From contig NZ_JAGIOS010000003.1 in the NCBI RefSeq assembly GCF_017876815.1, positions 480,001 through 512,000 of the forward strand: a stretch of 32,000 nucleotides of DNA. The letters are read 5' to 3'. Below are positions 1-32,000 of this stretch, in pieces. Position 1 is the stretch's first letter; every line of letters starts with the position of its first letter. Position numbers and translations under genes: made by a program. The notes beneath the pieces are model-generated. The model did no database searches and was not told where the DNA came from. It was given only the letters and a program-made list of their open reading frames with translations. Source of the stretch: Sinorhizobium meliloti. GTDB lineage: Bacteria > Pseudomonadota > Alphaproteobacteria > Rhizobiales > Rhizobiaceae.

Positions 1-1047
<1,047 letters not shown>

Positions 1048-1135
1048 GCGTCCCCGCCGCTGCCGCGGGCTCGGTCGGTAGGAAGCGGAGCGCGTTGGTC
1101 GCCCGACGCGCCGTGCTCCATCCGCAGGTTCTCCT

Positions 1136-2005
1136 TCAGGCGGGCACCATTCCGTCGAGTTCGGCCATTGCTTCGTCCGGGAAGTCGACTTCGGCGGCGG
1201 CGAGATTCTCCCTCAGATGCACGCGCGAGGAGGTGCCGGGGATCAGCAGGATGTTCGGCGAGCGCTTGAGCAGCCAGGCGAGCGCCACCTGCATCGGCGT
1301 TGCCCCTAGCCGCGCCGCCACATCCGACAGCGTCGAGGATTGCAGCGGCGAAAAGCCGCCGAGCGGGAAGAAGGGCACATATGCGGTGCCTTCGGCGGCA
1401 AGCCGGTCGATCATGGCGTCGTCAGCGCGGTTGGCGAGGTTGTACATGTTCTGCACACAGACGATCTCCGTGATCCTGCGGCCTTCCTCGACTTGCCTCA
1501 AGGTCACGTTCGAAAGGCCGATATGCCGGATCAGCCCCTGCCTTTTGAGATCGGTCAGCACCGTCAGCGGCTCCTCAATCGAACCCTCGGCCGGGCCGTG
1601 CACGCTGAACATGGCGCGCAGGTTCACCACCTCGATCGCGTCGAGCCCGAGATTGCGCAAGTTGTCATGCACGGCCTGCGTCAGATCTTCCTTCGAGAAC
1701 GCAGGATTCCACGAGGCATCCGCGCCGCGCCTGGCGCCCACCTTGGTGACAATGACGACGTCGTCCCGGTAGGGGTGGAGCGCCTCCCGTATGATCTCGT
1801 TCGTCACGTGCGGGCCATAGAAGTCGCTGGTGTCGATGTGGTTGACGCCGCTTTCAACCGCTTCGCGAAGGACGGCGACCGCTTCCGCGCGATCGCGCGG
1901 AGGGCCGAAGACACCTTTGCCGGCAAGCTGCATCGCACCATAGCCGAACCGGTTCACCGGCCGCTCGCCGAGCATGAAAGTTCCTGATTCTGCAACACTG
2001 GACAT
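1136..2005 (-). CDS. aldo/keto reductase family oxidoreductase
   Basis: 289-aa ORF. The N-terminus ...FGYGAMQLAGKGVFGPPRDRAEAVAVLREAVESGVNHIDTSDFYGPHVTNEIIREAL... is a typical AKR signature. It is divergent from a LysR gene. Confidence 0.9.
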   Translation of the reverse strand: MSSVAESGTFMLGERPVNRFGYGAMQLAGKGVFGPPRDRAEAVAVLREAVESGVNHIDTSDFYGPHVTNEIIREALHPYRDDVVIVTKVGARRGADASWNPAFSKEDLTQAVHDNLRNLGLDAIEVVNLRAMFSVHGPAEGSIEEPLTVLTDLKRQGLIRHIGLSNVTLRQVEEGRRITEIVCVQNMYNLANRADDAMIDRLAAEGTAYVPFFPLGGFSPLQSSTLSDVAARLGATPMQVALAWLLKRSPNILLIPGTSSRVHLRENLAAAEVDFPDEAMAELDGMVPA

Positions 2006-2121
2006 GCACTGATCTCCGTCTGAGCCACAAAAACGGGATTAAGGCTGTTTCATCGGCAGGACAATCAGCTACCATTCGGACGGGCTGTGCGGTACGCCGA
2101 ACAATTGGTGGGAGCGGGAAT

Positions 2122-3045
2122 ATGGAACGGGACAGGCCCAACATGGCGGATGTGGGCGCTTTCATGAAGGTCGCTCGGGCCGGTGGGTTCCGGGAGGCGG
2201 CTCGGGCGAGCGACATCAGCGCGTCGGCGCTGAGTGACGCCGTGCGGCGCCTGGAGGCGGAACTCGGCGTCAGGCTTCTCAACCGTACCACCCGCAGCGT
2301 CGTACCGACCGAGGCTGGCCGGGGGCTGATGGAGCGGCTCGGACCGGCATTCGGAGAGATCAATGCCGCGCTCGATTTCGCTCGCGGCTTCCGCAACCGC
2401 CCGGCGGGCGTCCTGAGGTTGAACGTGCCGGTCAGCGCCGCGCGGCTGGTCCTGCCGCCCATCGTGCCACCGTTCCTTGCGGCCTATCCCAACATTAGGC
2501 TGGAGATCGTGACCGAGGAGAGCTTCGTCGATGTTGTCGCCGCGGGCTGCGATGCTGGCATCCGCTACGACGAGCGGCTGCAGCAGGACATGATCGCCGT
2601 TCCGATTGGGCCACGCGTGCAGCGTTATGCGAGCGGGGCCTCGCAAGCCTATCTCGACGCGCATGGCCGGCCGCAGCATCCGCGCGACCTGCTTTCTCAC
2701 AGCTGCATCCGCGGCCGTTTTGCCGGCCGGCCGATCAGTCCCTGGGAGTTCGAGCGCGACGGCGAGGTGATCACGATTGACCCGCCCACGTCCCTCGTGG
2801 TGCAGGCGGGCGGCGGCTCGGATCTTGGGATCGCAGCGGCGATTGCCGGAACTGGAATCATCTCGCTCTTCGAGGACTGGTTGCGTCCGCACTTCGAAAA
2901 TGGAGCGCTGGAGCCCGTGCTGGAGCCATGGTGGCTGAGTTTTCCCGGCCCCTTCCTCTACTATCCTGGGCGCCGGCTGGTGCCGGCGCCCCTGCGGGCC
3001 TTCATCGACTTCATCAGGGCCATGCCGGCGGCTCCATCGGGTTGA
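2122..3045 (+). CDS. LysR-family transcriptional regulator
   Basis: 307-aa ORF with an N-terminal LysR wHTH (FMKVARAGGFREAARASDISASALSDAVRRLEAELGVRLLNRTTRSV) and a substrate-binding domain. It is divergent from the AKR gene. The start may be the internal Met (MADVGAF). Confidence 0.9.
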   Translation: MERDRPNMADVGAFMKVARAGGFREAARASDISASALSDAVRRLEAELGVRLLNRTTRSVVPTEAGRGLMERLGPAFGEINAALDFARGFRNRPAGVLRLNVPVSAARLVLPPIVPPFLAAYPNIRLEIVTEESFVDVVAAGCDAGIRYDERLQQDMIAVPIGPRVQRYASGASQAYLDAHGRPQHPRDLLSHSCIRGRFAGRPISPWEFERDGEVITIDPPTSLVVQAGGGSDLGIAAAIAGTGIISLFEDWLRPHFENGALEPVLEPWWLSFPGPFLYYPGRRLVPAPLRAFIDFIRAMPAAPSG

Positions 3046-3178
3046 GCAACAAGCCGCATGCCGCTATCCAGAGCCTGAAGGTGCGCAAACGCGTCGGTAT
3101 GCTCATCAAGTCGCTCGGTGAACACGAGTGGTAGCGGTCCCAATCTCGCGTCGGCGCAGATGCTCCGTCGGATCCAGC

Positions 3179-3620
3179 TTACTCGGGATCGTTTCGGCGC
3201 CCTAACTGACTCCGCTTGCGCAGAGCCTGTTCGAGCATCTTGAAGGCGAAGGGGAGGGGCCGGCATTTCCACGGAGCCCGGCACAAGAGATGACCACCGG
3301 CGGTAAGCACGGCCGATGTTCTCGTTGTCCCGCCGCAATTCGGGCAGTAACAGACCGGTGGATGAGTGATCGTCTCCCTCGGCAGGTGGGCCGGTAAGGG
3401 ACTTTGCCCCAGGGGCGACTTCGTCTTCGCGGCGACTGCGGACGGCGAGACTGATGGAAGGCCCTTGTGCCTGTTCGACGTCCGCTTACGCGTCGCTTTG
3501 CTCCAGGCGATTATTGCAGCCGCCCCGCCGCTATCCACGCTCGCTTCAATCAGCAACCTTTCAATGTAGGCAACCCTGTCGGCATCAACGGAGGTGAGAT
3601 CCGTCGCAACTTAAAGATTA
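3179..3620 (-). mobile_element. IS66-family transposase (TnpC) N-terminal remnant, truncated and frameshifted
   Basis: The reverse-strand reading contains ...KSPLGQSPLPAHLPRETITHPPVCYCPNCGG..., the conserved LP.HLPRE...C..CGG block of IS66 TnpC. Homology decays through frame changes after that. No tnpA/tnpB and no ends were seen. Confidence 0.5.
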
Positions 3621-4024
3621 GGACAAATGCAAAATAGCTTTACTTGTTAGGGGATGCGCGGGCCTGGGCCGGATCGCAAGCTGCGCAAGCTGCAGGAACT
3701 AGCGAAACCGGGCGCGTCAGACCGCGATGCTGCAGTGGTCAGTTTTGTACTACGGGCTGCGCCTGGCGCGCCTTCCGTCGCCTTTGAACGGCGCTCCGCA
3801 GATTTCTCGAACCAGCTAACGATCCAGCCGAAGCCGTCCCATTCGCGACCGTCGAGCGGATCGGCAAAAGCATTGGTTCTTTTCTTGCGGTGTTGGGTTA
3901 CTAGCTCTCTATATACAATCGTCCATTGCAGTAGCATCTCGTTTCTCCGCCATGCTGTCTGGCCAGAATGTGGTTCGTGGCGGCTTGAAGATGTAGACGC
4001 ACAAGCGAAAGGTACGTTTCAGAG

Positions 4025-4900
4025 ATGAAACTCGAAAATTGGGATGATCTTCGTTTGTTCCTGCACGTCGCTGAACAAGGCGGGCTGGCGGGTGCCGCCG
4101 AGAGGGCGGGCGTCAGCGCGCCTACAATCGGACGGCGCATGCTGGCGCTTGAACGCGCCATTGGGAGAGCGTTGTTTGTACGGGCGCGTACGGGATACGA
4201 GCTTGCACCGGACGGACACGTCCTGCTGGAGCGCGTGAAGGCGATGTATGAGGCGGCGCAAGATATCCACAACTGGCAGGAGTCGGTACACTCGCTGCCA
4301 ATGGTGCGGCTTCTTTCCGACAGCACGTTGTCGTGCTTCACGGCCGCGAGCTTCAACCACCTGTGGTCGCCCACCGACTCGTTTCGCGTGTGTTTCAAAA
4401 CTTCCGAGGCCATACTTGACCTGACGTACCGCGAAGCAGACATAGGATTAGCCGCCGAGCGGCCGGAGACTGGTAATGTCGCTGCCCGCCGTTCCGTCCG
4501 GATCGCCTACGCGCCCTACTGCGCCCAGGGTTTTGATCAGCGACGCTACAACAACTGGGTGTCGCTCGGCACAGACGTCGCAAATCAGCGGTGGAAGCGG
4601 TGGACGTTTGAACATCGGGGCCAGTTCATCACAAACTGGGCGAACGCGCCCCGTTCGATGTTCGATCTTGTGAAGGCGGGAGCGGGCGTCGGTGTTCTGC
4701 CGTGCTTCATCGGCGATCGCGATCCCGGCTTCCTTCGGGCGGGCCACGTGATTGACGAGCTGAGCCACCACTTGTGGATCGTGCTGCATGATGACGAGCG
4801 GGACCGGGAATCCGTCCGCACTGTCGCTGACCGTCTGTCGGCGCTGCTTGCAGCGAACGCCCCGCTATTCTGCGGCTTCACTGGGCAAGCTCCCTTGTGA
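4025..4900 (+). CDS. LysR-family transcriptional regulator
   Basis: 291-aa ORF. The N-terminus WDDLRLFLHVAEQGGLAGAAERAGVSAPTIGRRMLALERAIGRALFVRARTGYELAPDG is a LysR wHTH. Confidence 0.85.
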   Translation: MKLENWDDLRLFLHVAEQGGLAGAAERAGVSAPTIGRRMLALERAIGRALFVRARTGYELAPDGHVLLERVKAMYEAAQDIHNWQESVHSLPMVRLLSDSTLSCFTAASFNHLWSPTDSFRVCFKTSEAILDLTYREADIGLAAERPETGNVAARRSVRIAYAPYCAQGFDQRRYNNWVSLGTDVANQRWKRWTFEHRGQFITNWANAPRSMFDLVKAGAGVGVLPCFIGDRDPGFLRAGHVIDELSHHLWIVLHDDERDRESVRTVADRLSALLAANAPLFCGFTGQAPL

Positions 4901-4987
4901 ACGGAGCGGGCAAGCGACCCCAGCAGGCTCAAGGGCGTGAGCCGCTGCCACATCTGTTCACCTCAGCTAGACGCGTAGGGCTCGCCT

Positions 4988-5530
4988 TCAATTTTTGCCC
5001 CATACGCCCATCAGCATCTGTGAAACCTTCCGCGGCCCGCGACAGGCGCCGCCGCGACGGCGGATCACGCCGATGATACGCGATATCTCGGGATCGCTAA
5101 TCGGGCGTGTGATCAAGAACGGATGGTCATCCGAAGGGGTCGCCATGCGCGGCAGGACTGAAATCCCTAAGGGCATCGACCAGACCGAGCGAGGTGGACA
5201 GATTGGTCACTTCGTAGAACCAGCGCAGCTTGATGTTCGATTTTACCAGGGCCGCATCCAGCAAGGTTCTGTTTCCGCTTGAACGATGAGCGGTGATCAG
5301 ATGGTAGGGCTCGACGTCTGCCCAGCCGACCGAGGGTTTGGCGGCAAGCGGGTGATCTTTGCAGGCCGCAAGCACGAAAGGGCCTTCTCCCAGCCGGTCG
5401 AAGATCAAATCTGGGTCCGACGTGCCCATGATGTTTATGCCGAACTCCACCTTTCCCCATGCGACCGCCCGTAGGCCGTCGAACGGTGGCCCCGGGCGGC
5501 ATTCGATGCAGCGCGCCCACGCCAGCGCGG
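4988..5530 (-). pseudogene. LysR-family regulator remnant (substrate-binding domain only, frameshifted, HTH missing)
   Basis: ORFs 5127..5450 (...VEFGINIMGTSDPDLIFDRLGEGPFVLAACKDHPLA...NIKLRWFYEVTNLSTSLGLVDA) and 4988..5176 (...GISVLPRMATPSDDHPFLITRPISDPEISRIIGVIRRRG) are consecutive parts of one LysR effector domain in two frames. There is no HTH-coding part before the vapB promoter region. Confidence 0.6.
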
Positions 5531-5617
5531 ACTAAACTCGCGAGGGCTTTCCGATCAGGCGCTTGAAATCCAGCGCATGGGGATGTATATGCACATGTAT
5601 ATGCAAAGGAGGCCGAG

Positions 5618-5887
5618 ATGCCCGAACTCCGACACAACGAACCAACACCGCCAAGGGAAGCTAAGCTCTTTCGAAATAATAGAAGTCAGGCTGTACGTAT
5701 CCCCGCTGATTTTGAGCTTCCCGGCGATCGGGTGATGATCCATCGGGACGGAGATCGGCTGATAATAGAGCCGGTGCTCCGCAAGAACTTGCTGGAGGTG
5801 CTGGCTGGTTTGGAGCCGCTCGGGTCTGAAGATGAGTTCCCCGACGTTGACGAAACCCTGCTGCCGGTGAAGGAAATCGACCTGTGA
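5618..5887 (+). CDS. vapB: VapB-type antitoxin (AbrB/SpoVT fold)
   Basis: 89-aa ORF with the motif AKLFRNNRSQAVRIPADFELPGDRVMIHRDGDRLIIEP. Its stop overlaps the start of the PIN gene (GTGA). Confidence 0.85.
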   Translation: MPELRHNEPTPPREAKLFRNNRSQAVRIPADFELPGDRVMIHRDGDRLIIEPVLRKNLLEVLAGLEPLGSEDEFPDVDETLLPVKEIDL

Positions 5888-6303
5888 GCAGGCTCTACAT
5901 GCTGGACACCAATATCGTGTCCGAGCTTGCGCGAAACCCACAGGGGGCTGTCACTAAACGCATTGCCGAGGTAGGACCGGATGCAATCTGCGTCAGCATC
6001 ATTACGGCGGCAGAGTTACGCTATGGATGCGCCAAGAAGGGATCATCGAAACTACTGGCGCAGATCGAGACCATTCTTGGAAGTATGCAAGTGCTTGCGC
6101 TCGATGTGCCTGCTGATGCCGAATACGGCGGCATCCGGGCTGAACTGGAGGCCGCTGGTAAGCCCATCGGCCCGAATGACCTGTTCATCGCCGCTCATGC
6201 CTGTATGCTTGGAGCGGTGCTGGTAACGGCCAACAGTAGCGAGTTCACACGCGTTCGTGATCTCAAGGTCGAGAACTGGCTGGATTTCACTCCTTCGTGT
6301 TGA
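5884..6303 (+). CDS. vapC: VapC PIN-domain ribonuclease toxin
   Basis: 139-aa ORF with YMLDTNIVSEL...AAELRYG...IGPNDLFIAAHA...LVTANSSEF, the canonical PIN acidic residues. It is translationally coupled to vapB. An alternative ATG lies at 5899. Confidence 0.9.
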   Translation: MSRLYMLDTNIVSELARNPQGAVTKRIAEVGPDAICVSIITAAELRYGCAKKGSSKLLAQIETILGSMQVLALDVPADAEYGGIRAELEAAGKPIGPNDLFIAAHACMLGAVLVTANSSEFTRVRDLKVENWLDFTPSC

Positions 6304-6456
6304 AGCCAAAGGCGCTCAATGCTCTTGCCGACTTCGAGCAAGGGGAGAAACGGCATGGCGAATTCGCTGACTTCGTGCTGATTGACGGTAGTAGAAAAGG
6401 TTTATCCCGGGCTCAATGTTGTGGTGGCGCCGAACAATATTCATATGGGTGAGGTG

Positions 6457-6870
6457 TCAGCTGCATTGGCAATTCGCCTTCTCAAGGATGTGAAGTGAAC
6501 AGCAAAGATCGCGATTGTAGACCGAGATCCGGGTTTGCAGATGGTCAAATTTCAACATCGGCTTCAAGGGATCCCGATCGATTGAATTGATGCGGTCGCC
6601 ATTTGAGCCCTCGTTCGTGCTTGGGCTCAAAACGATCTTGCCTGCGATCGGCTGCGGGAAGCCTTCAAAGATCGTGAAGGCGGTCAGCCCGTCCTGCGGA
6701 CCTTCTTCGTCGACGAACAGCGTGTGCCGCTCGTCGAACCGTACGACTTCCAGCAGGCGGCAGCCGATAATCTCGTAAAGCGGCCGGATGCCCAGATCGA
6801 CCTGAAGCGCTACCGGCTTAAAAATCGTGGTTTCCGGGTCCAGCACATAAGCCGTGTTTGCTCTGACCAT
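6457..6870 (-). CDS. hypothetical protein, DUF3846-like
   Basis: 137-aa ORF. The N-terminal 90 aa (AYVLDPETTIFKPVALQVDLGIRPLYEIIGCRLLEVVRFDERHTLFVDEEG...PIAGKIVL) follow the pattern I recall for the plasmid/ICE-borne DUF3846 family. The C-terminal tail is atypical. Confidence 0.5.
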   Translation of the reverse strand: MVRANTAYVLDPETTIFKPVALQVDLGIRPLYEIIGCRLLEVVRFDERHTLFVDEEGPQDGLTAFTIFEGFPQPIAGKIVLSPSTNEGSNGDRINSIDRDPLKPMLKFDHLQTRISVYNRDLCCSLHILEKANCQCS

Positions 6871-7078
6871 TTTCTAGCCCTTTCCTTCCGCGGTCTAACG
6901 TCTACCCGAGGGGCAGGAGCCCCGCTCCTGCTCCCCGAGCTCGCGCGGAGCAGCGGGAGAGAGGGAGGCAAGGGAACAAAGGGGCGGCCTATTCCGGCCA
7001 ATTTCGCGCCAAAAGCTCTCCTAGACTGCATTCCGTCGATGTTGCTTTGGTGGTAGTTGAGAGTGCCCCGCCACCAAA

Positions 7079-7120
7079 TTTCCAAATTGGGAACTTCACG
7101 CTTGTTTCCAAATTGGAAAC
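7079..7120. promoter_or_regulatory. two direct copies of a 16-bp dyad-containing box upstream of higB (candidate HigA operator)
   Basis: TTTCCAAATTGGGAAC (7079-7094) and TTTCCAAATTGGAAAC (7105-7120), spaced 26 bp start to start. Each contains the inverted arms TTCCAA/TTGGAA. They lie 20-60 bp upstream of the GTG start at 7140 and the GGAG RBS. Confidence 0.45.
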
Positions 7121-7139
7121 GCGTTAAATAGGAGTTCGA

Positions 7140-7451
7140 GTGAACGTTATCGCTAAATCCGCGCTGGTGAATTTTTGGAGCAGCTTGCCGAAAGGAGCTC
7201 CCAGGGAGACCGCGGAAGCCGCGATGATGGAATGGTACACCACCGCATCGAAGGCGAGTTGGAGCAACTTTTGTGAGTTGAAGAAGACATTTAACTCGGC
7301 TGATATTGTGGCGGGCAACAAGGTTATTTTCGACGTCGGCGGCAACAAGTACCGCATCGTGGGGCTGGTCGCATTTCGATCAAAGCGGATTTTCGTTCTG
7401 TTTGTCGGGACGCACGCCCAGTACGGTGCGATCGACGTCAAAGACCTCTGA
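7140..7451 (+). CDS. higB: HigB-type toxin (mRNA interferase, toxin-first module)
   Basis: 103-aa ORF with GTG start. MNVIAKSALVNFW...WSNFCELKKTFNSADIVAGNKVIFDVGGNKYRIVGLVAFRSKRIFVLFVGTHAQY matches the HigB_toxin family layout. An HTH antitoxin gene follows. Confidence 0.8.
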   Translation: MNVIAKSALVNFWSSLPKGAPRETAEAAMMEWYTTASKASWSNFCELKKTFNSADIVAGNKVIFDVGGNKYRIVGLVAFRSKRIFVLFVGTHAQYGAIDVKDL

Positions 7452-7468
7452 CGTGAAAGGAAGTCGAC

Positions 7469-7849
7469 ATGTTGGATTTGAAAGCTTTTCGAACGCTTCA
7501 GAGTGAGGCCGAGTACAACGCCGCGCTGAAGGAAGTTCGGCCGTATTTCGAGAACGAACCCGATGAAGGCTCTGAGGAAGCTGCGCACTTTGACGCGCTC
7601 GTCCTTCTAATCGAACAGTACGAAGGTAAGCACTATCCAATCCCGACGGCGAGCCCGGTTGAGGTGGTCAAGTCGGTGATGGCTGCGAACAATTACACGC
7701 GTGCCGATCTCGTGGCGGTTATTGGCTCCAAAGCGCGGGCGGCCGATCTTTTGAACGGCAAGCGGGAAATCAATCTGGATCAGATCCGAAAGCTAAGCAA
7801 GGAATGGAACATTCCGGCTGGCTCACTGATCGGCGACGTCGCGGCTTAA
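7469..7849 (+). CDS. higA: HigA-type antitoxin, XRE-family HTH
   Basis: 126-aa ORF starting 17 nt after the higB stop. It has an N-terminal helical part and a C-terminal HTH (YTRADLVAVIGSKARAADLLNGKREINLDQIRKLSKEWNIPAGSLI). Confidence 0.85.
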   Translation: MLDLKAFRTLQSEAEYNAALKEVRPYFENEPDEGSEEAAHFDALVLLIEQYEGKHYPIPTASPVEVVKSVMAANNYTRADLVAVIGSKARAADLLNGKREINLDQIRKLSKEWNIPAGSLIGDVAA

Positions 7850-8035
7850 GGGATACCCACAACCAATAACTGAAGCGCTCGGCGCCCTGGCCACTTTACG
7901 GTGACCTAAATACTCAAGCCTAGGCCGTTCTTAAGGGTCCGCGTGAGTTCGCAGGTTCGGCTCAACTCCGCCCGCAACGACCGCCTTTCGAAACAATGGT
8001 TTAAGTTCCATAATCTATCTTATGTGATCCGCTTG

Positions 8036-9164
8036 TGTAGCCGGGTACATTCTATTTCCAAGTGCGACATGCCAATAAAAACAAAGGCTTCGCCTTGGAG
8101 ATTTTTGGATGTCGCTTTGCTATTCGCAACTCACCCTTTCCGATCGACGACGTTTGCATCAGCTCGTGGAACGCAAAGTTCCTGTCGGTGAGATCGCCCG
8201 CCAACTCGGTCGGCATCGATCGACGATCTATCGTGAACTGAAGCGCAATACCTTTCATGATGCCGAGTTTCCGGAATACAGCGGCTATTACAGCGGTATC
8301 GCCAACGACATCTCGAAGGAGCGTCGGCGACGGCTGCGCAAGCTCAGCCGCCACCCGCAATTGCGCGAACTGGTCATCGAGCAGCTGAAGGCACTTTGGT
8401 CGCCGGAGCAGATCGCCGGCCGTCTGCTTGCCGATGGTGTGAGCGCCGTCCGCGTCTGCACCGAGACGATCTATCGCTTCATCTATAGCAAGGAAGATTA
8501 TGCGCTGGAGCTCTATCAGCATCTGCCGGAAGGCCGTCGTAAGCGCCGCCCACGCCGCTCCCGCAAACCCCGTGACGGCTCGATCCCGTTGGACTGCAGG
8601 ATCAGCCAACGCCCTGATTTCATTGCCGATCGCTCTCAGTTCGGCCACTGGGAGGGTGATCTCCTGATCTTCCGGCGCGACCTTGGTGAAGCCAATGTCA
8701 CCTCGCTGGTCGAGCGCAAGAGCCGCTACACGGTGATGATCAAGAATGGCAGCCGTCACTCTCGTCCGCTCATCGACAAGATCATCGATGCCTTCTCACC
8801 GCTACCCGCCTTTGCCCGGCAGAGCTTCACCTTCGACCGTGGTACCGAGTTTCGCGGTTTCAAGGCTTTGGAAGATGGACTCGGCGCCAGGAGCTGGTTT
8901 TGCGATCCGAATTCACCGTGGCAGAAAGGCGCGGTCGAGAACACCAACAAGCGCATCCGTCGCTTTGTGCCGAGCGATACGGACCTGTCCGCCGTCAACC
9001 AGCCGCAACTGGTCGCCCTCGCCCACCATCTCAATTCACTGCCCAGGAAATGCCTTGGTTACCGCACGCCCGCCGAGGTCTTCATGGCCCATTTGCGCGA
9101 TTGCGGGTAATCCCCTACCCTCCACCCGTCATTGTTGCACTTGGATTAGATTCTCCACCGCAAA
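8036..9164 (+). mobile_element. complete IS30-family insertion sequence
   Basis: Imperfect terminal inverted repeats. The left end is GCCGGGTACATTCTATTTCCAAGTGCGACATG (from about 8040). The reverse complement of the right end (about 9132-9162) is GCGGTGGAGAATCTAATCCAAGTGCAACAATG. They enclose a single transposase gene. The outermost 3-4 nt are uncertain. Confidence 0.8.
8109..9110 (+). CDS. IS30-family transposase
   Basis: 333-aa ORF with an N-terminal HTH (LTLSDRRRLHQLVERKVPVGEIARQLGRHRSTIYRELKRN), WSPEQIAGRL, and DDE-core blocks (HWEGDL..., FDRGTEF, DPNSPWQKGAVENTN). Confidence 0.92.
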   Translation: MSLCYSQLTLSDRRRLHQLVERKVPVGEIARQLGRHRSTIYRELKRNTFHDAEFPEYSGYYSGIANDISKERRRRLRKLSRHPQLRELVIEQLKALWSPEQIAGRLLADGVSAVRVCTETIYRFIYSKEDYALELYQHLPEGRRKRRPRRSRKPRDGSIPLDCRISQRPDFIADRSQFGHWEGDLLIFRRDLGEANVTSLVERKSRYTVMIKNGSRHSRPLIDKIIDAFSPLPAFARQSFTFDRGTEFRGFKALEDGLGARSWFCDPNSPWQKGAVENTNKRIRRFVPSDTDLSAVNQPQLVALAHHLNSLPRKCLGYRTPAEVFMAHLRDCG

Positions 9165-10806
9165 GTTAAAGTGTCCTGTTTCTGCAATGTAAGAATGTCA
9201 CTCTCCCCGGGTTTAGATGACCTGGGAGATTGCGGATGGGATTGATTGCGATGAGCGAGCGTGATCTGCAGCGGATTGAGGTTTTGTCGAAGGTCATCGA
9301 TGGTCGGATGACGCTGGTAACGGCCGCTCATGTTCTGGGGTTAAGCACGCGCCAGGTGCGCCGGCTCTTGGAGCGGATGCGGACGGATGGTGCCGCATCG
9401 ATCCGGCACAAGGCGATCGGTCGGCCATCGAACAACCGGATCAGCGACGGCGTTCGGGATTATGCAGTGACGCTGGTTCGCGAACGCTATGCCGACTTTG
9501 GTCCGACGCTAGCGGCGGAGAAGCTTGCCGAGCGCGATGGCTTGCGGGTGTCGCGCGAGACCTTGCGCAAATGGATGTCGGAGGCCGGACTTTGGCTGTC
9601 GCGCAAGCAGCGGCGCACCTTCCACCAGCCACGATTGCGACGCGAGGCCTATGGCGAGCTGGTGCAGATCGATGGATCGGAGCACCGCTGGTTCGAGGAT
9701 CGCGGTGATCCATGCTCGCTGCTGGTGTTCATCGATGATGCGACCGGCAAGCTGATGCAGTTGCGTTTCGTGCGCTCGGAAAGTGCGTTCAGCTATTTCG
9801 AGGCGCTGGAGCTTTATCTCAAAAATCATGGTGCTCCGGTCGCCTTCTATTCCGACAAACATTCCGTGTTCCGGGTGGCGAAGAAAGACGCCAAGGGCGG
9901 CCAGGGCATGACCCAGTTCGGGCGTGCGCTTTGCGAGCTAAACATTGAGATTCTTTGTGCAAATTCGAGCCAGGCGAAGGGTCGGGTCGAGCGGATGAAC
10001 CGGACGCTGCAGGACCGTTTGATTAAGGATCTGCGCCTGGAGGGCATCTGTGGCATGGACGACGGCAACGCCTTCCTGCCTCGGTTCATGGAGGGCTATA
10101 ACCGGCAGTTTGCCATTACCCCTGCCCGACCTGATGATCTGCATCGGTCGCTGAATCTTGCCCCGGATCGGCTCAAGGAGATCCTGTGCAAACGCGAGCA
10201 GCGCTACGTCGGTGCGCAGCTGACGTTTTCGTTCGAGCGCCAGCGGATCATGCTTGAGGAGACCGAGGTGACGCGCGGGCTGGTCGGTCGCTATGTCGAG
10301 ACCTACGCCTATGCCGACGGCCGGCTCGATGTGCGGTGGAAAGGCCATTCCCTGCCCTACCGGGTATTCGACAAGGACCAGCGGGTGACGCATGCGGCGA
10401 TCACCGAGAACAAGCGGCTCGGTGATGTCCTGGCCTACATCAAGGCGCGCCAGGACGAGCGGCCGGCGCCGAAGGTGAAGACCAACAGCGAGAAGATCGG
10501 CTACCGACCGCGTGGCCGCAAGCCGGGCAAGCGGACGGATTTCACCAACGATCCAGCGGTCATTGCCCGACGGCGACAAGCGCTCTCTGAGCTCGATGCG
10601 GCGGAATGACTGGCTGCTGCAACTGTCAAAGCTAAAGCCGATGGGTGCGTCTCATCCGCCCCCTCCCTTCCCTTGCAACCCGATCCAGCCGGTCCGGTCG
10701 GGGGCTTGGCTCAGTGCCAGTGGGGATGTCGCGTGTCGCATTTCTAAATGGTTGGTGAGGCACCCAAAGTGACATTTCAACTTTGCCCAACCGCGGACAG
10801 TTTAAC
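9165..10806 (+). mobile_element. ISNCY (IS1202-group)-like insertion sequence, copy A
   Basis: The left end is GTTAAAGTGTCCTGTTTCTGCAATGTAAGAATGTCAC (9165-9201). The reverse complement of the right end (10769-10806) is GTTAAACTGTCCGCGGTTGGGCAAAGTTGAAATGTCAC. Both share the outer GTTAAA.TGTCC and inner AATGTCAC. The element directly abuts the IS30 right end. Confidence 0.65.
9230..10609 (+). CDS. ISNCY-like transposase (HTH plus integrase-core DDE domain)
   Basis: 459-aa ORF. MSERDLQRIEVLSKVIDGRMTLVTAAHVLGLSTRQVRRLLERMRTDGAASIRHKAIGRPSNN is the N-terminus I recall for ISNCY/IS1202-group transposases, followed by an rve core (VQIDGSEHRWFE...LLVFIDDATG...FYSDKHSVF...QAKGRVER). The true start is probably ATG 9236 or 9251. 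Confidence 0.85.
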   Translation: MRMGLIAMSERDLQRIEVLSKVIDGRMTLVTAAHVLGLSTRQVRRLLERMRTDGAASIRHKAIGRPSNNRISDGVRDYAVTLVRERYADFGPTLAAEKLAERDGLRVSRETLRKWMSEAGLWLSRKQRRTFHQPRLRREAYGELVQIDGSEHRWFEDRGDPCSLLVFIDDATGKLMQLRFVRSESAFSYFEALELYLKNHGAPVAFYSDKHSVFRVAKKDAKGGQGMTQFGRALCELNIEILCANSSQAKGRVERMNRTLQDRLIKDLRLEGICGMDDGNAFLPRFMEGYNRQFAITPARPDDLHRSLNLAPDRLKEILCKREQRYVGAQLTFSFERQRIMLEETEVTRGLVGRYVETYAYADGRLDVRWKGHSLPYRVFDKDQRVTHAAITENKRLGDVLAYIKARQDERPAPKVKTNSEKIGYRPRGRKPGKRTDFTNDPAVIARRRQALSELDAAE

Positions 10807-12590
10807 CTTGCCGCCACATGTGGTGTAGCGGCCGTTTAGAGATGCGACATATGAGCCAGTTAGAGATGCGACAGTCGTCGCCGCTTGGGATGCTGGTCAA
10901 ACGTCAACGTTTGGAAGGAAGACTGGCGACGTGAAGCGTGGCTGAGACCATGAGCGTTCGGAGTCGTCATGTCTTGTTTGATCACCATGTCGCAGAAGGA
11001 ATTGCATCGTCTTGAACTGATCCAGCGGATTCGCGGCCGCAGCCTGAGCGTCGTCCAGGCGGCCGAACTGCTCGGCCTCAGCCGCAGTCAGGTGCATCGG
11101 CTGCTGCAGGCCTATGACCTGGCCGGCGCCGACGGGCTGGTCTCGAAGAAGCGCGGCCGGCCGAGCAACCGGCGTCATAGAAAGGATTTCCGCATCCTGG
11201 TGCTCGACCTGGTGCGTGAGCATTATGCGGATTTCGGACCAACCCTGGCGGCTGAGAAGCTGCTCGAACGCCACCGGATTGCCGTCAGCAAGGAGACGCT
11301 GCGTCAGTGGATGATGGAAGCCGGCATCTGGGTGTCGCGACGCGAGCGCAAGAAGCGCGTCTTCCAGCCGCGCGGCCGGCGCGATTGTTTCGGCGAACTC
11401 GTCCAGATCGATGGCTCGCTTCATTGGTGGTTCGAGAACCGCGGTCCCAAATGCGCCCTGCTCGTCTATATCGACGATGCCACCGGCAAGCTGTTGCACT
11501 TACGCTTTGCGGGCTCGGAGAACACCTTCGACTATCTGCACGCGACGAAGGCCTATTTGCAGCAATGGGGCAAGCCGATTGCCTTCTACAGCGACAAGCA
11601 TGGCATCTTCCGCACCACCCATGCTTCCAAGAAGGACAGAACCAGTGGCCTGACGCAGTTCGGGCGTGCCCTTTACGAGCTCAACATCGACATCATCTGT
11701 GCCAATACCCCGCAGGCCAAAGGCCGCGTCGAGCGCGCCAACCAGACGCTGCAGGATCGCCTCGTCAAGGAACTGCGGTTGCGCGGCATCGATACGATCG
11801 CGGCGGCCAATGCCTATTCGCCGGAGTTCATGGCCGACTTCAATCGTCGCTTTGGCAAGGCGCCGCGCAATCCGAAGGACATGCATCGGCCGTTTGCCGC
11901 GCATGAGAACCTCGATGGCGCCATGTGCCGCAAGGAGATCCGCAAGCTGTCGAATTCGTTGACGCTGCGCTATGACAAGGTGATGTTCATTCTCGATCCG
12001 ACAGATCGCGCAGCGGCGCTGGCGGGTAAGAAGGTTGTCGTTTGCGACTATCCCGACGGACGCCTGGAGATCACAGACGGGGAAGCCACCCTGCCCTACA
12101 GGACGTTCGACACGCTGCGCTCGGTGCACCGCTCCGAGGTGGTTGAGAACAAGCGCCTGGATGACATGCTGGCGCTGGTCGCCGCGATGCAGGCCGGACG
12201 AGAGCAACAGCGCAGCAAGGGCGGGCCGCGCCGCACCGGCCAGACGGACCATATGTTCGGCATTCGCGACGGCAGCCAGAGCAATGGCTACCAGAAGCGC
12301 GGCACGAAGCCTGGCCGGAAGACGGATTTTACCAAGGATCCGGTGGTCATCGCAAAGCGCCAGCAAGCCCTCGCGCAGCTGAAAGCGGCGGAGTGACCGG
12401 CGTGTCAAAGCTAAAGTTTATCTTGCACCTCAAGCCATCCGCCGCCGGCCGGGCTGCGCAACCCTGACCAGCTCCACCCGGCCGGCGGCTTGCGTCTCCG
12501 TACTTTGTAAATATAGCAACTTGCAAATGCAGTAGTAATGGATAGGATGATGTCGCGTTTCTAAGTTGACTACTTTGTCTCATCTTTAAA
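10801..12590 (+). mobile_element. ISNCY (IS1202-group)-like insertion sequence, copy B (a different element, boundaries approximate)
   Basis: It encodes a paralogous, clearly diverged transposase. Subterminal TTAGA.A.GCGACA motifs occur near both ends (10836-10849 and 10860-10873; inverted at 12551-12564). The left terminus appears to touch or overlap the copy A right end at TTTAAC (10801). The right terminus lies near CTTTAAA (about 12590). Confidence 0.5.
10969..12396 (+). CDS. ISNCY-like transposase (paralogue of 9230..10609)
   Basis: 475-aa ORF collinear with the copy A transposase (MSQKELHRLELIQRIRGRSLSVVQAAELLGLSRSQVHRLL..., VQIDGSLHWWFE, LLVYIDDATGK, FYSDKHGIF, QAKGRVERANQTLQDRLVKELRL). 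Confidence 0.88.
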   Translation: MSCLITMSQKELHRLELIQRIRGRSLSVVQAAELLGLSRSQVHRLLQAYDLAGADGLVSKKRGRPSNRRHRKDFRILVLDLVREHYADFGPTLAAEKLLERHRIAVSKETLRQWMMEAGIWVSRRERKKRVFQPRGRRDCFGELVQIDGSLHWWFENRGPKCALLVYIDDATGKLLHLRFAGSENTFDYLHATKAYLQQWGKPIAFYSDKHGIFRTTHASKKDRTSGLTQFGRALYELNIDIICANTPQAKGRVERANQTLQDRLVKELRLRGIDTIAAANAYSPEFMADFNRRFGKAPRNPKDMHRPFAAHENLDGAMCRKEIRKLSNSLTLRYDKVMFILDPTDRAAALAGKKVVVCDYPDGRLEITDGEATLPYRTFDTLRSVHRSEVVENKRLDDMLALVAAMQAGREQQRSKGGPRRTGQTDHMFGIRDGSQSNGYQKRGTKPGRKTDFTKDPVVIAKRQQALAQLKAAE

Positions 12591-12603
12591 TAGCTTTGAC
12601 ATT

Positions 12604-12788
12604 GATGTAGCCGGGGGTAAATTCTATTTTCAAGTGCGACATGGCAATAAAAACAACGGCCTGTCCCTTGGAGATTTTTGCATGTCGCAGTGCTATTTGC
12701 AGCTCACCCTTCCCGATCGCCGACGCGTGCATCAGCTTCTCGAACGCAAGGTGCCGATTGCTGAGATCGCCCGCCCTCAGTCGGCATC
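12604..12788 (+). mobile_element. truncated left end (about 185 bp) of a second, diverged IS30-family element
   Basis: 12604-12788 aligns base for base, with scattered mismatches, to 8034-8225 of the complete IS30 element. The alignment covers the IRL, the leader and the first 40 or so codons (MSQCYLQLTLPDRRRVHQLLERKVPIAEIARP...). Similarity stops abruptly at about 12788. Confidence 0.7.
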
Positions 12789-12890
12789 GGTTTGTCCTCG
12801 AGCCGACTGATCTCGCCAAGACCCTAAGCCGGCAAGAAGGTGATAGTCTGCGAACACCCCGCGGACGACCATTCTTATCAGCAGATCCAT
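12786..12890 (+). pseudogene. sliver of a third ISNCY-like transposase gene (internal fragment, frameshifted)
   Basis: Reading across one frameshift gives RFVLEPTDLAKTL/AGKKVIVCEHPADD. This parallels KVMFILDPTDRAAALAGKKVVVCDYPDGRLEI of the copy B transposase. The match is short, so confidence is low. Confidence 0.4.
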
Positions 12891-12922
12891 TGTCTGCAGG
12901 CGCTCGCCGCATGCACTTGGCT

Positions 12923-13627
12923 TCAAATGAGCCTGAGCTTTGTCGCCAGTGCCGTCGCCTGCGCCTGTGTGCTCGCACCGAGCTTCCTGCGAGCGTTGTT
13001 CATATGGAAATTCACATTCGCATAGGTCATGTTCTCGATGGTGGCGATGTCACTCATGGATTTGCCCTCGGATGACCACTTGAGCATCAGCGCCTGTTTG
13101 GCGGTCATGCGGATGCTCGGTTTTGCCGTGGGTTCAATTTGCGCTTGCTCGATCCTCACATGAAGCTGAGCGACCGCCGTCGCAGCTGCGACCGGATCGA
13201 GATCGAGATTCAGCGAAAGGCACGGCTTGTGCGACGCAATGGTCAGCATCGCGATGCGCCGGAATGCAGTCGCCACCGGAATCGTGATGCCCGATCGGAT
13301 GCCGAACCCGGCAGCATCCAGGTAGAACTGCCGAACACGCCTCGACTTGACTTTCCGCGTGTTTTCCGAAGACCAAGTGAACGCCCTCATCGTGGACTTG
13401 GCGATCAGGACCACGGGATCAATCTCACTGAAGCTCTTGGAGAAATACCGATCCTGCCATTCGGGTGAATAATTCGAGACAGCGAATGTTCCGACCGGCT
13501 GAAGATTGAGGTAGGCGTAATATTCGAAGCCGAGTTCCCGTGCGAGTTCGGTGAGTGCTCCATTGAACATCTCCCTGGTGCGCGCTACCGCTGTAACATC
13601 GATTAGCTTCTGAAACCAAATCTCCAC
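12923..13627 (-). CDS. traR: LuxR-family AHL-responsive transcriptional activator, TraR-like
   Basis: 234-aa ORF collinear with Agrobacterium TraR as I recall it. Shared features are WFQKLIDVTA..., GFEYYAYLNLQP, NYSPEWQDRYFSKSFSEIDPVV, FTWSSE, FGIRSGITIPV, and a C-terminal HTH ending in ATALATKLRLI. The symbol reflects similarity only; no tra/trb genes are nearby. Confidence 0.88.
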   Translation of the reverse strand: MEIWFQKLIDVTAVARTREMFNGALTELARELGFEYYAYLNLQPVGTFAVSNYSPEWQDRYFSKSFSEIDPVVLIAKSTMRAFTWSSENTRKVKSRRVRQFYLDAAGFGIRSGITIPVATAFRRIAMLTIASHKPCLSLNLDLDPVAAATAVAQLHVRIEQAQIEPTAKPSIRMTAKQALMLKWSSEGKSMSDIATIENMTYANVNFHMNNARRKLGASTQAQATALATKLRLI

Positions 13628-13823
13628 CTTCTAATCCCCTCTTGTTGCATCCCGTCTCATACTGCTCGTGCCCACCAAAATCAGGATATTTGGTCGGCGA
13701 CCACTTTTCAACGAGGGCAGAGCAAAGCCGCCCGCAGAACTCGAAGCCTCGAACGCGGCAGAAGCATCAAGGCACGCCCCCAGCAAAACGCGCTGACGAC
13801 GCCAAGCTCATCCTGCCACGGCC

Positions 13824-14785
13824 CTAGTTCGACTGCCTAGTCTCCATGCGCCGACCCGCGGCGGTCTTGCCGGGCTTTTCAGAATGCCCGCCGGCAGGTT
13901 TACGCGGCCGCGAGACTGATGCGAGAGAGCGGGCGATTTCCACGAATTCTTCACGGTTCGCGGTGGGGTCTTCCTTGTTCCAGGCGAGCCCCATGCCGAT
14001 CGTAAAATCCACTCCCTCCACTTCCCAAAGCGAAACGACCGGTGGGGCAAATCCTTCGTCCATTTCCGGCACGAAACCGACCCAATCCCGGCGGCAACGA
14101 GCGAAACCAGGGAGAGCGCATCGTCGCAGCTGTAGGCGACCTGATCGAGAAGGCCGTGCTTTCTGAACTGCTCGAAGAAGTACTTTTCCGTGTAAGATAG
14201 ATTCGAGCGGGAAAAGGCGATTATCCGCGCTCGTTTGAGGTCGCTCATTGTGACAGTTTCCGCCATCTCCAGCGGGCTGCCAAGCGGCACCGCTAGAAGA
14301 CATCGTTCGTTGGCGATGCTCTGCCAGCGGAGCGAGCCGATATTTTCGACCGGCCGGATGAAGCCGAGATTGATGCGGCCCTTCTCCAGATCGCGGATGA
14401 TTGCATCGGTCGAGCCACTGCTGATGTGAATCTGAACGTCTGGAATCGCTTGCCGAGCTTGCTTAGAAAGAGCGGCAAGACACCGCAGGTCGCAGGGTAA
14501 ATGTTACAGATCGTGATCCGATCGACATCCTTGCCCGCAACGGCCCGGTCGACGGCGGAACTGTTTTCAATCTCCTTGAGAACACGGATACACCGCTCAT
14601 AGAAAAGTTCGCCAGGCTTGGTCAATTGAACGCGACGGGTAGAAACGGGTGAGAAGCTGCACGCCGAGCTCCCTTTCCAGCGTCTGGATCTGCACGCTGA
14701 GGGCGGGCTGCGCCATGGCCGCGGCGCGACCGAAATGAAGTTCCTCGGCCAGCGTCGCAAAGCATCTCATCTGACGGACTTCCAT
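13824..14785 (-). pseudogene. LysR-family regulator pseudogene (at least three frameshifts)
   Basis: The wHTH is in ORF 14597..14785 (MRCFATLAEELHFGRAAAMAQPALSVQIQTLERELGVQLL). The continuation ...RRVQLTKPGELFYERCIRVLKEIE... is in ORF 14293..14760. The effector domain is split between ORFs 13808..14290 and 13824..14303 (...SLVSLVAAGIG / VGFVPEMDEGF...VEGVDFTIGMGLAWNKED). Confidence 0.75.
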
Positions 14786-14928
14786 TCCCTGTCCTCTCCA
14801 ACTGTGCAGTTCTTCCGCAAGGCGCAGACCATCCGTTAATCGTCACTTTAGATCAATCTGTTGTTTTTTGATCTCGACCCCATGAATTCCCGCAGTAGAC
14901 GGAATCGTCTTTGCCCTATCGGTTGAGC

Positions 14929-15318
14929 ATGAAAACGAGCCTCGAATACCTTGCCGGAGAGGGAGCAGCGCGAGCTTGCCCGCGTCGTCTAGATAATCCC
15001 ACGAGGAGTTTGCCGATGCGCTCGAGGGAAGCTCAGCCGCCTTTAAGAAGCGCGGGCGGTCGCCCGCGGTACGTTCGTCGACGAGCCGCAGGCTACCGCT
15101 CGGACTACGATATTCTCGTGATCGCCAGTTCGAAGAAATTGGCCGAACCGCAGTATTGGGGCAAGGCGACCGATCGGCTGCTGTGGGACAAGGGGGTCTC
15201 GACGCCGGTGGGGCTGATTGTCCATGGCGCGCGGGAGGTGAACAACTTCGTTGCGGACGGACAAGAATTCTTCGTCGACGTCCTCCACGAGGGCGTCGTG
15301 CTCTACGAAATCGACGAC
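14929..15318 (+). pseudogene. nucleotidyltransferase-domain protein pseudogene (frameshifts and an in-frame stop)
   Basis: Pieces in three frames are MKTSLEYL / LPEREQRELARVV* / HEEFADALEGSSAAFKKRG / GYRSDYDILVIASSKKLAEPQYWGKATDRLLWDKGVSTPVGLIVHGAREVNNFVADGQEFFVDVLHEGVVLYEIDD. This reproduces the plasmid/ICE-borne MNT-type nucleotidyltransferase family. The 300-aa ORF 14911..15813 is a chimeric read-through. Confidence 0.55.
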
Positions 15319-15394
15319 GGGGCCAGATACGCCGCCGTCAAGGTGGTCGGTGCCAATGCGAAAAACCGTCGATTTTTTCAAAGGCGCCGAGCCC

Positions 15395-15625
15395 GCTCGC
15401 ATGGAAGGTCCCCGAATGCATCCATGCGCATGTGCATTGATGAGGCCCGGTATAAGCGATGCCGCCGGCTGCATCGATGGTTTCACGCGCCACAATCTCA
15501 GCGCCTGCGGCAGTCTCCTCAGCGTCAACTCCGGCGATCTGCCCGTGCCGGACATAAACCGCAGTCCGCTTGTGACATCTTGCCGCCACCAGTGATGAGG
15601 CTTGCGTCTCGGACGACTAGATCCA
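15395..15625 (-). pseudogene. amidohydrolase-superfamily N-terminal fragment (frameshifted, truncated)
   Basis: The reverse strand has GAAAGGA, 8 nt, then ATG at 15625. The pieces are MDLVVRDASLITGGG..., then VYVRHGQIAGVDAEETAAGAEIVARETIDAAGGIA, then PGLINAHAHG (metal-binding HxH motif), in shifting frames. Homology is lost after about 75 codons. Confidence 0.4.
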
Positions 15626-15727
15626 TGACAATTATTCCTTTCGCCATGGTGCGGTGCTGGCCGCTGGTCGCCCGCCCGGCCGATCCAACCGGCGATGCGA
15701 TTGCTCCTGGCTGGAACCATCCAGCAT

Positions 15728-16279
15728 CTAGCCGGACGATCGCACCGTTCGGATCAGATCAGCGCAATTGGCCACGCTTAGCGCCTTGCGCAGTCGACCG
15801 ATATGGACGTTGACCGTTTGGCGTCAACGAAACGACGTTCGGGCCAGGCAGCTTCAATGAGTTGTGCGCGGCTGCACGCCTGCTCCCGGTTCTCCATCAG
15901 GAGCTGCAGCAACCGAAATTCGATCGGTCCTAAGTGAATGCTGACGCCGAAACGCTTGACGCTATGCCTGTTGGTGCTCAGTTCAATCCCTGCGCGAGGA
16001 TATGACCGTCGATCGCCGTGGGATGCGACCCGTGCAGGATGCGGTCACGGAGGAAGCCGAGCAGTTTCGAAGGAGCGATCGGCCTTACGAAGTTCTCGTC
16101 AATACCGCCTTCAGGTAGATCGATAAACCGGCATTCCGCACCAGGCCCAATCAAGCCGACCGTCGTGATCCCGAATGTCCGCGGCTCCTGCTTTAGCTTT
16201 ACACAAGTTGCAGGAGCCCACTCTTCTCCCGATCGACAATCAAGAAGGATGGCTCTGACATCGTTCTCGCCTGCGAGAT
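15728..16279 (-). pseudogene. OmpR/PhoB-type response regulator, distal part (rest of the receiver plus the winged-helix domain), separated from its 5' part by IS21 and also frameshifted
   Basis: ORF 15978..16559 contains GENDVRAILLDCRSGEEWAPATCVKLKQEPRTFGITTVGLIGPGAECRFIDLPEGGIDENFVRPIAPSKLLGFLRDRIL (receiver). Downstream come IHLGPIEFRLLQLLMENREQACSRAQLIEAAWPERRFVDAK and, in another frame, TVNVHIGRLRKALSVANCADLIRTVRSSG (winged helix). Confidence 0.7.
16272..16279. repeat. target-site duplication TGCGAGAT, left copy
   Basis: It lies immediately outside the IS21 left terminus (TGCAAATTCC... starts at 16280). An identical octamer flanks the right terminus. Confidence 0.8.
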
Positions 16280-16450
16280 TGCAAATTCCGAGGCAATCCG
16301 CCCCCTGATTCCGAAATGATCTCGCCCCCCAATTCCGAGAAATAGTCGCCCCCTGATTCCGAGATGATGCCGCCCCCATCGGAAAGCATCTGGCGTGGGT
16401 GTTCTGCTGGTGTGAAGTTTCTTCCTTCGACGTGACGAGGAAGGAACGGG

Positions 16451-18001
16451 ATGCCTGCGGAGAGACTGGAGATGCGGCGTGTCCGCGAGATATTGAGATA
16501 TCGCTTCGAACAAGGACTTGGCCACAAGTCGATCGCGGTTCGGGTTGGAGCTGCGCCATCGACGGTGCGCGAGACGCTTCGGCGTGCGGCCATTGCGGAG
16601 CTATCGTGGCCGTTGGGTGACGACATCAGCGATGCAGTCCTGGAAGCGGCGCTTTACAAGGCAGCCGGGACGAAGACGGGTCATCGTCGGAGCCCTGAGC
16701 CGGACTGGACGCAGGTCCACCGCGAGCTGAAGCGCAAGCATATGACGCTGCAGATCCTTTGGGACGAATACATCAGCCGTTATCCGGAGGGCTATCGTTA
16801 CAGTCGCTTCTGTGACCTCTACCGCGGCTGGGCGATGAAGTTGCCTGTGACGATGCGGCAGGATCACGCGGCCGGCGACAAGCTGTTCGTCGACTACGCC
16901 GGCGACACGGTCACGGTTGTCGTTGATCGGCTGTCCGGCAAGACACGGCAGGCGCACCTGTTCGTGGCGGTTCTGGGAGCATCCAGCCTTTCATATGCGC
17001 AGGCACGTTGGAGCGAGACGCTTCCCGACTGGATTGAATGCCATATCCTGGCGCTGGAGTTCTTTGGCGGTGCGCCAGCCTTGCTGGTTCCCGACAATGC
17101 CAAGGTAGCGATCATCAAGGCCTGCCACTTCGATCCCCAGGTCAACCGGACGTATTGCGGGATGGCGGCCCATTATGGCAGCGCCGTCTTGCCGACGCGG
17201 CCGCGACGCCCGCGGGACAAGGCGAAAGTGGAAGCTGCGGTTCGTATCGTCGAACGTTGGCTGTTGGGCCGGCTGCGCCATCGCATCTTCTATAGTTTGG
17301 CCGAGGTCAATGCGGCGATTGGCCAATTGCTCCATGATCTCAATGATAAGCGCGTTCTGCGCCGTGTCGGCGCCACGCGCCGCCAATTGTTCGAGGAGCT
17401 TGATCGTCCGGCTTTGCGACCGCTGCCTGTCGAACGTTATGTCTTTGCCGAATGGCGTATCCGGCGCGCCGGGCTGGATTATCACGTCGAGATCGAGCGG
17501 CACTATTATTCCGTTCCCTATCGCTTTGCCCGCGAGCAGGTCGAGGCTCGTATCACCGCCAATACGATCGAGATCTTCCACAAGGGCGAGCGAATTGCCG
17601 CTCACCGGCGCTCCAGCGGCAACGGCAAGCACACGACGATCCCCGATCATATGCCCTCTGCGCATCGCCGCTTTGCCGACTGGACGATTGAACGGATTCA
17701 ACGCGAAGCCTCTGCGATGGGGCCGGATGTTGCGCTGTTGTGCGAGCGCATTCTTGCCGACAGGCCTCATCCCGAGCAGGGCTTTCGAGCTTGCCTCGGC
17801 ATCATCCGCCTCAACAAGAGCTTCGGCCGCGACAGGGTCAATGCCGCTTGCGGCCGTGCGTTGGAGATTGGCGCACGAACCTATGGCTCGGTGCGATCCA
17901 TCCTCGACAATCACCTTGACCGGACGGCTGCCTCAAATGGAGCGGCGCCGCATGAACCGATCCATCACGCCAACATCCGCGGACCTCGCTATTACCACTA
18001 A
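16451..18001 (+). CDS. istA: IS21-family transposase IstA
   Basis: 516-aa ORF with an HTH N-terminus (MRRVREILRYRFEQGLGHKSIAVRVGAAPSTVRETLRR) and a DDE core (LFVDYAGDTV...VAVLGASSLSYAQ...LLVPDNAKVAI). Confidence 0.95.
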   Translation: MPAERLEMRRVREILRYRFEQGLGHKSIAVRVGAAPSTVRETLRRAAIAELSWPLGDDISDAVLEAALYKAAGTKTGHRRSPEPDWTQVHRELKRKHMTLQILWDEYISRYPEGYRYSRFCDLYRGWAMKLPVTMRQDHAAGDKLFVDYAGDTVTVVVDRLSGKTRQAHLFVAVLGASSLSYAQARWSETLPDWIECHILALEFFGGAPALLVPDNAKVAIIKACHFDPQVNRTYCGMAAHYGSAVLPTRPRRPRDKAKVEAAVRIVERWLLGRLRHRIFYSLAEVNAAIGQLLHDLNDKRVLRRVGATRRQLFEELDRPALRPLPVERYVFAEWRIRRAGLDYHVEIERHYYSVPYRFAREQVEARITANTIEIFHKGERIAAHRRSSGNGKHTTIPDHMPSAHRRFADWTIERIQREASAMGPDVALLCERILADRPHPEQGFRACLGIIRLNKSFGRDRVNAACGRALEIGARTYGSVRSILDNHLDRTAASNGAAPHEPIHHANIRGPRYYH

Positions 18002-18013
18002 GGAGAACGAAAG

Positions 18014-18751
18014 ATGCTTGCCCATCCAACACTGGATAAATTGAATGCCATGGGCCTGGCCGGCATGGCAAAGGCCTTTGGCGAACTTGTTGCCAACGGC
18101 GAAGCCGAACATCTCTCGCACGCCGAATGGCTCGGACTGCTGCTCGAACGGGAGTGGAGCTCCCGTTACGATCGGAAGCTTGCGGCACGCCTCAGGTTTG
18201 CCAAGCTTCGCCACCAGGCCACCCCAGAAGATGTCGACTATCGCGCCGACCGCGGCCTCGACCGTGCTCTCTTCATGAAGCTGCTCGGTGGCGACTGGAT
18301 CAACGCCCATGACAATCTGGCCATTTGCGGACCCTCGGGTGTCGGAAAGAGTTGGTTGGCTTGCGCTCTCGGCCACAAGGCTTGCCGAGACGATCGCTCA
18401 GTTCTCTATCAGCGTGTCCCAAGGCTGTTTGCCCAGCTTGCGCTCGCGCGTGGTGATGGCCGCTACGCCCGCCTGCAACGAACCTTGGGCCATGTTCAGC
18501 TCCTGATACTGGATGATTGGGGGCTCGAGCCGCTCAACGAACAGGCCCGCCACGACCTGCTGGAAATCCTCGAAGATCGCTATGGACGCAAATCAACGAT
18601 CATTACCAGCCAACTTCCCGTGTCCGCATGGCACGGCGTCATTGGCGACCCAACCTACGCCGATGCCATACTCGACAGGTTGGTCCACAATGCCCACCGC
18701 ATCGAATTGAGCGGCGATAGTCTGCGCCGAAATCTACCGCGCAAAGCTTGA
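18014..18751 (+). CDS. istB: IS21-family helper ATPase IstB
   Basis: 245-aa ORF with Walker A (CGPSGVGKSW) and Walker B (LLILDDWG). It starts 12 nt after the istA stop. Confidence 0.95.
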   Translation: MLAHPTLDKLNAMGLAGMAKAFGELVANGEAEHLSHAEWLGLLLEREWSSRYDRKLAARLRFAKLRHQATPEDVDYRADRGLDRALFMKLLGGDWINAHDNLAICGPSGVGKSWLACALGHKACRDDRSVLYQRVPRLFAQLALARGDGRYARLQRTLGHVQLLILDDWGLEPLNEQARHDLLEILEDRYGRKSTIITSQLPVSAWHGVIGDPTYADAILDRLVHNAHRIELSGDSLRRNLPRKA

Positions 18752-18877
18752 CACCTCGCCTGAATGAACTGACAACAATCATCGCCTGCAGACCCCACTA
18801 AACAGGGGGCGAGATCATCCCGGAAACCGGGGGCGCAATCATCTCGGAACAAAGGGGCGGCTTCATCGGAATCGGCA

Positions 18878-18885
18878 TGCGAGAT
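18878..18885. repeat. target-site duplication TGCGAGAT, right copy
   Basis: It lies immediately outside the IS21 right terminus (...ATCGGCA ends at 18877). Confidence 0.8.
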
Positions 18886-19013
18886 GGACGATTCCCCCAA
18901 CCCCCAGAACGAAGGATGACCTGATATCCCTCGGATTCTAGGATACGGATGACCAGCAGATAGTAATCCGCATCAATCGAGCCAATCAAGATCTGGGGCC
19001 GCGTTGGATTCAA
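18878..19013 (-). pseudogene. OmpR/PhoB-type response regulator, 5' part (start of the receiver domain)
   Basis: A TTG start at 19013 follows GGGGAGG. (M)NPTRPQILIGSIDADYYLLVIRILESEGYQVILRS... is a receiver-domain N-terminus. Removing the IS and one TSD copy joins ...GGIVHLA to GENDVRAILLD in one frame. Confidence 0.65.
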
Positions 19014-19155
19014 AGACCTCCCCTTTGGACTCCATGTCTGTTTCGGGCCGATCCCGAGCGAATTCGGGCGTCATTCTCTGCAGCGGCGCGGCCGTTAGGC
19101 CGGCCGACGGTGCAGCGACGACACTCCGCGCGGCGCCCCCGGTTGCCGGTATCTG

Positions 19156-19776
19156 TTAAACAGCGACGGTGTGGCGAGTCCCTGGTCGAGCGGCACCAGC
19201 GCGAATCCGATCAAGACTTCCGACATCGGCAGAAAGAATTCCGGCAACGGCCAACGAGTTGCCAATGGGGCACGGCGGGCCGAGGCGCTGCATCGGCCAC
19301 CCGGCACGCTTCAGAATGCGCTCGAAACGCAGATCAGTTGCGGTGACAATCTCGTGGTACCCGTTCGCCATCGACCATTCGATGATGCCGGCGAACATCA
19401 TCAGCGTGGTCTTGTGGAGAGGCCCTGGCGTTCTGTGCTGGTCGAGCGCAGTGTCGACACAAAAGCGCGAGCTTTCGACCATGCCTGGGTGAGCGTTCAA
19501 ACCGCGCGCTGGCAGGAGCTGCGGAAAGGTATTGGCGAGCATTGTCGGGCCTGTAGCTGGCAGAAGCCTTGCACAACCCGCCACCGCACCTGTGGGGGAA
19601 ACAGCTAGGATGTAGGTCGGGTCGAATTGATCGTAGGCGTCGGCTTCACGCCCGTCCCTTATCTCTACGTCCCAATCCAGCCTGTCGCCAAAGACGCAGG
19701 CACGCAGTCGGTGCATCGAATCAATTAGGTCAGCAAATTCTCCACGCGCCGCGGCCGGTACAGCCAGTATCTCCAT
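19156..19776 (-). CDS. acyl-homoserine-lactone synthase (LuxI family)
   Basis: The ORF track extends to 19917, but the family-typical start is ATG 19776. MEILAV...FADLIDSMHRLRACVFGDRLDWDVEIRDGREADAYDQFDPTYILAVSPTGAVAGCARLLPATGPTMLANTFPQLLP...VESSRFCVD...TATDLRFERILKRAGWPMQRLG carries the conserved LuxI blocks (206 aa). Confidence 0.9.
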   Translation of the reverse strand: MEILAVPAAARGEFADLIDSMHRLRACVFGDRLDWDVEIRDGREADAYDQFDPTYILAVSPTGAVAGCARLLPATGPTMLANTFPQLLPARGLNAHPGMVESSRFCVDTALDQHRTPGPLHKTTLMMFAGIIEWSMANGYHEIVTATDLRFERILKRAGWPMQRLGPPCPIGNSLAVAGILSADVGSLDRIRAGAARPGTRHTVAV

Positions 19777-19950
19777 CACCAATCTCCGAAGAAATCTCGC
19801 TCGTAGACTACTGAACACGAGTCTTGGCGCTCGGGCGACTAATAAAGTTAGTAGTCGAGTGTTTGACCGAAGCGTGCATGAATATCGCGGATATGAGTAG
19901 CTCGGAACGGAAGGCAATCAAGGACGAAGGTCAAAGGGAAAGGAAGTCGA

Positions 19951-20273
19951 TGTACAAGCACACCGCCGAAGCTCTCGTTTACGTAACGCACACCGATTGC
20001 GCCATAGAGAGCCTTTCTGTACGCCTCGGAAAGTATTGTGGAGCAATCAGGCACTTCGAGACCGGCAGGATACTCGACTTCGGCGAAGGTGAAGCGATCA
20101 TAAGATCGACTGAGGGCGCACTTTTGTTTCACGTCTCCGCACGAGACATCCTCACATTTTATGGCATTCAGGCGCTTTTGCAGGGGAGCCTGTCCGTCAT
20201 CGCGACGTTTCCTGGTGAAGCCGTCGAATGGCGCCCGGTGGACAGGGCGCCATTCGACCCTATGAGAGGATGA
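19951..20273 (+). CDS. small hypothetical protein divergent from luxI (possibly DUF2218-like)
   Basis: The ORF track starts at 19824. The internal ATG at 19951 follows GGAAAGGAAG. The 107-aa product is MYKHTAEALVYVTHTDCAIESLSVRLGKYCGAIRHFETGRILDFGEGEAIIRSTEGALLFHVSARDILTFYGIQALLQGSL...VEWRP. The family call comes from memory of the DUF2218 pattern and is weak. Confidence 0.5.
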
Positions 20274-20294
20274 CCCAGACACATCCAGCACTGG

Positions 20295-20319
20295 CAGGGT
20301 GGGAAATAGCCCCTCCCTG
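20295..20319 (+). terminator. hairpin just after the small ORF (weak terminator candidate)
   Basis: CAGGGTGGG-AAATAGC-CCCTCCCTG gives 8 of 9 paired positions, 22 nt after the stop at 20273. There is no U-tract. Confidence 0.25.
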
Positions 20320-20523
20320 GACTTGCCGAATTCCCTTCAGCTGCTCATCGCAAGGAACGTCAAAGTCTTCGCGCGACGGTGAAAAGTCCGTCCCGAGGAT
20401 GAGAAACAGCATGCCACTCTGCCTATGCCCCCCTTGTCATATCTGCCACTCGTATTTCCTACAGTTTCGCTACGGGAGCGCTGGCATTAGGATCCGGTTC
20501 TCCAGGTTTGAGACACAGGGCGA

Positions 20524-21281
20524 ATGGCAGCAAACCGAAGCAGTCCACCGATGGTCGACAACCGTAGACTGTCATTGTCCCTGAGGACGCTGCAGTCAGC
20601 GAAGCACCGCCGGGACCTTCACCCTGCACTGGACGAGCTTTGCGCGCGATACGGCCTGTCGCATATGACATTCCTTGTGGTTTGCAGCGGAGGCAGGTCG
20701 GGTTTGTACCCCGATTACTGCACGACCTATCCCGGTAAGTGGACTGAGATATACGTAAACAAGCGTTATTTCGACATAGACCCGGTAATTGACGTCATTC
20801 GGTGGGATTTCTCCCGGTGGACTGGTCCTCTCTCGATCGGCGGTCAGCACAGGCGTACCGTTTATTTAAGGAAGCGCGTTCGTACGACATCGGGCCCCAT
20901 GGCTTGACGATCCCAATCCGAGGCTCGAAAGGCGAACGCTGCCTCTTTTCCGTGAGCTCGAACCTGCCCAAGCGCGATTGGTCGCGGCTACGCACTTCGA
21001 GCATTCACGAGCTGCAGATCCTTTCTCACTATCTTCATGAGACGACGCTTTCGGCCAGCGGTCTGCGAGAGGTCGGCCGTTATCGGACCCTCTCCAGGCG
21101 CGAAACTCAGTGCCTGCAGCTGCTTGCAACGGGCCGGATTTCCAAGCAGATAGCAGCGGACCTCGGCATCTCAGAAAACGCCGTGAAACTGTACCTGCGT
21201 TCGGCAAGGATCAAGCTGAATGCTGCTACAAGTTATCAGGCCGTCGCCAAGGCGAGCTTCCTCGAGTTAATCAAGTTCTGA
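20524..21281 (+). pseudogene. LuxR-family AHL-receptor gene interrupted by a single frameshift at about 20799-20805
   Basis: ORF 20524..20907 carries the autoinducer-binding N-terminal half (...TTYPGKWTEIYVNKRYFDIDPVIDVIR). ORF 20802..21281 continues in the -1 frame (GFLPVDWSSLDRRS...GLTIPIRGSKGERCLFSV...) through the C-terminal HTH (LSRRETQCLQLLATGRISKQIAADLGISENAVKLYLRSARIKL). Confidence 0.8.
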
Positions 21282-21341
21282 GCGCGCTCGATCGAGGATT
21301 CGGGACCTGTATGTCTCCATCCGGCTTTCCCGACAGCATCA

Positions 21342-21361
21342 ATCTACCGAATTCGGTAGAT
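21342..21361. promoter_or_regulatory. perfect 20-bp palindrome, candidate lux-box-type operator
   Basis: ATCTACCGAATTCGGTAGAT is perfectly self-complementary. It lies 60 bp after the luxR-type stop and about 125 bp upstream of the operon start (21483/21489). It has the length and dyad symmetry of LuxR-family boxes. Confidence 0.5.
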
Positions 21362-21482
21362 TGGCTGCCCGCTCGCAAGGGTCCACACATAGCAATCACA
21401 AACTCACGCACGGCAGGGGCTAGCGCAACCGAAACATCTCGCCGAGAGCCGAGATGAAGCGCACCGCCGATAATGTCGGGAG

Positions 21483-22556
21483 GTGGTTATGGTGAATCGA
21501 CTAACGATTGAACGCTGGCGAAACGCGCCCAGGCTTACATCGTTCGCAGCGTTCTTCGAAAGGACCGCCAGCGGACAGGGCGGAGCACCGGACCTTGCCG
21601 AACCTCAAATCGACATGAGCCTGCTCGATTTTGATCTGGAGAGCGCAGTTTTCGCGGATACGCATCGGCGTCTTTGGGGACACTTCGACAGCCATTACTT
21701 CGCCAGCATTCCCTATAGGCTCGAAGAGGAATGCCGCCTGGGTGCTGCGATACTTTCCCTCGGCCTGAGGGCCTGGGCACGCAGCGGCTCCCTAACGACA
21801 ATATACACGCTGGGCACAGGCACCGGTTGCTTTGCGCGCACGCTTGCCACGCTTGGCAATGGTCGCATCGAGGCGCTCTGCTGCAGTCCAACGGCAGCCA
21901 ATCGGACATCATTCCTTGCGAACCGGGGGAGCGAACACGCGCACTTCTTCCACGGCCCGTTCTTTGAGTTGGACGACGATCGATACGCGACCGACGAGGA
22001 TCTTCTCCCATTTCGGGACGGATTTGACGTGCTGTTGGAAGACACGACGTTTCAGATGTACGACCGTGACCGGCTAAAGCAGCTGGAGTTCGTCGTCCCC
22101 CGCATACGGCCTGGCGGTCTTCTCGTCCAGGTGCAGAAGCTCGCGCATGAAGACCGCGACGTCTATGAGGAGCGCGAACGACAGAAGGACGAGCTTTTTA
22201 AGTCCCGGTTCTTCTCGACCGGTCACATCTCCGAGAAAAAGGATGAAGTCCTGAACACGATGACGGATCTTCAAGTCGATGTGGCAACTACCGTAGCCGC
22301 TCTGGGAGCGTTTTTCCGATACTCAGTGCTAACCTGGAACAGCGGGAATTTCTACACAATCGTGTCATCCAACTCCCGGGCTTCCGTCTTGGAACTGATT
22401 TCGCTGATGTTAAAGCCCGCAATTCCACCAGCCTATTGTTACGAACATTTGCCAGCCGCTGTCGTCGATACGGAGGTGGAAGGGTTGGCTCCTGATTTGA
22501 CGTGGCGCAGGGCGAGTACCATGACGCTGCTCGCGCCCAGGCGCTTGGCATCGTGA
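21483..22556 (+). CDS. class I SAM-dependent methyltransferase-fold protein, CmoA-like layout
   Basis: 357-aa ORF. The probable start is ATG 21489, 5 nt after GGGAGG. It has motif I IYTLGTGTGCF, then VLLEDTTFQMYD and RIRPGGLLVQVQK. The tail FKSRFFSTGHISEKKDEVLNTMTDLQVDVATTVAALGAFFRYSVLTWNSGNFYTIVS parallels the CmoA tail [23 protein letters not shown]...FNFGSLVA. Confidence 0.8.
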   Translation: MVMVNRLTIERWRNAPRLTSFAAFFERTASGQGGAPDLAEPQIDMSLLDFDLESAVFADTHRRLWGHFDSHYFASIPYRLEEECRLGAAILSLGLRAWARSGSLTTIYTLGTGTGCFARTLATLGNGRIEALCCSPTAANRTSFLANRGSEHAHFFHGPFFELDDDRYATDEDLLPFRDGFDVLLEDTTFQMYDRDRLKQLEFVVPRIRPGGLLVQVQKLAHEDRDVYEERERQKDELFKSRFFSTGHISEKKDEVLNTMTDLQVDVATTVAALGAFFRYSVLTWNSGNFYTIVSSNSRASVLELISLMLKPAIPPAYCYEHLPAAVVDTEVEGLAPDLTWRRASTMTLLAPRRLAS

Positions 22557-22557
22557 A

Positions 22558-23964
22558 ATGGCGGCCACCCCAGAGGTCAGCGAGCATTGCAGCGCAGGCG
22601 ACGTGCGAAGCGCGCTGTCTGCCTTAATGCCGCATCTTACCTCCTATTGGGAGCGTCCCCTTCGAGATTACGCGTCGGTTGCCCACCACGTCGAGAAATT
22701 CCATTCCGAGTGTTGCGTGCGTCGTCATGCAATGGAGCTGCTCTGCCACTGCATAGAACGAGCGGGGCGCAAGTCCGGTTACGATCTTGAGGAAGCTCGA
22801 AGCGCCGGCCTTCAGTTGATGGCGTCGCCGGTACTGCAGACCGGTCCGCACTGCATGCTGCTGATCGAGCCGGATGCGTTCTACACGCATCTGTTCAGTC
22901 TGTTGGGCCTGTGCGCCAATAGCCGGCAATGGTACATCACGTATCACGCCTCGACAGTCAGCTTCTCGGAAAAATCAAAGAAAGGCCCCGGATGGCTCTG
23001 GCTTGAAGGCGAGCCCCTGAACGTCTTCGGCTTACCGCGGAGCCGGATGGATTCATTAAGCATCTGCGGTCTGAATGGTCCCTATCGCTTCGCTTTCTCG
23101 AATGCCAAAGGCGATCCGGCACCAAACGCCTCTGCCGTCCATCTCTTCGCCGAACTGCCGACGGTTGAATTTGCTTCTGCGGCCGACGCAATCAGGGCGG
23201 CCAACCAAACGCTTTGGCGTCGCAAGCTCCCCTCCCCCATCAGGCTACTTCAGCTCGATGATTTCGACATCGCAGACCTGGTCGCTGACCATCTCGACGA
23301 CCAAGAGTCCTGGATGTCGGCTCGTTTCTTCGGAGACAAGGTTGCCGAAAGCATCCTGGTTGCCATGGATCGCTTAAGCATTGGACCCTGGAAGGGTTGG
23401 GTCCGCAGGACGACCGATCTCTTCTGGCGGCTGGAAAAAGGCAGGGTTGTTCCGCTCCGGCTCCAGGAAAATGCCCTCAGGGCCGCGGCCCCGTCCGGTT
23501 TCGAATTGGAGTTCCGGCCGGATAATATCGCAGCGGGGCTTCGGCAACGAGCGATCGTGCCCAGCCTCTATACAGTGTTCCTAGTGACTTCCATTCTGCC
23601 CGGTGTGAGGGCACTTGGGGGATGTCGGCAGACCATCTACTACCCACTCATGCGCTATCTTACTGCGGTCGGCCTTGAGCAGTCGGGTAATTCCGATCTC
23701 TTGGCCGAACTGCGTGGGGACGACCGACCCGGGCTTTGGGGCCACCGTGTCCTGAAGCCCGCTGGCGGTTATCCATTCCAGGAGATCGGACTTTTCGGAC
23801 AAAGCCCGAGGTCCCTTTCAGAATACGCGCAGATCCCTTTGGTGCAGTCGAGCGGTGATCTAGGAAGTTTCACCGGGGATCCGATCTGGGCGAACCTGTC
23901 GAAGCAAATCGCCAGCGGTGTCATCAACTCGGGTTCCGTCGAGTGGCAGTGGTCGGGATCGTGA
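22558..23964 (+). CDS. hypothetical protein, no family recognised
   Basis: 468-aa ORF whose ATG lies 1 nt after the upstream stop (translational coupling). It has normal coding-like composition and a His/Cys-rich patch near the N-terminus (HHVEKFHSECCVRRHAMELLCHC). No recognisable catalytic motif, signal peptide or obvious transmembrane pattern, apart from one hydrophobic stretch (SLYTVFLVTSILPGV). Confidence 0.75.
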   Translation: MAATPEVSEHCSAGDVRSALSALMPHLTSYWERPLRDYASVAHHVEKFHSECCVRRHAMELLCHCIERAGRKSGYDLEEARSAGLQLMASPVLQTGPHCMLLIEPDAFYTHLFSLLGLCANSRQWYITYHASTVSFSEKSKKGPGWLWLEGEPLNVFGLPRSRMDSLSICGLNGPYRFAFSNAKGDPAPNASAVHLFAELPTVEFASAADAIRAANQTLWRRKLPSPIRLLQLDDFDIADLVADHLDDQESWMSARFFGDKVAESILVAMDRLSIGPWKGWVRRTTDLFWRLEKGRVVPLRLQENALRAAAPSGFELEFRPDNIAAGLRQRAIVPSLYTVFLVTSILPGVRALGGCRQTIYYPLMRYLTAVGLEQSGNSDLLAELRGDDRPGLWGHRVLKPAGGYPFQEIGLFGQSPRSLSEYAQIPLVQSSGDLGSFTGDPIWANLSKQIASGVINSGSVEWQWSGS

Positions 23965-23975
23965 GCAAGTGACGG

Positions 23976-24590
23976 ATGGCCGAGCGGCTTCGCTGCTGGA
24001 GCGTTTACATGCCATGCGATCAGATGCCCAGGTGGCGGGATACGGTGTTTCTCAGCCGGAACTTGGTGGAGGTCGATGTGTCGATTGAAGAAGGGGCGGT
24101 AATCAAGCGCCTATCAGTCGAGGACGTGGACGTGTTTCGCCGCATACGGCTGGAGGCGCTTTCACACGAACCGTTTTCGTTTGCGAGCGTATTTGACGAT
24201 TGGCTCCATCTCTCCGACCGTGAATGGCGCGAGCATCTTGACCAGCCAGTTTTTGTCGCGTTCCTGAACGGGCAGCCCGTCGGCATGATGGGGCTCAAGT
24301 TTGAGCGTGCGAGGAAAATGGTGCATCGCGCGAAGCTTGTCAGCGTCTATGTGCGGAAAGGCGAACGAGGGACCGGAATTGCAGCAAACCTTTTGCATAA
24401 CGTTACAGAGCATGCACGAGATCACGGAGTTCTGCAGTTGGAGCTTGCGGTAAATGCAGAAAATTCGGCAGCGATACGCTTCTATCAACGCCACGGTTTC
24501 GTCGAAGTTGGCCGCATTCCAAACGGCTGTCTTGGTCACGGTACGGAGAACGATGAGTTGATCATGGTACTCCGCTTGAATAATCGCTAG
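23976..24590 (+). CDS. GNAT-family N-acetyltransferase
   Basis: The GNAT core includes FVAFLNGQPVGMMGL, VYVRKGERGTGIAANLL (the acetyl-CoA Q/RxxGxG/A motif) and AIRFYQRHGFVEVG. The more likely start is the in-frame GTG at 24078, 5 nt after GGAGG (170 aa). Confidence 0.85.
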   Translation: MAERLRCWSVYMPCDQMPRWRDTVFLSRNLVEVDVSIEEGAVIKRLSVEDVDVFRRIRLEALSHEPFSFASVFDDWLHLSDREWREHLDQPVFVAFLNGQPVGMMGLKFERARKMVHRAKLVSVYVRKGERGTGIAANLLHNVTEHARDHGVLQLELAVNAENSAAIRFYQRHGFVEVGRIPNGCLGHGTENDELIMVLRLNNR

Positions 24591-24602
24591 GTTAATACCG
24601 GT

Positions 24603-24620
24603 AGCCGAAATATCGGCTTC
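24603..24620 (+). terminator. short hairpin after the GNAT gene (weak terminator candidate)
   Basis: AGCCGA-AATA-TCGGCT followed by TC, 13 nt after the stop. The stem is short and the T-tract is poor. Confidence 0.25.
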
Positions 24621-24979
24621 GTCCTTGGCCCCGAACGCGCCATTCGGCGATTGGGTTGGTGATGACCGCTTCGTCCCCGACGGAGCCTTCAGCGGAGGCG
24701 GTCCTGAACTTCCGCCCTCCACCCAAAAAAGAGGTCTGTGCCAGGAGGTATCAACGGCAGGTTTCACCACTAGAATCGACAAACCTCCCCTCGCTTGCGC
24801 AATGGAGAGGCCCAGTGCCTGACGCAATCTCGTAACTGTGCACGGCAAAACATGTGCCCGGTGGACGGATCAGGAAAACCGCTATTCCGCGGGGCAATTT
24901 GCTGATCAGGTTGCTGCCGACGTGCTCGGCCTGCGGAAGAGCGGTGACCTGTTCGGGCGATAAACGGCCTAGCCAGCTA

Positions 24980-25255
24980 CTATTTCTTGAAACGAACACC
25001 CACGCCGCCACCGTTTTCCGGAATGAACTCAATACCAGCGCCTTCGAGAGCAATTCGGATCAGCTTTAGATTTGCTGCCGTAATTGTCGGTGGCCCATCT
25101 TCTGCCTCCGCCCGTCGTATCGTCGAGAGACCCACACTAGCAGTACTTGCTAGCTCTTCGGCGCTCCATCGAACTAATGCCCTCGCCGCGCGAATTTGAG
25201 CACCCGTTATTACACTCATAAATTTCGGTTTTCCGGTTGAACTTTTTTCGTTCAT
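24980..25255 (-). CDS. XRE-family HTH transcriptional regulator
   Basis: MSVITGAQIRAARALVRWSAEELASTASVGLSTIRRAEAEDG...LKLIRIALEGAGIEFIPENGGGVGVRFKK is a small HTH family common in rhizobia. The start is ambiguous: ATG 25255 (MNEK...) or 25219 (MSVITG...). The track start at 25321 is unlikely. Confidence 0.75.
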   Translation of the reverse strand: MNEKSSTGKPKFMSVITGAQIRAARALVRWSAEELASTASVGLSTIRRAEAEDGPPTITAANLKLIRIALEGAGIEFIPENGGGVGVRFKK

Positions 25256-25344
25256 GTGGCACTTAAGGTTCCAGATCGGCCGTGCTCGGTGCTCGCAACA
25301 CCGAACACAGCCTGACCACAACCAAGCTTACGGGAGCTCGGATC

Positions 25345-25902
25345 ATGGCTGATTCCGACAATAGCAGAACTGTGTCTACGGTCACCCGGGGAGATTTTCA
25401 ATCTTTCGTGGCGGCGTCTTTACCCACATATCAAGAGCTTACTCAGACGAAACAGCTATCCTGGGGTGCGTGCGATGCCGATCCGGCGCTCGTAGTTTGG
25501 CACCAATGGTGCGCCGCCTGGCAGCGTCTGAGCGAATCAAGTTTGCTACAACAGCGGCTCGAAAGATCCCTCTTTCCAGTGGTTTTGCCACCATCGGTTG
25601 AGCAAGCCGCAGGTTCTCGAACCTACTGCGAGGCCCTCGAAGCTGAAGATCGCGCATCCATCGCGGAGGAGCAGGCCGCGGAAACCTTGTGGAAGACGCC
25701 GGCGGTGTCCGTCGCAGGCGCCGCCGCCAAACTCCATGCCGCCATGACCAAATGGCAGCCCTCGCCCACAGGCCAAGAAGAGCCTTGGCCGCAAATCCGC
25801 ATCGTCATCGCCGACCTCCTGAAAATCGATATGGCCTCAGTTGCGAGCGGACGGGATTGCCTGTCTACGGCCGACCTCCGACCCGAGTTTCAAAGCAGCT
25901 GA
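25345..25902 (+). CDS. hypothetical protein divergent from the XRE gene
   Basis: ATG 25345 follows GGGAG. The 185-aa product contains DPALVVWHQWCAAWQRLSESSLLQQRLERSL...CEALEAEDRASIAEEQAAETLWKTPAVSVAGAAAKLHA...EEPWPQIRIVIADLLKI. This resembles uncharacterised rhizobial plasmid proteins I recall. The function is unknown. Confidence 0.5.
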   Translation: MADSDNSRTVSTVTRGDFQSFVAASLPTYQELTQTKQLSWGACDADPALVVWHQWCAAWQRLSESSLLQQRLERSLFPVVLPPSVEQAAGSRTYCEALEAEDRASIAEEQAAETLWKTPAVSVAGAAAKLHAAMTKWQPSPTGQEEPWPQIRIVIADLLKIDMASVASGRDCLSTADLRPEFQSS

Positions 25903-26061
25903 ACGGACGGTGGCAGAGTACGCGGGATTCCGGCCTTTCCTTCAATTTCACATGACATGCGCACCGCGCCTTTGCATGCATTTCGCCGTGGGAGCACCGC
26001 GTTGGGACTGCTTCCAATGCGGCGTTCCGACTCTACCAAAAACTAAAACAAGGAACTTCAA

Positions 26062-27657
26062 ATGAAACTGGGAAGCCCATTTCGGCCACGCCTGCTTTCC
26101 GCGCTTCTGTTCTCCATCTTCCTCGGGAGTGCTTCGGCGACGCCGGCGCAAGAACGCGGAGAGCTTCGGATCGCTACATCGTACAAGCTGATGACGCTGG
26201 ATCCGCAATATGCCAATCTCAACGAGAACACCTCACTGCTCTCCCATATTTACGAGCGGCTCGTCTACCAGGACGAGAATCTCGAATTGAAGCCTGGGCT
26301 CGCCACCTCCTGGCGGCCACTGTCCGACACGCAATGGGCGTTCAAGCTCCGTGACAAGGTCCGCTTCCATGACGGCTCGGCCTTTGACGCCGATGATGTC
26401 GTCTACACGATCGAGCGCATCCGGGACTTCCTCAAACCGCCGAGCGGCGGCTTTCGCTCCTATGTCAGCGGCATCAAGTCGGTCTCGGCACCCGATCCCC
26501 TCACAGTGCTGATCGAAACCGACGGCGCGGTCCCCAATCTGCCACTCTTCTTCTCCTCCCTCTTCGTGATGAACCGGCCCTCTGAGGGGGTCGAGACGAC
26601 CGAGGACCTCAACGCGGGTCACCCGCCCAACGGCACTGGACCCTATCGGTTCGAGAGCTGGAGTTCCGGCGAGAGCCTGAGACTTGCCCGGAACGACGAC
26701 TACTGGGGCGGCAAACCTGCCTGGTCCAAGGTTACCTTCCGGGTGATCGAGAACCCGGCAGCGCGCGTGGCGGCGCTCAGCACGGGAGAGGTCGATGTGG
26801 CCGACGCGATCCCGGCCCGCGACGTTGCCTCCTTGAAGGAGCGCGGCGCCAGGGTCGCGAGCGTCGGTGCTGCACGTGTCAACTTCGTACAGTTCGACGT
26901 CGCGCGAGACACGCTTCCAGGAGTGACTGACAAGTCGGGCGAACCGATCGCCAATCCGTTCAAGAACCCGCTCGTGCGCCGAGCGCTTGCGCTGGCGACT
27001 GACCGGGGCATTCTCGTCGACAAGATTCTCGCCGGTTATGGCACGGCCGCCGCCCAGGTCTTTCCGAATGGTCTGCCGGGCACCTCGGCGAAATTGCTGC
27101 CTGAGGCTCCAAACTATGACGAAGCAAAGATGCTTCTCGCGAAGGCCGGTTTCCCGGACGGCTTCAACCTTGTTCTTGCCGGGCCGGCGGGCCGTTACCC
27201 CGGTGACGCCGAAAGCCTTCAGGCAGTCGCCCAGAGCTGGGCCCGCATCGGCGTCAATGCTCAACCAGCGGCCGCGCCTTTCTCGGTATTCAACACCAAG
27301 CGGGCGGCAGGGGATTACGGCGTCTGGTACGGCGGCACCTCCGGCGAGGCGGTCGACATCATTCTCCATACTCTGCTGGCATCCCCGGACCCAGAGCGCG
27401 GGACCGGTGCGTTGAACTTCGGGAAGTATCGCAACGAGGCCTTCGACGCGATGCTCGCAAGGGCGGAAAGCATTGCGGTAGGGCCGGAGCGCAATGCGGC
27501 ACTCGCGCAGGCGACGGAACTCGTGATGGCCGACCAGCCGATCATACCGCTCTACCACTTCCATCACATCGTCGGTTACGGCTCGCGGATCGGCTCCTAT
27601 GTCCTGCACCCCCGCGGCTGGACAACCGCGATGCAGACGCTTCCGGCGATGGAGTAA
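26062..27657 (+). CDS. ABC transporter substrate-binding protein, family 5 (peptide/nickel, DppA/OppA-like)
   Basis: 531-aa ORF with a signal peptide (LLSALLFSIFLGSASATPAQ) and SBP_bac_5-type blocks (LVYQDENLELKPGLATSW...WAFKLRDKVRFHDGSAFDADDVVYTIER). Confidence 0.9.
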   Translation: MKLGSPFRPRLLSALLFSIFLGSASATPAQERGELRIATSYKLMTLDPQYANLNENTSLLSHIYERLVYQDENLELKPGLATSWRPLSDTQWAFKLRDKVRFHDGSAFDADDVVYTIERIRDFLKPPSGGFRSYVSGIKSVSAPDPLTVLIETDGAVPNLPLFFSSLFVMNRPSEGVETTEDLNAGHPPNGTGPYRFESWSSGESLRLARNDDYWGGKPAWSKVTFRVIENPAARVAALSTGEVDVADAIPARDVASLKERGARVASVGAARVNFVQFDVARDTLPGVTDKSGEPIANPFKNPLVRRALALATDRGILVDKILAGYGTAAAQVFPNGLPGTSAKLLPEAPNYDEAKMLLAKAGFPDGFNLVLAGPAGRYPGDAESLQAVAQSWARIGVNAQPAAAPFSVFNTKRAAGDYGVWYGGTSGEAVDIILHTLLASPDPERGTGALNFGKYRNEAFDAMLARAESIAVGPERNAALAQATELVMADQPIIPLYHFHHIVGYGSRIGSYVLHPRGWTTAMQTLPAME

Positions 27658-27663
27658 GCGGTC

Positions 27664-28641
27664 ATGGGCATGATCTCGGTTGCATTGGGAAGGCTGGGCC
27701 AAGCCTTCCTGCTCCTCATCGCCATGTCGTTGATCGGCTTTATCGGCATCCACAGCGTCGGCAATCCGGTCTTCAACGTCGTCAACATCGAAACAGCTAC
27801 GCCCGAGGATATTCACGCCGCAACGATCGCGCTCGGTCTTGATCAGCCGATCTGGCGCCAATACCTCGCATTCATCGGCAATGTCGTCAGCGGCAACTTC
27901 GGCACCTCCTACATCTATCATCTGCCCGCCTTCGAGTTGGTGATGAGCAAACTGCCGGCAACGCTTGAGCTCGCCTCCATCGCGATGCTGATCGCCGCAC
28001 CGCTCGGGACGGGACTCGGACTCCTTGCCGGCCGACGCAGCGGCACGCTGTTCGACAGAACCCTGGTCAAGGCGAGCGTGTCGGCGCTGAGCATCCCTTC
28101 CTTCTGGCTGGCGATGATGCTGATCCTCGTCGGCGCTATCCTGACCGGCTGGTTCCCGTCCGGCGGCCGCGGCTTGACTGCGAGCTTCCTGGGTCAGGAA
28201 TGGAGTTTTCTGACTGCAAATGGATTATGGCACCTCGTGCTTCCGGCCTTGGCACTGGCGATACCGAACATCGCTCTGATTGCCCGCCTATCGCGATCGG
28301 GAACAATCGAAGTCGAGAACCTGGATTACACAAGGTTTTGCCGCGCCAAGGGGCTTTCCGCGCGAAGGATCCTGTTCCGCCACACCCTTCCGAACATCAG
28401 CGTGCCGATCGTGACGATCATCGGACTGCAGTTCGGCGGCATGCTCGCCTTTGCCGTGGTGGTGGAAACGATCTTTTCGTGGCCGGGCGTCGGCAAGCTT
28501 CTGATCGACTCCATCCAGCTCCTCGACCGGCCAGTGGTGATGGCGACGCTGACCGTCATTGCCGTCGCCTTCGTCGCGCTGAATGCCCTCGTCGACTTGT
28601 TCTATGCCGTGCTCGACCCGCGCGTGCGCCTGTCTTCATGA
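27664..28641 (+). CDS. ABC transporter permease (DppB/OppB-like)
   Basis: 325-aa multi-transmembrane ORF with the EAA-loop region (ARAKGLSARRILFRHTLPN). Confidence 0.9.
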   Translation: MGMISVALGRLGQAFLLLIAMSLIGFIGIHSVGNPVFNVVNIETATPEDIHAATIALGLDQPIWRQYLAFIGNVVSGNFGTSYIYHLPAFELVMSKLPATLELASIAMLIAAPLGTGLGLLAGRRSGTLFDRTLVKASVSALSIPSFWLAMMLILVGAILTGWFPSGGRGLTASFLGQEWSFLTANGLWHLVLPALALAIPNIALIARLSRSGTIEVENLDYTRFCRAKGLSARRILFRHTLPNISVPIVTIIGLQFGGMLAFAVVVETIFSWPGVGKLLIDSIQLLDRPVVMATLTVIAVAFVALNALVDLFYAVLDPRVRLSS

Positions 28642-28654
28642 AAGGTGACCCGTC

Positions 28655-29530
28655 ATGAAAGCCCACATCGTAAGCGCGCTGAAGAGGCGCCGACACGGAC
28701 CGGTGCTGACCGCGTCCAAGCTGCTGCTGGCAAGCTACATCCTGATTGCCATCGCTGCACCCTTGATCGCGCCGCAAAATCCCTATGACCCGCTGCAGAT
28801 CTACGGCTGGGAGGCGTCCTCGCCACCCGGTACACGTGGCAGCGGCGGCTATCTCTACCTGCTTGGAACCGACGGTCTCGGCCGAGACATCGTCAGCACC
28901 ATTCTCTACGGCCTGCGCATCAGCCTGGTGGTGTCGATCGTCAGTAGCGCGCTCGCCGCGCTGATCGGGCTGACCGCCGGCGTCAGTGCCGCGTATTTCG
29001 GGAAATGGGTCGACATCGCGATCATGCGGCTGGTCGACCTGCAGCTCAGCCTGCCGACGATCCTGATTGCGCTCATCGCCATCGTCACGCTCGGGCCGGG
29101 CATAGACCGGATCATCCTGGCGTTGATCATCGCGCAATGGGCGACCTATGCCCGGATCGCCCGCGGCGTCGCACTCAGCGAAGCGAACAAGCCTTACATG
29201 GATGCGGCCCGCTTGATGCGGCTGCCAACGTCCCGGATCATCGTCCGGCACCTGCTTCCGAACAGCATCGCGCCCGCCGTCACCTTGATACCGATCGAGG
29301 TCGGCCATGCCGTCGCACTCGAGGCGACCCTCTCCTTTCTTGGGCTGGGCGTCCCGATCGACAAGCCCTCGCTCGGCTCGGCGGTCGCAAACGGATTCCA
29401 GTACCTCCTGACCGGCCAATACTGGATCAGCCTGTTCCCGGGCCTCGCCCTCTTCGGCCTGATCGCCAGCATCAATCTCGTCGGCGAAGACGTTCGCCGC
29501 AGCCTCGATCCAAGGAACCATTCGCGATGA
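28655..29530 (+). CDS. ABC transporter permease (DppC/OppC-like)
   Basis: 291-aa ORF with LGTDGLGRDIVSTILYG and an EAA-type loop (YMDAARLMRLPTSRIIVRHLLPN). Confidence 0.9.
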   Translation: MKAHIVSALKRRRHGPVLTASKLLLASYILIAIAAPLIAPQNPYDPLQIYGWEASSPPGTRGSGGYLYLLGTDGLGRDIVSTILYGLRISLVVSIVSSALAALIGLTAGVSAAYFGKWVDIAIMRLVDLQLSLPTILIALIAIVTLGPGIDRIILALIIAQWATYARIARGVALSEANKPYMDAARLMRLPTSRIIVRHLLPNSIAPAVTLIPIEVGHAVALEATLSFLGLGVPIDKPSLGSAVANGFQYLLTGQYWISLFPGLALFGLIASINLVGEDVRRSLDPRNHSR

Positions 29531-31185
29531 CCGTGGAACACGTGACGACACCCCTGCTGCGGGTTGAGAACCTTGGCCTTCGCCATGTCTCGGGCTCGGC
29601 CACAACACAAATCCTGTCCGACGTGAGTTTCGAACTCGGGCGAGGCGAGATCCTCGGCATCATCGGCGAGTCCGGCGCCGGCAAATCGACCGTCGGCAAT
29701 GCCATCCTCGGGCTGCTTTCGCCCGAGTTCCAGCAGACCTCCGGAACAATCGAGTTCGATGGCAAGGCGATCGACGGGATGACTGCCGACGAGCGCCAGA
29801 CGCTTCGAGGACGGCGGATATCGGCGATCTTCCAGGACCACACCGCCTCGCTCGATCCGCTGATGAGCGTCGGCGCCCAAGTCGAGGAAACCTGCCTTGC
29901 GCTCGACAGCTCGCTTTCCAGGCGCGAGGCGCGTGCCCGCGCGGTTGATCTGCTTGCCCGCGTCGGCATTCCCGAACCGGAGCAGCGATACCGCAATTAC
30001 CCGCACCAGTTCTCCGGCGGGCAGAGGCAACGCGTCGTCATCGCCATTGCGCTTGCCGGCTCTCCTGACATCATCATCGCCGACGAGCCGACCTCGGCGC
30101 TCGATGCGACGGTTCAGAAGCAGGTTCTGGAACTTCTAAAGATACTTGTCGACGAAACCGGTGTCTCGATCATCCTCGTCACCCACGACATGGGCGTGAT
30201 CTCCGAAATCACCAACCGGGTACTCGTCATGCGAAAGGGCCAGGTGGTGGAGGCGGACCGCACGACCGCCATTCTCGATCAGCCCGGCCATGACTACACG
30301 AAGAAGCTGCTCGCCGCTGTTCCAAGGCTTCGAATCCCGACACGCATTGATAGCGGCCAAGCAGGCTCTTCCGCCCTAGACGGCGACCAGAACCCGCTTC
30401 TGGTCGCGGAAGGCCTTTCGAAACAGTTCGCGCCGCAGGGTTTTGCCTGGGGCGTCGGCCGGGGCAAGCCGAGATTCGGCCTGCGCGACGTCGGTATTCG
30501 CCTGGCGCGCGGGTCGATCACCGGGATCGTCGGCGAGAGCGGCAGTGGAAAGACGACGTTCGGCCGCATCCTCGCGGGCCTCGACAAGGCGCCGACCGGC
30601 AGGATCACAATCGGGGAACACGCCTTCGACGTTTCGCGAAGCGGCCGCCGCAGCGGTCTTCTCGGCCGCGTCCAGATGATCTTCCAGGATCCATCCGTCT
30701 CCCTCAACCCCCGCATGACCATCGGCGAGACGCTGGACGAGAGCATCCGCTTCGGCGGGAGGATCCGTTCCGGCGAAGAGCCGGCGGAAGTGGCCGCAAT
30801 GATGGATCGGCTTGGTCTTCCGCGAAGCCTGCTCGCCCGCCATCCGCATCAGCTCTCCGGTGGCCAAAAGCAGCGTGTCTGTATCGCTCGCGCCCTGTTG
30901 GCACGGCCTGAGATCATCGTCGCGGACGAGCCGACATCCGCGCTCGACGTCTCGGTTCAGGCCGAGATCGTCGGTCTCCTGAAGGACACCATAGCGGAGC
31001 GGGCGATGACAATGGTCTTCATCTCCCATGACCTCGCGATCGTTCAAGCGATGTGCAGCTCCGTCTACATCTTCAAGGACGGCCGGATCGAGGATTTCGG
31101 GCCCACCGAGTTCATCTTCTCGCGATCCGACAATCCCTACACCCGCGCGCTCATCAACGCCCGCCCCCAGCGGTTCACATGCTGA
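29527..31185 (+). CDS. fused double ATP-binding protein of the ABC importer (DppD/DppF-like)
   Basis: The start ATG at 29527 overlaps the upstream stop (ATGA). There are two complete cassettes: GESGAGKST...FSGGQRQR...[11 protein letters not shown] and GESGSGKTT...LSGGQKQR...[11 protein letters not shown]. The 726-aa track ORF from 29005 is an out-of-context N-terminal extension over the permease gene. Confidence 0.9.
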
Positions 31186-31272
31186 GCGGCGCGGCACGCC
31201 TCACCGACAGCATCCAGGCAGGATCTGCCAAATTTTCGAAACGCACACGCATTGCCACAGAAGGTCACCCAA

Positions 31273-32000
31273 ATGAATGACAGGTTCACATTGGCCGTAA
31301 CCGGCCAATCTCTCATCAAGCACGATATCCGCGACATTCCTGCTCCTGCCTTCCGTGAGGTTCAGTCCCTCCTTCGCCAGGCGGATCTCTCATTCACCAA
31401 CTTCGAGGGAACGATCCTTGGGCGTCACGGCGGGTGGCCGCTCAAAGGTTCGTTCTTCGGCTGCAGCGATCCGGTCGTTCTCGACACCCTCCGGGCGATA
31501 GGGTTTCGGGCACTTTCGCTCTCGAACAACCATGCTTTCGACCTCGGCCCGTCCGGCGTGCTTTCGACGCTCGAGGAAGTGGAGAAGCGAGGCTTCCTCC
31601 ATGCCGGCCTCGGCCGCGATCAAGCGCAAGTCTCGCGGGCGAGCACCGCAACGATCGGCGGGCGGCGGGTCGCGATCGTCGCAATGGACGGAGGCCCCGG
31701 TCCGGATTTCATGTATGCTGCCGATGGCGACGACGACCGACCAGCACGCCCGGGCGTCAACCGGCTGCGTCTCACCCAGGTACTCGCGGTCGACGGAGCT
31801 GCCTTCGAACAGATTAGGGCCATTCGCGACAAGATCGGTTATACGGCGATCGATCTCACCAATGACAGTCAGCCGGACGATCCGCCGCGCCTCGCCGCGG
31901 AATCCGAGGTCGGCATCTCGCGTGCCGTCTTCAGGCGATCGGGGAAATTCGGACGCAGCGTCAAGATCGATGAGGCGGATCTGTCCAGGAACCTCTCAGC
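31273..32000 (+). CDS. CapA-family (PGA_cap metallophosphatase-like) protein, 5' part; runs off the right edge
   Basis: Absent from the ORF track because it has no stop in the window. From ATG 31273 the translation is MNDRFTLAVTGQSLIKHDIRD...ADLSFTNFEGTI...GFRALSLSNNHAFDLGPSGVLSTLEEVEKRGFLHAGLG, the conserved CapA N-terminal blocks. Confidence 0.8.
   Translation, partial: MNDRFTLAVTGQSLIKHDIRDIPAPAFREVQSLLRQADLSFTNFEGTILGRHGGWPLKGSFFGCSDPVVLDTLRAIGFRALSLSNNHAFDLGPSGVLSTLEEVEKRGFLHAGLGRDQAQVSRASTATIGGRRVAIVAMDGGPGPDFMYAADGDDDRPARPGVNRLRLTQVLAVDGAAFEQIRAIRDKIGYTAIDLTNDSQPDDPPRLAAESEVGISRAVFRRSGKFGRSVKIDEADLSRNLS

Follow-up and report, generated by a model that had tools for sequence, protein, structure and literature searches.

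The locus analysed here is, in a reading we hold with moderate confidence, a quorum-sensing-controlled cassette for small-molecule biosynthesis, found on rhizobial megaplasmids and conjugative plasmids and consisting of a two-enzyme core with an optional GNAT acetyltransferase. Its genes lie in a 32,000-nt stretch of Sinorhizobium meliloti DNA, referred to below as the window (Table 1). By analogy with AbmF of albomycin biosynthesis, a homologue of gene 2, the product is probably a SAM-modified, amino-acylated (amide-linked) small molecule. We found no published description of the cassette in the literature.

Table 1 Features of the cassette and its neighbours in the 32,000-nt window
Feature	Position	Strand	Remarks
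TraI-type luxI gene	19156-19776	-	
LuxR-type gene (autoinducer-binding + GerE HTH)	20524..21281	+	frameshifted in window
Dyad, candidate lux-type operator CAATCTACCGAATTCGGTAGATTG	21340..21363	.	perfect 24-bp inverted repeat
Gene 1	21489..22556	+	355 aa, likely start ATG 21489
Gene 2	22558..23964	+	468 aa
Gene 3	24078..24590	+	~170 aa from GTG 24078; ORF opens ATG 23976
Small Xre-type HTH regulator	24980..25219	-	weak HTH_3/HTH_31; PADLOC 'control protein' 3.7e-7
Conserved hypothetical, 206-aa ORF	25282..25902	+	shorter annotation in ml66
Peptide/opine-type ABC importer	26062..31185	+	SBP_bac_5, BPD_transp_1 x2, ABC_tran x2, oligo_HPY

The + strand carries all three ORFs (21489-24590), as the sequence-only reading had claimed, and the genes do follow one another co-directionally behind position 21342, although that coordinate, given as the start of the feature, falls inside the dyad and is no gene start. 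The ORF of gene 1 opens with a GTG at 21483, but the ATG at 21489 is the likelier start because it is preceded by GGGAGG and the resulting protein matches its orthologues in length. The TGA of gene 1 and the ATG of gene 2 lie a single nucleotide apart, as reported before. Conservation among gene 3 orthologues begins only at about residue 30 of the longer ORF, and a GGAGG Shine-Dalgarno sequence lies 5 nt before the internal GTG; both support this GTG as the putative start. The gap between genes 2 and 3 is about 101-113 nt, close to the earlier estimate of at most about 110 nt. The surrounding region is mosaic, with many insertion sequences; the cassette itself is plasmid-borne and patchily distributed.

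Gene 1 (methyltransferase-like) and gene 2 (AbmF-like) were adjacent without exception in the 58 species-representative loci compared (58/58), in more than ten genera, at identities down to 42% and mostly on symbiotic or conjugative plasmids. A GNAT gene directly followed gene 2 in 29 loci, so that, of the trio, genes 1 and 2 hold together but the acetyltransferase is an accessory, optional member. The cassette does travel with luxR, a canonical AHL-type gene lying directly upstream in 39 of the 58 loci and within ~3 kb in 44, but not with luxI, which was nearby in 6/58; in most genomes the cassette LuxR has no adjacent luxI. The link to quorum sensing, originally drawn from position, gains from the fact that both an AHL-type LuxR gene and a lux-type dyad accompany these genes across genera. 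The neighbouring TraI/SMa0974-family module is specific to S. meliloti, and Rhizobium has traAFBH as a neighbouring module. In a divergent Mesorhizobium/Brucella clade, the enzyme pair occurs with neither LuxR nor box, and in one locus (L067) the pair stands in a wholly different setting, accompanied by AraC and MFS genes.

The dyad, whose halves read CAATCTACCGAA and TTCGGTAGATTG, is a perfect palindrome, as had been noted, but extends over 24 bp rather than 20 bp. Simple arithmetic gives ~0.002 such palindromes per 32 kb by chance, and no second dyad of its kind was found within the window. Its centre lies ~137 nt before the ATG of gene 1, and it is the best-conserved block of the intergenic region: the outer arms, CAATCT-N12-AGATTG, scored with at most 2 mismatches, recur at a fixed distance upstream in 47 of the 58 loci compared with 1.5% of random windows. 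In four genomes (those of L009, L010, L041 and L043), the same box is also found upstream of a luxI gene, which belongs to a luxI-luxR pair 8 kb from the cassette. A consensus scan found no sigma-70-like promoter. From this conservation, we infer that the dyad would be bound by the adjacent LuxR and that expression would be AHL-dependent.

Among the adjacent LuxR orthologues, nine canonical AHL-LuxR residues (W57, Y61, D70, P71, W85, G113, E178, L182 and G188, numbered on a sequence that we take to be that of TraR) were retained in 38/38 proteins, except for one L182F, and the canonical DNA-binding residues were retained as well. Assignment to TraR itself was rejected (NF010444, 29.4 bits against an equivalog cut-off of 250). 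The copy in the window departs from this pattern: it is frameshifted by a 1-nt deletion in a run of G near 20804 (one G fewer in the alignment to ml66), which puts the Pfam Autoind_bind and GerE domains on two overlapping ORFs, whereas the gene is unbroken in strains Rm41 and ml66. The cassette is therefore probably silent or deregulated in the window strain. LuxR-regulated secondary-metabolite operons and LuxR solos beside their targets include CarR-carA, QscR-phz and PluR-ppyS (reviewed in PMC10134790). Like these, the cassette has luxR immediately upstream and a dyad, its candidate operator, at the lux-box position, but the dyad sequence and the enzyme set are distinct, and no solo in the table of that review has a matching neighbourhood.

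Structural modelling suggests that gene 1 encodes a divergent class I SAM-dependent methyltransferase-fold enzyme of the CmoA/CysG/BelI type. The protein had no Pfam match above threshold, and its sequence matches to the CmoA structures 4iwn and 4gek in the PDB were weak (E 0.005-0.009), covering residues 105-296 behind an N-terminal extension of ~100 aa. The AlphaFold2 model (pLDDT 81, pTM 0.85) had CysG, BelI and CmoA as its best Foldseek matches (E about 3e-8), with the CmoA-type structures 4iwn, 4gek and 1im8 at E 4e-8 to 4e-7 and a target TM-score of ~0.7. Structure and sequence thus agree with the CmoA-like fold proposed earlier, and the model combines the class I methyltransferase fold and a helical lid of the CmoA type, which the HMM alignment spans (residues 208-296) and which contains an invariant K250. 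Identity with the CmoA carboxy-SAM synthase was rejected (NF011995, 15.6 bits against an NCBIfam cut-off of 285), and gene 1 further differs from CmoA, CysG and BelI in its extra N-terminal region and in having Ser/Cys for the ribose-binding Asp. While the glycine-rich motif LGxGxG (L108-G109-x-G111-x-G113), at the place of motif I (E/DxGxGxG) of class I methyltransferases, is invariant among orthologues, so is C132-S133 at the end of beta-2, where the acidic residue (Asp/Glu) that binds the SAM ribose is usual, and this replacement makes SAM binding by gene 1 uncertain. The carboxyl O-methyltransferases CysG and BelI carry a His-His-Asp metal motif (PMC11408123), to which the invariant residues of gene 1 show no evident counterpart.

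Gene 2, described earlier as an orphan of unknown fold, encodes a full-length homologue of AbmF. BLASTP against P0405, the AbmF orthologue of S. globisporus, gave 27% identity over 309 aa (E 2e-19), and profile-profile alignment with the AbmF group (hhalign) gave a probability of 99.8% over 399 columns (E 2.8e-29). We assigned P0405 as AbmF from its place within the complete albomycin (abm) cluster of this Streptomyces, where it is flanked by the genes for dNK (AbmG) and the carbamoyltransferase (AbmE). In albomycin biosynthesis, AbmF condenses an aminonucleoside with seryl-adenylate from the SerRS AbmK; it acylates the alpha-amino group of an amino acid linked to the nucleoside and so assembles the core that inhibits seryl-tRNA synthetase (PMC9032320, PMC8323819). 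Gene 2 shares with AbmF the motifs PV[LI]Qxx.H after the first strand, QLD[DE]...H and LPG..GG..Q..Y, and it too lies within a short co-directional biosynthetic operon. These similarities make it a candidate amide-bond-forming enzyme of the AbmF family, although AbmF is the family's sole characterised member and, at this level of identity, donor and acceptor could be quite different here. Pfam and PDB sequence and profile searches returned no match. The AlphaFold2 model (pLDDT 86, pTM 0.90) was closest in Foldseek to BshC (4wbd; E 7e-6, with a modest TM-score of 0.45) and then to class I LysRS (1irx). The Rossmannoid core common to these proteins is typical of enzymes handling activated amino acids, but gene 2 had no detectable sequence similarity to them (PDB profile search, Pfam BshC), and the HIGH and KMSKS motifs of class I aminoacyl-tRNA synthetases (aaRSs) were not recognisable.

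An exhaustive search placed 652 clusters in the AbmF-like family at E <= 1e-3. The family is almost confined to natural-product-type clusters, that of albomycin included, which fits the earlier view of the locus as a biosynthesis cassette rather than housekeeping. Some members adjoin aaRS paralogues (SerRS in L065 and L068, MetRS in L072); others adjoin aminotransferases, PLP enzymes, ATP-grasp ligases, an NRPS or MFS exporters. The window contains no aaRS gene, nor do the neighbours conserved across the 58 loci include one, and the cassette clade of the family appears to work without a dedicated paralogue. Unlike the albomycin cluster, which sits on an actinomycete chromosome, the cassette also has no radical-SAM, PLP, dNK, carbamoyltransferase or siderophore NRPS genes, is hosted by rhizobial plasmids and pairs gene 2 with a CmoA/CysG-like protein under putative LuxR control. 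Gene 1 and AbmI, the cytosine methyltransferase of albomycin biosynthesis, are unrelated.

The identification of gene 3 as a GNAT was correct, given its match to Pfam Acetyltransf_1 (2e-19; 70.4 bits against a gathering threshold of 20.7) and to 29 GNAT entries in the PDB. The nearest solved structures are phosphinothricin or amino-acid-analogue acetyltransferases (for example, 1yr0 and 2ge3), and the protein most resembles the acetyltransferases conferring resistance to phosphinothricin, methionine sulfoximine and arsinothricin; this is a resemblance only, with scores far from those of the resistance equivalogs (ArsN1a, 40.9 against 170; the PPT acetyltransferase model, 18.1 against 300). A close paralogue is present on pSymB.

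Downstream of gene 3, an Xre-type HTH gene, found within 10 kb in 31 of the 58 loci, is possibly part of an extended system. Divergent from it is the gene for a 206-aa ORF, which had no match in Pfam or NCBIfam, leads the ABC transporter genes and co-occurs in 21 of the loci. The importer comprises a family 5 binding protein, two permeases and a fused double ATPase, followed in the ml66 annotation by CapA-family and PepT genes. Its binding-protein gene lies within 10 kb in 32 loci, including the divergent clade L053/L054, and this conserved neighbour may be functionally tied to the cassette.

In the mechanism we propose, genes 1 and 2, the conserved core, would be translationally coupled. Gene 1 would make or modify an amine-bearing acceptor, by methylation or by transfer or alteration of another SAM-derived group, and gene 2, by analogy with AbmF, would join an activated aminoacyl group to the acceptor amino group through an amide bond. 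Since the locus encodes no dedicated aaRS paralogue, a housekeeping aaRS would provide the donor, as an aminoacyl-adenylate or perhaps as an aminoacyl-tRNA. Where present, the GNAT would N-acetylate a free amino group on the product or an intermediate, as tailoring or as producer self-protection; phosphinothricin- and microcin C-type acetyltransferases protect their producers by acetylation. Control would come from the adjacent AHL-type LuxR, binding a dyad predicted to overlap the -35 of an activator-dependent promoter. For a dedicated pathway, two enzymes is a small number, and this counts against our explanation; across the 58 loci no exporter, obvious precursor-supply gene or aaRS paralogue was conserved in the cassette.

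A narrower form of the same explanation, which we regard as possible but doubtful, is that the product is a Trojan-horse antimetabolite, an 'agrocin-like' aminoacyl-nucleoside or amino-acid analogue deployed in rhizobial competition at high cell density, with the GNAT conferring immunity and the peptide ABC importer, CapA and PepT serving uptake and processing of peptide-like compounds. The role of AbmF in making an aaRS inhibitor, the likeness of gene 3 to resistance acetyltransferases, the linkage of the importer (with CapA and PepT beside it in ml66) and the patchy, plasmid-borne distribution all point this way. Yet half of the loci lack the GNAT, which speaks against immunity as an obligatory function, neither a resistant target paralogue nor an exporter is conserved, nucleoside-modifying genes are lacking, with gene 1 unrelated to AbmI, and the transporter linkage may be mere plasmid synteny.

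It is unlikely that genes 1 and 2 are instead a LuxI-independent synthase that uses SAM to make a new signal for the adjacent LuxR, one that is amino-acylated and either homoserine-lactone-like or SAM-derived, with the dyad before the synthase genes closing a positive autoinduction loop. A mostly solo LuxR does face the two genes behind a lux-type box, as in a luxR-luxI pair, gene 1 has a SAM-binding fold, and LuxI acylates SAM in what is formally the same reaction as the acylation of an alpha-amino group by AbmF. However, the four genomes with the same box before a true luxI, next to an orthologous luxR, imply that this clade has or had an ordinary AHL synthase, which makes genes 1 and 2 look like a target operon. 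The AHL-binding residues are all canonical, these bacteria carry other LuxI enzymes, the Mesorhizobium/Brucella clade has the enzyme pair but neither LuxR nor box, and the enzymes of L067 accompany an AraC regulator and an MFS transporter. Least credible to us is that the genes are unrelated plasmid cargo, an ordinary methyltransferase and a stand-alone acetyltransferase from separate pathways that happen to lie near quorum-sensing and transfer genes. The mosaic, insertion-sequence-rich region would suit this, as would a GNAT that half of the loci do without and that has a pSymB paralogue, and modules alongside that vary by genus (traI/SMa0974 in S. meliloti, traAFBH in Rhizobium); against it stand the invariable pairing of genes 1 and 2 across genera and down to low identity, their coupled stop and start codons, the fixed position of the LuxR gene and candidate operator, and the recurrence of the pair in a different setting in L067.

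On the preferred reading, that of a quorum-sensing-controlled biosynthesis cassette, a widespread rhizobial gene pair annotated as hypothetical becomes a testable two-enzyme pathway tied to a defined LuxR clade and candidate operator. The AbmF family likewise reaches far past albomycin: its uncharacterised members number in the hundreds, and Pfam has no model for it. Should the signal-synthase reading be true, the dyad-controlled operon would be a complete, previously unrecognised quorum-sensing circuit of rhizobial plasmids. With an antimetabolite or a signal as its product, the cassette would bear on rhizobial competition, on plasmid ecology and on the targets of Rhizobiaceae LuxR solos.

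The three co-directional ORFs that the sequence-only reading had placed beside the quorum-sensing genes are all present on the forward strand (see table), with a single nucleotide between the TGA of gene 1 and the ATG of gene 2. The initial ~30 codons of the gene 3 ORF are unconserved among orthologues, and a GGAGG motif lies 5 nt 5' of the GTG at 24078. Translation from this codon would give a protein of ~170 aa and leave a gap of ~113 nt behind gene 2, close to the ~110 nt first estimated. The pSymA-type megaplasmids of S. meliloti SM11, RU11/001 and Rm41 match the window at 99.9-100% identity and, among the matches listed, the only one from Rm1021 was a GNAT paralogue on pSymB. The 3' part of gene 3 shares ~92% DNA identity with the pSymB GNAT gene of Rm1021, 2011, SM11 and other strains, which points to a recent paralogue or recombination event.

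Features of the window and of loci from other genomes or contigs
Feature	Sequence	Position	Strand	Remark
Additional insertions relative to ml66	window	~8024-9158 and ~11655-12899
Transposase-like ORF cluster	window	8052-12408
IS30-type transposase ORF	window	8109-9110		HTH_38 and rve domains
Transposase-like ORFs	window	9230-10609 and 10969-12396		HTH_29/HTH_32 domains
Second LuxR-type gene	window	12923-13627	-	intact; Autoind_bind and GerE domains
IS21-family element	window	16280-18874
istA	window	16451-18001
istB	window	18014-18751
TraI-type AHL synthase gene	window	19156-19776	-	NF052393, 310 bits
traI and SMa0974-family gene	window	19156-20273		divergent pair
LuxR-type gene	window	20524-21281	+	adjoins cassette upstream
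1-nt deletion in LuxR-type gene	window	20800-20810		G run, GGTGGGG to GGTGGG
Palindrome	window	21340-21363		24 bp
Gene 1	window	21483/21489-22556	+	ORF
Weak DUF4255 match	window	21534-21725		gene 1 residues 16-81
Gene 2	window	22558-23964	+	ORF
Gene 3	window	23976 or 24078-24590	+	ORF; GNAT
pSymB-like part of gene 3	window	24350-24578
Box before luxI	L009	18987-19010		exact copy
Box before luxI	L010	18937-18960		exact copy
Box before luxI	L041	18785-18808		exact copy
Box before luxI	L043	18922-18945		exact copy
Site with SerRS paralogue	L065	10740-12041		beside gene 2 family member
Feature of metagenomic contig	L067	1694-2668	-
Feature of metagenomic contig	L067	5104-6495	+
Feature of metagenomic contig	L067	9822-11048	-
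Site with SerRS paralogue	L068	4670-5953		beside gene 2 family member
Site with MetRS paralogue	L072	9452-11227		adjoins gene 2 family member

We scanned the neighbourhood of the cassette in one genome per species, giving 58 loci from Sinorhizobium/Ensifer, Rhizobium, Agrobacterium, Shinella, Neorhizobium, Pararhizobium, Phyllobacterium, Mesorhizobium, Brucella and others, many of them on named plasmids. Genes 1 and 2 are adjacent in all 58, so the proposed three-gene unit stands for this pair, but a GNAT gene lies directly downstream in only 29. Likewise, the supposed association with quorum-sensing genes holds for luxR, with an orthologue directly upstream on the same strand in 39 loci (44 within ~3 kb), but not for luxI, which occurs within 10 kb in only 6; LuxR and genes 1-3 are all present in 24. 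The S. medicae locus keeps the LuxR gene and the trio and is missing both traI and the SMa0974-family gene, a conjugal transfer regulator that in the window is divergent from traI. In ~16 Rhizobium and Agrobacterium loci (including L028, L033, L034 and L058), the module is located directly 3' of traA-traF-traB-traH on the same strand, the stretch concerned lying between -8 kb and -2 kb from gene 2. Transcription of the Dtr operon may continue into the module there, or the module may have a functional link to conjugation. A peptide-type ABC importer, with genes for a small Xre-type regulator and a conserved hypothetical protein ahead of it, is found no more than 10 kb away in 32 of the 58 loci, the most divergent clade included. 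In S. meliloti strain ml66, genes of the CapA family and for PepT come after it. Outside this set of loci, on a metagenomic contig (L067), a gene 1 homologue with 40% identity is again paired with a gene 2 homologue, here accompanied by genes for an AraC regulator, an MFS transporter, an Xre-type HTH protein and CapA (PGA_cap). CapA occurs both beside this pair and behind the S. meliloti ABC transporter, and may therefore be a component of the system.

The dyad between the LuxR stop and gene 1 is indeed perfect but is longer than the 20 bp first reported, being a 24-bp palindrome (CAATCTACCGAATTCGGTAGATTG; halves CAATCTACCGAA and TTCGGTAGATTG) with no second such site within the window, the traI and SMa0974-family module included. 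Of the 58 loci, 47 carry its outer arms, CAATCT-N12-AGATTG, with no more than 2 mismatches, every time ~105-206 nt upstream of gene 1; a match this good occurs in only 1.5% of 410-nt windows drawn at random from the same loci. The resulting consensus, CAAtCTnnCGAAwTCGnyAGATTG, is by far the most conserved intergenic block. In the divergent Mesorhizobium/Brucella clade, the box is missing and the LuxR gene is mostly missing too. Four loci (L009, L010, L041 and L043) have no LuxR gene directly upstream and instead carry a luxI-luxR pair ~8 kb downstream of genes 1-2, with an exact copy of the box right before luxI and, beyond it, an orthologue of the cassette LuxR. This is the pattern expected if this LuxR clade recognises the box and has the gene 1-2 operon among its targets, and it suggests an ancestral luxI-luxR circuit from which luxI was lost in most lineages. 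The nine residues diagnostic of AHL-responsive LuxR proteins, placed with a TraR ruler sequence, are kept in 38 of 38 adjacent LuxR orthologues with the single exception of L182F. The protein is not TraR itself (29 bits; cut-off 250). A -10-like element with weak conservation lies ~20-29 nt 3' of the box and would put the box centre near -44, a geometry like that of class II LuxR-dependent promoters; transcription is predicted to start near 21395. A sigma-70 consensus scan returned no promoter and no convincing terminator, Rfam models identified no riboswitch or sRNA within or near the operon, whose 5' leader folded no better than shuffled sequence.

In this strain, the LuxR gene is divided into two ORFs by a 1-nt deletion, and is intact in ml66 and in Rm41 (99.9% identical); the deletion would be either a strain-specific pseudogene mutation or an assembly error. 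The response-regulator gene adjoining traI contains an IS21-family element, and the ml66 alignment stops exactly at this insertion with a ~10-bp overlap that fits a target-site duplication. Given the LuxR frameshift and the split response-regulator gene, regulation of the region has probably decayed. Further upstream, the window carries a cluster of transposase-like ORFs and two insertions additional to ml66, and a second LuxR-type gene lies in transposase-rich surroundings ~6 kb upstream of traI.

Gene 2 had been described as a 468-aa orphan, a label that did not survive an exhaustive profile search, which recovered 652 representative clusters with an E-value of 1e-3 or better, 209 of them reaching 1e-10 or better; with few exceptions, the proteins are 430-480 aa long. 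Sequence searches of Pfam, NCBIfam and PDB, including those with the family profile, gave no match, none of 10 sampled family members contained a Pfam domain, and weak matches to HisF and Mre11 were dismissed as noise. The structure model (pLDDT 86, pTM 0.90) had one significant structural match, BshC (4wbd, E 7e-6), with class I lysyl-tRNA synthetase next. A distant relative, P0350, is encoded in a proteobacterial cluster with genes for two radical-SAM enzymes, a methyltransferase, an SHMT-like protein, a deoxynucleoside kinase, a carbamoyltransferase, a PLP enzyme and a SerRS paralogue, which is the albomycin-like gene set of PMC8323819. A relative at 51% identity, P0405, comes from Streptomyces globisporus, from an albomycin cluster that is complete, where its gene is flanked by those for the dNK (AbmG) and the carbamoyltransferase (AbmE), the position of abmF. 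Over an alignment of 309 residues, gene 2 and P0405 are 27% identical (E 2e-19), and the rhizobial profile matches the AbmF-group profile with 99.8% probability (E 2.8e-29, 399 columns). AbmF catalyses the condensation of a 6'-amino-thionucleoside with seryl-adenylate, which the SerRS AbmK provides (PMC9032320, PMC8323819). Elsewhere in the family, SerRS or MetRS paralogues adjoin the gene in three loci (see table), and in L064, L071 and L072 the gene overlaps an upstream class I/II aminotransferase gene, indicating translational coupling; other surroundings include PLP enzymes, ATP-grasp ligases, NRPS, asparagine-synthetase-like enzymes, TauD dioxygenases and MFS exporters. The arrangement hints at a general rule, with the donor coming from an aaRS and the amine from an aminotransferase. 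Together, AbmF homology and these neighbours place gene 2 in a natural-product enzyme family.

For gene 1, Pfam gave nothing above threshold, the CmoA model of NCBIfam scored 15.6 bits (cut-off 285), and the CmoA structures 4iwn and 4gek matched weakly (E 0.005-0.009). An AlphaFold2 model built with 43 homologues (pLDDT 81, pTM 0.85) best matched the carboxyl O-methyltransferases CysG and BelI together with CmoA (E ~3e-8, target TM-score ~0.7). These matches justify the proposed description as a CmoA-like enzyme with a SAM fold, although the protein is not itself a CmoA. Its glycine-rich SAM motif is invariant, and where strand beta-2 ends, an invariant Cys-Ser pair takes the place of the usual acidic residue. 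Nor does the protein belong to the AbmI-type methyltransferases. The N-terminal ~100 aa have no counterpart among the matched structures; part of this region weakly matches a DUF4255 protein (PDB 9r9n_B; E 0.0035 with a single sequence, 0.014 with a profile), which may be chance. Assignment of gene 3 as a GNAT was clear (Pfam Acetyltransf_1, 2e-19). Its nearest solved structures and NCBIfam models are N-acetyltransferases for phosphinothricin, methionine sulfoximine and arsinothricin, with all scores far under the equivalog cut-offs of those models.

Homologies, synteny and operator conservation converge on a conserved unit that is most likely a two-enzyme core controlled by the LuxR box, to which LuxR would presumably bind. 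For the substrates and product, we infer a scheme in which the SAM-fold protein would ready or modify an amine-bearing acceptor and the AbmF-like protein would amino-acylate it. The cassette encodes no aaRS paralogue of its own, so a housekeeping aaRS presumably supplies the activated amino acid. The optional GNAT could acetylate a free amino group for tailoring or self-protection. A narrower version, in which the product is an antimetabolite and the GNAT confers immunity, is attractive given the albomycin precedent and the relatives of the GNAT, although it loses support because half of the loci lack this gene. We disfavour the idea that genes 1 and 2 themselves form a non-LuxI synthase of the LuxR ligand, since the same box stands in front of luxI genes and the AHL pocket of LuxR is fully canonical.

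In the literature searched, we found no published description of this set of LuxR, methyltransferase-like, AbmF-like and GNAT genes, in agreement with the sequence-only reading, which knew of no such rhizobial system. A review of LuxR solos (PMC10134790) describes Rhizobiaceae-specific subgroups with conserved flanks, none with the neighbourhood of the cassette, and a survey of repABC plasmids does not mention its genes. RcgA and RcgR, new conjugation regulators of rhizobial plasmids, were ruled out as cassette genes, being an alpha/beta-hydrolase and a membrane protein, and PADLOC gave no credible defence-system match. Judged from its sequence, the cassette is a putative quorum-sensing-regulated biosynthetic operon centred on a poorly known enzyme family, in which the single characterised member uses an amino acid activated by an aaRS to form an amide.

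What the first reader, a model, noticed from the sequence alone, without database searches (positions are those of the whole stretch)
22558..23964. 468-aa protein with no recognisable family, translationally coupled to the SAM enzyme
This is a clean long ORF in the operon frame whose ATG lies 1 nt after the upstream TGA. I cannot match it to any domain from memory. Visible features are an N-terminal His/Cys cluster (HHVEKFHSECCVRRHAMELLCHC), a possible metal site. There is also a conserved-looking block PVLQTGPHCMLLIEPDAFYTHLF and a hydrophobic/glycine segment SLYTVFLVTSILPGVRALGGCRQTIYYPLM. As the largest gene of the cassette it is probably the core enzyme or scaffold.
Basis: seen in the sequence. 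Interest (0 to 1): 0.65.

Follow-up and report, generated by a model that had tools for sequence, protein, structure and literature searches.

The report
BshC-like enzyme in quorum-regulated operon
The 468-residue gene is real and strongly conserved; it belongs to an unnamed enzyme family whose predicted fold resembles BshC (the cysteine-adding enzyme of bacillithiol synthesis), and it sits with a methyltransferase and an acetyltransferase behind a conserved quorum-sensing operator on rhizobial plasmids, so it probably helps make an unknown small molecule at high cell density.

Summary
The ORF at 22558-23964 (+) is confirmed. It has an ATG 1 nt after the upstream TGA, is under purifying selection (dN/dS 0.10-0.28), and is intact in about 50 related loci. 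No Pfam, NCBIfam, PADLOC or PDB sequence match exists, even with profiles. A confident AlphaFold model (pTM 0.90) has one significant PDB neighbour, B. subtilis BshC (Foldseek E 1e-5). Weaker neighbours are class-I aminoacyl-tRNA synthetases. A profile-profile alignment to BshC is colinear (P = 0.0012).

The two other blocks are the family's real motifs (QTGPH98; SILPG-x-R-x-LGG-x-x-Q-x-x-Y361).

The gene is the middle of a conserved cassette on conjugative Rhizobiaceae plasmids, usually beside tra/AHL-synthase genes. The order is AHL-type LuxR, a 24-bp palindromic box, a CmoA/CysG-like SAM methyltransferase, this gene, and a phosphinothricin-acetyltransferase-like GNAT. Distant relatives (668 clusters) lie in small-peptide biosynthetic clusters next to MFS exporters.

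Best reading: a BshC-like ligase-type enzyme that makes a quorum-controlled, amino-acid-derived metabolite. The chemistry is inferred, not shown. This is an uncharacterised variant of a known fold and is moderately interesting.

The parts
22558..23964 (+). The finding: a 468-aa protein of an unnamed family with a BshC-like Rossmann-type fold. Its motifs are QTGPH98, KKGPGW(141-146), LLQLDDFD(230-237), TD-x-FW(286-290), SILPG-x-R-x-LGGCRQ-x-x-Y(345-361) and WGHRV(394-398).
   Evidence: ORF and translation; homologues and alignments; AF2 model with pLDDT 86.6 and pTM 0.90; Foldseek hit to 4wbd BshC, E 9.7e-6; hhalign to BshC, P 0.0012; dN/dS
21489..22556 (+). A 355-aa class I SAM-dependent methyltransferase-fold enzyme (CmoA / CysG / BelI-like). 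It is the obligate upstream partner. Its start is ATG 21489, behind a GGAGG, not the GTG at 21483.
   Evidence: Weak NCBIfam CmoA hit; annotated as class I SAM MTase in related plasmids; AF2 pLDDT 91.9; Foldseek top hits CysG/BelI carboxyl O-methyltransferases and CmoA, E about 2e-9; conserved MVD start and SD; immediately upstream of the 468-aa gene in 51/52 loci
23976..24590 (+). A 204-aa GNAT N-acetyltransferase, 11 nt downstream. It is closest to phosphinothricin / methionine-sulfoximine-type amino-acid N-acetyltransferases.
   Evidence: Pfam Acetyltransf_1, 2e-19; NCBIfam RimI/ArsN1/PPT acetyltransferase-type hits below cut-off; PDB 1yr0 phosphinothricin acetyltransferase, 3e-10; present in 26 of 52 genome loci, plus the plasmid loci L001, L002, L004 and L005
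21340..21363 (.). A 24-bp perfect palindrome, CAATCTACCGAA|TTCGGTAGATTG, lying 125 nt upstream of the methyltransferase ATG. It is a conserved lux-box-like operator (CAAYYT-N12-ARRTTG).
   Evidence: the repeat finder. The same dyad sits at the same distance in most loci, with paired arm changes. The pattern occurs at this position in 43 loci (41 genome loci plus plasmid loci L001 and L005), a 44th case (L002) is assigned by position, and four further loci carry it about 7.5 kb downstream of the 468-aa gene, two of them beside a luxI. It occurs once in the window.
20551..21281 (+). A LuxR-family, AHL-type regulator gene of the cassette. Here it is frameshifted by a 1-nt deletion near 20803 and is probably a pseudogene in this strain.
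   Evidence: Autoind_bind plus GerE are split over two ORFs; the 1-nt deletion is seen against the intact 243-aa copy in L001; the canonical AHL-pocket residues appear in the alignment to RhlR/QscR/TraR; immediately upstream of the methyltransferase in 39 of 52 genome loci, plus plasmid loci L001, L002 and L005
19210..19776 (-). traI, an acyl-homoserine-lactone synthase (signal source of the neighbourhood).
   Evidence: Pfam Autoind_synth, 2e-60; annotated traI in L001; coordinates
24983..25219 (-). A small HTH regulator, divergent from the downstream transport module and conserved next to the cassette.
25345..32000 (+). The downstream conserved module. It comprises an unknown 185-aa protein, an SBP_bac_5 peptide/opine-type ABC importer (26062-31185) and a CapA-family (PGA_cap) gene that is cut by the window end. 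It is linked to the cassette in many loci; any functional link is inferred.
   Evidence: domains; SBP downstream in 29 of 52 genome loci; a CapA orthologue ends the ABC operon in seven genome loci and L001, and also sits close to the homologue in the R. etli-type loci

Best explanation
The 468-aa protein is the catalytic core of a three-gene, quorum-sensing-controlled operon (methyltransferase, this protein, GNAT) carried on conjugative and symbiotic Rhizobiaceae plasmids. It is a distant structural relative of BshC, with a Rossmann-like, class-I-aminoacyl-tRNA-synthetase-type (HUP) fold.

Most likely it carries out a nucleotide-dependent group-transfer or ligation step. It would activate a carboxylate (an amino acid or amino-acid-like acid) and join it to an amine or hydroxyl acceptor. 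The CmoA/CysG-like SAM enzyme would add or activate a carboxyl-linked group. The phosphinothricin-acetyltransferase-like GNAT would N-acetylate a free alpha-amino group, either as the last tailoring step or as self-protection. In the sister subfamily an MFS exporter takes the GNAT's place.

Transcription is driven from a promoter carrying a conserved 24-bp dyad. The dyad is presumably bound by the adjacent AHL-type LuxR, so the product would be made at high donor density alongside plasmid-transfer functions.

Shown: gene reality and constraint, fold similarity, gene linkage, the conserved operator, and the AHL-type pocket of the LuxR. Inferred: catalysis, ligase chemistry, the nature of the product, and regulation by that LuxR.
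For: Real and constrained gene.

Fold:
- The AF2 model has pTM 0.90.
- The only PDB hit with E<=0.001 is BshC 4wbd (E 9.7e-6, prob 1.0). It is followed by class-I LysRS (prob 0.8), then TyrRS, TrpRS, ArgRS, a cyclodipeptide synthase and NAD synthetases at E>1 and probability <=0.08.
- Independent sequence support comes from hhalign of the 71-member family profile against a 6-member BshC profile. It gives P = E = 0.0012 and is colinear over 203-371 vs 205-366, extendable to 16-452 vs 6-458. The family's few universal residues (G354, G355, Y361) fall on BshC's invariant G350/P351/Y356 motif.
- H98 (68/71) sits in the loop after the first strand of the Rossmann-like core, where HIGH or (T/H)xGH motifs lie in this superclass (the motif position is from general knowledge).

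Operon partners:
- The methyltransferase is immediately upstream in 51/52 loci, with a -8 to +1 nt junction in 23.
- The GNAT follows 11 nt downstream.
- The methyltransferase fold matches CysG/BelI carboxyl O-methyltransferases and CmoA.
- The GNAT is nearest to phosphinothricin acetyltransferases.

Quorum control:
- The dyad is conserved at a fixed position in 43 loci, plus L002 by position.
- A LuxR with canonical AHL residues is adjacent.
- traI is adjacent in the window.
- In A. tumefaciens pAtCFBP5877a the AHL synthase gene overlaps the methyltransferase gene, giving one luxI-MT-gene-GNAT operon.
- traAFBH lies directly upstream in a dozen genome loci and in A. vitis F2/5.

Biosynthetic role of the wider family: distant members sit beside or overlap MFS_3 exporters. 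They lie among ATP-grasp L-amino-acid ligases, TauD dioxygenases, racemases, aminotransferases and an NRPS module. The R. etli p42d-type subfamily has the order MT / AraC-MFS-gene.
Against: - No sequence-level membership in any enzyme family exists. Pfam's Rossmann-like_BshC model (PF10079) detects true BshC at 9e-137 but gives nothing for this protein or the 71 relatives scanned.
- The hhalign probability is only 19%, and the global TM-scores are modest (0.45/0.40).
- BshC's own reaction has never been reconstituted in vitro (PMC5790435), so 'works like BshC' does not fix a chemistry.
- BshC's GGQQAG and AGEDHD motifs and its C-terminal coiled-coil domain have no clear counterpart.
- No substrate, product or expression data exist.
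- The LuxR is frameshifted in this very strain.
- The simple sigma-70 consensus scan found no promoter.
- The neighbouring importer, CapA and PepT genes would fit a catabolic or detoxifying role equally well.
Confidence: 0.5

Rival explanations
1. Processing rather than synthesis. The cassette works with the downstream ABC importer, CapA-family protein and peptidase T to modify, detoxify or catabolise an imported peptide-like compound or antimetabolite. The GNAT would be the detoxifying step and the 468-aa protein a hydrolase- or transferase-type accessory.
For: - The GNAT is closest to phosphinothricin/MSX-type detoxifying acetyltransferases.
- An SBP_bac_5 importer follows the cassette in 29 of 52 genome loci.
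- A CapA orthologue (48% identity between subfamilies) accompanies the gene in both the S. meliloti-type and R. etli-type loci, and PepT follows in L001.
Against: - Distant family members are flanked by exporters (MFS_3) and by classic biosynthetic enzymes, namely ATP-grasp ligases, an NRPS, TauD and racemases, rather than by importers.
- In the sister subfamily the gene overlaps an MFS exporter gene.
- The importer module has its own divergent HTH regulator and is separated from the GNAT by about 750 nt.
Confidence: 0.17
2. Signal chemistry. The cassette modifies the plasmid's AHL signal or makes a second, non-AHL signal that tunes conjugative transfer.
For: - There is a luxI-MT-gene-GNAT operon in A. 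tumefaciens pAtCFBP5877a.
- The cassette lies between traAFBH or traI and other transfer regulators.
- 121 of 145 plasmids carrying a homologue are predicted to be conjugative.
- LuxI-type synthases are themselves GNAT-fold enzymes that use SAM (general knowledge).
Against: - The adjacent LuxR keeps all canonical AHL-pocket residues, so no new ligand is required.
- The R. etli-type subfamily is under AraC control with no luxI or luxR.
- Distant relatives have no quorum-sensing context at all.
- No literature link was found.
Confidence: 0.13
3. True functional BshC analogue. The cassette makes a low-molecular-weight thiol: cysteine is ligated to an amine scaffold and then N-acetylated (as by MshD in mycothiol synthesis) or N-methylated (as by NmbA for N-methyl-bacillithiol).
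For: - The fold resembles BshC.
- Ligase plus GNAT mirrors MshC plus MshD, and ligase plus SAM methyltransferase mirrors BshC plus NmbA (PMC12719100; MshC/MshD from general knowledge).
- There is a weak NCBIfam MshD hit for the GNAT, 9e-4.
Against: - No BshA-like glycosyltransferase or BshB-like deacetylase was found in the ORFs scanned across roughly 9-32 kb of the window or in the annotated related loci.
- The methyltransferase resembles CysG/CmoA, not N-methyltransferases of thiols.
- Rhizobia use glutathione (general knowledge).
- Control by quorum sensing on an accessory plasmid is odd for a redox buffer.
Confidence: 0.05
4. A non-enzymatic scaffold or regulator of plasmid transfer that merely shares an old fold.
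For: The gene lies in the transfer-regulation region. BshC itself has no demonstrated activity in vitro (PMC5790435).
Against: - Conserved polar and glycine motifs cluster as in an active site: H98, D234/D235, R351, G354/G355, Q358, Y361 and the WGHRV block.
- The gene is obligately paired with a SAM enzyme.
- Relatives occur inside biosynthetic clusters far from any conjugation genes.
Confidence: 0.05

Closest known systems
BshC, the bacillithiol 'cysteine-adding enzyme' (Pfam PF10079 Rossmann-like_BshC plus PF24850 CC_BshC; PDB 4WBD)
   Same: - It is the only significant structural neighbour (Foldseek E 9.7e-6).
- The profile-profile alignment is colinear across the whole Rossmann-like domain.
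- There is a shared motif: a hydrophobic strand, then G-G/P-x-E/Q-x-x-Y (ours 345-361, BshC 341-356).
- A similar beta-rich insertion precedes that motif.
- Both work alongside N-modifying partners in their pathways.
   Different: - No sequence-level membership: PF10079 gives no hit, whereas a true BshC scores 9e-137.
- Identity is 10%.
- BshC's GGQQAG is replaced by QTGPH, with a near-invariant His.
- No AGEDHD motif is recognisable.
- About 90 C-terminal residues stand in place of the 160-residue coiled-coil dimerisation domain.
- No bshA or bshB is nearby.
- The family was found here in alpha-proteobacterial plasmids and metagenomes, not in the Bacillota and Deinococcus that supplied the BshC sequences used here.
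- BshC's reaction is itself unresolved (PMC5790435).
MshC / class-I aminoacyl-tRNA synthetase-type ligases, with MshD (mycothiol pathway)
   Same: - The catalytic fold is HUP/Rossmann-like; LysRS-I is a weak Foldseek hit and TyrRS, TrpRS and ArgRS appear only at non-significant scores.
- A conserved His follows strand 1, at the place of HIGH.
- The pathway logic is ligase followed by a GNAT that acetylates the new alpha-amine (general knowledge).
   Different: - There is no HIGH or KMSKS signature.
- There is no anticodon-binding domain.
- There is no detectable sequence similarity.
- The acceptor and the amino acid are unknown.
Self-protected antimetabolite or 'Trojan-horse' loci, for example the microcin C mcc operon (MccD SAM enzyme, MccE GNAT, MccC MFS exporter, MccF S66 peptidase, uptake by the YejABEF peptide ABC importer) and agrocin 84 of Agrobacterium
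   Same: The gene logic matches. There is a nucleotide-chemistry core enzyme, a SAM-fold tailoring enzyme (CmoA-like enzymes occur in mcc-like clusters) and a GNAT or MFS as alternative immunity. A peptide-type ABC importer and a peptidase are nearby, and an S66 peptidase sits next to one distant relative. This comparison rests on general knowledge of those systems.
   Different: - The core enzyme is unrelated to MccB (ThiF/E1-like).
- No conserved precursor-peptide ORF lies upstream.
- No bioactivity is known.
LuxR/lux-box-controlled accessory operons on rhizobial plasmids (for example rhiABC of R. leguminosarum, or TraR/tra-box operons)
   Same: An adjacent AHL-type LuxR, a dyad-symmetric operator upstream of the operon, and a location beside tra genes and an AHL synthase.
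   Different: - The operator sequence (CAAYYT-N12-ARRTTG, 24 bp) is its own type.
- The LuxR is nearer to the PA1136 family, RhlR and QscR than to pTi TraR.
- The cargo genes are unrelated.
- The cassette was not mentioned in the plasmid/QS papers and LuxR-solo surveys whose full text was term-searched, nor found by a literature search.

Membership tests
BshC (bacillithiol biosynthesis cysteine-adding enzyme) | Match to the family's sequence models (Pfam PF10079 / PF24850; an NCBIfam BshC model if the library holds one) above threshold | tested here: not met
   There is no Pfam hit at E<=10 for the protein, and none to BshC models for any of 71 relatives. There is no NCBIfam hit at E<=0.01. 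As a positive control, B. velezensis BshC scores 9.3e-137 and 3.4e-46 on the two Pfam models.
BshC (bacillithiol biosynthesis cysteine-adding enzyme) | Rossmann-like core fold of BshC | tested here: met
   Foldseek of the AF2 model (pTM 0.90) finds 4wbd as the top and only significant hit: E 9.7e-6, prob 1.00, TM 0.45/0.40. The colinear hhalign has P 0.0012. The test used a predicted model, not an experimental structure.
BshC (bacillithiol biosynthesis cysteine-adding enzyme) | Invariant BshC motifs (GGQQAG-x3-GP, W-x-A-x2-DHD, GPGE-x2-Y) | tested here: inconclusive
   Only the last motif has a clear counterpart (LGG-x2-Q-x2-Y361). The first aligns to QTGPH with different residues. The second has no recognisable equivalent.
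BshC (bacillithiol biosynthesis cysteine-adding enzyme) | C-terminal coiled-coil dimerisation domain (PF24850, about 160 aa) | tested here: not met
   The protein ends about 90 residues after the Rossmann-like part. The model shows only short helices at 379-464, and there is no PF24850 hit.
BshC (bacillithiol biosynthesis cysteine-adding enzyme) | Genomic co-occurrence with bshA (glycosyltransferase) and bshB (deacetylase) | tested here: not met
   No such genes are among the window ORFs scanned or in the annotated related loci. Whole genomes were not examined.
Class I aminoacyl-tRNA synthetase / HUP nucleotidyl-transfer enzymes | HIGH and KMSKS (or (T/H)xGH and ISxxxxR) signature motifs | tested here: not met
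   Only a single near-invariant His (H98, in TGPH) sits at the HIGH position. There is no KMSKS-like motif at the expected place. Fold-level resemblance is weak (LysRS-I prob 0.8).
Class I aminoacyl-tRNA synthetase / HUP nucleotidyl-transfer enzymes | ATP-dependent adenylation activity | not testable with these tools
   This needs biochemistry.
LuxR/AHL quorum-sensing regulon member | A cognate LuxR-type regulator with an intact AHL pocket, and an AHL synthase in the neighbourhood | tested here: met
   The LuxR is adjacent in 39 of 52 genome loci, plus plasmid loci L001, L002 and L005. The pocket residues W, Y, D, P, W and G are conserved in the intact orthologue. traI lies about 1.7 kb upstream of the methyltransferase start, and luxI is fused into the operon in L004. 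Caveat: the LuxR copy in this window is frameshifted.
LuxR/AHL quorum-sensing regulon member | A dyad-symmetric lux-type box in the promoter region | tested here: met
   A 24-bp perfect palindrome lies at 21340-21363. It is conserved at the same position in 43 loci, plus L002 by position, with changes mirrored in both arms.
LuxR/AHL quorum-sensing regulon member | AHL- and LuxR-dependent transcription | not testable with these tools
   No expression data were found.

The most novel reading that the evidence does not exclude
The protein founds a new class of bond-forming (ligase-type) enzymes that share ancestry with BshC. Here it builds a plasmid-encoded, quorum-sensing-triggered secreted antimetabolite or bacteriocin-like 'Trojan-horse' compound. 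Protection would come from a GNAT or an MFS pump, and the compound would be taken up through a peptide-type ABC importer. Such a compound would let conjugative and symbiotic plasmids penalise plasmid-free neighbours, or signal to them, at the moment transfer is induced. Solving its reaction could also reveal the long-missing activated substrate and mechanism of BshC.
Probability: 0.2. Interest if true: 0.8.

Novelty: new variant of a known kind. Interest (0 to 1): 0.55.

Why it matters
Three things would matter if this holds.

1. An enzyme family of at least 668 sequence clusters has no Pfam, NCBIfam or literature name. It recurs in small-peptide biosynthetic clusters and would gain a fold assignment and a testable chemistry.

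2. BshC's reaction has resisted reconstitution for over a decade. A divergent sister family with only two partner enzymes offers a second and simpler route to that mechanism.

3. Over a hundred conjugative Rhizobium, Sinorhizobium and Agrobacterium plasmids, including symbiotic megaplasmids, carry a quorum-regulated cargo operon with its own conserved operator next to their transfer genes. No such operon was mentioned in the plasmid, quorum-sensing and LuxR-solo papers searched here. Its product could be a new player in rhizosphere competition or in the control of plasmid transfer.

Tried and rejected
- **Metal-binding His/Cys cluster:** rejected, because the residues are not conserved.
- **Membrane segment:** rejected. 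Only one borderline hydrophobic window exists. It is confidently modelled as helix-strand-helix and aligns to a conserved BshC stretch.
- **Sequence searches:** Pfam, NCBIfam, PADLOC and PDB were searched with the single sequence and with 33- and 71-member profiles. Nothing was found.
- **Anti-phage defence system:** no PADLOC support.
- **Second homology search with the wide profile:** it only re-listed close Rhizobiales relatives and added no names.
- **The search for related loci with the wide alignment:** it failed for lack of a conserved stretch, so the close alignment was used instead.
- **Structure prediction of the methyltransferase from locus-derived sequences:** It was redone with database homologues.
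- **The BshC structure paper (PMC4303302):** not held.
- **Precursor or leader peptide upstream of the methyltransferase:** a 13-codon uORF exists in the window but is not conserved, even in the closest strain.
- **Link of the methyltransferase to the bacillithiol N-methyltransferase NmbA:** not supported. Its fold neighbours are CysG/BelI and CmoA.
- **Identification with RcgA/RcgR, CinX, AvhR or BisR contexts from the literature:** no match.
- **Sigma-70 promoter and terminator scan:** uninformative.
Full report
**1. The observation**

The ORF at 22558-23964 (+) exists. The upstream ORF stops at TGA 22554-22556, so a single base separates that stop from this start.

The window is a Sinorhizobium meliloti pSymA-type megaplasmid. 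The region 21400-24700 is 100% identical to SM11 and RU11/001 and 98% identical to annotated strains. In those strains the three genes are called class I SAM-dependent methyltransferase, hypothetical protein and GNAT family N-acetyltransferase.

The gene is not a chance ORF:
- It has 330 close homologues, all unnamed.
- A profile search found 668 clusters at 50% identity, nearly all 400-500 residues long.
- dN/dS against eight orthologues is 0.10-0.28.
- Codons 13-58 are also constrained. This supports the 468-aa start over the shorter 409-411-aa versions present in some records.

**2.

In an alignment of 33 relatives at 52-82% identity, the His/Cys cluster is variable. H43 and H44 are mostly Y and D, C53 is mostly S, and C63 and H64 are mostly R. 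Only H57, C52 and C65 are moderately kept. None survives in a 71-member alignment of relatives at 17-55% identity. It is not a conserved metal site.

The other two blocks are the family's real signatures:
- H98 of QTGPH is kept in 68 of 71 sequences.
- G143, G355 and Y361 are invariant, and G354 and P348 nearly so.

The 'hydrophobic/glycine' stretch gives one borderline hydropathy window. It is modelled as helix, strand and helix at block-mean pLDDT of about 85-97.

**3. What the protein is**

Sequence methods find nothing:
- Pfam and NCBIfam gave no hit.
- Pfam at E<=10 gave no hit for this protein; a few of the 33 and 71 relatives had isolated one-member hits no better than E 0.004.
- PADLOC gave no hit.
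- PDB searches by sequence or by profile gave nothing meaningful.

An AlphaFold2 model built on the 33-sequence alignment is confident (mean pLDDT 86.6, pTM 0.90). Foldseek against the PDB returns a single significant match, the crystal structure of Bacillus subtilis BshC (4wbd; E 9.7e-6, probability 1.00, TM 0.45/0.40, 10% identity). Weaker matches follow. Class-I LysRS has probability 0.8; TyrRS, TrpRS, ArgRS, a cyclodipeptide synthase and NAD synthetases appear only at E>1 and probability <=0.08. All belong to the Rossmann-like 'HUP' class of nucleotide-using enzymes.

To test this independently of the model:
- I confirmed the BshC sequence against 4wbd_A.
- I collected five further BshC genes from plasmid and chromid records and aligned them.
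- I compared the two family profiles with hhalign.

The result is one colinear alignment with P = E = 0.0012 (probability 19%). It covers 203-371 of our protein against 205-366 of BshC, and it extends colinearly to 16-452 against 6-458 at low stringency. The family's universal SILP-x2-R-x2-GG-x2-Q-x2-Y motif falls on BshC's invariant PTLAF-x-GPGE-x2-YW. The beta-rich insertion before it also aligns.

As a control, Pfam's Rossmann-like_BshC and CC_BshC models score a true BshC at 9e-137 and 3e-46 but do not see our protein.

I conclude, at about 0.8 confidence, that this is a very distant structural relative of the BshC Rossmann-like domain. It is not a BshC family member:
- It lacks the coiled-coil domain.
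- It lacks the GGQQAG and AGEDHD motifs.
- It has no bshA or bshB company.
- It has a near-invariant His where class-I enzymes carry HIGH.

**4. Surroundings**

In 52 loci from species-representative genomes, all Rhizobiaceae or Phyllobacteriaceae and relatives, the gene arrangement is as follows:
- The methyltransferase is immediately upstream in 51.
- A LuxR-family gene precedes the methyltransferase in 39.
- The GNAT follows in 26.
- An SBP_bac_5 ABC importer lies downstream in 29.
- traA-traF-traB-traH lie directly upstream in a dozen.

The stop-to-start gap between the methyltransferase and this gene is -8 to +1 nt in 23 loci, and it is never more than 45 nt in the 49 loci where a start could be placed.

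Of 145 plasmids carrying a homologue, 121 are predicted to be conjugative. In A. tumefaciens pAtCFBP5877a an AHL synthase gene overlaps the methyltransferase gene, giving one luxI-MT-gene-GNAT operon. In A. vitis F2/5 the order is traAFBH, LuxR, MT, gene, GNAT.

A sister subfamily (about 42% identity; R. etli p42d and many R. phaseoli symbiotic plasmids) has the methyltransferase divergent and an AraC-MFS-gene operon.

A CapA-family (PGA_cap) orthologue, 48% identical between the two subfamilies, accompanies both arrangements.

**5. The partners**

The methyltransferase starts at ATG 21489, with a conserved SD and MVD start. Its model has pLDDT 91.9. Its nearest structures are CysG and BelI, the carboxyl O-methyltransferases of cystargolide and belactosin biosynthesis (PMC11408123, PMC10776993), and CmoA, the carboxy-SAM synthase, at E about 2e-9.

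The GNAT is closest to phosphinothricin- and methionine-sulfoximine-type acetyltransferases, which acetylate the alpha-amine of free amino-acid analogues.

**6. Regulation**

A perfect 24-bp palindrome, CAATCTACCGAA|TTCGGTAGATTG, lies at 21340-21363, 125 nt upstream of the methyltransferase ATG. The pattern CAAYYT-N12-ARRTTG is found at this position in 43 loci, and a 44th case (L002) is assigned by position. Substitutions are mirrored in both arms. In four loci that lack the upstream LuxR the pattern lies about 7.5 kb downstream of the 468-aa gene instead, beside a luxI gene in two of them.

The intact orthologue of the adjacent LuxR keeps the canonical AHL-pocket residues when aligned to RhlR, QscR and TraR. 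An AHL synthase (traI) lies about 1.7 kb upstream.

The cassette therefore looks like a direct quorum-sensing target. This is an inference from anatomy; I found no expression data. In this particular strain the LuxR carries a 1-nt deletion shared with SM11 and RU11/001. The operon may therefore be silent here, or it may depend on another LuxR such as the one at 12926-13627.

**7. The wider family**

Fourteen distant relatives were traced to their contigs or plasmid records. They lie:
- next to or overlapping MFS_3-type exporters (L058, L060, L063, L064, L078);
- beside ATP-grasp L-amino-acid ligases (L063, L077, L078);
- beside TauD dioxygenases (L060, L076, L078);
- beside racemases (L067, L078) and aminotransferases (L064, L067, L076, L074);
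- beside an NRPS module (L076) and an S66 peptidase (L067);
- beside methyltransferases or a GNAT (P0146, L073).

This is the typical company of enzymes that build small, exported, amino-acid-derived natural products.

**8. Mechanism proposed**

Combining fold, partners and context, the most likely role is a nucleotide-dependent ligase or group-transfer step in a two- to three-enzyme pathway. The pathway would lead to an amino-acid-derived metabolite, with SAM-dependent carboxyl-directed tailoring and N-acetylation. The acetylation would be a final decoration or a form of self-protection; the GNAT is replaced by an MFS pump in the sister subfamily. Production would be under AHL control on conjugative plasmids.

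I give this about 0.5. The rivals are:
- a processing or detoxifying role together with the downstream importer, CapA and PepT (0.17);
- signal modification or a second signal (0.13);
- a genuine low-molecular-weight thiol pathway (0.05);
- a non-catalytic role in transfer (0.05).

BshC's own reaction remains unreconstituted (PMC5790435), so the analogy fixes a fold and a probable class of chemistry, not a substrate.

**9. Novelty**

No paper in the searchable library mentions this protein family or the LuxR-MT-gene-GNAT cassette. That includes term searches of the full text of papers on rhizobial plasmid quorum sensing and LuxR-solo surveys, and of the RcgA/RcgR work on this very plasmid group.

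It is best classed as a new variant of a known kind: a BshC-like, HUP-fold enzyme, with an undescribed and widespread genomic setting. Interest is moderate (0.55). The gene is not exotic in architecture, but it is a clean, testable entry into an unnamed enzyme family, into BshC's unsolved chemistry, and into an overlooked quorum-regulated cargo of symbiotic and Ti/At-type plasmids.

Noticed in passing
window 20551-21281 (deletion near 20803): The cassette's LuxR gene is split into two ORFs by a 1-nt deletion, compared with the intact 243-aa gene of strain ml66. The deleted (131-nt) version is shared only with SM11 and RU11/001; every other listed S. meliloti plasmid has the 132-nt version.
   Followed up: yes
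window 21340-21363: A perfect 24-bp palindrome, conserved as CAAYYT-N12-ARRTTG at the same position upstream of the methyltransferase in 43 related loci (plus L002 by position). In four loci without the LuxR it lies about 7.5 kb downstream of the 468-aa gene instead, beside a luxI gene in two of them. It is a candidate new lux-type box.
   Followed up: yes
window 16451-18751, with flanks 15731-16286 and 18826-19035 (-): An IS21-family element (istA 16451-18001, istB 18014-18751) interrupts a response-regulator gene that is intact next to traI in strain ml66. The downstream part of that gene also shows frame breaks.
   Followed up: partly
window 19210-19776 (-) and 19950-20273 (+): A traI AHL synthase lies divergent from an SMa0974-family (RctB-like) conjugal-transfer regulator gene. 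The latter reaches a stop 11 codons earlier than its 119-aa orthologue in ml66.
   Followed up: partly
window 24983-25219 (-), 25345-25902 (+), 26062-31185 (+), 31273-32000 (+): A conserved downstream module: a small HTH regulator, an unknown 185-aa protein with no Pfam hit, an SBP_bac_5 peptide/opine/nickel-type ABC importer, and a CapA-family (PGA_cap) gene cut by the window end. A CapA orthologue (48% identity) also sits close to the homologue in the R. etli p42d-type locus, which hints at a functional link.
   Followed up: partly
window 12926-13627 (-): A second, intact LuxR-type regulator (Autoind_bind plus GerE), only 22% identical to the cassette's LuxR. It could substitute for the frameshifted one.
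   Followed up: no
window 9230-10609 and 10969-12396 (+): Two tandem paralogous ORFs with winged-helix/HTH_29-HTH_32 N-termini. In ml66 a gene in a comparable position upstream of the second LuxR-type gene is annotated as an ISNCY-family transposase, but correspondence was not checked. Together with the IS21 element, this marks the region as a hotspot for insertion sequences.
   Followed up: no
L078 6822-7001 and L079 3104-3283: In one distant branch of the family, a 59-codon ORF abuts the start of the homologue, inside an MFS, ATP-grasp, small ORF, homologue, TauD, Asp/Glu-racemase cluster. It could be a carrier or a precursor peptide.
   Followed up: no
window 21454-21495: A 13-codon uORF (MKRTADNVGRWLW) overlaps the methyltransferase start. 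It is not conserved, even in the closest strain, so it is probably meaningless.
   Followed up: yes
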